Shown here one piece after another: positions 1 to 64,000 of a DNA stretch of 64,000 bases. This DNA is from a virus (Duplodnaviria > Caudoviricetes): positions 1,022 to 65,021 of IMG/VR virus record IMGVR_UViG_3300017917_002782. One strand, given 5' to 3'. How positions within the stretch are numbered: position 1 is the stretch's first letter; each line of letters begins with the position of its first letter. Under the pieces are notes generated by a model. The model was given only the letters and a program-made list of their open reading frames with translations. It did not search any database and had not been told where the DNA came from. The position numbers and the translations under genes were made by a program.

Positions 1-351
1 TTTGGTAATTCTTTTCACACCATATTCTTTTCTTACCTGTTCTTTGGTAACATAAGTAAAACCAACACAACCACTATCCCAACGACAACTAAAACCACTT
101 GTGTTCATTGTTATTCCGCTGTGGTCATAAAGGTACAAAGGTAATGATACACAAATTTCTTTACTCTTTAGAAATTCTCGAGCTTCTTCCCTTGAAAAAT
201 CGTGTTTGTCACCCAAGTTATAACGAGAATGAAAACATACCATTGTTCCCAAGTTATCGTCTTCACGAGGACTAAACGGATTTTCATCCTGAATGATTTT
301 AATTCTGTACTTTTTGTTGTCCTTAACAACATCTTTTGTTTCTATTGTCAT
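1..351 (-). CDS. hypothetical phage protein (partial, runs off window edge)
   Basis: ATG at 351 below an early promoter; open frame MTIETKDVVKDNKKY...LPLYLYDHSGITM...WDSG read by hand. Confidence 0.7.
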   Translation of the reverse strand, partial: MTIETKDVVKDNKKYRIKIIQDENPFSPREDDNLGTMVCFHSRYNLGDKHDFSREEAREFLKSKEICVSLPLYLYDHSGITMNTSGFSCRWDSGCVGFTYVTKEQVRKEYGVKRITK

Positions 352-406
352 AATGTTTTTTATTTAACGAGTACAAAGATATAACACTTTTTTATTTATA
401 CAAACA

Positions 407-625
407 TTATTTACAATTTTTTTGTAAGAATTTTAAAGTTGTGTTCAACTCTTCCTTATCACAACACACCGCCACTTGTCTATTCATTGGTATCCAAAAA
501 AATCTGTGGTTTCTCACAATTACATACCCCAAACAAAGTTTACCCTCATACCAATAAACTTGTTTATAGTATGTGTAGTTTAATTCTTCAAACCCACGTT
601 TAATAAAATCAATAAATTTTTTCAT
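407..625 (-). CDS. hypothetical protein
   Basis: ORF directly below promoter motif. Confidence 0.7.
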   Translation of the reverse strand: MKKFIDFIKRGFEELNYTYYKQVYWYEGKLCLGYVIVRNHRFFWIPMNRQVAVCCDKEELNTTLKFLQKNCK

Positions 626-740
626 AATGTTTTTTATTTAACGAGTACAAAGATATAACAAAAATTCTATTATACAAGAAATATTTTATTTTTTTTTCAC
701 CGGTACTGTTCCACCTGTCGGATTTTGTCTGGAATATTCC

Positions 741-929
741 CCAGACTAAATCTTGATCTGTCAACCAGATCGATCTGGTGAAAAACCAGATCGATCTGGT
801 GAAAAACCAGAATTCATCTGGTTATTGCTATTTTAATAATCTATTGATTTTTAAGTATCTAAGTTTTTCCAGACTAAATCTTGATCTGTCAACCAGATCG
901 ATCTGGTGAAAAACCAGAATTCATCTGGT
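741..929. repeat. local direct repeat containing palindrome ACCAGATCGATCTGGT (x3)
   Basis: ccagactaaatcttgatctgtcaa(a)ccagatcgatctggtgaaaaaccag at 741 and 869. Confidence 0.85.
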
Positions 930-996
930 ATAAAAAAACCCCCACCATTTCTGATGAGGGTTTAACCTGTCGCCAATCGGTTGTTACACCAATGTC

Positions 997-1854
997 TTAC
1001 ACCATTTCAACCATACGATTGAAGATTAAACGTTCACGATTACCATAGGTACTGAACATTTTATTTTCTTCATTCTTGGTTGAATCACCTCTATTCATTG
1101 AATGAGTTGTCCACTTGGTTACACCACTAAACAATCCCCAAAGGTTATCACCTTTACTTTGAAGTTCACCATTAAGGTCAATTTCAAAACGAGATAGTTT
1201 GTTACGAGTAACACTTGAAAGACTATCAACCTTATTAAGGTCAACATCTTTCTCTATGTCAAACAAGATACGTGAAACCCAATCTTGGTCTTTCTCACCA
1301 ATACGAATGTCGGAAAGTTTTTGAATGTTTTGGAACAATTCTTTTTCCTCTTGTAGTACATACTCCAAACTTCTACAAATATCATCAATTCTCATTGACA
1401 TATTTTTGGTGTGTCTAACCTTTGTTTCTAAGTTACGGAACGCCGCGAAAAAGGTATTCATACAACTGATAGTAATGTTACTAGGTCCAAATGCGAGTGA
1501 GGTTGAACCATCAAATGAGTTCACACCAGTAATGTACCCTTCAAGTTTGTCATTACCCAATCTAAAATCACTTGACTTTAATTGAATAAACACTTTCTCA
1601 CCATCACCGAATGAACCACCACGATGAATAGGTAAACCAACTTGTTGTGAAACTTTATCCAAAAGTTCAATAAGCTGATGATTTTGATAAGGTTGATACC
1701 CTTTACCATGAATTGATAACACTCTGTTGTTGTCATCTCTAACAAGGGCTTTCTTATCACTAATGATAATACCTGAAGCTGTTTGTACTTCTTCTTCTCT
1801 TACTGTCCAATTCAAACCCGTTTGATTTAGGACTTCATTAATTCTGTCTGTCAT
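997..1854 (-). CDS. DUF932 family (phage/plasmid-like) protein
   Basis: GLNWTV, YQPYQN, NSFDGSTS, CMNT, RHTKN, GDNLWGLFSGVT motifs. Confidence 0.8.
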   Translation of the reverse strand: MTDRINEVLNQTGLNWTVREEEVQTASGIIISDKKALVRDDNNRVLSIHGKGYQPYQNHQLIELLDKVSQQVGLPIHRGGSFGDGEKVFIQLKSSDFRLGNDKLEGYITGVNSFDGSTSLAFGPSNITISCMNTFFAAFRNLETKVRHTKNMSMRIDDICRSLEYVLQEEKELFQNIQKLSDIRIGEKDQDWVSRILFDIEKDVDLNKVDSLSSVTRNKLSRFEIDLNGELQSKGDNLWGLFSGVTKWTTHSMNRGDSTKNEENKMFSTYGNRERLIFNRMVEMV

Positions 1855-2094
1855 ATTGTTTAATTATGGTACAAATATAAATCTATTTTGAATATAACCA
1901 AAATAAATTTATTTTTTTTTTCTTGAGGATGACGGTGTCGCACTCCGGGTGCTTCATTTAGTCTGGAGTGTCATACAGATATGTTCCAGACTAAATCACG
2001 AGCTGTCACCAATGCTGAGGATTTCTTTGACAAAAAAAACCCCCGACTTTCGCCGAGGGTTATTGGTTGGTAAAGCAGGAAACCAATCAATATC

Positions 2095-2469
2095 TTATGT
2101 TGTGAAGTATGGATGTATTACTTCATTATCAGCTTCGACCATTCTCTTAACGTGTTCAACAGCCGACTTATCTTCGGGGTCATAAATGAAGTCCACGTTA
2201 CTTGAAGCGATTACAAACTGTCCATGTGTAATACCCCAAAAATAATAACGAACCGTATCATTAATATCTACGTTGTTTAAAGCTTTTTCACAAACCTCTT
2301 GAAGTTCGGGAAACAACTTTACATTACCGGTAATTGAAGACTTAATCGCCAACTTCATACTACCTTTTTCAAACTCATCAGCTACTTTGTTTTCACCGAT
2401 GTTTCTCAACCCTTGAACAAAGATTGATTTGTAACTTCCCGAAGGAGCTTTTGGAAATGGATTATTCAT
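2095..2469 (-). CDS. hypothetical protein
   Basis: ORF; start moved to MNNPF after the upstream stop. Confidence 0.65.
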   Translation of the reverse strand: MNNPFPKAPSGSYKSIFVQGLRNIGENKVADEFEKGSMKLAIKSSITGNVKLFPELQEVCEKALNNVDINDTVRYYFWGITHGQFVIASSNVDFIYDPEDKSAVEHVKRMVEADNEVIHPYFTT

Positions 2470-2473
2470 AATG

Positions 2474-2746
2474 TTAATTTTCAATGTTTCTAAAAAAATC
2501 TTTATCACCTTTTGTAATAACCAAAGACACCTTGTTATTTTTTGGGTTGACTTGGTACACGTTCAAAACCTCATAACCATAAAACCTTTTTAAATCACTT
2601 TTAGAGTAATCTTTAGTGTGTTCTATGGTATCTGTTGGATTTTTCCTTAAATGGTCTATAATCTCATTTTTGATAGTGTTACGGTCAAACTTGTCAAAGG
2701 TCTTAACTAACATATCTTTGTTTTGACTGAATAAATGATGTGACAT
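2474..2746 (-). CDS. hypothetical protein
   Basis: ORF below promoter. Confidence 0.7.
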   Translation of the reverse strand: MSHHLFSQNKDMLVKTFDKFDRNTIKNEIIDHLRKNPTDTIEHTKDYSKSDLKRFYGYEVLNVYQVNPKNNKVSLVITKGDKDFFRNIEN

Positions 2747-2804
2747 AATGTTTTTGATTTAACGTGGTACAAAGATATAACAAAAAAAGAATTATACAAG
2801 AACT

Positions 2805-2990
2805 TTATTCAACAAAATTAAAATATTTTGTTAACAAGTGTTTCTCAACTCGTTTTTCCACATAATCTTTCGGGTATTCCCAACCGATATTGAACCTATC
2901 GTTAACACCTTGTTCCTCGAATGCGTGTACACTTTTTACACAACGATAAAAAGGTTTTTGTTTGTTTGATACAAATGTGTGTAAACTCAT
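2805..2990 (-). CDS. hypothetical protein
   Basis: ORF in operon with upstream gene. Confidence 0.6.
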   Translation of the reverse strand: MSLHTFVSNKQKPFYRCVKSVHAFEEQGVNDRFNIGWEYPKDYVEKRVEKHLLTKYFNFVE

Positions 2991-2997
2991 AATGTTT

Positions 2998-3231
2998 TTA
3001 TTTTGTTTCTACCCTAATAACAAATAATTCATCTGACATTTCGGATTTATCCACCATATCCCTCACTTTCATTGCGGTTTGAATATGGTTATTATTACCA
3101 AACACCTCAATAATATATTTTGCTTTACCTTGTTTTTTCCCGTTAGGTAAAAAATACTCCCTTGTTGGTTCGGTAGTGTTACGAACTTTGTTGTCGTTGG
3201 TTGACACGTAAAAATTTTCTGTTGTTGCCAT
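2998..3231 (-). CDS. hypothetical protein
   Basis: ORF below promoter. Confidence 0.7.
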   Translation of the reverse strand: MATTENFYVSTNDNKVRNTTEPTREYFLPNGKKQGKAKYIIEVFGNNNHIQTAMKVRDMVDKSEMSDELFVIRVETK

Positions 3232-3467
3232 AATGTTTTTGAATTAACGTGGTACAAAGATAAAACAATTTTTCTTTTATACAAGGATTATTTTTATTTT
3301 TTTTTCACCTGAAGATCGCACCAGAATTCCCATCTCACTTTTTGTCTGGAACATTCCAGACTAAATTTCGATCATCCCCGATCTGAAGTACCGGTGGAAA
3401 ACATCCTGAAAACAAAAAACCCCCGACTTTCGTCAAGGGGTTAGTTGTCGTTAAACATTATGACAAA

Positions 3468-4151
3468 TTATAAAACAGATAGAAAAGCCGGACTTGGGTA
3501 TCTTACATTCTCTTTTTCTTGTTCCCTCATTGATATACCCTCAATATCTCGGTAAAACTCATCGGGATATATTTCGTAATCTCTACAAAACAATTGAAGT
3601 AACTCATAGTATGGTTTGTAGTACACCAACTCTTTAAAACCCATTGATGCCCATTTGTTGGCAATATTTTCACTTACACCTCTTGATTGTAGGTAATGTG
3701 TTTTATCTCTAAAGTCTTTCAATCCATATAACCCTACCGAACATACCGCATGGTAACCCTCTTCCTCCATTATCTCTGTAAGCTTTTCTTTACTGATAAT
3801 CTTGTATTCATCGGGGTATAGTCTAATAAGCTGACCATCAATATAGGTCTGTACCACATCACCCACATAATTCTCATTCCAACTCTTACTGTCAGCTTCG
3901 ATTTTCTCAATCTCTCTATTGATGTATTCCTCTTTATCTTCTTTTCTGAAAAAACCAATTGGTTTACTTTCATTAAAAACCAAATCCATTTCTTCCTTGG
4001 CGGTTTCGGTTAACTCTTTACGGATAACTGGTTGTTCCGAATAAGCCCACACAATTGTGAATTTCTGTATCGGGTTTCTTAACTCCACGAAGCTGAAAGG
4101 TCGCATAATCATTATGAACCCCTCTCTAAATTTATTTTTCGCGTTTATCAT
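3468..4151 (-). CDS. hypothetical protein (short YLQSRG motif reminiscent of the SufB/D C-terminus)
   Basis: 227-aa ORF with promoter and terminator. Confidence 0.7.
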   Translation of the reverse strand: MINAKNKFREGFIMIMRPFSFVELRNPIQKFTIVWAYSEQPVIRKELTETAKEEMDLVFNESKPIGFFRKEDKEEYINREIEKIEADSKSWNENYVGDVVQTYIDGQLIRLYPDEYKIISKEKLTEIMEEEGYHAVCSVGLYGLKDFRDKTHYLQSRGVSENIANKWASMGFKELVYYKPYYELLQLFCRDYEIYPDEFYRDIEGISMREQEKENVRYPSPAFLSVL

Positions 4152-4273
4152 GTGTTTATTGTTTTAACGTAGTACAAAGGTAAAACAAAAATTCATTTAT
4201 ACAAGGATTATTTTCAAAAAAAGAAAGGGGATACAACTTTCGTCATACCCCCTACTCTTTCGTTAAATCAAAT

Positions 4274-4822
4274 TTATACAGACAAGTACAAACGAGAATG
4301 GTTGTAATACGCTACGGGATTACCTTCAGCAAGTTCCCCATAGGTATCTTTTATAATGTTATACATCACTTCTTGTGGTTCACCGATACATTCCGATAAC
4401 ATTTCAACAAACCCATAGTTACTTTCATCAACTATGTCTTGTGTCGTCCCAGGTAAACCACAATAGTAAGCCTCACCTACTTCGGATATGAACATCCCAC
4501 TAAAAAATCCTTTTAGTTTGTAACGATTAACAAATTCATCAGCGTTACACCAAATGAATACTGTGTTATTCTTTTTATCTAATTCCTCAACCATTGTTTC
4601 GTCAATGATATAACCACCATTTGCTTGGAATTGTCCGACACTAAATAATCCAGAAGGACTACCATGTCCCATGAACATACATCTGTCGTGTTGTGAAATG
4701 AGTTCTTTAATTTCTTGTTTGGTTTTACCACCAGTTACCAATGTAACATTTTCCATATTCTTATAGATAATATCTAAGAATTGGGTGGACTTGTCTTTTG
4801 GATGAATAATTAATGTTTTCAT
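4274..4822 (-). CDS. hypothetical protein, possible clan CD (caspase/gingipain-like) fold
   Basis: FMGHGS ... VFIWCNA His/Cys motif pair. Confidence 0.55.
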   Translation of the reverse strand: MKTLIIHPKDKSTQFLDIIYKNMENVTLVTGGKTKQEIKELISQHDRCMFMGHGSPSGLFSVGQFQANGGYIIDETMVEELDKKNNTVFIWCNADEFVNRYKLKGFFSGMFISEVGEAYYCGLPGTTQDIVDESNYGFVEMLSECIGEPQEVMYNIIKDTYGELAEGNPVAYYNHSRLYLSV

Positions 4823-5063
4823 GTTTGTATTGATTTAACGAGTACAAAGATAACGCAAAAAAATTATAATACAAGTTTTTTTTTATTTTTTTCCCGGGGG
4901 ACCTGAGATGTTACTTTTAGTCTGGAGTGTAATACAACATTGGTCGGTTATAAATTCCAGACTAAATGTTGGTACCGGGAACATCTCCGATACGTCTGAG
5001 TGGAAGGGTGTGGTCATAAAAAAACCCCACCGATTTGGTGAGGTCTTTTGTTGTGTGTGGGTA

Positions 5064-5369
5064 TTACATAAACCTCACACTCGGAATATCGTTCAACTCA
5101 TGGTCGTCAAACTCACAATTATCGGGTTCGTTGAAGTAACGGAAGTGTACGTTCATTGTTCCGTTCTCAAACCACCAAATTCTAACTTGGGTACGATGTT
5201 CTGACACCATAAACCCCTCAATCTTTCTTAACTCACCGATTAACTTGTTTACATCATCTTCGGTTACGTTGTCCAACATTTCTTCGTTGTTCACAATAAA
5301 GTCATCAATAAATTCACAATCTCCGTCATAGTCGATTGAAAAGTCAATGTACATTGTTTCTTTACTCAT
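5064..5369 (-). CDS. acidic hypothetical protein
   Basis: ORF with promoter and terminator. Confidence 0.7.
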   Translation of the reverse strand: MSKETMYIDFSIDYDGDCEFIDDFIVNNEEMLDNVTEDDVNKLIGELRKIEGFMVSEHRTQVRIWWFENGTMNVHFRYFNEPDNCEFDDHELNDIPSVRFM

Positions 5370-5489
5370 AATTTTTGTTCTTTATTAGTTATTAATTAAT
5401 TAATTTAACGATACAAAGATATAACTTTTTTTCTTTAATACAAGAGAAAGTTATCCACACTTTGAATGTGGATAACCTCAATGTCGGTC

Positions 5490-5684
5490 TTAATGAAGAT
5501 ACTCATTAAGTATCTGTGTAAACTTCTCCCATTGGTCGAATGGTACTTGATTACCCTCTTCGTCCGTGATATTCACGATTGACGATAGGTCGGTTGTGTC
5601 GGGAATGAAAATGTCAAAATACGTTCCGTCCGTTTCAACTCGGAAACATTTCATTGGTACTTGGGTTACTGTTACGTTTTTCAT
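5490..5684 (-). CDS. hypothetical protein
   Basis: ORF below promoter. Confidence 0.65.
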   Translation of the reverse strand: MKNVTVTQVPMKCFRVETDGTYFDIFIPDTTDLSSIVNITDEEGNQVPFDQWEKFTQILNEYLH

Positions 5685-5937
5685 ATTAGTATAAATTAAA
5701 TTTAACGATACAAAGATATAACTTTTTTTCTTTAATACAAGTGAAAGTTATCCACATTTTTTTGTGGATAACCCCGGACGGGAAGGTTCAGGTGGATTTA
5801 GTCTGGAATGTAATACCCACTACTGATGTAATACCTCGGCGGGTTCCAGACTAAATGTTGTTACCGGGACTGTTCTGAGGACTTCAGAAACTCTTGGACA
5901 AAAAAAATCCCCACCATTTCTGATGAGGATATTTTTA

Positions 5938-6186
5938 CTACTCTTCCACTTCGATAGTGTCACATACGTGGTCAGTGATGTTGTCTATGAATTGGTTTAC
6001 CAAGTCTTGATTGATGTCAATCTTACTTGTTTTATCCCATAGACCACCAACAAATTCATCGGGTAACTCCTTTACCACTTCGTTGAGGAACTCCGTACCA
6101 CTTAAATCGTAGTTAATCATGTGTACAATTTTTTGAGAAACCATGTCCTTGACAATTTCTCTAATCTTAATCTGTGTGTCTGTCAT
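5938..6186 (-). CDS. hypothetical protein
   Basis: ORF with promoter and terminator. Confidence 0.7.
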   Translation of the reverse strand: MTDTQIKIREIVKDMVSQKIVHMINYDLSGTEFLNEVVKELPDEFVGGLWDKTSKIDINQDLVNQFIDNITDHVCDTIEVEE

Positions 6187-6434
6187 AATAATTCAAATAA
6201 CGAAGTACAAAGATATAATGTTTTTTTATTTATACAAGTATTTTTTTATGAAGTTATCCACAAGTAGTGAACACCCTGACGATCCAGGACTCACCTGTCG
6301 GATTTTGTCTGGAATGTATTACCCACACCTGATGTAATACTACACATATTCCAGACTAAATGTCGATTCCGGGATGGTCCTGAGGAATTCTTCGGAAACA
6401 AAAAACCCCCGACTTTCGCCGAGGGTCAATTGTG

Positions 6435-6647
6435 TTAAACCAACTTATACTCTAATATCTCTGTATCATCATCTTCGTGTAGTACATAATCTTTGGTTAA
6501 ACCTCGTACCGAAACGGAATTGGTAATTTCACCATGTGAGTTCACCCACACTTGAATATAAAAGGGTTCTTGATACCAACCATTCTTTTTAGCGATTTCA
6601 CCCCAACCCTTTCTGTGAAATTCAAATTTTTCTTTATTAATATCCAT
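6435..6647 (-). CDS. hypothetical protein
   Basis: ORF overlapping upstream stop. Confidence 0.65.
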   Translation of the reverse strand: MDINKEKFEFHRKGWGEIAKKNGWYQEPFYIQVWVNSHGEITNSVSVRGLTKDYVLHEDDDTEILEYKLV

Positions 6648-6834
6648 TTCTTTTTTTCTCTTTTGTTAGTTCACGAATATCGGTAACGAAATGATAAAAT
6701 AAAACAAATACCATAAACAAACCAAAAAAGAAAACTCCGATTTGGTTATCTGTTGGAATATCCCATTTAAAGGATGTCCAACCACTAAACACTATTGACC
6801 CAATAATGAATAGGTAACGTAGGAATGTAAACAT
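6637..6834 (-). CDS. small two-TM membrane protein
   Basis: two hydrophobic stretches; start moved to MFTFL. Confidence 0.6.
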   Translation of the reverse strand: MFTFLRYLFIIGSIVFSGWTSFKWDIPTDNQIGVFFFGLFMVFVLFYHFVTDIRELTKEKKRNGY

Positions 6835-6835
6835 A

Positions 6836-7018
6836 TTAGTCAAGTATTTTATATTCATCTTCACCAACAATCAAACCAAGACTTCTACCATTATCCCACT
6901 TCACGTTAATAACACCACCACCAACGTGGTAAATAGTTCCTTCTGTACCCGTTTCAATAGGGTTCGGGTCATCATTCATACTGATTAATTTAACCCTTTT
7001 TCCAATTAGTTCGTTCAT
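6836..7018 (-). CDS. DUF4314 family protein
   Basis: GKRVKLISMNDDP...GTEGTI...VKWDNGRSLGLIVGED. Confidence 0.8.
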   Translation of the reverse strand: MNELIGKRVKLISMNDDPNPIETGTEGTIYHVGGGVINVKWDNGRSLGLIVGEDEYKILD

Positions 7019-7085
7019 AATGTTTTAAATTTAACAATACAAAGATATAACAAAAAAACAATTATACAAGTAAAAGTTATCCACA

Positions 7086-7256
7086 TTATTCATCCCCTTT
7101 TAAACACTCCTCACAGGCGTTACAACTAAAACAATACGAACAACCACAACCCTTATCTTCTTCACGATTTCCACAATCACAACAATTGTACATACTACCA
7201 CAATCGTATTGTTTACCATTTCGGTCTGTACCTAAGTAACTTGATTTTTCACACAT
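7086..7256 (-). CDS. 56-aa cysteine-rich protein (missing from ORF track)
   Basis: MCEKSSYLGTDRNGKQYDCGSMYNCCDCGNREEDKGCGCSYCFSCNACEECLKGDE, 11 Cys, own promoter at 7280. Confidence 0.75.
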   Translation of the reverse strand: MCEKSSYLGTDRNGKQYDCGSMYNCCDCGNREEDKGCGCSYCFSCNACEECLKGDE

Positions 7257-7494
7257 AACTTTATTGATTTAACGTAGTACAAAGATATAACAAATTTTTA
7301 ATTATACAAATTTTTTTTTCACCCGTGTTCACCGGATGCAACTATTAGTCTGGAGTGTACTACAACACCTGATAGTGTAATACAGATTTCCAGACTAAAT
7401 TCGATCCCCGGTACTGTTCGAGTTCCCTGACGAAACGTATGGACAAAAAAAATCCCCACCGATTTGGTGAGGACTTTCATTAGGTCAGTTGAGG

Positions 7495-7899
7495 TTAGTT
7501 AGGACACATACCCATTTGAATTAGTGTGTCGGTAACTGATTGGGGTTTGGTGTCAACATCAATCTCATATATCTCATCGTAACCCGTAACTTCACTTGAA
7601 AATCTTAAATGTAACTTACTCTCATCCTCATCAAAAATCATTTCACATCCACAAAGAATCTCACATTCTTCTTCAACTATTAGGTGATTGGTAATAAATG
7701 AAACCGCGAGAATACCCTTGATTGGGTCATTGAGCGGTAAATCAAAAGGAGTAGTCATTCCACCCCTTTCCCCTCTTTGAACTAAAAAATGGATTTTTCT
7801 ACCGATAGAGAATACATCAATAGTACCCTCACTAACCATTTGGTTGAACGAATTTTTTGTACCTTGTACGAAAATTTCAATTTTTTCTTCTGTTGTCAT
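7495..7899 (-). CDS. hypothetical protein
   Basis: ORF below promoter; start moved to MTTEE. Confidence 0.7.
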   Translation of the reverse strand: MTTEEKIEIFVQGTKNSFNQMVSEGTIDVFSIGRKIHFLVQRGERGGMTTPFDLPLNDPIKGILAVSFITNHLIVEEECEILCGCEMIFDEDESKLHLRFSSEVTGYDEIYEIDVDTKPQSVTDTLIQMGMCPN

Positions 7900-8203
7900 A
7901 ATGTTTAAATTTAACAATACAAAGATATAACAAAAATAAATTAATACAAGAGAAAGTTATCAACACTTATCCACACAGACGAAGAACAAGAATGGACGGG
8001 AAGGTTCAGGGGGATTTAGTCTGGAATGTAGTACAACAACTGATAATGTAATACGATGTTCCAGACAAAATCGGCATCGATCAGGGATGGTAGGGTTCGA
8101 GTGGTACCTGAGGAAGTAACATAAAAAAACCCCCGATGGAAGTTCCACCGAGGGTCGTGTAAGTCAAAATTAAACCATGAATATAATAAACAAAAAAAAT
8201 CCT

Positions 8204-8521
8204 CTATTTTGAAAAAATCACATCAATATCTTCGGGTGATAGAATTGGTGTTTGGTCTAAATCCGTATCATCCCCAACATGGACGTAAACGTCAAACGAA
8301 CCCTCAAATTCGTTATCAACAACTGATACTACTACAACATCTTCATCCCAATTGTAAACCAACTCCTTTATCTCTTTGAATAAGAAGTCGATTATCTTTT
8401 GACAATCTTCTTTGGTTTCAGTTCCTTTTTCTGATACGAAGTCTACAACTTCTAAGTTACGATTAACACTAATACTAAGGTCAGTACGTAAGTTTGTGTT
8501 TGTTCTAATGTGGTTTGTCAT
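8204..8521 (-). CDS. acidic hypothetical protein
   Basis: ORF below promoter. Confidence 0.7.
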   Translation of the reverse strand: MTNHIRTNTNLRTDLSISVNRNLEVVDFVSEKGTETKEDCQKIIDFLFKEIKELVYNWDEDVVVVSVVDNEFEGSFDVYVHVGDDTDLDQTPILSPEDIDVIFSK

Positions 8522-8813
8522 AATGTTTTTTTTATTGATTTAACGAGTACAAAGATATAACCTTTTTAAATTAATACAAATTTTTTTTTATGAAGTTATC
8601 CACAAGTAATCAACACAGACGAAGAACAAGAAGGGACGGGAAGACACAGGAAATTTTAGTCTGGTGCGTACTACAACAACTGATAGTGTAATACGATGTT
8701 CCAGACAAAATGTTAATCCGGACGACAGGTGAGTTCTTCAAGGACGAGTGGTATGAAAACAAAAAACCCCCGATATTTCTACCGAGGGTTAGATTATATG
8801 AAACAGAAAAAGA

Positions 8814-9140
8814 CTAATCCTTGTATGCTTTTATCCTTTCAACATTGTTGTCAATGATTTCAACAAGGTCATCAAAGTAAACCATGTCAAACGATTTAAC
8901 CACGTTCCCATGTGTACTCATTAGGTGTACGTTGTAAGTGTCAGTCCAATCTAATGTAATAAGAACATAACCTTTGTGGTGGTGTCCGTTTACCTTAAAC
9001 ATTAACCCTTTACCAAACACGTTGGTTAGTTTATTAACCCCCCAACTCCAATAAACTGAACCACTACTTTTAAGAAGTAATAAAGTTTCGTTTACGTTGA
9101 ACTCCATTTTTAAAAGTTCCTCAATTTTTGAAATGTCCAT
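8814..9140 (-). CDS. hypothetical phage protein
   Basis: ORF with promoter and terminator. Confidence 0.75.
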   Translation of the reverse strand: MDISKIEELLKMEFNVNETLLLLKSSGSVYWSWGVNKLTNVFGKGLMFKVNGHHHKGYVLITLDWTDTYNVHLMSTHGNVVKSFDMVYFDDLVEIIDNNVERIKAYKD

Positions 9141-9429
9141 AGTTTTTATTGATTTAACGAATACAAAGATATAACAATTTTAAATTAATACAAGTAAAAG
9201 TTATCAACACTTATCCACAACACAGACCACCCTGAAGATGATCCAGGACTCACCAGATCTATTTTAGTCTGGAACCCATCACACATATTCCAGACTAAAA
9301 TTTATCACCGGCAGATCACGGGTGAGTACCTGATGGAGTAACATAAAAAAACCCCCGACTTCCGCCGAGGGTTTATTAAATCAAATAGTGTTCCTTTATC
9401 AATCAAGTCCCACCAAACCCCTTAACTTC

Positions 9430-9744
9430 TTATTGTGAAAGAAACCCCAATAGTTCATGTCTATTCACACCACACGAATAAGTTAAACCACTATCCGTTT
9501 TTAAAACCAATCTAAGATAACCCAAGTGTCTAACATCACCACTATCAAAATGGTATGTAACACCTTTAGAGGTTGTGAATTGTCCTTTAATACAATAATC
9601 ACCACATTCAAACTTCAAGTCAACACATCCACCACTTTTGAATATGTTTCTTAACCTTGTACGTTCCTTTTCAAAGAATCTTACTTTAAACTCTCTGAAA
9701 TCTTCAAAGGTTAATTTTCTACCTATATTTTTACTTACTAACAT
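9430..9744 (-). CDS. hypothetical protein
   Basis: ORF below promoter. Confidence 0.65.
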   Translation of the reverse strand: MLVSKNIGRKLTFEDFREFKVRFFEKERTRLRNIFKSGGCVDLKFECGDYCIKGQFTTSKGVTYHFDSGDVRHLGYLRLVLKTDSGLTYSCGVNRHELLGFLSQ

Positions 9745-10100
9745 ACCATTTGTTTTTTAAATGTGGATACAAAGATATAACAAAAATAAATTAATACAAG
9801 TGAAAGTTATCAACAGATACGAAGAAGGGAAATTCACCGGAAGACGCCAGATAATTTAGTCTGGAAATTTCTGTTTAACCTTTTACACAAAAACTTAAAC
9901 AAGGACTCCAGACAGATTTTTTTCAGGTCCACCGTACCAACGGGTTAGTATAAATTCCAGACTAAATATAAATCCGGACGGTCGGGTTCGGGTGGTCGGA
10001 GTTATTAACAAATTCAGTGTGGATAACTTAATAAAAAAAATACTTGTATAATTCAAAATTCGTTATATCTTTGTACTCGTTAAATCAATAAAACAAAGTT

Positions 10101-10634
10101 ATGACAACAGAAAAAAAATCAGTAAAAATCAACAAGGTTGAACTTTTACAATTATTAGTAGGTATTGAAAAATCAACTTTCATTAACCTTGTTACTGAAA
10201 CAAAGGTACGAATGAACAAAACAAACAATCCGTACTTTGATAAGGTAATCAAAAGAAACAAGTGTACATACCTTGTTGGTAATGACTACGAAAAAAGAGT
10301 AAACAACAACGAAGTAAAAGAGGGTTTAGAAGGGGATTTTAAATCAGAAGAAATGAAAGGTAAAAAACACATTAGTAAGTGTGTTTGTGTAGATACCAAA
10401 ACAGAGAGTGTTCACTACTTAATGGTTGAAAGATTTGATGAAGTTACACCACAGAAAACAGAATACATTTTTGAGGGTAACGGAATTGATAAACAACTTT
10501 TTGAAAGTTATATGACAAAGGTTTACGAAAGTAAGAAACAAGAACAAGATAGAAAAGTTATGGTAATAACCCCTAAACTTGATAGTATCAAAGAAATGAG
10601 TTTAGAGGGTACTCATTACATAGTTGAGGAATAA
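10101..10634 (+). CDS. hypothetical phage protein
   Basis: divergent early promoter at ~10043-10074; terminator at ~10653-10684. Confidence 0.75.
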   Translation: MTTEKKSVKINKVELLQLLVGIEKSTFINLVTETKVRMNKTNNPYFDKVIKRNKCTYLVGNDYEKRVNNNEVKEGLEGDFKSEEMKGKKHISKCVCVDTKTESVHYLMVERFDEVTPQKTEYIFEGNGIDKQLFESYMTKVYESKKQEQDRKVMVITPKLDSIKEMSLEGTHYIVEE

Positions 10635-10948
10635 AAGTGTCTTAAAACGAAAGAAAAAGGGGTACATTAGTTACCCCTTTTTTTATGTACCGAAGTTGAG
10701 GTGAAGGTTGAAGGGACATACCCCCGTCCCGATTTAGTCTGGAACCCCCTCCGTATATACCCCTCCCCCCTCCCGTATCCCCCCTTATATATAGGTTTTA
10801 GGGGTCTAAAATAGGGGGGTCAATACCCTAAATCAAATTTTTCCAGAAATTTTTTGGAAAAGTCAAAAATGGGGTCCTTTTAGAAAAAAAAATTTTCCAG
10901 AATTTTTCAAAAATTTGGACATTTTATTTTTTTTTATATTTTTGTATT

Positions 10949-12247
10949 ATGAGTAATACACACACCGAAGAAAATTTAGATAATGTAATTTCAAAATATG
11001 TGGGAATGGAATATGGTCCCTTTATTATTACTAAATTTGTGGGTAGATATGCACCAACGGGTGAAGTACACGAAAGAAATTATTTCGAAAAGGAATGTAA
11101 GTTCTGTGGTAGGAAAACAACCATCAATACTTCCATAATAAAAAAACAATTAAAAGAGAACCCAGTTTGTCGATGTCGTGGTAAAATTAATATACATACC
11201 AACGAAAAGAAATGTACCTGTTGTAATAAATGGTTTCCTGCAACTTTAGAGTATTTCCATAAATTCGGTAACAGGAGTTTCAACTTATCATATTACTGTA
11301 TAAAATGTGATAACGAAAAGCATAGTGTTCGTAGAAAAAGATATCGGGAAAAACAACCTAAGTCAATAAGAACGAGAAATCATACGGGTACCAAAAAACC
11401 CATAGAAACAATCGATAATGATGTGATAAAATTAAATGAAGAGTTCTTAGGTAAAGAATTCGGATCATTTGTTGTTATAAGTTATGATGGGAGATATAAA
11501 AAGGGTAATTCAACACATGAGAGATATTACTTCAAGAAGGAATGTAAGTTCTGTGGTAAACAGACTATTCAACCCGTATCCCAACTTAGAACGTCAATAA
11601 AGAATGAAATTAAGTGTAACTACTGTAGAGAAACGGTTAATGTCCACACCAACGAAAAAAAGTGTGCTGATTGTAATCTATGGTTTCCCGCAACCTACGA
11701 ACACTTTCCCCTATCAAAAAACAGATTTTTTGGTCTTCATTATTATTGTTTGGGGTGTCACAATAAAAAAGGTAGAAAAAGAAGAGAATCCAAAGAGGTC
11801 AGAAACAAAGAATATGAACAAAAGAAAGAAAGAACTAAAACCGATCCCTTATTCAAACTATCGTGTAGAATAAGGGTTCAAATTAAAAACTACATCAAGA
11901 GAGTTGATGTTAAAAACCCTAAACCTTGTAAAACCACCGATATATTAAGTTGTTCTTTTTTTGAGTTCAAAGAGTATTTAGAAAAACAATTCGATGATAA
12001 AATGTCGTGGGAAAATTATGGTAAATGGCATTTAGAACACATCATTCCAGTATCTTATGGCGAAACTGTTAATGAAATCGTTGAATTATGTCACTATACT
12101 AATTATAGGCCACTGTGGGGTAGTGAAAATATAAGTAAAAGTAATAAACTACATATCGATGAAATATCTGAAGAAAATAGAATCAAATATAAAAAATTTA
12201 TAGATAGATATGTCAAAAACCCAAGATATGTTCGATATGATGAATAA
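10949..12247 (+). CDS. HNH-type (homing) endonuclease with duplicated Zn-finger N-terminal module
   Basis: C-terminal WENYGKWHLEHIIP...HYTNYRPLW..ENISK; two copies of KECKFCG...HTNEKKC..C..WFPAT. Confidence 0.75.
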   Translation: MSNTHTEENLDNVISKYVGMEYGPFIITKFVGRYAPTGEVHERNYFEKECKFCGRKTTINTSIIKKQLKENPVCRCRGKINIHTNEKKCTCCNKWFPATLEYFHKFGNRSFNLSYYCIKCDNEKHSVRRKRYREKQPKSIRTRNHTGTKKPIETIDNDVIKLNEEFLGKEFGSFVVISYDGRYKKGNSTHERYYFKKECKFCGKQTIQPVSQLRTSIKNEIKCNYCRETVNVHTNEKKCADCNLWFPATYEHFPLSKNRFFGLHYYCLGCHNKKGRKRRESKEVRNKEYEQKKERTKTDPLFKLSCRIRVQIKNYIKRVDVKNPKPCKTTDILSCSFFEFKEYLEKQFDDKMSWENYGKWHLEHIIPVSYGETVNEIVELCHYTNYRPLWGSENISKSNKLHIDEISEENRIKYKKFIDRYVKNPRYVRYDE

Positions 12248-12320
12248 GACTTAGTGTAAAAAAACCTCTACATAACCGAAAAAAAATTTTTCAAAAATTT
12301 CTGCATCATATTTATATAAT

Positions 12321-12437
12321 ATGAAAATATTAATCACAGAATCACAACTAAAAGAGATAATTAAAGTCAGATCCGAAAAAGAGGATAATAGTGATATTAT
12401 CAAATCGTCAAATAACAGACTGATGATGTGTGATTAA
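12321..12437 (+). CDS. short ORF with MKILITESQLK leader motif
   Basis: TATTTAT motif upstream; N-terminus matches the motif shared by many genes here. Confidence 0.45.
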   Translation: MKILITESQLKEIIKVRSEKEDNSDIIKSSNNRLMMCD

Positions 12438-12460
12438 TATTTATTCTTAAACTACTTATA

Positions 12461-13999
12461 ATGGCAAATAACAAAGCCTTTGCATATAATCCATCAAATA
12501 TAAATGTTGACGGGACAATCAATGTTGGAGATCTTGCTATCGGTTTCAAAAAACAAAGTTATGCAAATAATTTTAGTGGATTAACATGGTGGGGAGGTCC
12601 CGATGAAGATCAAGGATACGTCATTGCATACCCCCAACCATCAAATACACATCCAACCCCTTTGGGGTTGAATTGGAACCCAAATAGACTTGGTAGTGGT
12701 AACACCTTATCAAATTCAAATAGGACAATAACAAATACGGGTTATAATACATCCGTTTTGGGAACAAATTTCATAACAGGTTCAACCCTAGTCATGTATA
12801 GTATAAGTGTGGAACAAACTGTAAATGGTGTCATAGGTTTTGGTAAAGATGATATGAATTTATCGTCTTATGTTGGTTCAGATGACTTTAAAAGTATTGG
12901 GTTCTCTTTTGATGGTTACCTTTATTATGGTGGTAACGTAATAGGTTCGTCACTACCAACTTGGGGTATCAATAGAGACATTGTTGATATTTGTGCTGAT
13001 ACCATAAATGACAAAATTTGGATTAGAGTTAATAATGGTAATTGGAACAATGATGGTAATCAAAACCCATCCAATAATGTATCAGATTATAGTTTACAGG
13101 GTTTATCGGACTTTTATCCTGCAATAACATCATATAGAGAAGATAATACCTCAGAGGTATTATTTTTAACACAACCAGAATATTCGGTACCTGGCGAATT
13201 TACTTACCTGACAAGAATATTTGCATCGGTTGGTTTTTGGGGAACAAAAAATTATGTGGACCCATTTGATGACCAAACATTTTTAAATTTGGCACAAAAT
13301 GTAACCAATCAAACATTTACATCGGCGGTTAATGCCAGTAATTGGTTATGGGATAACGGGTATTGGAATTCATATTATAGCCCAATTATAGTTAAACTTG
13401 ATGCTTCAAATACTTTATCATATTCTGGTTCGGGTTCCGTTTGGTATGATCTAACCGACAATTCAAATAACGGGACAATTGTAAATGCAACATATAATTC
13501 AGTATCAGGTGGAACTTTTTATTTTGATGGTGATGATGATTATGTGTCAATTGGACAACCAATCTCTGGTGGTTCAAGTTATTCAATATGTGCATGGGTT
13601 AATGTTAGGGACGCAATTGAGTCACGTAATATTGTGTCGTCTGAAAACACCCCCTTTTGGGTTGCCAATTCAAATCTATATGCTGGTCTTGCTGGAAATT
13701 ACACTTTGGTTGAATATAGTAATTTTCCATCAGATCAATGGATGTTTGTGTCGGTGACTTTTGATGACCCATCAAATACCATGAAATTATATGTAAATGG
13801 TGTTCTTGAAGATACAAACACAAATGTCACATCATCATATAGTGCGGAAGATATGTACATTGGTTCACATTTTTATTCAGGTGTGAATGTGTCGTTTTGG
13901 TCAGGATATATTTCAAAAGTATATATCTTCTCAGCAGCACAAAGAGATGATGAAATCTTGGCGTTGTTTAATAGAACAAAATCACAATACGGGTTTTAA
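12461..13999 (+). CDS. LamG/concanavalin-like (plus SPRY-like) virion protein
   Basis: LDASN..SYSGSG..WYDL, FDGDDDYV, LYVNG, G.IS.V.IF LamG-like motifs. Confidence 0.75.
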   Translation: MANNKAFAYNPSNINVDGTINVGDLAIGFKKQSYANNFSGLTWWGGPDEDQGYVIAYPQPSNTHPTPLGLNWNPNRLGSGNTLSNSNRTITNTGYNTSVLGTNFITGSTLVMYSISVEQTVNGVIGFGKDDMNLSSYVGSDDFKSIGFSFDGYLYYGGNVIGSSLPTWGINRDIVDICADTINDKIWIRVNNGNWNNDGNQNPSNNVSDYSLQGLSDFYPAITSYREDNTSEVLFLTQPEYSVPGEFTYLTRIFASVGFWGTKNYVDPFDDQTFLNLAQNVTNQTFTSAVNASNWLWDNGYWNSYYSPIIVKLDASNTLSYSGSGSVWYDLTDNSNNGTIVNATYNSVSGGTFYFDGDDDYVSIGQPISGGSSYSICAWVNVRDAIESRNIVSSENTPFWVANSNLYAGLAGNYTLVEYSNFPSDQWMFVSVTFDDPSNTMKLYVNGVLEDTNTNVTSSYSAEDMYIGSHFYSGVNVSFWSGYISKVYIFSAAQRDDEILALFNRTKSQYGF

Positions 14000-14308
14000 T
14001 TAACCCGGTATATTTGTGTCTGATGGTGTCTCAACATCTTTGTCCTTGGTGAATCTTCTTATTCCCAATAATGTTGCACTGATTGTAAATAATGCCACCG
14101 ACTGCATTGTGATTGTCGTTAGAATAATATTTGTTTGGTCAGTGGTTACTTTTGTGAATACCGCTTCCAATGACGAAACCCCAAAAACAATTATCGCAAC
14201 AACACACCCGAAGAATCCAACAACTCTACCTGGTGATGTTCTACCCTTTGAATCGTTAAACAATTCTGTCCAACTAAATTTATGTATATCTAACTTATTC
14301 ATATTCAT
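14000..14308 (-). CDS. two-TM membrane protein (holin-like)
   Basis: two hydrophobic segments. Confidence 0.55.
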   Translation of the reverse strand: MNMNKLDIHKFSWTELFNDSKGRTSPGRVVGFFGCVVAIIVFGVSSLEAVFTKVTTDQTNIILTTITMQSVALFTISATLLGIRRFTKDKDVETPSDTNIPG

Positions 14309-14401
14309 AAATATTTGAATTTATGAAAATCGATCACCGGCCGACCCACCTTCGGTGGGTTTTTTGTTTGTGTTATATATTTATATGTAAACATTTTATA
14401 A

Positions 14402-14971
14402 ATGAAACTACTTAACATCTTCGAAAATATTGTGTCCGATAATAAAAAGACACTCCATGAACAAGACCTATCATCTTTTGAACAATATAAAACAAATAAA
14501 GAATATGGTTATGGTGAAGGTGTTTCACAAGATATGTCAGCAGCAAGAAAAATTGCCATGTCAAACGCCAAAATTGATTTTGCCAAGAAAAATAATTTGG
14601 ACCAAGCAACAATCGGTTCACACGTTAGTGGTGATGAAAAAGCGTTTAAAGAACCAAATGGTCAAATTAAATTTATTGTTGGTCTTAAGTTTAAAACACT
14701 TGGTTCATCATCACAACAAGAACCAGAAAAAAACAAAGCATTACCAATACCAACATCAAATGAAACACCATCACAGGTTTATTCAAGATTGGTTAAGGAC
14801 GGAGCATTAAAAGGTAGATTGAGTGGTCAAAGAATTGTTTATAAAGGTGCTGATTTATCAAACAACACCAAAAACAAATTGATTGAACAACTAAAATCAA
14901 TGGGTTATGAATTATCAAGAGCAAATTACGATTATAAACAAGGTGACAAATTAGTATTTATTAAAAAATGA
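14402..14971 (+). CDS. hypothetical protein sharing its C-terminal domain with 39845..41911
   Basis: NETP...KGR..G.RIVYKG.DL...GDK.VF.K present in both proteins. Confidence 0.7.
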   Translation: MKLLNIFENIVSDNKKTLHEQDLSSFEQYKTNKEYGYGEGVSQDMSAARKIAMSNAKIDFAKKNNLDQATIGSHVSGDEKAFKEPNGQIKFIVGLKFKTLGSSSQQEPEKNKALPIPTSNETPSQVYSRLVKDGALKGRLSGQRIVYKGADLSNNTKNKLIEQLKSMGYELSRANYDYKQGDKLVFIKK

Positions 14972-15240
14972 GAAAGAAAACATTACTTGAGGAAATTTCA
15001 AGAACAAGAGAAATCATGGGTTTAAATGAAGCTCTTGATATGAACATATACGATAAAATCTTGGATATGTATAATGCATATGGTTTTAGAGGTTTATCGG
15101 ATGAAGAAATAGAATATTTAAAATCTGGTGGTGAATCTGAAATCCCATCATCATTCAGACAAGAAACCCCGCAAAGAATTTCTGCCGACAAGTTTTTTAA
15201 TGAACCAAATGATGATGAAGACCAAGAAGCTATTTCTTAG
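14968..15240 (+). CDS. hypothetical protein
   Basis: LLEEISRTREIMGLNE leader motif. Confidence 0.65.
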   Translation: MRKKTLLEEISRTREIMGLNEALDMNIYDKILDMYNAYGFRGLSDEEIEYLKSGGESEIPSSFRQETPQRISADKFFNEPNDDEDQEAIS

Positions 15241-15604
15241 TCATATAGTCATTAATAATTTTTATATTGTTCGGAATTATTTCCTTTGAATTTATCAAAT
15301 CATGATAAGTAAAGAATTTATATTCGGTGTGTTCCTCATTTAAATTAATTTCGTTTTCATCAAATTCAGGATTGTTTAAATAATAAACGAATATGTTTGT
15401 TGGGTATTTACCCAAAAATTTAAAACCACCCACACTTACACCAATTTCTTCCATAACCTCTCTTTTAAGAGATTCTTCAGGTGTTTCACCTTTTTCAATT
15501 CCACCACCAACTAGTCCAAATAATCCACCGAAGTTACCGATTTCTTCGGCTCTTCTTAATAATAAAAATTTATTGTTCTTAACAATTAAAAGTAACGATA
15601 CCAT
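15230..15604 (-). CDS. NUDIX hydrolase
   Basis: GGGIEKGETPEESLKREVMEEIG Nudix box. Confidence 0.9.
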   Translation of the reverse strand: MVSLLLIVKNNKFLLLRRAEEIGNFGGLFGLVGGGIEKGETPEESLKREVMEEIGVSVGGFKFLGKYPTNIFVYYLNNPEFDENEINLNEEHTEYKFFTYHDLINSKEIIPNNIKIINDYMTKK

Positions 15605-15631
15605 AGTATTTATTAAATATACGTTTTTTAA

Positions 15632-16264
15632 ATGAAAAAACTAAATCTTTTAATACTTGAACAACTAAATAAATTAAACGAGAACCCGACATCGGGTAAA
15701 CATTTCGTTGTTGTTGATGTGCAACCTGAGTATGAAAAATATATTTCATTCATTAATGAATTAGTTAATTATATAAACACCAATTATGAGTCAATGTCCA
15801 AACTTACATTTCTTTATAATGGTCACGATACTTTGGGTATGGTGACTGAGTCTGAATATAAGTATTGGTGGTTGGAACATGGTTTGGATGAAGATATTGT
15901 TGAAAGTGCCGAATTCTACGATAAGGGTTATGCTTTCTTCAGATATTGTATTGATAATAGTATAGACGAAGATAACATCGTTGATTTGGTTAGATTTATG
16001 TACCAAAGAGATGTTAATGACACCCGGGATATGACACCAGAATTTTGGGATGAGTTTATTGAATTGCACGGAGATGAGGAAATAAGAGAATTATTGGAAT
16101 TTTCTGGTGATGCAATAAACCTACCATCACTAATTGATGAAATAAAAGACTATAGAGGTGTTGTGTTATGTGGTGGAGGAATTGACGAATGTCTAAAAGA
16201 AGTGGAGATTGCATTTAAATCTCTTGATAAACCATACAGCGTATTATCAAAATTTACTTATTAA
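15632..16264 (+). CDS. isochorismatase/cysteine-hydrolase-like protein
   Basis: VVVDVQ and CGGGIDECL motifs. Confidence 0.55.
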   Translation: MKKLNLLILEQLNKLNENPTSGKHFVVVDVQPEYEKYISFINELVNYINTNYESMSKLTFLYNGHDTLGMVTESEYKYWWLEHGLDEDIVESAEFYDKGYAFFRYCIDNSIDEDNIVDLVRFMYQRDVNDTRDMTPEFWDEFIELHGDEEIRELLEFSGDAINLPSLIDEIKDYRGVVLCGGGIDECLKEVEIAFKSLDKPYSVLSKFTY

Positions 16265-16265
16265 A

Positions 16266-17306
16266 ATGAATTTAAACGAAGAAATAAATAGAATGAGGGT
16301 AATCATGGGTCTGAATGAAAATCTTCAACAGGCCGAGAAATTATACTTCAAAACAGGTAAACTATCCGATGAGGTTAAAAATGCAATTTTAGATATAACT
16401 GGTGGTGATAACTTCACAAGATTAGTTTCAGATTTGTATTATCATTTTATCAAATTCCGTCAAAATGGTGAGGGTGTTGACAATGGTACCATAAAACTAT
16501 GTGAAATGTTTTATCAATATCTTAAAGGATATGATAAGAACCTATTCCCCGTTCCTGGAATATTGGAAGATTATGGTTTGGGTAAGGAAAGTGATAAATA
16601 CCATGTATTAACCTTGTTTGGTACATTAAAAGAAAGAGAATATCTAATTAAACAATGGAACAAATTACCAACTCTTGTAAAAAGAAATTTGGTAAAACCG
16701 ATAAAGGACGAATTGAAGATTCCTTTTAATTCACCAGATTCAAATTACTTAGAATATGAGTATAGAAAAATGGGTGAACAAATGAAAAAAACGAATGATA
16801 CCATTACAAGATTACCAAAATCGACAGGTGAAAGTATGTTAAAGAAAATATTCTCATCCGTTAAGTCTTTTGATGATATTGTAAAAACAATAGATAATGT
16901 TTCAAAGGGTTTGAGTTTTATTGGTGATGACGATGCATTAGATAAAAACGAACTTTTAGATAATTTAGAAAACTATAATGCCGATTTAATATTAGATAAA
17001 GATAATGTGATTGTTGTTAAAGCAAACGATGTTGAAGCGATTCAAAAATTGGGTTGTTTCAGTTCGTGGTGTTTTAGTCAGTTTGGCGGTGAGGGGTATT
17101 GGGATGAATATGCACCTGACGGATATGTTTATGTTATTATTGATTTTAACAAGGATGTGGAGGATGCTAGATTCTTAATGACATATCTTCCTTCTACCGG
17201 TGATTTATATTTATCAAATAACATACCATATGAAGAGGCCTACCCCGATGGTGATCAAAACGAATACATAAATAGTATAGGAATACAACGCAAATATTTA
17301 ATATGA
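16266..17306 (+). CDS. hypothetical phage protein
   Basis: start moved to MNLNEEINRMRVIMGLNE; LG..SSWC motif. Confidence 0.7.
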   Translation: MNLNEEINRMRVIMGLNENLQQAEKLYFKTGKLSDEVKNAILDITGGDNFTRLVSDLYYHFIKFRQNGEGVDNGTIKLCEMFYQYLKGYDKNLFPVPGILEDYGLGKESDKYHVLTLFGTLKEREYLIKQWNKLPTLVKRNLVKPIKDELKIPFNSPDSNYLEYEYRKMGEQMKKTNDTITRLPKSTGESMLKKIFSSVKSFDDIVKTIDNVSKGLSFIGDDDALDKNELLDNLENYNADLILDKDNVIVVKANDVEAIQKLGCFSSWCFSQFGGEGYWDEYAPDGYVYVIIDFNKDVEDARFLMTYLPSTGDLYLSNNIPYEEAYPDGDQNEYINSIGIQRKYLI

Positions 17307-17842
17307 AACTAATAGAAATAGTAAATGAAATTCTAACCGAAAGTAGTTCACGTTATTTTGACGGATCAACTATGAACGTGAGTAAAAACTTTTGGAGACT
17401 AATAATGGAAGAAGAGGGAGACCCCAAAAAAAGAATTAATGGTATTAAACAACCTGTTCTTGTTGCATATAAGGATAGTGTGGGTGTTTTAACTATAGGT
17501 TATGGTCACACAGGACCAGACATTAGACCTGGTCTTAAGATAAATTCAAAAAAAGCAATGGACTTGTTGAAAAAAGATGTGAAAACCGCATCTGATTGTG
17601 TTAGACGAATGATGGGTGAATGGAAATCAAAAAAAATAAAATCGTACATGATTACTCAAGGTCAATTCGATGCTTTGGTTTCATTAGTTTTTAATGCTGG
17701 ATGTGATGCGGTTAGAACATCTGAATTTGTACAAAAATTAAAACGTAGAAAATACGGAACCGCGGCTAAATTAATCAAATCATTTAAATCGGCTGGGTTG
17801 GCAGACAGAAGACAAAGAGAAAGTAATTTGTTTATGTCTTGA
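17303..17842 (+). CDS. GH24 phage lysozyme
   Basis: EEG...AYKDSVGVLTIGYGHT, QGQFDALVSLVFNAG, GL..RR..E. Confidence 0.9.
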   Translation: MKLIEIVNEILTESSSRYFDGSTMNVSKNFWRLIMEEEGDPKKRINGIKQPVLVAYKDSVGVLTIGYGHTGPDIRPGLKINSKKAMDLLKKDVKTASDCVRRMMGEWKSKKIKSYMITQGQFDALVSLVFNAGCDAVRTSEFVQKLKRRKYGTAAKLIKSFKSAGLADRRQRESNLFMS

Positions 17843-17853
17843 TATTTATTAGT

Positions 17854-18357
17854 ATGTTCAAATACATATCAGAAATATTAAAGAGTTTTACACCCGCACA
17901 AAGACTAATGGCGTTGTTAATACTTGTGTGTTCAATTGTTATAATAACATTGGGACCATCGTTTATTGATTCAAACACCACCAATTGTGATGAACTAAAT
18001 ATAAGGGTTAAGAGTCAAGAAACACAAATTATTGAACTTAACAAAAGAGTGAACGAGTTAAACACAAATCTGATAAATTCACAAAAAGAATGTACCGATA
18101 ATCTTATCACAAAACAAAAAGAAATCATTGAAATTGTTAATGGTATGATTAAAGAAGTTGAAAATACAAACAAAATACAAAAATTATTTGGACAAACAAG
18201 AAGACCAGCAGGTGATGGTGGAAGTGATGGAGGTAATGGTCTTGCTAAAATGGAAATGTCCCCACCACCAACAATAATAGATGATAACAACTCGGATGAT
18301 ATGTTGAAAAAACTTAAATCAATGAAATCCAAAATACAAAAAAAACTTACAAATTAA
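17854..18357 (+). CDS. membrane-anchored coiled-coil protein (spanin-like?)
   Basis: N-terminal TM plus coiled coil, next to lysozyme. Confidence 0.55.
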   Translation: MFKYISEILKSFTPAQRLMALLILVCSIVIITLGPSFIDSNTTNCDELNIRVKSQETQIIELNKRVNELNTNLINSQKECTDNLITKQKEIIEIVNGMIKEVENTNKIQKLFGQTRRPAGDGGSDGGNGLAKMEMSPPPTIIDDNNSDDMLKKLKSMKSKIQKKLTN

Positions 18358-18360
18358 GAT

Positions 18361-18720
18361 ATGAAATACGTTATAACTGAAGATCAACTAAAGAAGATTG
18401 TTTTAAACGAACAAGAAACCAAAAAATCATTTAATGAATTTGCACTAAAAAGATTGGGTGGGGCACAAAAAATCGTTGATAATGCAAAGAAAAAGGGTGG
18501 ACCGGCAATGTTGACTTATCACCACTTTGTTGTTAAATTACCACACTATAAAAAAGCATCCGAAGGAAAATTTAATTTGGAGGAAACGAAAAAAGAATTC
18601 AAAGAAAAAATGGATAAACTTTGTAAACTTAACGAGGATGTGAATATTAATCAGGTTGAATTTCAAAAATTGGTTGGTCTTATCGAAGTTCTTGGTGAGT
18701 TGATAATAAAACATAAGTAA
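18361..18720 (+). CDS. hypothetical protein
   Basis: MKYVITEDQLKKIV leader motif. Confidence 0.7.
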   Translation: MKYVITEDQLKKIVLNEQETKKSFNEFALKRLGGAQKIVDNAKKKGGPAMLTYHHFVVKLPHYKKASEGKFNLEETKKEFKEKMDKLCKLNEDVNINQVEFQKLVGLIEVLGELIIKHK

Positions 18721-18721
18721 T

Positions 18722-19153
18722 ATGAAGATAATAATAAGTGAGTCACAGTTAAAAAATATTATCATGAATGAATCTGTTTCCGATTTATTTTCAAAAAAGG
18801 AAAAAGGAATTATGTCGGAAAAGGAGTGGGAAGAAATAGATGAGGAAAATAGTTATGATAAGATTAAAAACAAAATCAAACATGTTAGGGGACTTTCGGA
18901 CGAATGTAGACAATATGCGATGGAGAACCATGGTGATTGGTTAAATTCTGTTGGTAGTGGTAAAGTTACGGGTTTAAAATTACATCCAGAAATAAAAAAG
19001 AAAATCGAGGAGAAGAAATTACCTTCAGGTTTTTCAATGGGTGTTGATAAGGGCGGGTATTTTATTCATACACACAGGGCGAGAAGTAAATCTTATGAGG
19101 ACCCTAAAAAGATAACCGTAAAAGAAATCAAGTTCATCGATTCAACAGGATAA
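18722..19153 (+). CDS. hypothetical protein
   Basis: MKIIISESQLK leader; THRARSKSY motif. Confidence 0.7.
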   Translation: MKIIISESQLKNIIMNESVSDLFSKKEKGIMSEKEWEEIDEENSYDKIKNKIKHVRGLSDECRQYAMENHGDWLNSVGSGKVTGLKLHPEIKKKIEEKKLPSGFSMGVDKGGYFIHTHRARSKSYEDPKKITVKEIKFIDSTG

Positions 19154-19264
19154 AAATACTGGAGATTACTCTCCACATTAGGACCGGGACTAGTTCACGG
19201 GTTTTTGGGGGGAAGGTTCGCTACTCTTCCCCCTTTTTTTATTTTAAAGCAATATTTATATTAT

Positions 19265-20086
19265 ATGAAAAAGATTTTATTAGAAAGCGAGTTAAATCGT
19301 ATTAAACAAGTAATGGGTGTTATTAACGAAGATTCAATAACATCAGATGAAGATATTATGAGAACCCTAAAAAGACAGGTTTTGGGTATAAAAGGAACCG
19401 AAGGAAAAGAAATCGTTGTTGATTTGGTGGACAAAAGAGGTGGTAAAGAAGTTAAGAAAAACATTATAATGAAATATGATAATGATGGTAACTTAATCAC
19501 CACAAATATAACCGACAAAGAACTAGATGTTTCCGAAGATATTAAGGACAATCTGAAAGTGTTGGTTGCTTGTACTATTTTAGCAACAGGTGCCGTTTCG
19601 TGTAAAAAAGATACCACAGGTTTTGGTTATAATTTTGCAGCAAAAACAACAACATATTACACAGACAAAGGAACACCAAATAAAGAGGTGAACATATCAA
19701 CACCATGGGGTGAAACTAAGGTTAATGTTGATAGTACTATCTTCAAAAAACCATATTGGTCTGCGGGTCAAGGTTCTAAATTTAACAGACCATTAACACC
19801 AACCGAAGCTGAGATTATGAAAGCGGGTATTTCTTTACAGAGAGAAAGAAATATGAATAACAAAAGGGGTACACCTGAAAATGAAGTTTATGATTACGAT
19901 TATAAAGACGCTGAAGTTACAGGTAGCGGTACATATTATGAAGAAAATCCGGTTGCATTTGAAACATGTAGAGAACACCCATTGTGGGATTTAGGTTTAG
20001 AATATTTTAAAATTGAGGGTGTTGATGTACAATCAATGATCAATAAAGCAGACGAAGAGGTTAGAAACCAAGAATGGATTAAGTAA
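19265..20086 (+). CDS. hypothetical protein
   Basis: start moved to MKKILLESELNRIK; internal lipobox-like AVSC. Confidence 0.7.
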   Translation: MKKILLESELNRIKQVMGVINEDSITSDEDIMRTLKRQVLGIKGTEGKEIVVDLVDKRGGKEVKKNIIMKYDNDGNLITTNITDKELDVSEDIKDNLKVLVACTILATGAVSCKKDTTGFGYNFAAKTTTYYTDKGTPNKEVNISTPWGETKVNVDSTIFKKPYWSAGQGSKFNRPLTPTEAEIMKAGISLQRERNMNNKRGTPENEVYDYDYKDAEVTGSGTYYEENPVAFETCREHPLWDLGLEYFKIEGVDVQSMINKADEEVRNQEWIK

Positions 20087-20331
20087 TGAAATTAGAAACC
20101 ATAGGTTCCGTAAAACTATTTGCATTTGAATTCGAGCCAACTTCATGGTTATTGTGTGATGGTGAATTGGTTAGTATTTCTAAATACAGAAGCTTGTTCC
20201 AAATTGTTGGAACAAAATATGGTGGTGATGGTGTTGAAAATTTTGCACTACCAAATTTAATTGGTATGGAACCAATATTTGGTATGAGATATTACATTTG
20301 TTGTGATGGTCAATTCCCGACTATCGGATAA
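20086..20331 (+). CDS. phage tail-collar domain protein
   Basis: GSVKLFAF...WLLCDG...LFQIVGTKYGGDG..NFALPNL. Confidence 0.85.
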   Translation: MKLETIGSVKLFAFEFEPTSWLLCDGELVSISKYRSLFQIVGTKYGGDGVENFALPNLIGMEPIFGMRYYICCDGQFPTIG

Positions 20332-20332
20332 A

Positions 20333-21517
20333 TTAACCCTCTTGATCGTTCTCTAAAGATTTTAACATAGACTTAGTTAATGAATTATATATTTCTTCAC
20401 CAAATCTTTGTCTTATTTCGTTTTCGTCTCTTAAATCAATAAATCTACCTCTTACCATGAAACCTAACACATCTTTAAGATTTATTGTTCTCCAACATTT
20501 TTTAGCGGCGTCTTCTTTATTACCACCATTTTGTTTTAATGCTTTATTGTAAGCATTGATATCAACAACTCTTTTAATGTCGTTGTTTTTTTCTACATCA
20601 AGTTGTGCTTGAGTCTTTTCTTTCTCACTAGGTACATATGAACTAAGATATCTTTTAATTGTCATGTGTTTTACCGTACCATCTTTTTTAACATACGCAA
20701 CGCTTATCATAATGTTTTTATTAAGTGCATCGTGCAATTGTTCCATATCATCTCTATTTGTGAAATCTTCATAACCAAAATCATCTTCATTTACACTATC
20801 TTCACTTTCAGATATTGTACCTCTAAATTGTTTTGTAACATTTGTTATATTAGTTACTTTACCCTCGGTTGCATTTTTTACTAAGTTATAAATCTCGGCA
20901 ACGTTTGATACACTCGTATCATAATCAAATTTAAAAATTACAGAGTATTTTTGTGAATTACCCGTACCTGTTTTTGTTTTTAACGCACCTATTGGAAGAA
21001 TTGGTGATTTTGTTGCGGTATTATCGATTGCAATTTTTTGATCAAATTTAATCCCAGGTGTTGGTTTTACTGTGAATCTTACAAATTGTTCTGCATTTGC
21101 TTCTGGTGTATTTGCTTTAGTTGATTTACCAACAATACCAGACAAAATTGTATAATTACCCGTATCAACACCAGCATTTTTAAGTGCTGTTACGAAATTT
21201 GCTGCTCTTCTTTCTGCCAACGCTTGGTTATCATAACCCCTGTCACTTCCAACGGCAGATGCTCCACCCTGTATTTGAACAGTAGCTCCCGGTACGGTTT
21301 TTAAAACTGATAATGCATTTTTAAATTCTGAACTTCCTGTATTGATTTTATCACTACCAATTTTAAATAGGTTACTACCCATTTGAACGGGTCTGTCCAC
21401 GATTGATACTGTACTTCGTTCTGGTCCTGCATTTGTATCACCACCACCAAGTTGTTCACTAATGTTTGAATCTATTATCTTTTTAATTTGTGATTCAGAT
21501 ACTATAATTTTTTTCAT
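20333..21517 (-). CDS. OmpA-like domain fused to an SH3/WYL_2-like domain
   Basis: IQGGAS...DNQALAERRA (OmpA_C-like); YVKKDGTVKHM...WRTI (WYL_2-like). Confidence 0.6.
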   Translation of the reverse strand: MKKIIVSESQIKKIIDSNISEQLGGGDTNAGPERSTVSIVDRPVQMGSNLFKIGSDKINTGSSEFKNALSVLKTVPGATVQIQGGASAVGSDRGYDNQALAERRAANFVTALKNAGVDTGNYTILSGIVGKSTKANTPEANAEQFVRFTVKPTPGIKFDQKIAIDNTATKSPILPIGALKTKTGTGNSQKYSVIFKFDYDTSVSNVAEIYNLVKNATEGKVTNITNVTKQFRGTISESEDSVNEDDFGYEDFTNRDDMEQLHDALNKNIMISVAYVKKDGTVKHMTIKRYLSSYVPSEKEKTQAQLDVEKNNDIKRVVDINAYNKALKQNGGNKEDAAKKCWRTINLKDVLGFMVRGRFIDLRDENEIRQRFGEEIYNSLTKSMLKSLENDQEG

Positions 21518-21599
21518 AGAAACTTTTTATATATAAATAGTTCATAAAACAAAAAAAGGGGAATTAACCCCTTTTTTATGACCTTGTGATTAGTTTATT

Positions 21600-22445
21600 T
21601 TAGAATTTTGTTCCGCAATGAGGACAAAATTTATGGTTGTCTTTTTTTCTCTTTGAACCACATTCTGTACAATACACAACCAAGTCTTCTTTAACAAGAG
21701 CTTTTGTACTTACGGGTTTGATTTTCCACCAATTGGTCCAACTTGGATAAGAATTAAATGTTGAGTTGTCATAAGTAAACGATTGGTTAGAATCGGAACC
21801 CTTTTCAACTCTACCAGTCTCAACATGTCTAACTTCACTTGTTTTTGTTTTGTTGTAGTTAACATTTAAATCACTAGTCACCGAATCGTTTGTATGACTA
21901 TAGTTTGATGTTGTAAAAGTACCATCAAATGAACCACTAATATTTGAGGTGTTTGTAAAGTATGTGTTGTTAAGATTATTGGTGGTAAAAGTCCTAACAC
22001 CTGGTGGGTAATTTAATACACTACCCGTTGTACTCCACCATGGTTGTGATGTACCAACTGTTAATCTACCACCATAGTGATTGAAAATAGTTTCATTGTA
22101 AAATTTAACCACCACATCACCATTGTTGGCAATGGCATCTTTAACTTCTTGATTATTTCCATTTACAACGTATGTCTCAAACAAAAACTTCTTTGCTTCA
22201 TCCAAGTATCTTTCAAGGAATACTCTCTCACCAGGACGAAGCACAATACCTGTACCGATGGATTTACCATTCAATTCGATTTGTGCTAAAATTTTATTTG
22301 ATGTTGGGTTGTAAAGTTCAATTTCGAACTCATCACCGTTGTTAAGATAAACGGTGTCAATGTGTTGTTTTAATCTTTGTTTACTCTTGGTAACAAATGA
22401 TTGCGGAGCAACACTACCGCTGTTGATTGAAATTCTTCTATTCAT
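21600..22445 (-). CDS. hypothetical protein with C-terminal zinc ribbon
   Basis: YCTECG...KFCPHCGTKF. Confidence 0.75.
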   Translation of the reverse strand: MNRRISINSGSVAPQSFVTKSKQRLKQHIDTVYLNNGDEFEIELYNPTSNKILAQIELNGKSIGTGIVLRPGERVFLERYLDEAKKFLFETYVVNGNNQEVKDAIANNGDVVVKFYNETIFNHYGGRLTVGTSQPWWSTTGSVLNYPPGVRTFTTNNLNNTYFTNTSNISGSFDGTFTTSNYSHTNDSVTSDLNVNYNKTKTSEVRHVETGRVEKGSDSNQSFTYDNSTFNSYPSWTNWWKIKPVSTKALVKEDLVVYCTECGSKRKKDNHKFCPHCGTKF

Positions 22446-22583
22446 TTTCCTTATATTTTTTTTGTATTTGAACCCGAATTCGTTGGTATCAATTCCAACT
22501 CAAATGTCTCAAGGACACTTCCGATTCAACCACAAGGTCAATAATAAATATAAGGAAATCTTACAAAATGTAAAGTAAAACCC

Positions 22584-23066
22584 TTACAATGTGTAAACAT
22601 CAATGTTCATACCTGAAACAACGATATTACCATTTTCATCGTTTACTAATGTAATCTCTAAGGTGTCACCTATTGTGATGATGCCTTCATTTTTTGTGGA
22701 GTCCGTTTCTAATTTATCCCAATCTAAATTAATATCGACATACTCATAATCGGTTTCCCATTTTGTTTCTTCACTATTTTCACCATAGTAATTAACCCTA
22801 ATGTTTAAAGTTTCGGGTCCTTTAATTCCGTAAAGTGATAAATCTTTAATACCCCAAGACTTAATATCCATATCTATTAGGAAAGTTAATTTAACACCTT
22901 CGTTTGATTCAATACCATCAATCTCAAAACCTTTAAATGAGAAATTATCATAGTTATATAAAAAATCAACCTTAACCTCTCTTTTGTATGTATCGTCTGT
23001 GGTTATATCTTCTTTTAAATTTTTTGTCAGTTTTTTTAATTGAGTTTCGTTTAATATTACTTTCAT
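22584..23066 (-). CDS. hypothetical protein
   Basis: start moved to MKVILNETQLKKL. Confidence 0.7.
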   Translation of the reverse strand: MKVILNETQLKKLTKNLKEDITTDDTYKREVKVDFLYNYDNFSFKGFEIDGIESNEGVKLTFLIDMDIKSWGIKDLSLYGIKGPETLNIRVNYYGENSEETKWETDYEYVDINLDWDKLETDSTKNEGIITIGDTLEITLVNDENGNIVVSGMNIDVYTL

Positions 23067-23145
23067 AATAAATCTTTTACATATAAATATACGGCATTTG
23101 TGATATTTATAATTAAGAATAAACAAACAAAACAAACTTACAATT

Positions 23146-23970
23146 ATGTTATTAAAAACTGGTTCAACGGGGGAAGACGTAAAAAAACTTCAAAGAAAAT
23201 TAGGTGTTACCGATACAGGTAACTTTGGTCCATTAACTGAAGCTGCGGTTAAAGCTTGGCAATCGGGTAACGGATTAACAGCCGATGGTGTTGTTGGTCC
23301 TGGAACATGGTCAAAAATGTTTGGTGAACAAAATGTAATTACAGAACCATCACCAGCACCAAATGTTGGTGGTTTAAAATTAGAAAAGCTAAAGGGACAT
23401 ATACCAGACGCAGTAATTGCGATGATTCCCGACACCGCACAAAAATTCCAAATAAACACACCATTAAGATTAGCACACTTTTTAGCCCAATGTGGACACG
23501 AGTCTGGTGGGTTTAGAGTTACATCAGAAAACTTGAGTTATTCTGCAGACGGATTAAAAAAGATTTTTCCAAAGTATTTTCCGGGTAATTTATCAGAATC
23601 ATATGCAAGACAACCACAAAAAATTGCATCAAAAGTTTATGGTGGTCGTATGGGTAATGGTCCTGAGTCAACAGGTGATGGTTTCAAATTCCGTGGTAGG
23701 GGTTACATTCAATTAACTGGTAAAGACAACTATGTTGCTTTTGGTAAATCAATAAATGAGGATTTAACATCTAATCCTGATTTAGTTTCCTCTAAATATG
23801 CACTATTATCGGCGGCTTGGTTTTTCAGTAAGAATGGACTTAATAGAATGGCGGATGAGGGTTCAACAGATGTTGTTGTCACTAAAATTACAAAAAGGGT
23901 GAATGGAGGAACAATAGGTTTGGTTGATAGAATAAAACATTTCAAAGAATATTATTCTTTATTATCATAA
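23146..23970 (+). CDS. endolysin: peptidoglycan-binding domain + GH19 lysozyme/chitinase
   Basis: DGVVGPGTW PG-binding motif; AHFLAQCGHESGG, FRGRGYIQLTGKDNY, VNGG.IGL.DR. Confidence 0.92.
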   Translation: MLLKTGSTGEDVKKLQRKLGVTDTGNFGPLTEAAVKAWQSGNGLTADGVVGPGTWSKMFGEQNVITEPSPAPNVGGLKLEKLKGHIPDAVIAMIPDTAQKFQINTPLRLAHFLAQCGHESGGFRVTSENLSYSADGLKKIFPKYFPGNLSESYARQPQKIASKVYGGRMGNGPESTGDGFKFRGRGYIQLTGKDNYVAFGKSINEDLTSNPDLVSSKYALLSAAWFFSKNGLNRMADEGSTDVVVTKITKRVNGGTIGLVDRIKHFKEYYSLLS

Positions 23971-23981
23971 AAAAAGGGGAT

Positions 23982-25571
23982 TTAAATCCCCTTTTTTTCT
24001 TTAATATCATCCTGTTTTTCAAGTTCAGGTTTTATATCGGTATTTTGGTCAGCTAAGTTATAATCCTCAATCATTTTTAAGTATGAATCATAACTCATAA
24101 AGTAACCCTTATCACTTTTCCCTCTTTCTACAGGGTAAATACTTACAAAACTATCACTAGATGGTTCTGATGATTTACTGAATACCTCAACAAAGAACTT
24201 CTCGGATTTATTTGCCTTGTTCATCAAAATTGTTGGTTTTGGTGGATTATAATCTGGTGAATATTTTTTTCCTCCTTTTTCGTACCAATCTAGTTTTGAA
24301 CCATCATAAATACCATATTTAAATGGTGATCTGTATGTCTTTAGAATAAAGATTTTGTCATTGTTTATGTTATACCTGTGGATTAAAAATTGATTTTTTA
24401 ATAATCTTAACCCTAAGGTAACGATACCACCATTAAAACCAATTTTTAATAGTCTACTTTCTAAACTTTTTAGCTCTTGTTTGTTTTCTTTAATTTCATC
24501 AAAAAGTTCAATACCAAATCTTTCGTAAACAATATCCTTTTCCGTTAAATCTAAATACCCTCTTTTTAATTCGGGTGTCATACTTTTCCATGAAATCTTT
24601 TTTGTGATTGGTTTTTTTCTATCAATGATATATCGTCTTTTAAGTTCGGTTGAAATAGACGCGAAAAAATATTCACTTTCTGGGTTTGTTTCATTAACAA
24701 AATCAACAGGATCGGTTGTTTCACCCAATTCTTTAGCTGCATCATAATCCATAAATTCGATTTTATCCAAATGTTGTGCAAGTTTCGGATAAATTCTAAC
24801 TAACTCTTCTTTTGTTGTAACAGGATCGGTACCATCGTTAAGTATTGATGTTATTCTTAGATTTGTTGGTGAATCTGTTGAGTATTGTACCGCACTAACA
24901 TAGTATTGTGCAATCTTTGGGTTGGTTTCCACTTCAGGTGATTTACTTTCATCAATAACAAAGTAGAAAGATCTTCTCGGTCTATAACTAGTGTAAAGAT
25001 TGTCATCCCCATATCTACCAATACACCACGGTATGGCAGATAACCCATTAAATACTGGATATGGTTTTAACGTTGCTTGATAATAACCAAAAATTTTGGC
25101 AGTTGCTCTATCAGGTATTTTATACATACGAAAACCACCCTCATCAACAATTTTATATTGATCCCCAAACCAAAAACTTTTCGATGCACTTATTCTTTCT
25201 TCGTTTGGTTTTAAATTTTTACCTCTGAATATTGGGGGAATTGGATTTTCAACCTCTGGATTTTCATCCTCAATCCCAAAATAATCATTAACCAAAAATT
25301 TCATTTGATCAAACGAATATTTTTTAGGTTGTGTTAAATCAGTCTCCAAAAAACCCCTAAACCTATTTAAAAATGTAACTATAATTGGTAAGTCTGGTTT
25401 TAATCTGTTTTGCCCCTTTAATTGGGTGTACTTTTCAAGTAAATCCTCAACTTTACGTTTCTGTTCATCAGTTGGGGTTTCACCAAACCATTTATTTAAT
25501 AGGAACCTATATGTTCCAACATCTCTAACCTCTTCAAGTAAAATATCAAAAACCAAATCTGTTATTTTCAT
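23982..25571 (-). CDS. hypothetical phage protein
   Basis: long ORF; start moved to MKITDLVFDILLEE. Confidence 0.7.
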   Translation of the reverse strand: MKITDLVFDILLEEVRDVGTYRFLLNKWFGETPTDEQKRKVEDLLEKYTQLKGQNRLKPDLPIIVTFLNRFRGFLETDLTQPKKYSFDQMKFLVNDYFGIEDENPEVENPIPPIFRGKNLKPNEERISASKSFWFGDQYKIVDEGGFRMYKIPDRATAKIFGYYQATLKPYPVFNGLSAIPWCIGRYGDDNLYTSYRPRRSFYFVIDESKSPEVETNPKIAQYYVSAVQYSTDSPTNLRITSILNDGTDPVTTKEELVRIYPKLAQHLDKIEFMDYDAAKELGETTDPVDFVNETNPESEYFFASISTELKRRYIIDRKKPITKKISWKSMTPELKRGYLDLTEKDIVYERFGIELFDEIKENKQELKSLESRLLKIGFNGGIVTLGLRLLKNQFLIHRYNINNDKIFILKTYRSPFKYGIYDGSKLDWYEKGGKKYSPDYNPPKPTILMNKANKSEKFFVEVFSKSSEPSSDSFVSIYPVERGKSDKGYFMSYDSYLKMIEDYNLADQNTDIKPELEKQDDIKEKKGI

Positions 25572-25636
25572 AATAAAACAAATATATATAGTATAAATAG
25601 TTTGAAAACAAAGAATTTTCAACAAACACATAAAAT

Positions 25637-26188
25637 ATGAAACTAATAACAAAAATGGGGTTTTACTCCATATACGAAGATAAGGGAAGATACATTGCCG
25701 ATAGCGGTAAAATAATTTACTCCAAGAGATTTAAAAAGTACTATCCAAACCCATATAGGGACGTAAAAGATTTTGGTACAATTGAAAGTGCAAAAGAATA
25801 TGTTTTTAAAAAACTATCAAAACACACTAAAGAAAAAGAGAAGAAAATCAAATCTCTACCGAAATCGTTGTATCTTATTTTAATGAAAGAAGAGAAGTCT
25901 GGGTTAAGTTTTGTTAAAGTCGGGATTACCTCAAAAAGATTCCTTATTAGAAGGTTTAGTAAAGACTATGGGTATGAGGGGTATGTTATTGAAACAATAC
26001 TTAGAAGGATTGACACCGAGAAGGCCGAGGAACTTGAACAAAAAATAAAAGATGCGATAGCAAAGAAAAAAACAATTAAAAAATTCAGACCATTGTTGGA
26101 GAATTTTTCAGGATATTCAGAGTGTTTTTCTTACAACTCTTTGAATGATATTATTGGGGTTTTTGATAGACTTACAAAAAACGTTTAA
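25637..26188 (+). CDS. GIY-YIG/T5orf172-like nuclease domain protein
   Basis: LYLI...FVKVGIT...R...E..EQ...GYSECF. Confidence 0.55.
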   Translation: MKLITKMGFYSIYEDKGRYIADSGKIIYSKRFKKYYPNPYRDVKDFGTIESAKEYVFKKLSKHTKEKEKKIKSLPKSLYLILMKEEKSGLSFVKVGITSKRFLIRRFSKDYGYEGYVIETILRRIDTEKAEELEQKIKDAIAKKKTIKKFRPLLENFSGYSECFSYNSLNDIIGVFDRLTKNV

Positions 26189-26547
26189 GAGGTTCTTCTT
26201 CTGCCTCTAGCCGCTCTTGCAGGTTCTTCAGTCTTACTACTTTTAGTAGATTTAGTTGTTTTTTTAACCAATTCTTTATTTTTATCTTCCAAGAATTCAA
26301 CTTTAACCCTAAGTTCTGCAACTTGTTTGGTTAATTCCAATATCTTAGAACGTAAATCATCTTTTTCTTGTGATGATTTTTCTAATAAAACTTCTAGTTT
26401 TGTTATTCTTGTACGACACTCGTCTTTCATATAATCTTCAGATTTTTCTTTTCTCATGGCTCTTTTTTCATAAAATCTCCAGGCACTTGCCGAACCTAAA
26501 ACTGTTAGTGCCGTTATTAGTACAGTATAAAACGAGTTTGCATCCAT
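26185..26547 (-). CDS. TM + coiled-coil protein
   Basis: N-terminal TM and heptads; start moved to MDANS. Confidence 0.65.
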   Translation of the reverse strand: MDANSFYTVLITALTVLGSASAWRFYEKRAMRKEKSEDYMKDECRTRITKLEVLLEKSSQEKDDLRSKILELTKQVAELRVKVEFLEDKNKELVKKTTKSTKSSKTEEPARAARGRRRTS

Positions 26548-26634
26548 AGTATTTTGTTTACAATAAATATAATAATTTTCAATTAATTCCACAATCTAGT
26601 TTGAAATGTGTCCAATAATTGTTATATTTTTAGT

Positions 26635-27189
26635 ATGAGTGTCATTATAAACTTGTTTGGTGGTCCCGGAATTGGTAAATCAACACAGAGTGCGGAATTG
26701 TTTACCTTAATGAAAAAAAATCACATGGATGTTGAATTAACATTTGAATATCCAAAAATAGTTGCTTGGGAGGAAAATTACTCAGCAATTAAAGATCAGT
26801 TCTACATTACCGCAAATCAACATAGGAACATAAGTAGATTATATGGTAAGGTTAAGTATATAATTGTAGATTCTCCCATAATTTTGGGTATGGTTTATAA
26901 AGACATATATAATAATGAACCAGAATACCCATCATCGTATTATGATGAAAATTTTGATACCTTCATTGTTAATCTTTTTAAAAAATATAACAACCTTAAT
27001 ATTTTATTAAAAAGGGACGATTCAACATACGATGAGAATGGTCGTTTCCAAAATTTAGAACAATCAAAACAGATTGATAAAACAATAAAAGACAAGTTAG
27101 AAAAATTAAATTTACCATATGTTGAGTTTGGTGTGTGTGAAAATACTGCTTTGCAGATATTTAATTACATACAAACAAACCAATTATGA
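26635..27189 (+). CDS. NadR/AAA_28-like P-loop ATPase/kinase
   Basis: INLFGGPGIGKST, DSPI, GRFQ motifs. Confidence 0.8.
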   Translation: MSVIINLFGGPGIGKSTQSAELFTLMKKNHMDVELTFEYPKIVAWEENYSAIKDQFYITANQHRNISRLYGKVKYIIVDSPIILGMVYKDIYNNEPEYPSSYYDENFDTFIVNLFKKYNNLNILLKRDDSTYDENGRFQNLEQSKQIDKTIKDKLEKLNLPYVEFGVCENTALQIFNYIQTNQL

Positions 27190-27791
27190 AAAAAACAATA
27201 GTATTATCAAGTCTACTTATTGTGGTTATCTTTATAACCACGTCAATGCAAACCCTAAAAGATGTTGTTAATGTTAAAAACAACGTATTTGAGGTTAGTT
27301 ATTCACAAAAATTAAAAGAACCCCTTTGGTTGATATATAAATCAACAAACAGACCAACCAATGTTAATAGGGGTTCAATGGATTTCTATGGTGAAAAAAA
27401 CATTATTACTTCTGATGCTGCCGATTATAAAAACAATGTTTGGGATAAAGGTCACTTAGCACCAGCAGCAACGTTCTCAGATAATATGGAAAACCTAAAA
27501 CAAACATTCTCATATCTGAATTGCGCATTACAACATCAAGATTTGAATAGAGGTGAATGGCGTTTATTGGAAGAACAAGAGAGAGTGTGGGACGATAAAG
27601 AAAATTTAACAATCAAAATCGACTTGATTTTTGATGAGAAATCAACTATATTATCTTCAGGTGCAACGGTACCCTCTTTTTTTGTGAAACACGTTTATTT
27701 TGAAAAAACAAAAGCATGGAAATGTTTTAAATTTGAGAATACAAAACCAACAAAAAAATGGGGTGAACATCAAATAAAATGTACCCATTAA
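27186..27791 (+). CDS. DNA/RNA non-specific endonuclease (NucA-like), secreted
   Basis: signal peptide; WDKGHLAPAA, TFSYLN..LQ...LNRG.W..LE. Confidence 0.9.
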   Translation: MKKTIVLSSLLIVVIFITTSMQTLKDVVNVKNNVFEVSYSQKLKEPLWLIYKSTNRPTNVNRGSMDFYGEKNIITSDAADYKNNVWDKGHLAPAATFSDNMENLKQTFSYLNCALQHQDLNRGEWRLLEEQERVWDDKENLTIKIDLIFDEKSTILSSGATVPSFFVKHVYFEKTKAWKCFKFENTKPTKKWGEHQIKCTH

Positions 27792-27792
27792 T

Positions 27793-27993
27793 ATGTTTTG
27801 TAAAGAAATAATTACATTTAGAGATAAGTTATATCTTGTCCAAAGAAAATTTAAAGAGTCGAGTGTTAAATCCGATAAAATAAATGAAATTAAAGAGTTA
27901 TTAAACTCCTCAATTGTTTTAAAACAAAGAAATGGAGATACTGACTATTTATTTTTTTTAGATGAAATACCTGAACCAGAGATTGTTGAGTAA
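27793..27993 (+). CDS. hypothetical protein
   Basis: ORF in operon. Confidence 0.55.
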   Translation: MFCKEIITFRDKLYLVQRKFKESSVKSDKINEIKELLNSSIVLKQRNGDTDYLFFLDEIPEPEIVE

Positions 27994-28379
27994 TTTTTAA
28001 TTTCTTTTATACACTTTTTAGTGTATTTATACTCATTTCTTTTCGCCTGTCTTTCATATGGATTATGTGAGTAGTAATACAATTCCACGTAGTGTTTATA
28101 TTTTGTTCTTGATTGTAAATAATGTGTATACTCATGTATTATTGTTGCAACAAGATCGTACATACTTTTACAATTATTTAGATAAATCAATATACGATTT
28201 TTATAAAAACAATATGTACCATAAAAAATAAATTTATCTTTTTTCCTTATTTTTTCACTGAATTTTAAATCTAATTTTGTTCTTTTTCTACTATTGATAC
28301 CAAGATTTTTTTCGCACCATTTTAATGTTAATTTGGCATAAATCTCTTTTGTCTTGATATCAAGAGTTCTATTGCTCAT
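27945..28379 (-). CDS. HExxH metallopeptidase-like protein
   Basis: TIIHEYTHYLQ ... NPYERQA. Confidence 0.7.
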   Translation of the reverse strand: MSNRTLDIKTKEIYAKLTLKWCEKNLGINSRKRTKLDLKFSEKIRKKDKFIFYGTYCFYKNRILIYLNNCKSMYDLVATIIHEYTHYLQSRTKYKHYVELYYYSHNPYERQAKRNEYKYTKKCIKEIKNYSTISGSGISSKKNK

Positions 28380-28731
28380 CTGGTTTTTTCTCGGTCTTTA
28401 CAACCTTTTTTTGTTTGGTTGATGGGTCAACCAAACTACTTAATAGGTCAAAATTGTTTATAACATCCTTTAATGTTGACGCAAACTCATAGTTTTCTAA
28501 GTCTTCGTTTTTTTTCTGTAATACCTTTATAATGTCCAACAAATCGTTTTTACTTAAATTGGATTTTATACCGACATATTTTTTTACCAACTTTAGTGTT
28601 AGGTACTGAATAGCGACCTTTTTATCTTTGTTTATGGTAAAGTACTTTTCAATGTTAACATTCGATAAGATTGTTTTATTGAGATTCTCAATGTAAGAAT
28701 TCAATGCAGGATTGTTTGTGTTAATTTTCAT
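28369..28731 (-). CDS. hypothetical protein (UVR-like ENYEFA motif)
   Basis: ORF with TATTTAT upstream. Confidence 0.65.
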   Translation of the reverse strand: MKINTNNPALNSYIENLNKTILSNVNIEKYFTINKDKKVAIQYLTLKLVKKYVGIKSNLSKNDLLDIIKVLQKKNEDLENYEFASTLKDVINNFDLLSSLVDPSTKQKKVVKTEKKPDEQ

Positions 28732-28796
28732 ACTTTGCCCTTTCGTTTTTTAATAAATATTTTATAAAACAAAAATGGGGGTCAACCCCCCACTTT

Positions 28797-29153
28797 TTAT
28801 TTTCCCCATTTTCCACTTTTTACCAGTTGAGCGATTATCCCATAAACCGACAAATCTTTGTAGGTATCGTCTACCGCTTCACCGACATTGTCCTTTGTCC
28901 CCAATACAACTAGTTGTTTAATTCGTTGTATTTTATCATTCATTCTAAAGAATAACCCCATTTGTGATAGTTTTCTATCTTCCTCTTTGTCTAAATCCCT
29001 TCCTAATGAGATATTATCAGGTCCATAGTTAGATTGTTTTTTACAGAACAACTCGTATTGTTCTCTCATGATACGTTTAAATTCTTTGGTCATTTCAGGA
29101 TACTGCTCTTCAACCTGTTTTATAACCGGATTGACTTCTTTTTTTTCTTCCAT
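28797..29153 (-). CDS. DUF1599/nucleotide-modification-associated domain protein
   Basis: F.KKQSNYG..NI, RMNDKIQR, DT..DL..YGII. Confidence 0.75.
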   Translation of the reverse strand: MEEKKEVNPVIKQVEEQYPEMTKEFKRIMREQYELFCKKQSNYGPDNISLGRDLDKEEDRKLSQMGLFFRMNDKIQRIKQLVVLGTKDNVGEAVDDTYKDLSVYGIIAQLVKSGKWGK

Positions 29154-29228
29154 GTTCTAAAATATTATAATAGAAAAAATATATACAAATATTTTACAAA
29201 AACCAAATATTTATAATAAAAAGTAATC

Positions 29229-29462
29229 ATGCAGATAGAAGATTTTAACGAAGAACAAAAGAACGAAACAGTACCAAAATCAAAACAATTGGTACAAATG
29301 TTATCTTTTAGGGTTGTTCCAGCATATTTCAGGGAGATTGAAAAGATTGCAAATAAGAAGAAAATGAGTGTTTCAAAGCTAGTTAGAACATACATAAAAG
29401 AAGGTATGAAAAGAGACAATGCAATTGATTCTAACGAAGATAAAGAATTTAGAGTTGAGTAA
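29229..29462 (+). CDS. ribbon-helix-helix DNA-binding protein
   Basis: LSFRV...IEKIA....MSVSKLVRTYI. Confidence 0.6.
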   Translation: MQIEDFNEEQKNETVPKSKQLVQMLSFRVVPAYFREIEKIANKKKMSVSKLVRTYIKEGMKRDNAIDSNEDKEFRVE

Positions 29463-29468
29463 TCAGGT

Positions 29469-29783
29469 ATGAAAATAGAGGAAGACAAAATTCTAAACGC
29501 AGTGAAAAGCGTACTTTTGGAAGAGGTTTCTAAAGTTAATAGGTATGATTTTAACAAAGTTCAGTTTAAAATTGATGAACTTGAGAATCAATTAATGGAG
29601 ACTGTTAAAGAGTTACGTAAATTAGACGATTCTATTCCCGATGGGTTAAAAAACATAACAAATGGTAGAGTTAAAACTATTTCTACCAATTTATCAGGTG
29701 CTCACACCGCACTTAAACAATTAAAAAACAAAGTTAGAGAGTATAAGAAAAATTTATACCAACAACAAAACGATAAGAAATAA
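29469..29783 (+). CDS. coiled-coil hypothetical protein
   Basis: ORF in operon. Confidence 0.65.
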   Translation: MKIEEDKILNAVKSVLLEEVSKVNRYDFNKVQFKIDELENQLMETVKELRKLDDSIPDGLKNITNGRVKTISTNLSGAHTALKQLKNKVREYKKNLYQQQNDKK

Positions 29784-29787
29784 GTTC

Positions 29788-30147
29788 TTACGATTTTTTT
29801 TCAATTATTTTTTTTGCTTCTGATTTACCCTCATTGGTTAAAAAAAAGAATTCTTCACCATTTTCGTCCGTAATACAATCAATAAGACCTTTTTTTTGTA
29901 AAGATTCTAAATGAGAACCAACAACAATTTCGGTTAATATTCTTTCAAATTCTTCATCACTAAAAAACACTGGATCGTCATCCAATTCACCAGCAATAAA
30001 CTTTTCAGTTAAACTTTCACAAAATAAATTAAAAGCGTATGTTTTGTCTTTAATATCGTTTTCGGTAAAAAAATTATTTTCGTCTAATTCATCAATTATT
30101 AATTGTGATTTTTCAATAACTATGGGTTGATAAACCTGTTTTTCCAT
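29788..30147 (-). CDS. hypothetical protein (winged-helix-like C-terminus)
   Basis: L..KGLI...F.LT.EGK. Confidence 0.65.
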   Translation of the reverse strand: MEKQVYQPIVIEKSQLIIDELDENNFFTENDIKDKTYAFNLFCESLTEKFIAGELDDDPVFFSDEEFERILTEIVVGSHLESLQKKGLIDCITDENGEEFFFLTNEGKSEAKKIIEKKS

Positions 30148-30253
30148 TTTTTCTGTATTGTTTGTTAAATATAAATAAAAATTTCAATAAAAACAAACAA
30201 CGGGTTGACTTTGACCATATTTTTTAGTACTTTTTTTACATAAATTAATTATT

Positions 30254-31510
30254 ATGATTGAAAACGAAAAGATATTTATTCAGATTGCGTCATATCGTGA
30301 TCCTCAATTAGTTCCAACATTAAAAGATTGTATTGAAAAGGCTAAAAATCCCGATAATTTGGTATTTTCAATTGCTTGGCAACATTCAATTGAAGACGAA
30401 TGGGATAATTTAGATGAGTTTAGAAATGACCCAAGATTTAAAATTATAGACATTGATTATAAATTATCACAAGGGGCTTGTTGGGCGAGAAATTTACTCC
30501 AACAACAATACCACGGGGAAAAATATACATTACAATTAGACTCACACCATAGATTTATTGAAAATTGGGATGAAGAATGTATCAACATGATAAAACAACT
30601 ACAAGAGAAAGGACATGAAAAACCTTTACTTACCGGATACATTTCATCTTTTGACCCTGAAAATGAACCAAATGGTAGAGTTCAAATACCATGGAAAATG
30701 AATTTTGATAGATTTATTCCAGAGGGTGCCGTTTTCTTTTTACCCGCATCAATAGACAATTACAAAGAACTAACAGAACCAATACCTGCAAGATTTTATT
30801 CGGCACATTTTTGTTTTACTTTAGGTCAATTTGCTGTTGAGGTACCACATGATCCAAATTATTATTTTCATGGTGAGGAGATTTCAATTGCTGTTAGGGC
30901 GTATACTTGGGGGTATGATTTGTTTCATCCACATAAAGTTATTGCTTGGCATGAATACACAAGAAAGGGAAGAAAAAAACAATGGGATGATGATAGAACT
31001 TGGGTAAATAGAAATAACTCATCACACAAAAGAAATAGAAAACTATTTGAGATGGATGGTGAAATTAAGGATATTGATTTCGGTATTTATGATTTTGGTT
31101 CTGTTAGAACACTACAAGATTATGAAAGATATTCTGGAATCTCTTTTAAAAAGAGAGGTGTTCAAAAATACACATCAGATAATAATTTAGCACCAAACCC
31201 ACCATTATATGGTGAAGAGTTTGAAAATTCATTTATGTCGGTATTTAAACATTGTATAGATGTTTATAAACACCAAGTACCTTTAGATGATTATGATTTT
31301 TGGGTTGTATCTTTTGAGGATGAAAATGGAGAAACAATTCATAGGTCCGACGCCGATAAAAATGAAGTTAAAAGGATTATGTCAGATTCTGGTGATGGTT
31401 ACTATAAAGTTTGGAGAACATTTAATATCGATAAAAAACCTGCCAGATGGGTTATTTGGCCACACTCAGAATCAAAAGATTGGTGTGAAAGATTAGTAGG
31501 AAATTTATAA
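30254..31510 (+). CDS. GlcNAc-transferase (GT60/Skp1-hydroxyproline GlcNAc-T-like)
   Basis: IFIQIASYRDP, G.CWAR, LQLDSHHRF, FHGEEI...R.YT.GYD. Confidence 0.85.
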   Translation: MIENEKIFIQIASYRDPQLVPTLKDCIEKAKNPDNLVFSIAWQHSIEDEWDNLDEFRNDPRFKIIDIDYKLSQGACWARNLLQQQYHGEKYTLQLDSHHRFIENWDEECINMIKQLQEKGHEKPLLTGYISSFDPENEPNGRVQIPWKMNFDRFIPEGAVFFLPASIDNYKELTEPIPARFYSAHFCFTLGQFAVEVPHDPNYYFHGEEISIAVRAYTWGYDLFHPHKVIAWHEYTRKGRKKQWDDDRTWVNRNNSSHKRNRKLFEMDGEIKDIDFGIYDFGSVRTLQDYERYSGISFKKRGVQKYTSDNNLAPNPPLYGEEFENSFMSVFKHCIDVYKHQVPLDDYDFWVVSFEDENGETIHRSDADKNEVKRIMSDSGDGYYKVWRTFNIDKKPARWVIWPHSESKDWCERLVGNL

Positions 31511-31511
31511 A

Positions 31512-33083
31512 ATGGCAAACATATCTTTTTATGGGTCACACAATTCGGCGGTTGTCGTTGAGAATGAAGGAAAAATAATTTGTGTAATTGAAGTTGAGCG
31601 TTTTTTAAATGTTAAAAATGCTGGATATTCCCAATACCTTGTTTCAAAAACGAGACCATACTTGTTAAAAGAAATTATTAAGTGGATTGAGAAGGAGTAT
31701 GGTATTAGTGAATATGACAACTGTTTTTATTTGAATACCGACACACACGAACATGATAGAAAGGTTTTTTACCACGAGTTGATTCCTGCAAAAAACTATA
31801 TAAATTCCCTTCATCACCTATCACACGCAGCATGTGGATTTTATCAAACGAATTATAATGAGGCGTTAATCTTTTCTTTTGATGGCGGGGGTAATGATGG
31901 ATTTTTTAACATTTATCATGCAATAGATAGAAAAACAATTACACAAATCGACAAATTAAAATACGATTTAGGTTTTCCTTACATGATATTCGGTGATTAC
32001 TTATCTGACATAAAAAAAGAACCAGCATTAAATATTGGTAATTTAGTTTATTCAGGTAAAATAATGGGATTGTGTTCTTACGGAAATTTAAGAGAAGAAT
32101 GGTTAAATCCGATGAAAAAATTTTACTATTCAAAACCCGATGGATTGAATTATCATGAATTACTTAAAACATTAAGTGAAGAGATAGGAGTGACTTTTAA
32201 TAGTGAAAGACTTACAAACGAAATTGCTTGGGATTTAGCCAAAACCTCTCAAATTGCGTTTGAAGAGGTTTTTTTAGAATTGGTAAATCCATATTTAGAA
32301 AAAATTAAAGACATACCAGTCATTCTTGTTGGTGGATGTGCGTTGAATATTTTGTTAAACACAAGATTGAAACAGGAATTGGGTCGAGAAATTTTTGTTC
32401 CACCAAATCCAAATGATTGTGGTATTGCTGCGGGGATGATGTTGAATTATTTAAAACCAGACCACGCTATTGATTTAACATACTCTGGATTACCAATTTT
32501 AGATAAGGATTTATTAATGTCTTATTGTGAAGAAGATTGGAAATCCGAACCATTAGATATTAATATACTTGTTAATGATTTAATTAATGGTAAAATTATC
32601 GGTGTTGCTAGAGGGACATCAGAACATGGACCGAGGGCGTTAGGTAACAGAAGTATTATTTGTAATCCAACAAAACCAGACATGAAAGATATTTTAAATG
32701 CAAAAGTTAAAAAAAGAGAGTGGTATAGACCTTTTGCCCCCGTGGTTAAGTTAGAAAACGTTTCAAAGTATTTTGAATTTGAGGGTGAAAGTAGATGGAT
32801 GGGGTTTTGTCCAAAAGTAAGAGAGGAGTGGAGAGATAAACTAATCTCAATTACACATATTGATGGTACGGCGAGAGTTCAAACCGTTACGAAGGATCAA
32901 AACCCATTCTTATACGATTTGTTAACCGAATTTGAAAATAAAACAGGTGTGGGTGTTTTGTTAAACACATCATTCAATGTTGATGGTAAACCAATACTTT
33001 CAACCATCAAAGACGCCATGAATGTTTACAAAAACACACAAATGGATTGTTTATTAATTGAAGATTATTATTTTAAAAAATGA
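31512..33083 (+). CDS. carbamoyltransferase (CmcH/NodU family)
   Basis: HHLSHA, DGGG, GKIMGL, GGCALN, GPRALGNRS, RPFAP, LNTSFN. Confidence 0.92.
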   Translation: MANISFYGSHNSAVVVENEGKIICVIEVERFLNVKNAGYSQYLVSKTRPYLLKEIIKWIEKEYGISEYDNCFYLNTDTHEHDRKVFYHELIPAKNYINSLHHLSHAACGFYQTNYNEALIFSFDGGGNDGFFNIYHAIDRKTITQIDKLKYDLGFPYMIFGDYLSDIKKEPALNIGNLVYSGKIMGLCSYGNLREEWLNPMKKFYYSKPDGLNYHELLKTLSEEIGVTFNSERLTNEIAWDLAKTSQIAFEEVFLELVNPYLEKIKDIPVILVGGCALNILLNTRLKQELGREIFVPPNPNDCGIAAGMMLNYLKPDHAIDLTYSGLPILDKDLLMSYCEEDWKSEPLDINILVNDLINGKIIGVARGTSEHGPRALGNRSIICNPTKPDMKDILNAKVKKREWYRPFAPVVKLENVSKYFEFEGESRWMGFCPKVREEWRDKLISITHIDGTARVQTVTKDQNPFLYDLLTEFENKTGVGVLLNTSFNVDGKPILSTIKDAMNVYKNTQMDCLLIEDYYFKK

Positions 33084-33967
33084 AAACAAAAATAGTTACC
33101 GCATTTTATACAGGTATATCTGATTACCCATATTATGGTCATAGTGGTGTGGCGAGACACGAAAGGTATTTACACTCATTAAGAACATTGAATAATATGG
33201 ATGTTGAAATAATTTGTTTTTGTAACGAAAACCAATATGAAATGTTAGTAAATTATTGTAACGATTTTAACTTAAAAAATGTTGAAATAAAAATATCTAA
33301 CTTATCGGACAATCCAGTTGCTCAAAAAATGATATCAATAAAAGAAAAAACAGAAGACTTTAAATTTTATCATGAAGTGGATTGGAACAAGATTTATTTA
33401 CTTCAAAAAGAATATGATGAAAGTTATGATTATATATATTGGATTGATGTTGGTTTATCGCACAGGGGTTTGTTTTTAGAAAAATATAATCCATATGCCG
33501 AAAAGATAGATGGGTTATCTCGTACATACGAAAACTATTCATTTTTGGGGATATTCAATAGTTTATTTATTGAGAAAATGAATAATTGGGTTGGTAATAG
33601 ATTAATAAATCTTTCAAATAAACAATTATCACACAATATAAATTTTACAAATTCAGTAACCGAAACAAAAATTAATTACGAAAACTTAAGTGTTGGCGGA
33701 ATATTGGGTGGTAATATTAAAAACTTAAAGTGGTTCATTGATACATTTAACAATGAGGGTAATAAGATTTTAAACAAAAACGTAATAATTAATCACGAAG
33801 CATTAATATCTTACATATTTGAACAAAATCAAGAAATGTTTAAAACGTTTATATTTGAAACTTGGTACCATGATGATTTTTGGAAGACAACACCAATATT
33901 TGACAACGAAACAATAAAAGGTAAAACACATTTTGTACATTTTTTTGAAAAAGAACTAGGAATTTAA
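33080..33967 (+). CDS. HtrL/WlaTC-like glycosyltransferase
   Basis: KIVTAFY, YWIDVG, VGGILGG. Confidence 0.65.
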   Translation: MKTKIVTAFYTGISDYPYYGHSGVARHERYLHSLRTLNNMDVEIICFCNENQYEMLVNYCNDFNLKNVEIKISNLSDNPVAQKMISIKEKTEDFKFYHEVDWNKIYLLQKEYDESYDYIYWIDVGLSHRGLFLEKYNPYAEKIDGLSRTYENYSFLGIFNSLFIEKMNNWVGNRLINLSNKQLSHNINFTNSVTETKINYENLSVGGILGGNIKNLKWFIDTFNNEGNKILNKNVIINHEALISYIFEQNQEMFKTFIFETWYHDDFWKTTPIFDNETIKGKTHFVHFFEKELGI

Positions 33968-34022
33968 CTACCAGTCAATCTTTTTTATGATGACAAATTA
34001 ATTTATAAATTAATAGAATAAT

Positions 34023-36377
34023 ATGAGTAATTTTTTTGATAGGGGCTTACACCATTTAGGTAAGACCGGACAACAAATTTTTGTAATGAACATCGGAGCA
34101 ATGGATGGTGTGTTATTTGATGAAATGATAGGTTATACTAATATGTATAATTTTAAAGGATTATATGTTGAACCAATTCCATATCTTTTTGATAAACTGA
34201 AAAACAACATAGGTGACAAGGGTATTTTTGAAAACAGTGCAATATCTGATTACAACGGTGAAATAGAAATGTTAACTATTGACAAAGATGTTATTGATAG
34301 TGGTGCGGTTCACAATTGTTTTTATGGCATGAGTGCTGTTTACCCACCAAGAAATGGGTTGGGTAGTGAGTTTGATAGACCAACAGTTGAGAAGTATGGT
34401 AAATTGGTAAAAGTGTCTTGTATAACGTTTGAAACACTTTTAGAAAAACACAATATCACAAATTTTGATGTTGTTAAGATAGATGCTGAGGGTCATGATT
34501 ATCAAATTTTCAAACAAATAGATTTGGGTAAATATAGACCCAAAATAGTTAGAATTGAATGGGTAAATCTTAGTGATGAAGAAAAAAATGAAATAAAAAA
34601 TATCTTTAACAAACACAACTACCAAATTGAGTTGGATGGTCAAGATATTATTGGATTACCAAGTGAGTTTCATGATGAACTTTTCAAACCTAAAGAAAAC
34701 ACACAAACAAAAACAACTTTAGTAACAGGTCTTTGGGATATTGGTAGAAATGAATTATCAAGTGGTTGGTCAAGAACATTTGATCATTATTTGGAGAAGT
34801 TTGAACAACTTCTAAGAGTTGAAAACAACATGATAATTTTTGGTGACAAGGAGCTTGAAAGTTTTGTTTTCAAATACAGAAATCATGATAACACACAATT
34901 TATTTTGAGAGATTTGTCTTGGTTTAAACAAAATGAATTTTTCAATCTAATACAAGAAATAAGAAACAAACCAGAGTGGTACAACTCTGCTGGTTGGTTA
35001 AAAGAATCTACCCAAGCAAGACTAGAATGGTATAACCCATTGGTTATGTCTAAAATGTTTTTATTACATGATGCAAAAATATTTGATAAGTTTGATTCAA
35101 AATACATGTTTTGGATTGATGCTGGTTTAACAAACACAGTACATTCCGGATACTTTACTCACGACAAGGTATTAAATAACCTACCAAAGTACATAAATAA
35201 ATTTTCTTTTATTTGTTTTCCATATCAGGCAAGTAATGAAATACATGGATTTGATTTTAACTCAATTAACAGGATAACGGGTAATAAAGTGGAAATGGTT
35301 GCCAGAGGTGGTTTTTTTGGTGGACCTAAAGATTCTATAACAGATGTTAATAACATATATTATTCTTTAATGTCATCCACACTCAAATCTGGTTACATGG
35401 GTACTGAAGAATCTTTATTCTCAATCATGTGTTATAAACATAGTGATTTGATAAATTATTTTGAAATAAATGAAAATGGTTTATTGGGTACTTTTTTTGA
35501 AAATTTAAAAAACAATCAGTTAGTTGTTAAAACAAAAAACCCAAACGGTAATGTTGTTTTAAAAAATAAAAACAACACTGCACTTTATATCATTACATTT
35601 AATAGTCCAAAACAAGTACAAACATTGATTGACTCAATGCTAACTTATGACGAGAATTTCATACATAAACCTGAATTAATATTGTTAAATAACTCAACTG
35701 ACGAATCAACAACCGAAGGTTATAATCAGATATGTGAAAAATACAATATTGAACATATAAAGAAGGACAATTTAGGTATTTGTGGTGGTAGACAATTTAT
35801 TGCGGAACATGCGGAAGAAGGGGGTTATGATTTCTATTTCTTTTTTGAGGATGATATGTTCTTCTATTGTAAGGAGGGTGAAGTTTGTAGAAATGGTTTT
35901 AACCGAGTGGTAAAAAATTTATATGATAAGTCATTAGATATTATCAATAAAAACGGGTACGATTTTTTGAAATTATCGTTTAGTGAGTTTTATGGTGATA
36001 ATAGAGTTCAATGGGCGTGGTATAATGTACCACAAAGTTTTAGAGAACAGCATTGGCCAGATAAGAGGACACTACCAGTTCAAGGATTAGATCCAAATGC
36101 ACCGAGAACCAATTTTACTAAAATAGAAAGTTATCAAGGGGTTCCGTACGCTGAAGGTGAGGTTTATTATTGTAACTGGCCACAAATAGTTTCAAGAGAA
36201 GGTAATAGAAAAATGTTTTTAACCGAAAAATGGGCAAGACCATACGAACAAACATGGATGTCATATATTTTCCAAGAAACAATAAAAGGTAATATAAATC
36301 CATCATTATTACTTTTAACACCAACAGAACACAATCGTTTTGAACACTATGATGGAAAATTGAGAAAAGAATCTTAA
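34023..36377 (+). CDS. FkbM methyltransferase + HtrL-like + GT-A fusion
   Basis: NIGAMDG/VEP/KIDAEGHD; LVTGLWDIGR/FWIDAG/MGTEE; FFEDDM. Confidence 0.8.
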   Translation: MSNFFDRGLHHLGKTGQQIFVMNIGAMDGVLFDEMIGYTNMYNFKGLYVEPIPYLFDKLKNNIGDKGIFENSAISDYNGEIEMLTIDKDVIDSGAVHNCFYGMSAVYPPRNGLGSEFDRPTVEKYGKLVKVSCITFETLLEKHNITNFDVVKIDAEGHDYQIFKQIDLGKYRPKIVRIEWVNLSDEEKNEIKNIFNKHNYQIELDGQDIIGLPSEFHDELFKPKENTQTKTTLVTGLWDIGRNELSSGWSRTFDHYLEKFEQLLRVENNMIIFGDKELESFVFKYRNHDNTQFILRDLSWFKQNEFFNLIQEIRNKPEWYNSAGWLKESTQARLEWYNPLVMSKMFLLHDAKIFDKFDSKYMFWIDAGLTNTVHSGYFTHDKVLNNLPKYINKFSFICFPYQASNEIHGFDFNSINRITGNKVEMVARGGFFGGPKDSITDVNNIYYSLMSSTLKSGYMGTEESLFSIMCYKHSDLINYFEINENGLLGTFFENLKNNQLVVKTKNPNGNVVLKNKNNTALYIITFNSPKQVQTLIDSMLTYDENFIHKPELILLNNSTDESTTEGYNQICEKYNIEHIKKDNLGICGGRQFIAEHAEEGGYDFYFFFEDDMFFYCKEGEVCRNGFNRVVKNLYDKSLDIINKNGYDFLKLSFSEFYGDNRVQWAWYNVPQSFREQHWPDKRTLPVQGLDPNAPRTNFTKIESYQGVPYAEGEVYYCNWPQIVSREGNRKMFLTEKWARPYEQTWMSYIFQETIKGNINPSLLLLTPTEHNRFEHYDGKLRKES

Positions 36378-36455
36378 GACATATTTATATTTAGGATTAG
36401 TTATTAAACTAATAGATACCATAACACACTTAATATTATTCCATGGACCCCGATA

Positions 36456-36683
36456 GTGAGACAAAGATTAAAAACCAAGGAAACTCGTTTAGTTTTATTC
36501 AGAGATACCTCGCTTATGTTGGCGATGTTCTTTCTCCCCTTTGGTTACGACGCATTATTCAAGTTAATGATGGAAGTAACTGGTTCATATTGGGGAGCCG
36601 ATATCGTTTTTTATTCAATTTCAGGTTGTTTTTGGTTGTGTTATATATACTTATCGAAATTAACAAATAAAAAAACCCGGTAG
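36456..36683 (+). CDS. small membrane protein
   Basis: two hydrophobic segments (AMFFLPFGYD). Confidence 0.55.
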   Translation: MRQRLKTKETRLVLFRDTSLMLAMFFLPFGYDALFKLMMEVTGSYWGADIVFYSISGCFWLCYIYLSKLTNKKTR

Positions 36684-36830
36684 TTATTTACCAGGTTTCT
36701 TCTGTTCAGTTTTTGGTTTCTGTAAACCTTTTTTGTCTTCTTCCTTTTTAAGATAATGTTCTTTAGTTGCTGTTTTGTGTTTCTCAAGGATTTTTTTTCT
36801 TTCCTCTTCACTCATTTCTAATATTCCCAT
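36684..36830 (-). CDS. short basic protein
   Basis: MGILEMSEEERKKILEKH..., read by hand. Confidence 0.45.
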   Translation of the reverse strand: MGILEMSEEERKKILEKHKTATKEHYLKKEEDKKGLQKPKTEQKKPGK

Positions 36831-36853
36831 AATTCGATTCTTTTATGTTAAGT

Positions 36854-37207
36854 TTATTGAATTTTATTGTTAAAGTAAATGGTTGAATTATTTTCTATTT
36901 TCTTTTCTAATAATTTAAAACATTCATTGAACCCATCTATTTCAATCAGTTCTCTTGTTGATTTGAATTCTCCACAAGATAAAAACACATTACCACCAAC
37001 AATTGTGATAGTATATAACCAACTATCGTTAGTAAACCTCTCTACATTCAATAAAATACCTTGCGTTTCAAAAAAACGATATAGACTCTTTAACTCGTAA
37101 TATTTTAAAATTGAAATGCATGGAACCCCTATATTTGGAAACATAACATTGACAAACACATTTAGTGCGTTTGGGTATCTTATCTTTATGTTATTCCAAT
37201 CTATCAT
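36854..37207 (-). CDS. hypothetical protein
   Basis: ORF. Confidence 0.6.
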   Translation of the reverse strand: MIDWNNIKIRYPNALNVFVNVMFPNIGVPCISILKYYELKSLYRFFETQGILLNVERFTNDSWLYTITIVGGNVFLSCGEFKSTRELIEIDGFNECFKLLEKKIENNSTIYFNNKIQ

Positions 37208-37262
37208 ACCAGTAATTATGTTATATATTCAAATAATTGTATATATTGAAATATTTATTAGT

Positions 37263-37631
37263 ATGGATTTTTTAGAAGACAATAAAAAAGAAAAATTAAC
37301 TGAATTTGTGAGATTTGTTAAAGATGAACTTGGTTTAAAAAAATGCCCAAGTATAGTTTTGCAAAATGGTAAAGGAAAATTAAAAACCACTGCCAATTAT
37401 GATTATAACAAAGAAAACAAAGTAATAAGGGTTAATTGTAAAAATAGGGCTTTGGTTGATGTGATGAGAAGTATTGCACACGAAATGGTCCACCACAAAC
37501 AATATGAGGATGGTAGGTTAATGGTTAAACCACCAGATATTGGTGGTGAAATTGAAGATGAGGCAAACGCAAAGGCTGGACAATACATCAAAATGTTTGC
37601 AAGAAAAACCCCTTCAATTTACGAAGAATAG
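37263..37631 (+). CDS. HExxH metallopeptidase-like protein
   Basis: RSIAHEMVHHKQ...EDEANA; start moved to MDFLE. Confidence 0.7.
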   Translation: MDFLEDNKKEKLTEFVRFVKDELGLKKCPSIVLQNGKGKLKTTANYDYNKENKVIRVNCKNRALVDVMRSIAHEMVHHKQYEDGRLMVKPPDIGGEIEDEANAKAGQYIKMFARKTPSIYEE

Positions 37632-38222
37632 TTACCTCATAAAAGTCAATATAATTTTGACTGTAACCGCCTTATCCCTTGATCCGTTTGAATAATAAAG
37701 GTCAGTTACAATTTCAGGACTTATTAGTTTCAATTTATTTGGTGGAGCAACACCCCGGTTGTTAGTTTCAAAACTATAATCAGTTTTTAATCCAATGGTC
37801 TGATCTAAAACCGACATTCTAGTGTATTCCGTATACAAATAGTTAGGATATGATACCCAAAATGGTTCGTGTGATGGTGTGGTACCACCAGAACCATTAA
37901 CCCATTCACAATACAAATGGTAACCATCAAATTCCCACTGAGTTTTGTTTTTAATAAACCTTCTTGAAATACTGGTTTGTTTATAGTTCTGAGACATTAA
38001 AACACCACCACTAACGAAGGTTTGGTTATTAAACGAATTTATACATATTGTATCATTTTTAATAATTTCAACAGGACTTGCCGAACTTATAACAATAATA
38101 TCATAATCAACAAAAGTCCACTTACCTCCACCCATAAATAAAACGGGTTCGCTTGGTTGTTCATATTTTTCACAACCAACCAATGTTGTCACAAGTAATA
38201 GTATTAAAATTATTTTTTTCAT
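37632..38222 (-). CDS. lipoprotein
   Basis: MKKIILILLLVTTLVG-C lipobox. Confidence 0.75.
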   Translation of the reverse strand: MKKIILILLLVTTLVGCEKYEQPSEPVLFMGGGKWTFVDYDIIVISSASPVEIIKNDTICINSFNNQTFVSGGVLMSQNYKQTSISRRFIKNKTQWEFDGYHLYCEWVNGSGGTTPSHEPFWVSYPNYLYTEYTRMSVLDQTIGLKTDYSFETNNRGVAPPNKLKLISPEIVTDLYYSNGSRDKAVTVKIILTFMR

Positions 38223-38309
38223 GATATTGAAATTTGATGCTAAATTATGTGGTTTTATTATAATACCAAAATTAATTTTATATATTTTTATGGATATTTA
38301 TAGTAAAAT

Positions 38310-38573
38310 ATGAAAATCATAATCTCCGAGAAACAACACGAACTAATTTTAGGGCACCTAAAAAAAACACAAGATGTTGGTGAACAAGTGGATACTGCTG
38401 CTGCTCAACCAAGTACAGGTACTGGTAGTTCTGGTAGTAAAGAGGGTTATCCTGAAGTTGGGAAATGGGAAACTGGTGTGACGAGGGGTCCTGCCAATCA
38501 AGTTGGGGTAACTAAGTGGTCGGACATTGTTGGTTCAAAACTGACAAGAGGTAAAGCTAATCAGTTAAAATAA
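38310..38573 (+). CDS. hypothetical protein with repeated RG.ANQ motif
   Basis: KWETGVTRGPANQ / KW....LTRGKANQ. Confidence 0.7.
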   Translation: MKIIISEKQHELILGHLKKTQDVGEQVDTAAAQPSTGTGSSGSKEGYPEVGKWETGVTRGPANQVGVTKWSDIVGSKLTRGKANQLK

Positions 38574-38596
38574 GAAAACCCTAATATTTATATAGT

Positions 38597-39841
38597 ATGT
38601 ATAAAAACGGAAAACTTTTAATAACAGAATCAGATAGAAATAGAATCATGGGTCTATATGATAGGCCTGTTTTATCTGAATCTATTGTTATATCTGATTG
38701 GTTATCACCAGATGAAAAATATTGTATTTTTCTTGATGAGTTATATGATATTGAAAAGAAAGAAAAACTAGGTAATGTTTGGGAAAATTTTGAACATTTC
38801 AAATTCTTTTTGAAACATTCATTTGAAGTGGCACAAAATGTACCACAGGAGATAAAAGAGTCAGTATTAACATCATTAAATTCTTTTGTAATAACCGAAT
38901 CAAATCAAAACATGGTTGGATTAAAACCATACTTTAAAGATTATTTAATCAATGAAGGATTAGGTGATTGGATTTCAGGTGCGGGAGAATGGTTAAAGGA
39001 TACCGCAAAATCTACAGCACAAGGTGTTGGAGATTTTTTAACAAAATCATATGAAGGTGCATCAAAAATTATTAGTGGTATTAGTAAGGGTGAATGGTCT
39101 GAAGTTCTTAACTTACTAAAGAAAGGTTCATTATGGGTTGCGAGAAAAATTAGACAAGCATTATATAGTCCTGTTGGATTAATCCTTGATGCGATTTTAG
39201 TTGCAACTGGTATCGGTAAAGCGGGCCCATTTATTTTATGGGGTATTGTTGTAGCATTAGATATATATGAACTAACAACCAATAACTACGAAAACCAAGA
39301 TGAAAGTTTTTTAACAAGACTATTTTTTACTGGTGTTGATATTATTGGTATGGTTACCGCAGGAGTGGCAGCAAAATCTGCAAGGGGATTGTTAGGGGGT
39401 ATTTTTAAGAAATTTGGAACAACAACCGAAGGTTTAACTAAAGCGGCAAAATCAAATCCCGCTTTTAGGGGTACTTTGGAAAAGATGTTAACATCGGCAC
39501 AGGGTGCATCAGGGGTAATGGGTAAAGTAAGTTCATTCTTATCTAAAAAATCACCCATGTTATTTAAATTTGTCTCATCAATTATTAGTGGGTTAACAAA
39601 ATTTGTAAAAAAAATAATTCAAACTATAACTAAAATATTAGGAATACCAGGAAAAGCAATTGAGAAAACTTTAGGTGGTGGTAAACTGGGTAAAGGAACT
39701 AAAGCGGGTGTTGAAACCGGAGCAATTGTTGGTGGTTTGGGCACACGAGAAAAAGTAAAAAATATTGAAGGTCAAAATCAATTATATGACGCACTAAAAA
39801 ATTCGGAAGTAGTTCCTGAATACGATATAAACCAAATATAA
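38597..39841 (+). CDS. probable virion/ejection protein with amphipathic C-terminal half
   Basis: G/A/K-rich helical region with hydrophobic segments. Confidence 0.65.
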   Translation: MYKNGKLLITESDRNRIMGLYDRPVLSESIVISDWLSPDEKYCIFLDELYDIEKKEKLGNVWENFEHFKFFLKHSFEVAQNVPQEIKESVLTSLNSFVITESNQNMVGLKPYFKDYLINEGLGDWISGAGEWLKDTAKSTAQGVGDFLTKSYEGASKIISGISKGEWSEVLNLLKKGSLWVARKIRQALYSPVGLILDAILVATGIGKAGPFILWGIVVALDIYELTTNNYENQDESFLTRLFFTGVDIIGMVTAGVAAKSARGLLGGIFKKFGTTTEGLTKAAKSNPAFRGTLEKMLTSAQGASGVMGKVSSFLSKKSPMLFKFVSSIISGLTKFVKKIIQTITKILGIPGKAIEKTLGGGKLGKGTKAGVETGAIVGGLGTREKVKNIEGQNQLYDALKNSEVVPEYDINQI

Positions 39842-39844
39842 AAT

Positions 39845-41911
39845 ATGAAAAATAGAGATACACAAATGATAAGAAAGTATTTGAATTTAATGGAGTCAGT
39901 AGATTCTAAAATAATTTTAGAAAATAAAACAAAAACCTCGGATAAAATTTTATCTGAAGCAAACCCTTTAGGTCAACTTATTAGAGGTGAACTTAAAGGT
40001 GCAAAAATAGTGGCTGCCGATTTGGCTCCAATTTTTAATTCACTTAAAGCAGATGCCAAGATATCCTCGGAATTGTTGAAAGTAGGAGTAAAAGATGCAG
40101 ATACCTTACTTGAGTTAATAAAGAACGATTTTAAACTTGTTGCCCCTAAACTTGGAAAGTTAAGCGATAAGTTGTCAAGTCAAGTTAGAGGTGCTGTTGA
40201 GTTAAACATACTTAAATCTAGTACAACAAAAAAAGAGTTGTTAGATATTTCTGCTGAAAACCTTGTTAAAAATAATATTTTCCGTGATAAATATAAGGCA
40301 TATGGGAAATCAAGCGACTTAATTGATAAACTTAAACAAGAAGGATATTCAAAACAAGGTGCGGAAGCAATTGCAAAAAAATTGGATGACCTTAAACAAG
40401 GTAAACTTCAAATCAAACCAAAAACACAACCAACACCAGTCACAACAGCATCCCCTAAAATTACGGAAAGATTAAAACAACTACCAAAAAACATAAAAGA
40501 TGGATTAATGAATCTATTGAGAGCAAAAAAAGGATGGAGAGTGATTGCTAAATGGGGAATTTTGGCTGGAGTTCCATTAGGGGTTTTATGGTGGTTTATT
40601 CAGGATCAAATTGGTGGTGGGGAAATGCCACCTGAAGGTTATCCACAAAACGCTCCTCAAGATTTTCCACCATGTGTACAAGACTTAATTAAAAATAAAA
40701 GCGGTGAAGTTATTACCGATACAAATGGTGGTGTTATTATTTTAGTTAAAAACAATGAATACCCTGATGGGTTACGATTCTATTCAAACAGTAGAGTTGT
40801 GGATGTTAAGACAGGTAAAAGAGGAACATATAAATGTAAAGGTGAAAAGGTTGCTTTACAAGAACAAGGTACAGAAATAGATCTTGATACCATGACAAAT
40901 TATGTTGACACTGCGGTGGATGATTTAGATGGATATGTTAATGCGGGTAATTTAAATAGTTTAATGACTATCCTTAAAAATCTAAAAGGTAAAACATTCC
41001 AAGGGAAAAATGCGTTAGGTGAATTTTTATCCTTATATAAGGATGAGGAAGGTACCGATTTCATGTCGGATGTTGATGGTGTAGGTGTTAGAACTATTGG
41101 AACAAAAGGAATACTTGCAAAAAGAGAGGTCCTATCATTGTTAAGTGGTGGGGGTGAAAACACCCCAACCACACAGACAACTTCTGGTGATTTATCGGGT
41201 ATCGATATCACTTGGGACACAAAAACACCGGGTGGTGGCACTAGTGGTGGTGGTTCATCAACTAAAACAAAATACACACCTAAAAGTGATTTTCCATTCC
41301 CAAGAGGAACTAGTAATGAAAAAATAAGAGAGATTCAAAAATGTTTGAATTTTCCAGCAGAATTTCAAACTGGTAATTTTGGTCCAAAAACAGAAAAGGG
41401 ATTAATAGAATTTATTGGTAATAGTGATAACGTAAAATATGGTTTAACTGGTGGTTTTAACATCTATATAGAAGAATTGAAAACAAAAGGTATAACAAAA
41501 GAACTTTACGATATTGTTATGAAGGCGTGTTCTAAAACACCAACAACAGGAACCCAAACAACAACTGGTGAAACCCAAACAACAACAGGAACCCAAACAA
41601 CAACTGGTGAAACCCAAACAACAACAGGAACCCCAACACCGGGTACAGAAACACCATCACCTGAAAAAACACCAGCAACAACCAATGAAACACCAGCACA
41701 ATTATTTAACAGATTTGTAAAAGAAGGGACGATAAAAGGTCGTTTTAATGGAAGAAGAATTGTTTATAAAGGTGGTGATTTAACTGACGGTGATAGGGAA
41801 AAATTGGAATCACAATTAAGTTCGATGGGTTTTAGAGTTTCAAGAGAAAATCGTGACTACCGAGAAGGTGATAAAATTGTTTTCAAAAAGAGTGAAACCG
41901 AAGAAAAATAA
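39845..41911 (+). CDS. large probable virion protein with PG-binding-like motif and Thr-rich repeats
   Basis: EIQKCL....TGNFGPKT; TTGTQTTTGETQ repeats. Confidence 0.7.
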   Translation: MKNRDTQMIRKYLNLMESVDSKIILENKTKTSDKILSEANPLGQLIRGELKGAKIVAADLAPIFNSLKADAKISSELLKVGVKDADTLLELIKNDFKLVAPKLGKLSDKLSSQVRGAVELNILKSSTTKKELLDISAENLVKNNIFRDKYKAYGKSSDLIDKLKQEGYSKQGAEAIAKKLDDLKQGKLQIKPKTQPTPVTTASPKITERLKQLPKNIKDGLMNLLRAKKGWRVIAKWGILAGVPLGVLWWFIQDQIGGGEMPPEGYPQNAPQDFPPCVQDLIKNKSGEVITDTNGGVIILVKNNEYPDGLRFYSNSRVVDVKTGKRGTYKCKGEKVALQEQGTEIDLDTMTNYVDTAVDDLDGYVNAGNLNSLMTILKNLKGKTFQGKNALGEFLSLYKDEEGTDFMSDVDGVGVRTIGTKGILAKREVLSLLSGGGENTPTTQTTSGDLSGIDITWDTKTPGGGTSGGGSSTKTKYTPKSDFPFPRGTSNEKIREIQKCLNFPAEFQTGNFGPKTEKGLIEFIGNSDNVKYGLTGGFNIYIEELKTKGITKELYDIVMKACSKTPTTGTQTTTGETQTTTGTQTTTGETQTTTGTPTPGTETPSPEKTPATTNETPAQLFNRFVKEGTIKGRFNGRRIVYKGGDLTDGDREKLESQLSSMGFRVSRENRDYREGDKIVFKKSETEEK
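41541..41636 (+). repeat. 39-bp coding tandem repeat (~2.5 copies)
   Basis: caacaacaggaacccaaacaacaactggtgaaacccaaa. Confidence 0.85.
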
Positions 41912-42087
41912 AAGTAATCAGATATTTATTATATGAGAGTTTGGTGGTTTGGTCGCCACTAGATGATAATAGAGCTAGAAACGAAAGGAGGGGTCCATTA
42001 TCTCGGCAAGGGGGTCTTAATTGACTCCTTTGTTCGTTATAGGGACTCAATAAAAAAACCCACCGAATTGGTGGGTTTATTTATTAA

Positions 42088-42507
42088 TGGTGGAGCCGGA
42101 GGGATTCGAACCCTCGTGTTGTTCGTTTTATTGTAGATGGACTACACGTTTATTCGATTATTCACAACCGACAAATAAATGGTTCCTATTTTGACATCGT
42201 TACCAATAACTGTGTCGGGTTCACTTTTACCATTTTCATGGGTTTATAGGTAGTTCCCTGAACGAGACCTTTGTTTCTTTTCGGGTAGAAACCACACCAT
42301 AGAGACTTCTGTTCCAAGGTACATGTCCGCCGACCCGTTAGTCACCACCGATTAGGCAGCAACTTTAGAAGTTGCAAGTAAACCTGCTACTTCCATGTTG
42401 TTGTAAACGTTGCCGTTTAAAATTCACCACCATGGATTAAAGTCTTAGATGACATCAGACTACGTGCCCATTTACACTAACAACGCCAATCAATTCCATT
42501 CGACCCC
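42088..42507 (-). ncRNA. ssrA: tmRNA, tag (A)GNVYNNMEVAGLLATSKVAA
   Basis: 5' GGGGTCG...3' GGTTCGAATCCC...GGCTCCACCA with G3-U70; internal ORF ending ...VAA-TAA; smpB nearby. Confidence 0.93.
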
Positions 42508-42543
42508 ATATTTTAAAGAACTGTTACAAATATAAATACAAGT

Positions 42544-43284
42544 TTACATATCCACAAGCTCAATTGTTAATTTTTTATCTATTTCTTTCACATCCAATAC
42601 AATTGGTTCATTAATTGGGTGATATCTTTCGGTACAAGTGGATGCATTAACAAATGCGGTATCATTTATTAACATTGAACCATACGCTCCGTGAATGTGA
42701 CCAAAAACATGTAATAAAAGATTCATATTATCCACACGTTGTCTCAAAAGTTCACAACCTACATTTTGATTACCAAACATGGTAAAATCTCTTATTAAAT
42801 GTGGTGGACCATGAGTAATAAGAATGTCGGTATCATCTGGGATTTGATCCCATTTTTCTTTTAGTTCGTTTCCATTTCTTGGTAGATTAAACGCCCAATT
42901 ATAAAACTCTGGTTGCCACGGACTACCATATATTTTTAATGGTCTTGAAATGTCTGGGTGTTTGTATGTAAATTCACTATCATGTAAATAAACAACATCT
43001 GATTGTGATAAATTTTCTTCGTTCAATATATGATGTAACCATGGTGCTTCATTATGATGTCTAATACCATTATAATTTTCAAAACCAAAATCATGATTAC
43101 CGGCAATAAAAATTTTACAATCAAATCCTTTTATGTTTTGAAACCATTGAACAAATTCAATTATTTCTTTTTCTTTACCAACGTTTGTACAATCACCTGA
43201 ATGTAATAACAAATCACCTTCAGGTAGTTTATGTAACATCCCCTTATGTAGTGAATGTGTGTCGGAAATACATACTATTCTCAT
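42544..43284 (-). CDS. calcineurin-like metallophosphoesterase (MPPED-like)
   Basis: SDTH, GD, GNHD, THGPP, GHIH. Confidence 0.9.
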   Translation of the reverse strand: MRIVCISDTHSLHKGMLHKLPEGDLLLHSGDCTNVGKEKEIIEFVQWFQNIKGFDCKIFIAGNHDFGFENYNGIRHHNEAPWLHHILNEENLSQSDVVYLHDSEFTYKHPDISRPLKIYGSPWQPEFYNWAFNLPRNGNELKEKWDQIPDDTDILITHGPPHLIRDFTMFGNQNVGCELLRQRVDNMNLLLHVFGHIHGAYGSMLINDTAFVNASTCTERYHPINEPIVLDVKEIDKKLTIELVDM

Positions 43285-43394
43285 ATCAGTAATATAGTTA
43301 ATCTAATTAAATAAAAAAAGGAGAACCGGAGTTCTCCTTTAGGGGCTTGACCGGAGTCTACCTTCCACCACTTGGTTTGGACAAACCAAGAAAA

Positions 43395-43841
43395 CTATTT
43401 CACATCCAAAAGTTTAGAAATTGCTTCTAACTCCATTTGTGCTTTTAACTCTGGTGAGATAAGAGCATTTAAACGAGCTTCGATTTCCGCAAGTTCTTTA
43501 CGTTTTTCTTGGATAGAAATTTGGTTTACACGAGTTTGGAAATCTTCTTTCCACTCTTCAACCATAAAACCTAACCATGTGAATTTGTAATCCACACCAA
43601 GTTCATTAGCAGCAGCCTCTGATTTATCTTTTCTTTCCATTAAGAAAGCATACATCTCAACCAATTTACGAACATCAGTAATCGTTGCGATTGATGTTCT
43701 GTCATGTGCTGAGTTTGCGGAATAACCAAAGTTACCACTTGTTTTCCAACAAGGTCTTTCTGCTTTTTCAATTGCTAATTTTTTGTTTTGTACTAAGTCA
43801 AATAACTCTTTAACTTTAGCATCTGTTGTTTTTGTTGCCAT
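43395..43841 (-). CDS. hypothetical helical protein, last gene of the ROT-TerD/ncRNA operon
   Basis: ORF followed by terminator ~43313-43340. Confidence 0.75.
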   Translation of the reverse strand: MATKTTDAKVKELFDLVQNKKLAIEKAERPCWKTSGNFGYSANSAHDRTSIATITDVRKLVEMYAFLMERKDKSEAAANELGVDYKFTWLGFMVEEWKEDFQTRVNQISIQEKRKELAEIEARLNALISPELKAQMELEAISKLLDVK

Positions 43842-43900
43842 AATAAATGTTGTTTTTTTTTGTTGTTAATTATGTTGTTTATTTTTTCCCAGATGGGAAA

Positions 43901-44026
43901 TGGCGGGGAGGGTGGGATTCGAACACCACGACCACGAGGTTAACAGCCTAAGAAGTAACTTAGCTTATAGCCGTATGTACAGAAATTAAACCAGTAATAC
44001 GTGCTCTACCACTGAGCTACCTACCC
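43901..44026 (-). ncRNA. tRNA-Asn(GTT)-like RNA with a 50-nt structured insert in the anticodon stem
   Basis: acceptor GGGTAGG/CCTCCCC-G-CCA, D arm GCTC/GAGC, CG[insert 43950-43999]AGG-CTGTTAA-CCTCG, T loop TTCGAAT. Confidence 0.8.
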
Positions 44027-44031
44027 GAGTA

Positions 44032-44655
44032 TACTGGAAATTGAACGAGTGAGTTTTTGCTTTGTTTTTGTTTTTTAGAAGTAACTCTCATATGTTTCAA
44101 TATACCATGAAACATACAACTCATAGCCAGTAAAAGATTTTAAAGATGGTAATTATTTGTCTATAATAAAACCCCTTTTGAGGGTTCTATAGGATTCGAA
44201 CCTATTAAACCAATTAGAAGTAAGACAAAATGTAGCCATCAAATATTTTGATATTTAAAGAACTAAAGTAAATGGAAATCGTGTCAGTGATGTTTCAGTA
44301 AAAGTGAATAGAAGTAACTGAACACATAGCCATTAGTATTTTTTAAAGTGGAGATTCCATAACTAATTCAATTTTCAGGTTTGATAGAAGTAAGTGTATG
44401 GATAGCCACTTAATAAGGTAGACGGAAAGGATATGAGTAATAAACATCCAATTGTTGATAGAAGTAACTACATACATAGCCGTCAATAAGTTTATGTGGA
44501 GATTGTGTGTCTAACGTTGTATCTGATAGTTGTATGTTAGAAGTAAGACTTTTGCACCAATACTTTTGTCAATTCTAAGACCCAAAACAGAACCACTCCG
44601 TGGTTTGATGTGATGGGTGGTTGACTATCCTCTCAGTGACTCACATAGCCACATA
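44032..44655 (-). ncRNA. array of six Y-RNA-like structured units (44032-44132, 44145-44240, 44271-44334, 44346-44411, 44421-44484, 44493-44655)
   Basis: each unit: closing stem ending GG-CTA(T/C), second stem, invariant TTACTTCT, variable loop, then CC; stem sequences differ but pairing is kept. Confidence 0.8.
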
Positions 44656-44681
44656 TAATATTTCAAAGAACTGATGGGTAA

Positions 44682-46754
44682 TTACACACCCATCAATTTT
44701 CCTGTCTCTTCATAAGAGTAACAGAAGTCCTCGTACTTGAAGAATGTATCAACATTCTCGTCAAGAGTAACTTGTTTACCACGACCTTCTACGTGTAGAA
44801 GAACAAGGTCATAAACACTTACCTTTGGTAACTCAGCGTATTGTTGAATTACTTTAATAGTGTTTTTGAAGTCACTTCTTGCGGTTACGAAACCACTTGA
44901 ATCAATGTCCAACATGATGTACTCTTTAGTTTCCAAATCAATAATTGCGATTAACGTATTGGTTGATTTAGATTCCAATGATTGACAATTTGAAATTGTC
45001 TCAGGTAACCATGTCCTGTTTGATTCAGGGTGTTCTCTCTCCATGATACCGAAAGATGTTTCAAGTGTATCCAAACCACGACCATTGAAGTTTCTCACGT
45101 CAATAACCGCATATTTGTAACCACTCTTCAACGCATCTTGGATATCGATGTCGATGTACTCAGCACAAGGTCCTCTTCTGTGTCTCACATCACCTGAGTG
45201 AACTGATTTACCTACTTTCAAGTTACTGAAAGAAAGTACATCACTTTTTTTCTCACCAACAAAGGTAACACTTAAATCCAAGTCTTCAGAACCTCTTTCG
45301 TCCATCCAATGAACAAATGGTCTAATAACTTTTGCATCAGGGTTATCGAGTGGAACTCTTTGACCTCTGATTGTTGGTTTAGTTGAGAAGTTCATACTTC
45401 TCATGTTGGTTGGTAAAGGAATCTTTTTCAACTCCTCATCAATCCAACAGTTACCCAAAGAATCCATTACTGAAAACTTATCTCTAAGTGTTTCAAATAA
45501 TTTAGAGTGGATTGTTTCCACAATCTCTTTAGGAATTGCTGGTAGATTAGGTAATTCAGTACGTTTTCTTGCCCCTTTAATCATAATTGACCTATTTGTT
45601 TTAGGTTCAGTACGACCTTCGAAGTGTGAGTAAACTTCAAACAATACCTTGTTTGATGTACCTTTTACCGCCTCACCGAAGTATTTCATGATAAGTTCAA
45701 TATCTTTTGGATATGTACGAACCAACCAATCCATTCTTCTTGAGAATTCACCTGGTTTTTGAGATAAAACCCTCAAACCATTCTCCAAACCTTTTTTGAA
45801 TGATTCGTTAAGTAACCCATACCAAGAAGTAACCTTCTCGTTACGAATCTTATTGAACGATTCATAAGATTTAGGGAATAATTTCTTATATTCGCCTGGA
45901 TGTAAAATTTCACCCAAACGAACCCATCTTTGGTCTCTTAAAACCATTTCGCGAGTATCGCAATTGGTTTGTTCAAGTAAACCTAAGATGTATTTTCTTT
46001 CTTTACGAGAGAATTTTTTAAATTTGAATTTCTCTCTTTCAGGGTTTGTACCTTTTGTAGATGACCATCTGTTTAATCTAATTTCCTTTTCAGGAACTTT
46101 AGGTAAAGAGATATCACCACCCGAAAGATGAACCGCAATTCTTAACACATCGGTTGTGGTTTTAACTGGTAACCCTTCAATACCCATTGCTGCCAATGTA
46201 CACAAATTTTCTTTGAATGGAATTGTTCCAGGAAAAACAAGTTTATCACCACTTGATACGAACCACTTAACAATCTCAAGATCTTGAGGTGTTAATGAAG
46301 TGTTGATTGACACCAAATCAGTGAAGATTTTTGAAAACCTCTCTGATGTGCCATACTTAATCAAATTGTATTTGATTTTTTCGAACTTAATATCCTTTTC
46401 GTATGTATGGGTTGATGGTTCCCATTGACCATTACTCCAATAGTGCATGATTGCGTTCATGTACAATTCGAAGTCTGACATCACCATAACTTCTTGTGGG
46501 AAGTTTTTATATAATGGTTGGTAATTGCGTTTTCCGCCCATTACATTTTTCAAATGATTCAGAACTTCATCATTGAAGTTTTGGATAAACGATAAATCTG
46601 CTTTGGATAATTCGAAGAAGGCATCTTCGTCTAACATGTATCCCCATTGCATTAAGTGGGATTGTACTGTTGCTACTGCAATTCTGTTGTCCATACCATC
46701 GTTTGGAGGACATACCAAACCTTTTTGAAAGGATACTAAATTTCTTGTTGTCAT
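44682..46754 (-). CDS. helical (ROT/TROVE-like) + C-terminal TerD-like domain protein
   Basis: QPLYKNFP, TTTDVLR, LGEILHPGEY, PGEFSR; TerD-like HW...DLDLS...HSGD...AEYIDID. Confidence 0.75.
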   Translation of the reverse strand: MTTRNLVSFQKGLVCPPNDGMDNRIAVATVQSHLMQWGYMLDEDAFFELSKADLSFIQNFNDEVLNHLKNVMGGKRNYQPLYKNFPQEVMVMSDFELYMNAIMHYWSNGQWEPSTHTYEKDIKFEKIKYNLIKYGTSERFSKIFTDLVSINTSLTPQDLEIVKWFVSSGDKLVFPGTIPFKENLCTLAAMGIEGLPVKTTTDVLRIAVHLSGGDISLPKVPEKEIRLNRWSSTKGTNPEREKFKFKKFSRKERKYILGLLEQTNCDTREMVLRDQRWVRLGEILHPGEYKKLFPKSYESFNKIRNEKVTSWYGLLNESFKKGLENGLRVLSQKPGEFSRRMDWLVRTYPKDIELIMKYFGEAVKGTSNKVLFEVYSHFEGRTEPKTNRSIMIKGARKRTELPNLPAIPKEIVETIHSKLFETLRDKFSVMDSLGNCWIDEELKKIPLPTNMRSMNFSTKPTIRGQRVPLDNPDAKVIRPFVHWMDERGSEDLDLSVTFVGEKKSDVLSFSNLKVGKSVHSGDVRHRRGPCAEYIDIDIQDALKSGYKYAVIDVRNFNGRGLDTLETSFGIMEREHPESNRTWLPETISNCQSLESKSTNTLIAIIDLETKEYIMLDIDSSGFVTARSDFKNTIKVIQQYAELPKVSVYDLVLLHVEGRGKQVTLDENVDTFFKYEDFCYSYEETGKLMGV

Positions 46755-46859
46755 AAATGTTGTATTAAAATGTTTTATTAATGTTGTGGTACAAATATAC
46801 TAAACTTTTTTTAAATGTCAAGTTTTTTTTTATTTTTTTTTAAAAAGGTTCTGAATCGT

Positions 46860-47364
46860 CCCCACGCCATTTTGGGAGAACCTTTCAAGTTTTAGTAGTT
46901 TGGCGATATAGTATCCCTACCTATATTCCCAAGATTCGTTGGAACATAGTAACCATCCAAGGTAGGTCTCTTGTACTTTGGTCCGTCTGTCATCATACCC
47001 ATCCACCTTACGGCTTCTACACAGGTACTCTTTTCACCATTTCCTCAGGACATCTTCACCCTACCCCCAAAGTTACGTGGTGAGTCTCACTCGGAAGCTG
47101 AGTGTGTATTGTAGAATTGTCCAGTATTTCTACAACTTGTGGATTCTATTACGACTAATTAAAGCCCCTTACCCCCTCAATCCATAATGGGGAACTCTTT
47201 TTTAAAGTTTCCAACATACCTGACGGAACTTCCCCATCGTCAGTAAACCCCGTTTATTAGAGGTTATATGAATTTCACTTTTTGTGTATCCTCCCCCATA
47301 GCCTTGAAGACTTCAAGTCAGGTTCACACACCATAACGGACGAGTACCTCCGTTAATCGTGGGG
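46860..47364 (-). ncRNA. ~500-nt ORF-free structured RNA candidate
   Basis: GC-richer than its surroundings, many hairpins, ends CCCCACG/CGTGGGG complementary; directly follows a tRNA. Confidence 0.55.
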
Positions 47365-47368
47365 TCTT

Positions 47369-47443
47369 TGGTGGCTCCGGCGGGAATCGAACCCGCGACT
47401 ACCAGTTTTAGAGACCATAATGTTACCATTACACTACGGAGCC
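47369..47443 (-). tRNA. amber suppressor tRNA (anticodon CTA)
   Basis: GGCTCCG/CGGAGCC-A-CCA; loop CT-CTA-AA; T arm GCGGG-TTCGATT-CCCGC; weak anticodon stem. Confidence 0.8.
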
Positions 47444-47448
47444 ATTCG

Positions 47449-47519
47449 AGGTCGGGGATGGATTCAAACCACCCTAAAAGAGCTTGCGACTCTTCACCTA
47501 ATCGCTCGGTCACCCGACC
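47449..47519 (-). tRNA. degenerate tRNA-Cys(GCA)
   Basis: GGTCGGG/CCCGACC-T; loop TC-GCA-AG; T loop TTTGAAT (non-canonical). Confidence 0.55.
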
Positions 47520-47572
47520 ATTTGTGATTGATAACCTTAATCATCAATCACAGGTACAATATTAGAGATTAG

Positions 47573-47926
47573 TTACAACATCTCCAAATTATTTTGAAGA
47601 TTTTTTTCATAATCTTCTTTTTTGGTTTTTTTCTTAGGTGTATAACCCCTCTTAACTCTTTCTTTTTGAACTCTTTTCTTTAGACTTCTGTCTTGAAAAT
47701 AATTCCTCAATTCTTGAGAAGATTCTTCGTAGATCTTTTTAATTTCATCAAAAAGTTTTGCCTTATCTTCATCAGTTAATTTGGTTTTTCTTTTTTCTCT
47801 AACACAATCCCACCATTCTCTTGAATAGCGTTTGTGTTCGATGCATTCACCTAATAGTTTATGAATCTTGTTCGAGAAAGATGATTTAATCATCATTGTT
47901 GGGTTGTGTTGTGTTGTCTTTTTCAT
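47573..47926 (-). CDS. basic hypothetical protein
   Basis: ORF in the amber operon. Confidence 0.65.
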   Translation of the reverse strand: MKKTTQHNPTMMIKSSFSNKIHKLLGECIEHKRYSREWWDCVREKRKTKLTDEDKAKLFDEIKKIYEESSQELRNYFQDRSLKKRVQKERVKRGYTPKKKTKKEDYEKNLQNNLEML

Positions 47927-47928
47927 TT

Positions 47929-48183
47929 TTAAAAAATTTTAGCTGTTATTATGTTATTATTTTCCTCAATCTCCAAATTTGCTTTGAATTTTATACTCCC
48001 TTTGGTATGAGGATTATCAGGAGTTTCTTTTGTTGAGAATCCCACACCCGGTGAGACATCAACGTGATGAACATAATAAGTGTCGCCCCGACATTTCACA
48101 ACCCACATAGGAATTGTCGGATCTTCCAAGTGTTTTTTGTTAAAGTGAAAAACGATTTCACATTTTTTGTTAATCTACTTCAT
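47929..48183 (-). CDS. hypothetical protein with in-frame TAG at codon 3
   Basis: ATG AAG TAG ATT AAC AAA... in frame with track ORF 47929..48129 (MK*INKKCEIVFHFNKKHLEDPTIPMW...). Confidence 0.7.
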
Positions 48184-48188
48184 GATTT

Positions 48189-48542
48189 TTAAAGATTAAA
48201 TTGTTTATTATATTCCTTTAGAGATAAAGGCAATGATGATGTTAATTTTCTCGTTTCTTCAGTTTCGAGAAAACAAATAGAAGTTAATTGATTCCCAATA
48301 TCGGGTTCAATAAAATAAGACACGGGTATTCCGAGTTCTTCTATTCTATAAAGTAATTTTTGTAATTTTTCTTTTGAATCAATGGATAAAGAAATAAGAA
48401 AATTATTATTCCATTGTTTTGAAAGTTCGGGATGTTCTAAAATGAACTGAGATATTGCATGTCCCGATTGTGCAATTTGATACCCGGGATTTAAGTCTTT
48501 TCGGGTTACGACTATTAGTTTGTTAATCTATAAATTTTTCAT
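48189..48542 (-). CDS. Pth2-like peptidyl-tRNA hydrolase with in-frame TAG at codon 5 (missing from ORF track)
   Basis: MKNL*INKLIVVTRKDLNPGYQIAQSGHA...FIEPDIGNQLTSICF...LTSSLPL; Pth2-like R.DL..G...AQ..HA motif. Confidence 0.8.
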
Positions 48543-48594
48543 AACTATAAATATTGTGTTACAAAGATAAATATTTTTATTTAAAAAACAATCT

Positions 48595-49029
48595 TTAAAT
48601 AAAATTTTTTATTTCTCTTTCAATTTCCCTTTTTTTGATAGTCTCTCTTTTATCGAATTCTTTTTTACCCTTCACCAATGCAACCTCAACTTTAATGAAT
48701 CCCCTTTCACTTAAAAAAATACGATAAGGTATAATCGAGTATCCTTTAATTAAATCGTTTTTTAATTTCAAGAGTTCACGTTTTTTAAGTAATAGTTTTC
48801 TATCTCTGTTGGGTTCGTGTGAGTATGGTGAACCATCACTATTAATATTAATTCCTTTAACAAATAATTCGGTACCATTAAAGAAACAAAAAGAATCGGT
48901 CATAGATGCATTTCCGTTTCTAATTGATTTAACCTCACTACCGGTTAATTTAATACCAGAAATTTCGGTTCGAATAAATGAATACTCGAACCTAGATTTC
49001 CTGTTAACAATTTCAATTTTAGATTTCAT
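48595..49029 (-). CDS. smpB: SsrA-binding protein SmpB
   Basis: NRKSRFEY, GIKLTGSEVKSIR, RKLLLKKRE, KGKKEFDKRE. Confidence 0.95.
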   Translation of the reverse strand: MKSKIEIVNRKSRFEYSFIRTEISGIKLTGSEVKSIRNGNASMTDSFCFFNGTELFVKGININSDGSPYSHEPNRDRKLLLKKRELLKLKNDLIKGYSIIPYRIFLSERGFIKVEVALVKGKKEFDKRETIKKREIEREIKNFI

Positions 49030-49490
49030 TAGATTCTTACTAAGTGATTTGCTCCATAGGTTATCATTGCACCATTGTGTTTGTATCTAACCTTATAACC
49101 CATACCTTCAACCAAACCAACAGCTTGTCTAAGTGCTTTGTTTGATTTGTAACGAGGGTCTGGATTTAAGTCAATATCAATCCACGTTGTTTTTGGTAAA
49201 CCACTATTTTTTAATAGTTCGGCAACCTCAACCGCTTTCCAAACTTCGTTGATAAGTCTTGTTGAAAGGTCTCTCTCCATTTGAGTCGATTCTTTAGTAC
49301 AAAGTACGTGTGCACCTTTTCCTTTCGTGTAAAGTGCTATAACCACACCATAAACGGTTTTACTATTATTATAACATTGAGAATCAGATCCAATTAGAAT
49401 CTCAACATCCTCTTTGTCCGTTAAGTAATTTTTGATGTATTCAACTACATCAGGTATGATTTTTCCATACAATGTTTTAAATGTTCTCAT
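49029..49490 (-). CDS. RNase H-like YkuK family protein
   Basis: ILIGSDSQ, RLINEV, IDIDLN...KSN. Confidence 0.8.
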   Translation of the reverse strand: MRTFKTLYGKIIPDVVEYIKNYLTDKEDVEILIGSDSQCYNNSKTVYGVVIALYTKGKGAHVLCTKESTQMERDLSTRLINEVWKAVEVAELLKNSGLPKTTWIDIDLNPDPRYKSNKALRQAVGLVEGMGYKVRYKHNGAMITYGANHLVRI

Positions 49491-49537
49491 AACAAGTTTC
49501 CTTTCTACATAACTATCTATTTTTTTTAATTTATGTT

Positions 49538-49626
49538 TGGCGGAGAGAGAGGGGCTCGAACCCTCGCGGCTGTAACACCCTATCAGTTTAGCAAACTGAC
49601 CCCTTCACCAACTTGGGTATCTCTCC
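49538..49626 (-). tRNA. tRNA-Ser(GCT)
   Basis: cloverleaf, long variable arm, encoded CCA. Confidence 0.92.
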
Positions 49627-49876
49627 ATTTAGTTTTTCTATTATGCTTCCAAGTTTTATAACTTCTTTTTTTGAAAGACATAAGAAACTTTTTTTTAGAA
49701 TGAGAAATAATTCCATCATCCCAATAAATCGGATAATTAATTCCAATTTGTAAATAACGATATTCTTTATCGTTATGTGCTTTGTCCAGTTTTGCTCTGT
49801 TTCTGTTTTTTGACATAATCTATTGAGTTTATTCAATAGAAGTCGTTCATTTTTTTCATATTGGTAATTTTTGTTG

Positions 49877-49947
49877 TTCTCCCCCAAGGATTCGAACCTC
49901 GATTCTGTGGACCAAAACCACATGTCCTGCCCTTAGACGAGAGGAGA
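49877..49947 (-). tRNA. tRNA-Gln(TTG)
   Basis: cloverleaf, loop TT-TTG-GT. Confidence 0.9.
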
Positions 49948-50063
49948 ATTTTGGATAAGCAGTGACCTCTTATCCATGGTACTTAAGGTTTCGAGTTGTT
50001 TAACGACCTACTCTGAATGTCATCCGCCAGGGTGTACTTGTACCTTAAACCCGGAGCCACTTA

Positions 50064-50141
50064 TGGAGCGAGTAGTCGGACTTGAACCGACCCTATTCCG
50101 CATTGGAAGTGCGGTGCCATAACCAACTAGGCGATACTCGC
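50064..50141 (-). tRNA. tRNA-Gly(TCC)
   Basis: cloverleaf, loop CT-TCC-AA, CCA. Confidence 0.9.
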
Positions 50142-50192
50142 ATGGAGAGGGACAGGTTATTTATACCTTTAAGGGACTCCCTCAGACCCTTG

Positions 50193-50264
50193 AGCAGGTA
50201 ATCAGAATCGAACTGACATCCTCGGCTTGGCAAGCCGATGCACTAACCGTTGTGCTATACCCGC
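50193..50264 (-). tRNA. tRNA-Gly(GCC)
   Basis: cloverleaf, loop TT-GCC-AA. Confidence 0.9.
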
Positions 50265-50321
50265 TTGGAGTGTAGTAGGACTGCAGTTCCTTGAGGTTCC
50301 TACACAAATTATTCCTCTTTG

Positions 50322-50395
50322 TGGGCCTTATAGGATTCGAACCTATCACCTACTGATTATGAGTCAGTTGCTCTAACCTAATGAGCTAAAGGCCC
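50322..50395 (-). tRNA. tRNA-Ile2(CAT), lysidine type reading ATA
   Basis: CAT anticodon with GGGCCTT acceptor body typical of Ile2. Confidence 0.8.
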
Positions 50396-50400
50396 TAAAT

Positions 50401-50946
50401 TTATTCCGGTAAAACAAACTCAATAATGGTGTATCTTACCTCTTCATCATCATAGATTTTGATATTCTCAGGTTCAATGTTATATGAACACATATCACAA
50501 TCCCATAACGCGAATCTCAAACCCTTTTTAAATTCATCCATGTTTTGGATATTCATCAAATCCATAACACACTTTAACGGATTTGGTAAATATTTTTTTT
50601 CCAACATTTTATTGTGTTGATGATATGATTCCCACTTTTCTTTATCTCCATTTTCATCTTTACCATTCCATTCTCCACCATGTCTTGTTGTTATATACCA
50701 CTCATTATTCAACCTTTCATTTTCCAATGTGTCTTCTTCAGATACTTCAATCACATTGTGTGTTTGTAGTGGATCTGTTGATAATGTTGGTAAATGATGA
50801 TTAACAATATTCAACCCAACATAATATCCAAGTTGGTAATTAACAGTTAAGTTTTTCCTTTTTTCAATCCTCTCTTGTTTCCATTTTTCTTCCATTTCTG
50901 GAGTTATGGATTTAAGAAAGTCTTCAAATACTTTACTTCTAGCCAT
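50401..50946 (-). CDS. hypothetical protein inside tRNA operon
   Basis: 181-aa ORF between tRNAs. Confidence 0.7.
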   Translation of the reverse strand: MARSKVFEDFLKSITPEMEEKWKQERIEKRKNLTVNYQLGYYVGLNIVNHHLPTLSTDPLQTHNVIEVSEEDTLENERLNNEWYITTRHGGEWNGKDENGDKEKWESYHQHNKMLEKKYLPNPLKCVMDLMNIQNMDEFKKGLRFALWDCDMCSYNIEPENIKIYDDEEVRYTIIEFVLPE

Positions 50947-50961
50947 GACTTATTTTATTTG

Positions 50962-51043
50962 TGCCCGCAGATGGACTCGAACCACCGAACTCCGAAGAGG
51001 ACAGATTTACAGTCTGTTGCAATTGCCGCTATGCGATACGGGC
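50962..51043 (-). tRNA. tRNA-Tyr(GTA)
   Basis: cloverleaf with variable arm. Confidence 0.9.
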
Positions 51044-51055
51044 ATTTATTTTTTG

Positions 51056-51135
51056 TACCTCGGGTCGGACTCGAACCGACACGTCTCTCGACACGGTTTC
51101 TAAGACCGCTGTGTATACCATTCCACCACCAAGGC
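51056..51135 (-). tRNA. tRNA-Leu(TAG)
   Basis: cloverleaf, loop CT-TAG-AA. Confidence 0.9.
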
Positions 51136-51226
51136 AAATTGTGGGACATCGCTTAACCCACAGTGATTGTACTTCTCACTTTTGACGTTACCATATTTTT
51201 ATATGTTGGCATCTAACGATTTTTTG

Positions 51227-51298
51227 CTCCCCGGGGGAATTTCGAAATCCCGACCCCATGATTAACAGTCATGTGCTCTGCCTCTGAGCTACCGAGGA
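51227..51298 (-). tRNA. tRNA-Asn(GTT)
   Basis: cloverleaf, loop CT-GTT-AA. Confidence 0.9.
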
Positions 51299-51646
51299 AG
51301 TTTGTGTGTCTTCCCACACCTCCAGATTGTTCCCCTCACCACTCTAATTTCTTAGTGTAGGAATCGAACCTACATGGGCGACTTACCGTAACCTCAATCA
51401 ACGAGTGGACTCGAACCACATTCGTAGTTGGGAGAGGATTCGAACCCCTTCAGGGAGCTACCCGTCATCCATGACCTTCCATCGGACTCGAACCGACCTT
51501 CTACCATAGCCCAACTATTTTCACTTTCCATTACAAAGTGTAAGTAGGTTTAGTTGCGAACTTTCCTTTCAGTGGGACTCTCATGGTTTTTCGTAGAGTC
51601 TGTTATCCCACAATTTTAACACATTGACTACATGTGTTGAGCATCG

Positions 51647-51743
51647 CAGTTAGAACAGGAATCGAACCTGCGTCTTAGTTACTTTGTTTTAACTGTAATT
51701 CTACAAAACATTTCACTACGTGGTGCCACTCCACTATCCAACT
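51647..51743 (-). ncRNA. tRNA-like RNA with expanded anticodon arm
   Basis: acceptor AGTTGGA/TCTAACT and T arm GCAGG-TTCGATT-CCTGT; no 7-nt anticodon loop. Confidence 0.55.
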
Positions 51744-51947
51744 ATTTCGGGACGAGAGTAAGCTGCTCTCATTTGTCCCTACTTTTTTCTATCGTTTGAG
51801 TTTCAATTTAAGGTCTGGAAACTCCTTCGGTAAGGAAAGAGACCACAGTTTTCTGGTAAACTTACAAAAACCCCAAATTGCTTACATTGTTACTTTAACG
51901 TCTCAACAATCAAACTCATTCGGAAGAACTCGAAAAAAGACGGCTTG

Positions 51948-52062
51948 CCGACTAAAAAGGGTTTGAACCTTAATCCTGCATCCCCTTTCAGAACCGGCGA
52001 AAGCGTAATGCTTTTCGTATTCTTACTCCGTTCTGCTGTGCCACCTATTACACCATAGTCAA
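51948..52062 (-). ncRNA. tRNA-like RNA with expanded anticodon arm
   Basis: acceptor TTGACTA/TAGTCGG, D arm, CAGAAC...GTTCTG arm, T loop TTCAAAC. Confidence 0.5.
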
Positions 52063-52112
52063 TCGAGAGTTTCGAACCTCTCAGGTGCCGAGTTAATTAC
52101 TCTCGGACTTTG

Positions 52113-52187
52113 TAGAGTATGCGAGACTCGAACTCACACGATGTCTTCATCCCAAATGAAGCGGCTTACCAATTAGCCCAATACTCT
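52113..52187 (-). tRNA. tRNA-Pro(TGG)
   Basis: cloverleaf, loop TT-TGG-GA. Confidence 0.88.
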
Positions 52188-52192
52188 ATGAA

Positions 52193-52328
52193 AAGATAGT
52201 GATGGGATACCCGTCTCGTCCCAATCTTAATTGCTTCCTGAGTTTTAATGAGGCCTCAGCAAAGGGTGCTGAATTCCGATTCCACTCTGGATTGTCGACA
52301 TCCAGTGAGTGGGGAAAACCACTATCTT
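52193..52328 (-). ncRNA. structured RNA between tRNAs
   Basis: closing stem AAGATAGTG/CACTATCTT around several hairpins. Confidence 0.5.
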
Positions 52329-52330
52329 AG

Positions 52331-52404
52331 TACCCCCAACAGGATTCGAACCTGTGGCCCACAGTTTAGAAAACTGTTGCTCTATCCAGCTGAGCTATGG
52401 AGGC
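52331..52404 (-). tRNA. tRNA-Arg(TCT)
   Basis: cloverleaf, loop TT-TCT-AA. Confidence 0.92.
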
Positions 52405-52409
52405 ATTTG

Positions 52410-52494
52410 TGCTCGAGGCGGGAATCGAACCCGCACGGATGTTGAGTCCACAGAATTTTAAGTCCTGCGTGTCTACCAGTTCCACCACCCGAGC
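52410..52494 (-). tRNA. tRNA-Leu(TAA)
   Basis: cloverleaf, loop CT-TAA-AA. Confidence 0.92.
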
Positions 52495-52546
52495 AATTTT
52501 TTTACCAATATGTCAAAGAACACAACAAATATAAATCAAAAGGTTT

Positions 52547-52585
52547 AAAAAACAAAAAACCCGAACATTTTATTGTCCGGGTTTC
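52547..52585 (-). terminator. attenuator terminator of tRNA operon 1
   Basis: AAACCCGGACA/TGTTCGGGTTT stem followed by a U tract. Confidence 0.8.
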
Positions 52586-52611
52586 TTTTATAAGTTTTTA
52601 TAATTTTTGAC

Positions 52612-52716
52612 TTACACTTTTTCGAAATCCGAACATGGATGACATAAATATATACCTCTCCCATTGCCACTAAGTGGGTTGTTTGACGGTTGTTGTATGT
52701 TTACCAAATTTTTCAT
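52612..52716 (-). CDS. leader peptide 1 MKNLVNIQQPSNNPLSGNGRGIYLCHPCSDFEKV
   Basis: lies between promoter (TATCTTTG at 52738-52745) and terminator; carries antiterminator segment 52624-52635. Confidence 0.75.
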   Translation of the reverse strand: MKNLVNIQQPSNNPLSGNGRGIYLCHPCSDFEKV

Positions 52717-52796
52717 TCGTTTTTCAAATAAGTATCACAAAGATACGAAAAGTTTTTAAAATATCAAACTTTTTTTTAAAATATTTTTATTTTTTG

Positions 52797-52868
52797 TAGC
52801 CCCTACGGGAATCGAACCCGTCTTTTCAGGATGAAAACCTGATGTCCTAACCGATAGACGAAAGGGCC
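52797..52868 (-). tRNA. tRNA-Glu(TTC)
   Basis: cloverleaf, loop TT-TTC-AT. Confidence 0.9.
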
Positions 52869-52904
52869 ATTTAACAATTATTGGTCTTTAACTTTATTTA
52901 TGTC

Positions 52905-53210
52905 TTAGGAGTGTAAAACTTCCTTTTGACTATTTTTTATTTTGTTTTCCAATTTATCTAATCGAGAGTCTAATTGGGAAAAGACCTCTCTTTCTGTGTT
53001 ATCAATCCTTCGATTTACATCATCATGGTTATGATTAATTAAATCATAGATTTCTTTTTTTATGTTATCCAATTCATTGGATAGATTATTTTGAAAAGAT
53101 TCTAAGTTCTTTTCCACTTTTCCTACCTTGACGTATCCAACCACAGCCAGTATTGCAATTACAACACCAACCACAGAAGACACCCCTAAAATAAATGATA
53201 ATGTTTCCAT
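52905..53210 (-). CDS. TM + coiled-coil protein
   Basis: start moved to METLSF; the upstream part of the track ORF is tRNA-Ser. Confidence 0.7.
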   Translation of the reverse strand: METLSFILGVSSVVGVVIAILAVVGYVKVGKVEKNLESFQNNLSNELDNIKKEIYDLINHNHDDVNRRIDNTEREVFSQLDSRLDKLENKIKNSQKEVLHS

Positions 53211-53257
53211 AATTTTAAAGTTGTTTTTAAATTTGTCAAAGAACAATAATTGTTTTG

Positions 53258-53340
53258 CGGAGGATGAGGGAATCGAACCCCCAAGGCTTTTACACCCAGC
53301 TGATTTCAAGTCAGTGTCCTCGTCCATTCGGGCACCCTCC
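53258..53340 (-). tRNA. tRNA-Ser(TGA)
   Basis: loop CT-TGA-AA, long variable arm. Confidence 0.88.
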
Positions 53341-53352
53341 TTTATTTTTTTG

Positions 53353-53486
53353 TGGTTAGGACAGGAGTTGAACCTGTATCACCGGATTAGTATACTTACG
53401 GCATTCGTCCTCAGTTATCTATTTTACAAGTCACCTCACAGGACTAAGCGTCTTCCCGAACAAATATGTTCTTCCGCCACCTAACC
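53353..53486 (-). ncRNA. tRNA-like RNA with D-loop hairpin and large anticodon-arm insert
   Basis: acceptor GGTTAGG/CCTAACC, TTAGT...ACTAA stem, T arm ACAGG-TTCAACT-CCTGT. Confidence 0.6.
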
Positions 53487-53713
53487 AAAATTTGCCCCAC
53501 ATTGAGATTCGTGTGAGGACTAGATTGCGTCGGTTTCTTTCACTGTTTCAAGAACCTGTTGCATCTCTGCGTTTAAACCCGTCAACCCAACGTTGGAGGA
53601 ACTGGATATTGAACCTTTATCCCAACGACCCCCTCTTTAAGTTACGGAGGAGACAACTATATCATTTGATCACCAAAACGATACCAAATGGTCTGAGTAT
53701 CTCTTACTCATTG

Positions 53714-53786
53714 CAGTCCCAACGGGAGTTGAACCCGCTCCATACTCCGTGACAGGGAGATATCTTAACCGTTTGACCTTGGGACT
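53714..53786 (-). tRNA. tRNA-Asp(GTC)
   Basis: loop CT-GTC-AC. Confidence 0.85.
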
Positions 53787-53793
53787 GTATGTG

Positions 53794-53878
53794 AGCCTCC
53801 TGACGGATTCGAACCGCCGATGTTCTTTCGATTCCTGATTACAAATCAGGTGCTCTCGACCAACTAAGCGAAGGAGGC
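53794..53878 (-). tRNA. tRNA-Thr(TGT), long variable region
   Basis: loop TT-TGT-AA. Confidence 0.85.
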
Positions 53879-53885
53879 TTATTTG

Positions 53886-53958
<73 letters not shown>

Positions 53959-54013
53959 ATGTTATATCCAAATATAGATAAAATATTTTAAAGAACAAAA
54001 TGTTTTTTAAAAG

Positions 54014-54087
54014 TTGCGGGGGAGGGAATCGAACCCTCGTCATTCAGCTTATGAGACTGAGCTGGTACCTCTCCAGTCCACCCCGCA
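54014..54087 (-). tRNA. tRNA-Met(CAT)
   Basis: loop CT-CAT-AA, lacks GGG/CCC. Confidence 0.82.
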
Positions 54088-54092
54088 ATATT

Positions 54093-54169
54093 TGGTTGGA
54101 ACAATAGGAATCGAACCTATAACCTTTCGCGTATCAGACGAATGCTCTAACCAATTGAGCTATATTCCA
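54093..54169 (-). tRNA. tRNA-Ile(GAT)
   Basis: loop CT-GAT-AC, CCA. Confidence 0.9.
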
Positions 54170-54262
54170 ATAAGAGTCCCGTTTGCAATTTTTCAATTAC
54201 TTCATAAGGGTTTAGTTTCATTCATCCATCACGGGACCACGAGGAGAACTAATTCCTTACTT

Positions 54263-54338
54263 TGGGTGACCGAGGAGGTTCGAACTCCCGACCCTCTGAA
54301 CCACAATCAGGTACTCTACCAACTGAGCTACAGCCACC
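54263..54338 (-). tRNA. tRNA-His(GTG)
   Basis: loop TT-GTG-GT, G-1. Confidence 0.9.
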
Positions 54339-54394
54339 ATATTATAAGGTCTGAGACTTATAATTGTCAATTATAAGGTTATAACCTTATATTG

Positions 54395-54477
54395 AGCTCA
54401 TGGACGGATTTGAACCGCCGTGGACCTAAGTCAATGGTTTTGCAGACCACTCCATTCAACCACTCTGGCACATGAGC
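54395..54477 (-). tRNA. tRNA-Cys(GCA), long variable arm
   Basis: loop CT-GCA-AA, U73. Confidence 0.85.
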
Positions 54478-54482
54478 ATTTG

Positions 54483-54555
54483 TAGTTCCTAAAGGATTCG
54501 AACCCTTATCAAATCATCCGTAGTGATTTATTCTATCCAATTAAACTAAGGAACC
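54483..54555 (-). tRNA. tRNA-Arg(ACG)
   Basis: loop CT-ACG-GA. Confidence 0.88.
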
Positions 54556-54558
54556 ATC

Positions 54559-54990
54559 TTATTTTTGTATGTTATCCCAATCTTCTTGTGTGCCCAACTT
54601 AATTGGTACAAACAATGCAAACCCATCATCATCTTCAAAGTGGTTACATTCATCTTCTCTCCAACCAAATTTGTATCTCATGTATTCAAATTTGTTTTCT
54701 TTTTGATTCCATCGAGCAATGGTTGTTCTTCTATGTTCACCAATATAAATTTGACCATCAATCAAATCTTTTTTTGGTATTGCACCAGCCTTAATAAGTT
54801 TTGGTACATAGAACTCTTTCCACTCTTTTTCATCCACCACCGGTAGTTGAGGAACATCTTCTGGATTATTGAATTTTGGTAATTCATTTTCCCAATATTC
54901 TTTAATCTTTTTCAATTTTTCTTCTTTCATCTTCATTTTCTCCGCCTCAAACTTCATTTTGGCGGCATCCAATCCTATTTGATTATTCAT
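54559..54990 (-). CDS. hypothetical protein inside tRNA operon
   Basis: 143-aa ORF between tRNAs. Confidence 0.7.
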   Translation of the reverse strand: MNNQIGLDAAKMKFEAEKMKMKEEKLKKIKEYWENELPKFNNPEDVPQLPVVDEKEWKEFYVPKLIKAGAIPKKDLIDGQIYIGEHRRTTIARWNQKENKFEYMRYKFGWREDECNHFEDDDGFALFVPIKLGTQEDWDNIQK

Positions 54991-55006
54991 AATTTTGTTT
55001 TTTAGT

Positions 55007-55093
55007 TGGCACGGACGGTAGGATTCGAACCCACGATGAACTTTCGTTCCCGGTTTTGGAGACCGTTGCCTTTAACCACTCGGCCACGTCCGT
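55007..55093 (-). tRNA. tRNA-Trp(CCA), long variable arm
   Basis: loop CT-CCA-AA, GAAC-GAAA-GTTC arm, G73-CCA. Confidence 0.85.
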
Positions 55094-55102
55094 GTATTTT
55101 TG

Positions 55103-55178
55103 TAGTTCCTATTGGAGTCGAACCAATGATCTTCACTTTGTAAGAGTGACGCTTTAAAACCAACTAAGCGAAGGAACT
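55103..55178 (-). tRNA. tRNA-Val(TAC)
   Basis: loop CT-TAC-AA. Confidence 0.88.
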
Positions 55179-55185
55179 ATCTTTG

Positions 55186-55259
55186 CACCGCCTGGGGGAC
55201 TCGAACCCCGACCTTCTGAGTGACAGTCAGATATACCAAACCATTATACGACAGACGGT
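55186..55259 (-). tRNA. tRNA-Asp(GTC)
   Basis: loop CT-GTC-AC, slightly atypical acceptor/T junction. Confidence 0.78.
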
Positions 55260-55267
55260 GTTTATTG

Positions 55268-55352
55268 TGACCCCGGTGGGACTCGAACCCACGACTCCCA
55301 CATTAAAAGTGTGGTACTCTAAGCTTACGCAAACCAACTGAGTTACGGAGTC
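55268..55352 (-). tRNA. tRNA-Lys(TTT) with D-loop insertion
   Basis: loop CT-TTT-AA; D loop carries an extra GC-GTAA-GC. Confidence 0.85.
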
Positions 55353-55359
55353 ATAAAAA

Positions 55360-55435
55360 TGGTGGTGACGAGTGGAGTCGAACCACTATCATCGGATTTT
55401 CAGTCCGTTGCATAGACCACCTTTGCTACGTCACC
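55360..55435 (-). tRNA. tRNA-Phe(GAA)
   Basis: loop CT-GAA-AA, CCA. Confidence 0.9.
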
Positions 55436-55467
55436 AAGTTAAACCAATATGTCAAAGAACCTATTTG

Positions 55468-55538
55468 TGGAATATTTGGGATTCGAACCCATACCTCCCG
55501 CCGTCTAGCGGTTGCACATCCTTATGTGCTTTTATCCC
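55468..55538 (-). pseudogene. tRNA-like element with no readable anticodon
   Basis: D and T arms present, G3-U70 pair, anticodon loop shortened (CCGC-TAGACG-GCGG). Confidence 0.55.
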
Positions 55539-55543
55539 TTTTG

Positions 55544-55616
55544 TGGACCGTCCGGGACTTGAACCCGGGACTGAAGCTTGCAAAGCTACCGTGTTAGCCA
55601 ACTATACCAACAGCCC
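55544..55616 (-). tRNA. tRNA-Ala(TGC)
   Basis: loop TT-TGC-AA, G3-U70. Confidence 0.9.
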
Positions 55617-55618
55617 AT

Positions 55619-55654
55619 AAACAAAAAAACCTCGAGAGATTATCCCGAGGTTTT
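55619..55654 (-). terminator. attenuator terminator of tRNA operon 2
   Basis: AAAACCTCGGGA/TCTCGAGGTTTT stem plus U tract, immediately before tRNA-Ala. Confidence 0.85.
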
Positions 55655-55682
55655 AATATATTTTGTTTTCAATTATAACAAA

Positions 55683-55778
55683 TTACACAATCCCTCGGGA
55701 CATACGAATATCAGCCACCTCTGCCCATTTCGAACAGGTTGTAAATGACATTGTGATAATATGTGTAAATCGTTTCAT
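55683..55778 (-). CDS. leader peptide 2 MKRFTHIITMSFTTCSKWAEVADIRMSRGIV
   Basis: lies between promoter (TACCTTTG at 55825-55832) and terminator; carries antiterminator TCCCGAGG (55693-55700). Confidence 0.8.
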   Translation of the reverse strand: MKRFTHIITMSFTTCSKWAEVADIRMSRGIV

Positions 55779-55965
55779 CGAATTTTTTATTTATTAGTTT
55801 TTACTTTATTTCTTAAATCGAATACAAAGGTAATCATAAATACCAATATAAACAAGAAAAAAACAATTTTTTTTAAAAAATATTTTTTTTTAGTCAAAAA
55901 AAGAATCGTTTAAGTCCAATATTTATTGGTGATACAATTATAAACACAAAATTAAAAAAACAATT

Positions 55966-56535
55966 ATGGAAAACAAAACAAACACAGGTTTTAGAGAACT
56001 TTTAAGTTCAATGATGAAAAGAAGATGGTATATCACCGCCATGGTTCTTGGAGGATTTATGTTAATTATGGGTGGTATATTCGTTGCGATTTTCGACAAA
56101 AACGAAATAAGTGGTGAATGGAAAGAATTATTATTGTTATTGTTGGGTGCGTTTATCGGATCTTATGGTAAAATAATTGATTACTGGTTCAGTGATACCG
56201 ACAAAGACAAAATGTTGGTGCAAAAAATGGATGAAGAAGATGGTACTGCGTTATCTAACACAGCAGATTTACCAAACAACCCACCGACACCACAAACACC
56301 GATGGTGTTAAGTACTGAATCAACAACAACCAGTTCTGAATCACCATGTGAGAAAAAAGGTGTTGAAGTTGATGAAGATGGTGATGGTGTTATGGATGGT
56401 TTAGATTTTGATAATGATGGTGTTATTGATGAGTATTTCCCACATCGTCAGTGTGAACACGTTTGGGGCGACTCAAATAATGATGGTGAATTGGAATGTT
56501 TAAAGTGTGGATTATTGAAAGAATTGCAGGATTAA
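55966..56535 (+). CDS. two-TM membrane protein with acidic DxDGDG repeats
   Basis: two TM segments, DEDGDG/DFDNDG, CxH...CxxC. Confidence 0.7.
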   Translation: MENKTNTGFRELLSSMMKRRWYITAMVLGGFMLIMGGIFVAIFDKNEISGEWKELLLLLLGAFIGSYGKIIDYWFSDTDKDKMLVQKMDEEDGTALSNTADLPNNPPTPQTPMVLSTESTTTSSESPCEKKGVEVDEDGDGVMDGLDFDNDGVIDEYFPHRQCEHVWGDSNNDGELECLKCGLLKELQD

Positions 56536-56865
56536 TCAGTCATTAACCCCAATTTTTTGGTATAATGCATGAATTTCTCCACAAGTTTCATAATCTTCTA
56601 TCGACTCAAAATATGGTAGAACTTCTTTATACAAAACAATAACATTCTCTCTTGAGAACTTTAAATCGGCTTCCCAATGAAGCCCGTTAATTTTAGCAGA
56701 AAGGACAAGGATTAGATTATTCTTGTCCTTTCTTTTTAAACTCTTAAATAAAGAAAAAATATTTTGATATATTAGTGTTTTATTTTCATTATAAAAACTA
56801 TTATAATCTTTGTATTCTTCTCCTACTCTTAGTTTTTTTATGATGGTATCTTTTGGTTTTTTCAT
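56536..56865 (-). CDS. hypothetical protein (UVR-like EDYETC motif)
   Basis: ORF translationally coupled to upstream gene. Confidence 0.65.
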   Translation of the reverse strand: MKKPKDTIIKKLRVGEEYKDYNSFYNENKTLIYQNIFSLFKSLKRKDKNNLILVLSAKINGLHWEADLKFSRENVIVLYKEVLPYFESIEDYETCGEIHALYQKIGVND

Positions 56866-57275
56866 TATACCGTATGTTCAATTTGGACCCTAACACAGTT
56901 TTGTGGTAAACGATTTATGTGTCTATAATTATTAATATAACCCATCATATTTGCACTACCAATTGCATTGGCAGAATGAACCACAACATCAACCACGGGT
57001 TTGCCGTCCATCCATTGTTCCACCAACCATTTAGTACAATCCATACCTGTTTTTTCGGTAATGTTATCGTAATTCAATTCATAATTATGATATACGTTCT
57101 TATGCCATTCCGCCATTGCAGAATCACCTAAATCGTGGTCCAATGATATTAGAGATATGTTCTCTAAACCAATTTCATTAATTGTATTTACGAACTCATC
57201 GTAATTTCTAACTATAACCCATTGGTCTTTTTCAACAGGTGTTCTCACATCATCTAAATAAATTCTTGTTTTCAT
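56865..57275 (-). CDS. cyclic-phosphate-processing receiver-domain protein
   Basis: IYLDDVR, ISLDHDLG, TG.D...WL, VHSAN; start moved to MKTRIY. Confidence 0.8.
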   Translation of the reverse strand: MKTRIYLDDVRTPVEKDQWVIVRNYDEFVNTINEIGLENISLISLDHDLGDSAMAEWHKNVYHNYELNYDNITEKTGMDCTKWLVEQWMDGKPVVDVVVHSANAIGSANMMGYINNYRHINRLPQNCVRVQIEHTV

Positions 57276-57291
57276 TGTATAATTTTTTTTA

Positions 57292-58359
57292 CTAATTCTC
57301 TTCATTTCTTTTAAATGGTTTTGAGTATGGTGGATAAAGTAATTTCCAAATTTGTTCCGAATAATCTCTACCATCCAACATATTAAATAATAAATTAGGG
57401 TGCTTATATCTTTTCGCATATTCTGCAAAAACTCTTCTCTCTTTAATCCCCGGTGATCTGTTTATTATTTTGAATATCCATTTGTATTCATTCTCAATAG
57501 TGTTGTATTGTACGATTAAATTTTCTTTTGTTTCTTTTACCCAGTCATAAAACTCGTCTGGGACCTTATCTAGAATTTCATCCATAGGTTTACCATCTTT
57601 CAAATACTCCCAAATATCCCTATTAGATATGTTGGTTAATATTCGATGTAATCTAACATATTCATCACCCTTGATTTTCATTCTAAAACCATTTTTAAAA
57701 CGAATTACATAACCTTCTTTATCGTTTGATATTTCTTCTTTTAGTATATCAAACCCCTCACCCCATGTTTTGTATAAAGTAACGACTTTGAATCCTACGT
57801 TATTAATCATGTTGTTTAAACGAATATCTTCGTTGTAATCATTGTGAATGTTAACTTCATTACCGCTTTCCGTATGAATCACACCTAATAAAATCAAATC
57901 CTCAAAATCATAAACGCACACAATTCTATTCTCAGGATAAATGATTTCAAACAGGTAAGTATAGTCAGTATGTAACCGGTTGTAATGATACTTCTCAAGT
58001 AATTGACGACCTTTGATTGATTGTTCGGAAGTGAATGAACCACGGGTTGCCATTACCCATTCACCATTGTAATTAAACAATATACCTAACGAACCATCTA
58101 ATTTTTCATAAACATCAAAATATTCGTTTGGAATTTCTTCTGGTTTATGTTCTTCATAATTAAAGAATTTTTTGAATGGTCTTGCGATAACCTTACCTTG
58201 ACTATTGGTCACTAATCCACGACATTGCATGGTGATATCATCCCACAATCTTTCATATTGAACTTTTGGTGAATAATTCCAAATGGTTAAATCGAGAGTT
58301 AGATGAGTTTGTTTGTGTAACAAACCATCATTATGGTATTTTTCTAATACTTCTATCAT
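57292..58359 (-). CDS. T4 Rnl1-like RNA ligase
   Basis: CRGL, RPF.KFFN, EKLDGSL, ATRGSF, FEII, EGYV, KIK. Confidence 0.9.
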   Translation of the reverse strand: MIEVLEKYHNDGLLHKQTHLTLDLTIWNYSPKVQYERLWDDITMQCRGLVTNSQGKVIARPFKKFFNYEEHKPEEIPNEYFDVYEKLDGSLGILFNYNGEWVMATRGSFTSEQSIKGRQLLEKYHYNRLHTDYTYLFEIIYPENRIVCVYDFEDLILLGVIHTESGNEVNIHNDYNEDIRLNNMINNVGFKVVTLYKTWGEGFDILKEEISNDKEGYVIRFKNGFRMKIKGDEYVRLHRILTNISNRDIWEYLKDGKPMDEILDKVPDEFYDWVKETKENLIVQYNTIENEYKWIFKIINRSPGIKERRVFAEYAKRYKHPNLLFNMLDGRDYSEQIWKLLYPPYSKPFKRNEEN

Positions 58360-58754
58360 AGACTTACCTCGAAACGGGTTTTCATTTGTTCTAACTTATC
58401 TTCAGGTACACCATGTTCATTCACCCCACCATGTCTGTTTTCAACTATCAATGAATATACTCTATAACCATATTGTTTGGCTAACTCATAGTAAGCATCC
58501 ATTTCCCATTCTTGAGTGAATGTGTTTGATACAACTACAGGCGAATGCTCATACTTCATAGCAAATTCAATTTCCTCACGACACCAGTTATGAGCCTCTT
58601 TTAATTTAGTTGGGTTAAACTTGTAGTTACCATCGGAATCTACAAAGTACATATCAGCCTCTTTATGACAATAATCCTTATCACCAACTAGCATTTTGGC
58701 TAATGTTGATTTACCCGAACCAGGTAATCCTCTTAATAATATTAATTCTTTCAT
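58356..58754 (-). CDS. P-loop polynucleotide-kinase-like protein (AAA_33)
   Basis: RGLPGSGKST, EAD.YF, VSNTF, HGVP. Confidence 0.85.
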   Translation of the reverse strand: MKELILLRGLPGSGKSTLAKMLVGDKDYCHKEADMYFVDSDGNYKFNPTKLKEAHNWCREEIEFAMKYEHSPVVVSNTFTQEWEMDAYYELAKQYGYRVYSLIVENRHGGVNEHGVPEDKLEQMKTRFEVSL

Positions 58755-58841
58755 TTTTCTTTTTAATTAAAAAATGTGAGCTGTGGTGTAACACAATACA
58801 TTTAACTCACATTACCACCATAGGTAGTAAGCACTCACATT

Positions 58842-59021
58842 TTACATTGAAATAGTGTCGATCAACATCTCACTTGATTCAGTTTCAAGTGAATCGGTTA
58901 ATGTTTCATCTTCAACAATAGTTGTTGAGTCGATTTGTTCGGTTTTTGTGGTTGACCCATTACCACAAGCACTCATTACTACAATAGCAACAAGGGCAAA
59001 AATGAATGTATATCTTTTCAT
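58842..59021 (-). CDS. small lipoprotein
   Basis: MKRYTFIFALVAIVVMSA-C. Confidence 0.65.
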   Translation of the reverse strand: MKRYTFIFALVAIVVMSACGNGSTTKTEQIDSTTIVEDETLTDSLETESSEMLIDTISM

Positions 59022-59189
59022 TATTACAAATATACAAAAAATTATTGTAAAAAAAAATCTCCTCAACTAGTTGTCGAGGAGATTGTGGTCATTTTGTGGT
59101 TTCAACACCACGGACTAAAACGAAAGGATATCGGCAAAGATGTCCTATTTAGATATAAATATATATGTTTTTAATAAAAAACCAAGTAT

Positions 59190-61211
59190 TTACTTATTTT
59201 TTTTAAAAATTTTTATTTCACCATCTTTAAATTTCAAATTAGCATTCACATTTTCTTTAATGTTACCTTTCAAAATTTCCTCACTTAGAAAATCTTCACA
59301 CATATTTTGTATAATTCTTTTGATTGGTCTTGCGCCATAATTTTCTTGTGTGTTTAATTCAGAAATTCTTTCGATGATTGTTTGGTCGAAACTTATTTTA
59401 TAGTTTTTTTCTAACAAACGATTTTTTAATTTATCCAATTCAATTTCAATAATTTTGTTTATGTTTTCTTTTGATAATGGATTGAAAAGAATTATATCAT
59501 CGATACGATTTAAAAACTCTGGAGTAAATTGTTGTTTTAGTGATTTTTGTATTATTGATTTTTTAACCTCTTCTTTTTGAAAAGATGATGTTGATGTGTT
59601 GAACCCGAGACCATTTCCAAAATCAGAAACTTTTTTAGCACCAATATTAGATGTCATGATTATTATTGTGTTGGTGAAATTAACTTTCCTACCAAAAGAA
59701 TCTGTTAGATGTCCCTCATCCAATATTTGTAATAAAATATTAAAAACATCTTTATGACCCTTTTCTATCTCATCAAATAAAACAACTGAAAATGGGTTGT
59801 TTTTAATTTTTTCAGTTAATTGACCACCTTCATCATAACCAACATATCCCGGAGGTGAACCAATTAATCTTGAAACATTGTGTTTTTCCATGTACTCACT
59901 CATATCAACACGAATGACTTTATTTGGGTCACCAAATAACATTTCAGCAATTGATTTTGCTAATAAGGTTTTACCAACACCTGTTGAACCTAAAAACATA
60001 AAAGAACCAATGGGTTTATTTGTATCTTTAATTCCAACCCTGTTTCTTCTTATTGCTTTTGATATTATTGCCAAAGCATCATCTTGACCGATAACTTTTG
60101 ATTTCAAACCATTTTCAAGATTCAACAAGTTGGTCGATTCTTTATCATCAAGTTTACTGATTGGTATACCAGTCATCTGTGATACTATCTCATAAACATC
60201 ATCAATGGTTACAGGTGTTTTATTATCTTTTTGTTTGTTAAACCACTTTTGTTTTTCTTCGTCAAGTTTAGTTAGTACTTTCTTTTCCTCATCCCTCAAC
60301 TTTGCTGCTTGTTCGTAATTTTGACTTTTTACTACTTGAATCTTTCTATCTTTAATTTCATCACATTCTTTTTTCAATTTTTCAATTGACTCGGGAATCT
60401 TAGTATTAATTTTTTTATCTGAACCAAGTTCGTCTAAAACATCAATTGCCTTGTCAGGATATTGTCTATCGGTAATAAATCTACCCGATAACTTAACAAT
60501 CGTTTCGATAACATTTTCTTCGTAATTTACTTTATGATAAGACTCATATGAAGTTTTAAGATTACTTAGAATTTGAATTGTTTCATTTTCAGTCGGTTCC
60601 TTCAAGATTATTTTTTGAAATCTTCTTACAAGAGCACTATCTTTTTCAATGTGTTTTTTGTACTCATCAAATGTTGTTGCTCCGATACATTGAATTTCAC
60701 CTCTAGCCAATGCTGGTTTTAAAATGTTTGCGGCATCCATTGAACCACTAGCATTTCCCGCTCCAACCATGGTGTGTAACTCATCAATGAATACCACAAC
60801 ATTAGGTTCATTTTGTAACTCATTTAAAATTGCTTTAACCCTCTCTTCAAATTGACCACGATATTTTGTTCCTGCAACCAATGAGGTTAAATCTAAAGAA
60901 ACAATTCGTTTATCTAAAAGAGATGGTGGACAATCACCCTTAACAATCATTAAAGCTAGCTTTTCAACCAATGCAGATTTACCAACACCAGCATCACCAA
61001 CAACAACCACGTTATTTTTTTTCTTTCGTGATAAGATTTGTAAGACTCTTTTAACTTCTTTGTCTCTCCCAATAACAGGGTCAATTTTACCCTCTTCAAC
61101 TAAACGATTTAAATCCCTTGAAAAATTATCAAGAATTGGTGTGGTTGAACCTTTTTTACTTTTCTTTGGGTTTGTAACTGAAGAACCCTCTTCAAAAAAA
61201 TCTACTGACAT
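59190..61211 (-). CDS. clpC: ClpC-type AAA+ ATPase lacking the N-terminal Clp repeat domain
   Basis: two Walker A motifs ([16 protein letters not shown]), RVDMSEY, GYVG, UVR-like [11 protein letters not shown]. Confidence 0.9.
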
Positions 61212-61383
61212 ATTATTTATAATTTTTCATAAAGATACTAAAATTTTACGTAAAAACCAAACATATCTATTTTTTAATTTTATGGTTTGGTTTGTTACGA
61301 AGATACATAAAATCAAATTATTTCACCAACCATATGTTTTTTTTTTTGATTTAAGTTATATTTATATGATAAAAAGAAATTTT

Positions 61384-61830
61384 ATGAAAAAAAATATTAG
61401 ACTAACAGAATCAGAATTAAAGAAAATTGTTAGAAAAGTAATTAATGAAGAAAAGAAAAAAAAGATTATAAAAGAAAGTAAAGTTCAAGTTGACATTAGT
61501 GAATTAATTGGAATCGCGGAAATGGCCGCGAGTATGAGACCCAACGCAAAATGGAATGATTATTTTAGTTCATTTGTTAAAATTTTTAGAAATATGGATT
61601 TAACCGAAGAACAAGGTGAATTAATTTTTGATTGGTTTACTGAAAATTTCCCATCGGCACCAAATGATAGACTTTCGGATTATATACCATCTTTAGCTGG
61701 TAGGTCATCTGAATGGTATGCAGAAGGTGGTTTTCAACATAGTAAAAATTGGGACGATTCACCAGAAGATGCTAAATGGTATGGTGATGATAATTCGGAT
61801 GATTTATATGATAATCCAGATAATTTTTAA
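61384..61830 (+). CDS. hypothetical protein
   Basis: start moved to MKKNIRLTESELKKIV. Confidence 0.7.
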   Translation: MKKNIRLTESELKKIVRKVINEEKKKKIIKESKVQVDISELIGIAEMAASMRPNAKWNDYFSSFVKIFRNMDLTEEQGELIFDWFTENFPSAPNDRLSDYIPSLAGRSSEWYAEGGFQHSKNWDDSPEDAKWYGDDNSDDLYDNPDNF

Positions 61831-61928
61831 TCAAAAGAAATTTTATGAAAAAATATTATCCCCATCCCAAAAAGATGGGGTTTTTTATTTGATATTTATT
61901 GTTTATATTACCAAATAAAAAAAACACT

Positions 61929-62174
61929 ATGGGTATTATTTCAGAAAAAATTGAAGGTAAAATGATTGAGGTAACTATCTCATCATCAAATCTTAAATCA
62001 GCAAAGTTCAATACAGAAGATGAAACTCTATTGATGGAATTCAATAATGGCTCTATTTATGAGTATGAAAAAGTTCCGTGGGAGTTATTCACAAAATTTA
62101 GAATGGCGGAATCTCAAGGTTCTTTTTTCAGTAAAAACATTTCAAGAACATTTAAATACAAAAAGGTACAATGA
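61929..62174 (+). CDS. KTSC domain protein
   Basis: SSNL...F......L.MEFNNGSIYEY.KVP......F..AESQGSFF...I. Confidence 0.85.
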   Translation: MGIISEKIEGKMIEVTISSSNLKSAKFNTEDETLLMEFNNGSIYEYEKVPWELFTKFRMAESQGSFFSKNISRTFKYKKVQ

Positions 62175-62941
62175 GTTTATTTGAGGAATTAATAGAAGAT
62201 AAAGATATGGACAAAGAGATTATTAAATCTTTTAAGTCAAAAGATTCTTTGTCTGATACTATTTTTTCTAATGATAATGGAAATTATAAATTAAAAGACG
62301 ATATAAGAGAAAAAATGTTAGAGGTATCTAACGATTTTTTAAACTTTATTGAAATTAATTTTTTTGTTTACGACATTATTTTAACAGGCTCTTTAGCCAA
62401 CTATAATTGGTCGAGTTATTCGGATGTTGATTTACATATTTTAATAGATTTTGAGGAATTTGGGACAGACAATAAAATATATTCACAGATAGTTAAAGAG
62501 TTCTTTGACGATAAAAAAACGTTATGGAACAACAATACCGATGTAAAAATAAAGGGGTTTGATGTTGAAATGTATTTACAAGATATCAATGAAAAACATG
62601 TTTCGTCTGGTGTTTATTCTGTTTTAAACAATCAATGGGTTGTTGAACCTGAGAAATCAAATCCAAATATCGATGATAAAAAGATTCTCGAAAAAGGGGA
62701 AGAATATGCAAAACAGATTGATGATCTGATTAAACTATCGGAAAAGGGTGAAGACGTTATCGACAAGTCAAAAGAATTAAAGGATAAGATTAAAAAATTT
62801 AGACAAAGTGGTTTGGAATCGGGTGGAGAATACTCATACGAAAACCTTACGTTTAAATTGTTAAGAAGAAACGGATACATTGAGAAGTTACTAAACGTAA
62901 AAAACATTGTAAGAAACAAAAAATTATCACTCCCACAATAG
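62171..62941 (+). CDS. Pol-beta-superfamily nucleotidyltransferase
   Basis: LTGSLANYNW..YSDVDLH. Confidence 0.8.
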   Translation: MSLFEELIEDKDMDKEIIKSFKSKDSLSDTIFSNDNGNYKLKDDIREKMLEVSNDFLNFIEINFFVYDIILTGSLANYNWSSYSDVDLHILIDFEEFGTDNKIYSQIVKEFFDDKKTLWNNNTDVKIKGFDVEMYLQDINEKHVSSGVYSVLNNQWVVEPEKSNPNIDDKKILEKGEEYAKQIDDLIKLSEKGEDVIDKSKELKDKIKKFRQSGLESGGEYSYENLTFKLLRRNGYIEKLLNVKNIVRNKKLSLPQ

Positions 62942-63019
62942 ATAACCCGAATTTTTTTCCTATATGTATGTATTTATAGGATAACGAAGAATAATTATTT
63001 TCAATAAATTTTAAAAAAA

Positions 63020-63964
63020 ATGGCAGAATTAAAACCGCTAGGAAGTGAGAAACTACAAGGTGACGACAAAATAAAAAGGATCCTTGAGTTGACTTATTAT
63101 GGTAATAATCCAAAATCAAAACCATCTAATTCACCTTTAAACAAAGTTGAACATCTATCTGAATCAGTTAATGGTGTTTATGGTATTGTTAAAGAAAAAG
63201 ATGGTTATTATGTAAAAAAGGGTTTGAATGAAGGTTCATTAGATTACATCGGTGGACTTTTTATGAAAAATAAAAATAGATTTAATTCATATGCGGAAGC
63301 GTTAAAAAGACTTGATCTATTAAATGGTCAAGAACTTCAAGAAGCCACAAAATATGTTTTGAAACAAACAAAAAAGGAAGAGGTTACACCATTACCATCG
63401 GATACTCCATCACCTGATATGGGTGCTGAAGAGGTTCCGTCTCCTGAATCATTACCTTCTGATGATATGGGTGCTGAAGAAGAACCAACAGCTGAACCAA
63501 AACCATCTGATTATATGACCGAAATTCAAAAATTTTCGGGTAAATTAGGTCAAGAATTAAGAGATCAAAAAATAAAAATGGAAAGTGATGATATTAAGTA
63601 TGTTCTTAATATGATTATATCAGCAGTTGATTTAACTAAACTAAGTGATGAAGATATTGAGGAAATCGGTAAAAAATTCGATAGGGAAGTTGAAGATGAT
63701 GTTGAATTAAGTGATGAGGTTCCTTCAGATGAAGATACTGCGGAAGTTCCACCAGCGGATGAAGATTTAGGCGAAATGTCAATGATGGATAGGTTAGAGA
63801 GTTTCATTAACTCACCCGCAGTTCAAGACGAAGAAATTGATTTGTCAAAATATTCAGATTTAGATGAATATGAAAAAGACGATATTAAAGAGATCGATTT
63901 AGAAGAAATAAAAAAAGAAATAAACCAAAGCATCGAATCGACTTTAGGTAAATACTTTAAATAA
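63020..63964 (+). CDS. acidic hypothetical (probable virion) protein
   Basis: 314-aa ORF with TATTTAT upstream. Confidence 0.7.
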   Translation: MAELKPLGSEKLQGDDKIKRILELTYYGNNPKSKPSNSPLNKVEHLSESVNGVYGIVKEKDGYYVKKGLNEGSLDYIGGLFMKNKNRFNSYAEALKRLDLLNGQELQEATKYVLKQTKKEEVTPLPSDTPSPDMGAEEVPSPESLPSDDMGAEEEPTAEPKPSDYMTEIQKFSGKLGQELRDQKIKMESDDIKYVLNMIISAVDLTKLSDEDIEEIGKKFDREVEDDVELSDEVPSDEDTAEVPPADEDLGEMSMMDRLESFINSPAVQDEEIDLSKYSDLDEYEKDDIKEIDLEEIKKEINQSIESTLGKYFK

Positions 63965-64000
63965 AATGCGACTAATATATGTCAACGAAATTGGTTCCGA

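What the first reader, a model, noticed from the sequence alone, without database searches (positions are those of the whole stretch)
49538..52745. Second codon-matched attenuator heading tRNA operon 1 (complementary tRNA set)
Seen: promoter (52738-52745), a 34-codon ORF (52716-52612), a terminator (52585-52547), then Leu(TAA), Arg(TCT), Pro, Asn, Leu(TAG), Tyr, Ile2(CAT), Gly(GCC), Gly(TCC), Gln and Ser(GCT). Leader codons 3-24 are AAT TTG GTA AAC ATA CAA CAA CCG TCA AAC AAC CCA CTT AGT GGC AAT GGG AGA GGT ATA TAT TTA. 20 of these 22 fall in boxes served by this operon's tRNAs, and all 11 tRNAs are covered, including isoacceptor-specific ATA, AGA and AGT. Further on, TGTTCGGATTTC (52635-52624) pairs at 11/12 positions with the terminator 5' arm GAAACCCGGACA. 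Both leaders end GTG-TAA. The two operons split the genetic code between them and each leader mirrors its own half, which argues against chance. Caveat: a TATATTTG -7-like element at 52526-52533 could be a bypass promoter.
Basis: partly seen in the sequence, partly recalled or inferred. Interest (0 to 1): 0.93.

Follow-up and report, generated by a model that had tools for sequence, protein, structure and literature searches.

The report
Codon-matched attenuator before phage tRNA genes
A large uncultured phage places a tiny test gene, written in the codons that the next eleven tRNAs read, plus a switchable transcription stop in front of those tRNA genes, so it probably makes more of them when ribosomes read those codons slowly.

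Summary
The window is a fragment of an IMG/VR phage record.

The 34-codon ORF is a real conserved element. Twelve distinct homologues keep the promoter, the ATG, an open frame with only in-frame indels, an invariant GTTCGGA that copies the terminator's 3' arm, and the terminator.

The codon match alone is modest: 21 of 33 codons, 11 of 11 tRNAs, joint P about 1e-3. But the design recurs in 15 leader families with different cores in related phages. Pooled, 239 of 413 codons are served against 134.6 expected, and 122 of 127 tRNAs are sampled against 80.6 expected (combined P about 1e-25). A swap control and a synonymous-codon test also pass.

Leader content partly tracks tRNA relocation between operons.

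Caveats:
- The downstream TATATTTG is conserved and resembles the tmRNA promoter module, so a bypass promoter is likely.
- There are no RNA data.

Six literature searches found no published account. This scan noted the same design earlier on other phage DNA.

The parts
52765..52768 (-). -33-like TTTG of promoter P1, 19 nt upstream of the -7 box
   Evidence: Read from the sequence. A TTG is kept at this position in most homologues. The Bacteroidota promoter consensus is recalled, not tested.
52738..52745 (-). -7 box TATCTTTG (TAnnTTTG) of promoter P1
   Evidence: TAnnTTTG is kept in 11 of the 12 aligned homologues; L034 has TAAATTTA.
52612..52716 (-). Leader ORF of 34 codons plus TAA
   Evidence: The ATG, an open frame of 32-36 codons and only in-frame indels are kept in 12 of 12 distinct homologues.
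52645..52710 (-). Sensing core, codons 3-24. 20 of 22 are read by operon-1 tRNAs and all 11 tRNAs are sampled.
   Evidence: In L028, L034, L036 and L037 the equivalent core is almost purely operon-1 codons.
52624..52635 (-). Region 2, the antiterminator strand TGTTCGGATTTC. Its GTTCGG core copies the terminator's 3' arm.
   Evidence: It pairs at 11 of 12 positions with 52585-52574. GTTCGGA is invariant in 12 of 12 homologues while the neighbouring tail positions vary. When region 4 is left out, the 2:3 helix is the MFE at -14.5 kcal/mol.
52574..52587 (-). Region 3, the terminator's 5' arm
52547..52567 (-). Region 4, the terminator's 3' arm TGTTCGGGTTTTTT, plus the T tail
   Evidence: 96.6% of cells are paired across the 12 homologues.
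52526..52533 (-). P2, a second TAnnTTTG (TATATTTG) behind the terminator and a probable bypass promoter. A TTTG in the terminator's T tract (52556-52553) lies 19 nt upstream.
   Evidence: The motif is present in the spacer of 10 of 10 leader-1 family rows. The same TATATTTG-N4-box arrangement precedes the tmRNA gene.
52510..52522 (-). boxA-like block TGTTCTTTGACAT just before the first tRNA
   Evidence: Exact match here, and one-mismatch copies on the same strand at 53245-53233 and 55461-55449. Conserved in 12 of 12 homologues, with one substitution in L037. The likeness to the rrn boxA is recalled, not tested.
52409..52494 (-). tRNA-Leu(TAA)
52330..52404 (-). tRNA-Arg(TCT)
52112..52187 (-). 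tRNA-Pro(TGG)
51226..51298 (-). tRNA-Asn(GTT)
51055..51135 (-). tRNA-Leu(TAG)
50961..51043 (-). tRNA-Tyr(GTA)
50321..50395 (-). tRNA with anticodon CAT, Ile2-like by likeness to the phage's tRNA-Ile(GAT)
50192..50264 (-). tRNA-Gly(GCC)
50064..50141 (-). tRNA-Gly(TCC)
49876..49947 (-). tRNA-Gln(TTG)
49538..49626 (-). tRNA-Ser(GCT), the last tRNA of the block. No strong terminator follows before the RNase H-like and SmpB genes.

Best explanation
This is a ribosome-mediated (leader-peptide) transcription attenuator that gates entry into a phage tRNA operon and senses the supply of the tRNAs that the operon encodes.

Proposed mechanism:
1. Transcripts from P1, and probably read-through from operon 2, which ends 50 nt upstream with no terminator, carry a 34-codon ORF.
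2. Codons 3-24 are a checklist of the codons read by the 11 downstream tRNAs.
3. If all are decoded quickly, the ribosome reaches the end of the ORF and covers region 2. Region 2 ends 10 nt before the stop codon. Regions 3 and 4 then fold into the terminator and transcription stops.
4. If any checklist codon is decoded slowly, the ribosome stalls at least 12 nt upstream of region 2. Region 2 then pairs with the terminator's 5' arm, and RNA polymerase runs on over a boxA-like element into the tRNA genes.
5. A second promoter (P2) behind the terminator probably gives an ungated basal supply, so the attenuator adds an on-demand boost.

What is shown: the anatomy, its conservation, the codon-to-tRNA match and its recurrence. 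What is inferred: translation of the ORF, stalling, the switch itself, P2 activity and the direction of regulation.
For: (1) Anatomy is as described.

(2) Conservation across 12 distinct homologues, drawn from the window and 18 loci, at about 70-78% identity:
- The ATG, the open frame and the terminator are kept in all 12. The P1 -7 box fits TAnnTTTG in 11 of 12 (L034 has TAAATTTA).
- All ORF indels are multiples of 3.
- In the otherwise variable ORF tail, the invariant columns are one T, the 7-nt GTTCGGA and the stop-codon region.
- The TCG Ser codon inside GTTCGGA makes up only 8% of Ser codons in this phage, which points to an RNA-level constraint.

(3) The window's two leaders are mutually exclusive and match their own operons: 21/12 against 1/29 (Fisher P = 2.1e-7). 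This holds at the synonymous level. Leader 1 uses ATA twice and AGA. Leader 2 uses ATT/ATC four times and CGA/CGT three times, although AGA is 66% of Arg codons.

(4) A composition-blind scan of the window plus 58 related loci gave 43 distinct candidate ORFs:
- One representative of each of 15 families gives 239 of 413 codons served against 134.6 expected.
- 122 of 127 tRNAs are sampled against 80.6 expected.
- Fisher combined P = 1.8e-27, or 2e-25 with three non-matching candidates included.
- Re-pairing leaders with other operons never reached the observed score in 100,000 permutations.
- A test conditioned on the amino acid gives 48 of 70 synonymous choices served against 34.3 expected (P = 2e-4).

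(5) In 26 of the 43 candidates, a segment 1-28 nt before the stop (47-38 nt before the stop of the wrong-frame ORF picked in L051) is complementary to the terminator's 5' arm, better than 95% of shuffles.

(6) Natural swaps:
- In L028, L034 and L037, tRNA-Thr sits in operon 1 and leader 1 has 2-3 Thr codons in its core.
- In L036, tRNA-Thr stays in operon 2 and the leader-1 core has none.
- The leader-2 core loses Val where tRNA-Val has left operon 2.
- L039 and L040 share the leader head and tail, but the core is rewritten (FTICSKWADETR against FMNPQITWNEQP) to fit a different cargo: Pro, Asn, Trp, Gln, Thr, Asp, Ser and Glu.

(7) In 15 of the 43 candidates the first tRNA starts 3-15 nt after the terminator. 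That leaves no room for a promoter, so in those cases tRNA transcription must pass the terminator.
Against: - No transcript or ribosome data exist for this phage.
- P2 is conserved behind the terminator in this family, in 10 of 10 rows. It resembles the tmRNA promoter module, so much operon-1 transcription may bypass the attenuator.
- The antiterminator is short. The 6-bp core never breaks, varying only U-A to U-G in 2 of 12. An A-C mismatch is present in 12 of 12, and the outer pairs are weak. It therefore has no covariation support; shuffles score equally. The duplex is -10.0 kcal/mol against about -18 for the terminator.
- Most checklist codons occur only once to five times, not in long runs, so single stalls may be weak.
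- Mismatches: K2, V5 (GTA) and S11 (TCA) are operon-2 codons, and V5 is kept in this clade although tRNA-Val is in operon 2.
- Leader 2 keeps Thr codons in loci where tRNA-Thr has moved. L025 and L011 have a Thr codon in leader 1 although their tRNA-Thr is in operon 2.
- A 5'-UTR:region-2 pairing seen in the window's MFE is not conserved in the homologues, so no conserved region 1 or pause hairpin was found.
- More distant phages with 30-38 tRNAs (L066-L069) show no convincing leader.
Confidence: 0.8

Rival explanations
1. The units are separate. P2 is the real and only relevant promoter of operon 1. The hairpin simply ends operon 2 and a small P1 transcript. The short ORF is an independent micro-gene or an untranslated frame, and its codon match has no regulatory role.
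For: The TAnnTTTG behind the terminator is conserved in 10 of 10 family rows. A TTTG lies 19-20 nt upstream of it. The same promoter-plus-box module precedes the tmRNA gene, which needs a promoter of its own. For this leader alone the codon match is only P about 1e-3.
Against: This does not explain the invariant copy of the terminator arm inside the ORF. It does not explain the operon-specific synonymous choices, the gain of Thr codons together with tRNA-Thr, or the same design in families whose terminator abuts the first tRNA.
Confidence: 0.1
2. The ORF is translated and regulatory, but it works as a general sensor of translation stress, or as a cis-acting arrest peptide, and not as a tRNA-specific checklist.
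For: With 9 amino acids sampled, any global slowdown of elongation would also cause stalling. The neighbourhood holds tmRNA, SmpB and an RNase H-like gene, which fits a general response to ribosome stalling.
Against: A general sensor would not need codon sets that exclude each other between the two leaders of one phage, nor cores that are rewritten when the cargo changes. Peptide sequence is not conserved between families, while codon class is.
Confidence: 0.07
3. The match is chance, or a by-product of phage codon usage: phage tRNAs serve the phage's frequent codons, so any phage ORF would match.
For: The operon-1 tRNAs already read 42% of the codons in the phage's long frames.
Against: The background was taken from the same phage's long frames and is exceeded. 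The within-phage contrast between the two leaders and the swap permutations remove any usage effect.
Confidence: 0.03

Closest known systems
Multivalent leader-peptide attenuators of enterobacterial amino-acid operons (thrL, ilvL, ivbL; also hisL, trpL, leuL, pheL). Recalled knowledge; pheL appears in the listing (PMC3082878, title and start of abstract only).
   Same: A promoter, a short ORF with regulatory codons, a segment at the ORF's end that can pair with the 5' arm of an intrinsic terminator, and a T-tailed terminator before the controlled genes.
   Different: The controlled genes are tRNA genes, not biosynthetic enzymes. The checklist covers 9 amino acids and 11 tRNAs with 1-5 codons each, not runs of one to three amino acids. 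Synonymous choice is specific to the isoacceptor. The element is in a phage with TAnnTTTG-type promoters. There is no sequence likeness to the Rfam leader families.
pheM-pheST attenuation in E. coli
   Same: Leader-peptide attenuation applied to a component of the decoding machinery for the sensed amino acid.
   Different: It controls an aminoacyl-tRNA synthetase for one amino acid, not tRNA genes. It is cellular, not viral.
T-box riboswitches
   Same: They couple the state of a specific tRNA to a choice between terminator and antiterminator.
   Different: T-boxes bind uncharged tRNA directly and need no translation. Here there is an ORF, and Rfam reports no T-box at E up to 1.
The silent trn tRNA array of Anabaena sp. 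PCC 7120, induced by translational stress (PMC8421152, passages read; PMC10272220, abstract read)
   Same: An accessory tRNA operon switched on when translation is impaired, next to RNA-repair genes.
   Different: Control there is at the promoter, through direct repeats and the repressor TrcR. The words 'attenuat', 'leader peptide' and 'terminator' do not occur in the main text of PMC8421152.
rrn-type boxA antitermination (recalled)
   Same: A boxA-like 13-mer lies on the transcribed strand just after the attenuator and before stable-RNA genes.
   Different: The likeness is by motif only. Nus-factor binding was not tested, and copies also sit between tRNAs with no promoter nearby.

Membership tests
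Ribosome-mediated (leader-peptide) transcription attenuator | A promoter directly upstream of a short ORF | tested here: met
   TTTG, 19 nt, then TATCTTTG, ending 21 nt before the ATG. The -7 box fits TAnnTTTG in 11 of 12 homologues. Promoter activity was not measured.
Ribosome-mediated (leader-peptide) transcription attenuator | A short translatable ORF kept open in relatives | tested here: met
   34 codons here, and 32-36 codons in 12 of 12 homologues, with only in-frame indels. Translation itself could not be tested here.
Ribosome-mediated (leader-peptide) transcription attenuator | Regulatory codons enriched for what the operon supplies | tested here: met
   20 of 22 core codons; 11 of 11 tRNAs; joint P about 1e-3. 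Family-wide P is about 1e-25, and the swap and synonymous tests pass.
Ribosome-mediated (leader-peptide) transcription attenuator | An intrinsic terminator between the ORF and the controlled genes | tested here: met
   A 14-pair hairpin plus T tail at 52587-52547. 96.6% of cells are paired in 12 homologues.
Ribosome-mediated (leader-peptide) transcription attenuator | A mutually exclusive antiterminator that uses the ORF's 3' part and the terminator's 5' arm | tested here: inconclusive
   Pairing at 11 of 12 positions in the window, and it is the MFE when region 4 is absent. The 6-bp core is kept in 12 of 12, but there is no covariation and the outer pairs are weak. The duplex beats 96% of shuffles.
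Ribosome-mediated (leader-peptide) transcription attenuator | Read-through that depends on leader translation and on supply of the sensed tRNA | not testable with these tools
   No RNA holder was listed for this stretch.
Rfam leader families (His_leader, Thr_leader, Leu_leader, Trp_leader and others) | A score at or above the family's gathering threshold | tested here: not met
   No leader-family hit at 52547-52745 at E up to 1. The only such hit is His_leader, 27 bits against a threshold of 49, on the other leader at 55620-55759.
T-box riboswitch | A match to the T-box covariance model (specifier loop and T-box motif) | tested here: not met
   No T-box hit in 41000-57500 at E up to 1.

The most novel reading that the evidence does not exclude
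Large phages with Bacteroidota-type promoters run their tRNA genes by a self-referential feedback. Each tRNA block sits behind an evolvable 'codon checklist' ORF that is rewritten whenever tRNA genes move in or out of the block. A block is transcribed past its terminator only when the ribosome has trouble with a codon that the block's tRNAs read. Followed by a boxA-like element, and lying next to tmRNA, SmpB and RNA-repair genes, this would be a sense-and-resupply circuit. It would let the phage answer depletion or cleavage of host tRNAs block by block.
Probability: 0.65. Interest if true: 0.9.

Novelty: new variant of a known kind. Interest (0 to 1): 0.85.

Why it matters
Leader-peptide attenuation is a textbook control for amino-acid biosynthesis. 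I found no paper applying it to tRNA genes.

If it works as read, tRNA supply in these phages is under closed-loop control by the ribosome itself. Isoacceptor-level specificity would be written in a 20-25 codon checklist.

That would help explain how large phages deploy big tRNA sets. It offers natural, compact sensors for single tRNA species. It would also make the idea that phage tRNAs answer host tRNA depletion directly testable.

The relatives provide natural swap experiments, because leader cores change with tRNA cargo. Such evidence is rare for a regulatory hypothesis built from sequence alone.

Tried and rejected
- **Close relatives in GenBank phages.** Megablast of 20 kb against GenBank phage records gave only short matches (59 to about 400 nt, tRNA-sized or one hypothetical gene) in 9 records. 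There is no close isolate, so no annotation could be borrowed.
- **Rfam at E up to 1.** No known leader or riboswitch family lies on this leader.
- **RNA evidence.** No RNA holder was listed. Two runs of one study hold 6% of the sampled words, as contigs only. I did not lay them, because contigs cannot show starts or ends.
- **Covariation for the antiterminator.** It is uninformative because the core barely varies. I do not claim covariation for leader 1.
- **A region 1.** In the window's MFE the 5' UTR pairs with region 2. The UTR sequence is not kept in the homologues, so I dropped it as a general feature.
- **Low-threshold ARAGORN with introns on the Pro-Asn gap.** It gave only intron-bearing predictions, which I regard as unreliable.
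- **fold_alignment.** Including L011 was my mistake. Its Arg-Pro spacer is 689 nt and not homologous, which distorted the alignment. Only the five short rows are meaningful.
- **ORF choice in my scan.** The scan takes the longest ATG ORF, which is the wrong frame in L036 and L051.
  - In L051 the frame ending by region 2 reads MKNLLNNGRPQQHPQVDEWGYYV before Arg, Pro, His, Gln, Gln.
  - In L045 a leader that the scan missed reads MNTMVNIIKSIKHISVK... before Lys, Val, Ile, Ser, His.
  - I kept L051 as a miss in the statistics.
- **Family grouping.** I grouped the 43 candidates into 15 families by eye, not by clustering. Several leaders share an MKN(L/I)N or MR(Q/T) head, so the families may share ancestry at the 5' end.
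  - Left out of the family test as homologues or variants of a representative: L014, L016, L018, L023, L024, L025, L011, L030, L032, L033, L035, L037, L038, L040, L045, L057.
  - Also left out: L026 (partial operon) and the wrong-frame ORF of L036.
- **Loci that could not be tested.** L046-L050, L059-L061, L063-L065 and L070 hold no plus-strand tRNA; L062 holds two, L027 four and L066 38 with no candidate; in L028 the scan found none, though leader 1 is there by hand. L067-L069 hold 30-36 tRNAs and gave only weak hairpins and one non-matching candidate.
- **T-box and protein-repressor control** were considered. Neither has support here.

Full report
**Source and setting.** The window is bases 1022-65021 of a 65,021-base IMG/VR virus record that CheckV rates 21% complete. 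It is therefore a fragment of a large phage. On the minus strand ARAGORN finds 28 tRNAs and a tmRNA. Rfam adds a second tRNA-Asp at 53714-53786 and a weak tRNA-like element at 55468-55538. An SmpB gene (146 bits) and an RNase H-like gene (67 bits) follow the block in question on the same strand. Megablast against GenBank phages found no close relative.

**Checking the observation.**
- TATCTTTG is at 52745-52738, with a TTTG 19 nt upstream.
- The ORF runs 52716-52612 and reads MKNLVNIQQPSNNPLSGNGRGIYLCHPCSDFEKV.
- The hairpin 52587-52554 plus its T tail is the strongest terminator-like site in 46000-58000.
- The 11 tRNAs are as listed.
- Under ordinary wobble rules 20 of the 22 codons 3-24 are read by these tRNAs. 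GTA and TCA are not. Each of the 11 tRNAs has a cognate codon.
- TGTTCGGATTTC pairs with GAAACCCGGACA at 11 of 12 positions.
- The CAT tRNA is Ile-like: 68% identical to the phage's tRNA-Ile(GAT) and 43-51% to the other two CAT tRNAs.
- TATATTTG is at 52533-52526.

**Is it more than chance at this locus?** I used the whole ORF, not the hand-picked core, and the codon usage of the window's own long open frames as background.
- 21 of 33 codons are served (background 0.42, P = 0.01).
- 11 of 11 tRNAs are sampled (simulated mean 8.0, P = 0.018).
- Joint P is about 1e-3.
- The contrast with the window's other leader (55778-55683, MKRFTHIITMSFTTCSKWAEVADIRMSRGIV) is sharper. Leader 1 has 21 own-operon and 12 other-operon codons. 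Leader 2 has 29 and 1 (Fisher P = 2.1e-7).
- The split holds among synonymous codons. Ile is ATA twice in leader 1 and ATT/ATC four times in leader 2. Arg is AGA in leader 1 and CGA/CGT three times in leader 2, although AGA makes up 66% of Arg codons in this phage.
- Leader 1 also spells its three Gly residues with GGC (2% of Gly codons), GGG (10%) and GGT, so both Gly tRNAs are sampled.

**Conservation.** Two proteins encoded inside the tRNA blocks brought in 12 and 57 related viral loci. The leader-1 region was found in 18 of them and gives 12 distinct sequences including the window, at about 70-78% identity.
- All 12 keep the ATG, an open frame of 32-36 codons and the terminator; 11 of 12 keep the TAnnTTTG of P1 (L034 has TAAATTTA).
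- The three indels inside the ORF are all 3 nt long.
- In the ORF tail the amino acids vary freely. The invariant columns there are one T, a run of seven (GTTCGGA) and the stop-codon region.
- GTTCGG is the same string as the core of the terminator's 3' arm, so it can take the 5' arm away from it.
- The Ser codon fixed inside it, TCG, is only 8% of Ser codons here, which argues for an RNA-level constraint.
- The terminator is paired in 96.6% of cells across the homologues.
- The antiterminator's six inner pairs are kept in 12 of 12. Because they barely vary there is no covariation evidence, and the outer pairs are weak.
- Folding the window's RNA up to region 3 gives the 2:3 helix as the MFE (-14.5 kcal/mol, z = -2.8). 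Folding the whole leader gives the terminator.

**Geometry.** Region 2 begins 12 nt after the first base of codon 24, the last checklist codon, and ends 10 nt before the stop codon. A ribosome stalled in codons 3-23 should leave region 2 free. A ribosome at the end of the ORF should cover it but not region 3, which starts 26 nt after the last base of the stop codon. That is the classical attenuator layout. It rests on recalled ribosome footprint sizes and is inference.

**The same design with different cores in relatives.** I scanned the window and 58 loci with a script blind to composition. It looked for a hairpin plus T run within 150 nt upstream of a same-strand tRNA, and took the longest ATG ORF of 15-70 codons ending within 90 nt upstream. 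It returned 43 distinct candidate peptides. Many have cores unrelated to the window's leaders, yet each mirrors its own cargo:
- MRTLTLQRQQLLQLLK... lies before Arg, Leu, Gln, Leu.
- MTTLVNIKKSISVIVKHI... lies before Lys, Ile, Ile, His, Val.
- ...SWSYSPCSAYP... lies before Tyr, Pro, Ser, Trp, Cys.
- MKMLLCHISMSLSHSMS... lies before Cys, Met, His, Ser, Leu, Leu.
- ...HTTTSSSTSTSSCDED... lies before Ser, Ser, Thr, Cys, His, Thr, Ser, Glu, Asp.
- One 31-codon leader samples all 19 tRNAs behind it.

Statistics on one representative from each of 15 families:
- 239 of 413 leader codons are served, against 134.6 expected.
- 122 of 127 tRNAs are sampled, against 80.6 expected.
- Fisher combined P = 1.8e-27. 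It is 2e-25 when three non-matching candidates are added, and 3e-23 without the two leaders of the window.
- Re-pairing leaders and operons gave a summed score of 3.8 +/- 0.5 (maximum 6.4) against 8.58 observed, reached in 0 of 100,000 permutations. The own operon ranked first of 18 for 8 leaders.
- Conditioned on the amino acid, 48 of 70 informative synonymous choices are the served ones, against 34.3 expected (P = 2e-4).
- In 26 of the 43 candidates a segment just before the stop (1-28 nt; 47-38 nt for the wrong-frame L051 ORF) is complementary to the terminator's 5' arm, better than 95% of shuffles.
- In 15 of 43 the first tRNA starts 3-15 nt after the terminator, which leaves no room for a promoter.
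- One apparent miss, in L051, is a wrong-frame pick. The frame that ends by region 2 reads ...GRPQQHPQ... before Arg, Pro, His, Gln, Gln. I kept it as a miss in the statistics.

**Natural swap experiments.**
- In L028, L034 and L037, tRNA-Val and tRNA-Thr sit in operon 1, not operon 2. In L036 only tRNA-Val does.
- The leader-1 core has 2-3 Thr codons in the first three and none in L036 or in the window's clade. In these four loci the core (codons 3 to about 27) is all operon-1 codons, apart from one TCT in L036.
- The leader-2 core reads AEVAD where tRNA-Val is in operon 2 and ADER where it has left.
- L039 and L040 have nearly the same leader head and tail at the DNA level. The core is FTICSKWADETR before Ile, Phe, Lys, Trp, Arg, Cys, His, and FMNPQITWNEQP before Pro, Asn, Trp, Gln, Thr, Asp, Ser, Glu.
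- In the leader-2 family, region 2 and region 3 show a compensatory change: C to T paired with G to A in L025 and L011.

The tracking is not perfect.
- The window's clade keeps a Val codon at position 5 of leader 1.
- Leader 2 keeps Thr codons where tRNA-Thr has moved.
- L025 and L011 have a Thr codon in leader 1 although their tRNA-Thr is in operon 2.

**The bypass promoter.** The TATATTTG behind the terminator is not noise.
- A TAnnTTTG lies in the spacer in 10 of 10 leader-1 family rows. It occurs in only 2 of the 33 other candidates.
- By my reading of seven homologues, a TTTG in the terminator's T tract sits 19-20 nt upstream of it.
- The tmRNA gene is preceded by the same arrangement, TATATTTG, 4 nt, then a related 13-mer.
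- That 13-mer (TGTTCTTTGACAT at 52522-52510) recurs on the minus strand with one mismatch at 53245-53233 and 55461-55449, between tRNAs and without a promoter motif. It also lies behind attenuator terminators of other families.
- It resembles the rrn boxA as I recall it. Another note of this scan says the same.

I therefore read operon 1 as having two inputs. One is ungated from P2. The other is gated, coming from P1 and from operon 2, whose last tRNA ends 50 nt upstream of P1 with no terminator between them.

**Comparison with what is known.** The anatomy is that of enterobacterial leader-peptide attenuators, and closest to the multivalent ones. It matches no Rfam leader family and no T-box.

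Six full-text searches found no paper on leader-peptide attenuation of tRNA genes. The nearest item in print is the Anabaena trn array. It is induced by translational stress through promoter repeats and the repressor TrcR (PMC8421152, passages; PMC10272220, abstract).

This scan has recorded the same design on other phage genomes. I did not test those records.

**Verdict.** The attenuator reading is well supported by comparative and statistical evidence, and I give it about 0.8. Two reservations remain: a probable downstream promoter in this family, and the absence of any expression data. It is a new variant of a known mechanism, applied to a new class of target genes.

Noticed in passing
window 52510-52522, 53233-53245, 55449-55461 (minus strand); weaker copies at 53985-53997 and 42510-42522: A boxA-like 13-mer (TGTTCTTTGACAT and one-mismatch copies) lies only on the tRNA strand: after the attenuator, between tRNAs, before an embedded ORF, and in weaker form before the tmRNA. 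It also follows attenuator terminators of other leader families in related loci.
   Followed up: partly
window 52188-52329 (minus strand), between tRNA-Arg(TCT) and tRNA-Pro: A spacer of about 145 nt is closed by a 9-bp stem (AAGATAGTG...CACTATCTT). It is conserved in L014, L016, L020 and L034, with compensatory changes in inner helices. There is no Rfam match. It is an unknown structured RNA inside the tRNA operon. L036 and L037 have only a short spacer here.
   Followed up: partly
window 51299-52111 (minus strand), between tRNA-Pro and tRNA-Asn: An 813-nt stretch without long ORFs or tRNA calls holds six T-arm-like hairpins (5-bp stem, TTCGAnT-type loop), four of them within 51357-51497. Pro and Asn are adjacent in L016 and L020, so this is an insertion. 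Its nature is unknown.
   Followed up: partly
window 53714-53786 and 55468-55538 (minus strand): A second tRNA-Asp(GTC), missed by default ARAGORN, and a degenerate tRNA-like element with no clear anticodon lying between tRNA-Ala and the boxA-like motif.
   Followed up: yes
window 55620-55832 (minus strand): The sister attenuator of operon 2. All 14 amino acids of its tRNA set appear in the 31-codon leader, with only one outside codon. Its region 2 (TCCCGAGG) is a perfect 8-bp complement of the terminator's 5' arm. The first tRNA starts 7 nt after the terminator.
   Followed up: partly
window 52612-52644 and the leader tails in L034, L036, L037: The ORF tails that overlap region 2 are written mostly in the other operon's codons: the leader-1 tail in operon-2 codons, and the leader-2 tail of L034, L036 and L037 largely in operon-1 codons. 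This may be chance or cross-talk between the two blocks.
   Followed up: no
window 48595-49490 (minus strand): An RNase H-like gene (PF04308) and SmpB follow tRNA-Ser(GCT) with no strong terminator between them, so they may be co-transcribed with operon 1 and share its control.
   Followed up: no
L011 8838-9526: In this relative the Arg-Pro spacer is replaced by about 690 nt that read like coding sequence, so it is an insertion inside the tRNA operon.
   Followed up: no
related loci: Many leaders with different cores begin MKN(L/I)N or MR(Q/T). Either they share an ancestral 5' module, or an A-rich start is favoured for initiation.
   Followed up: no
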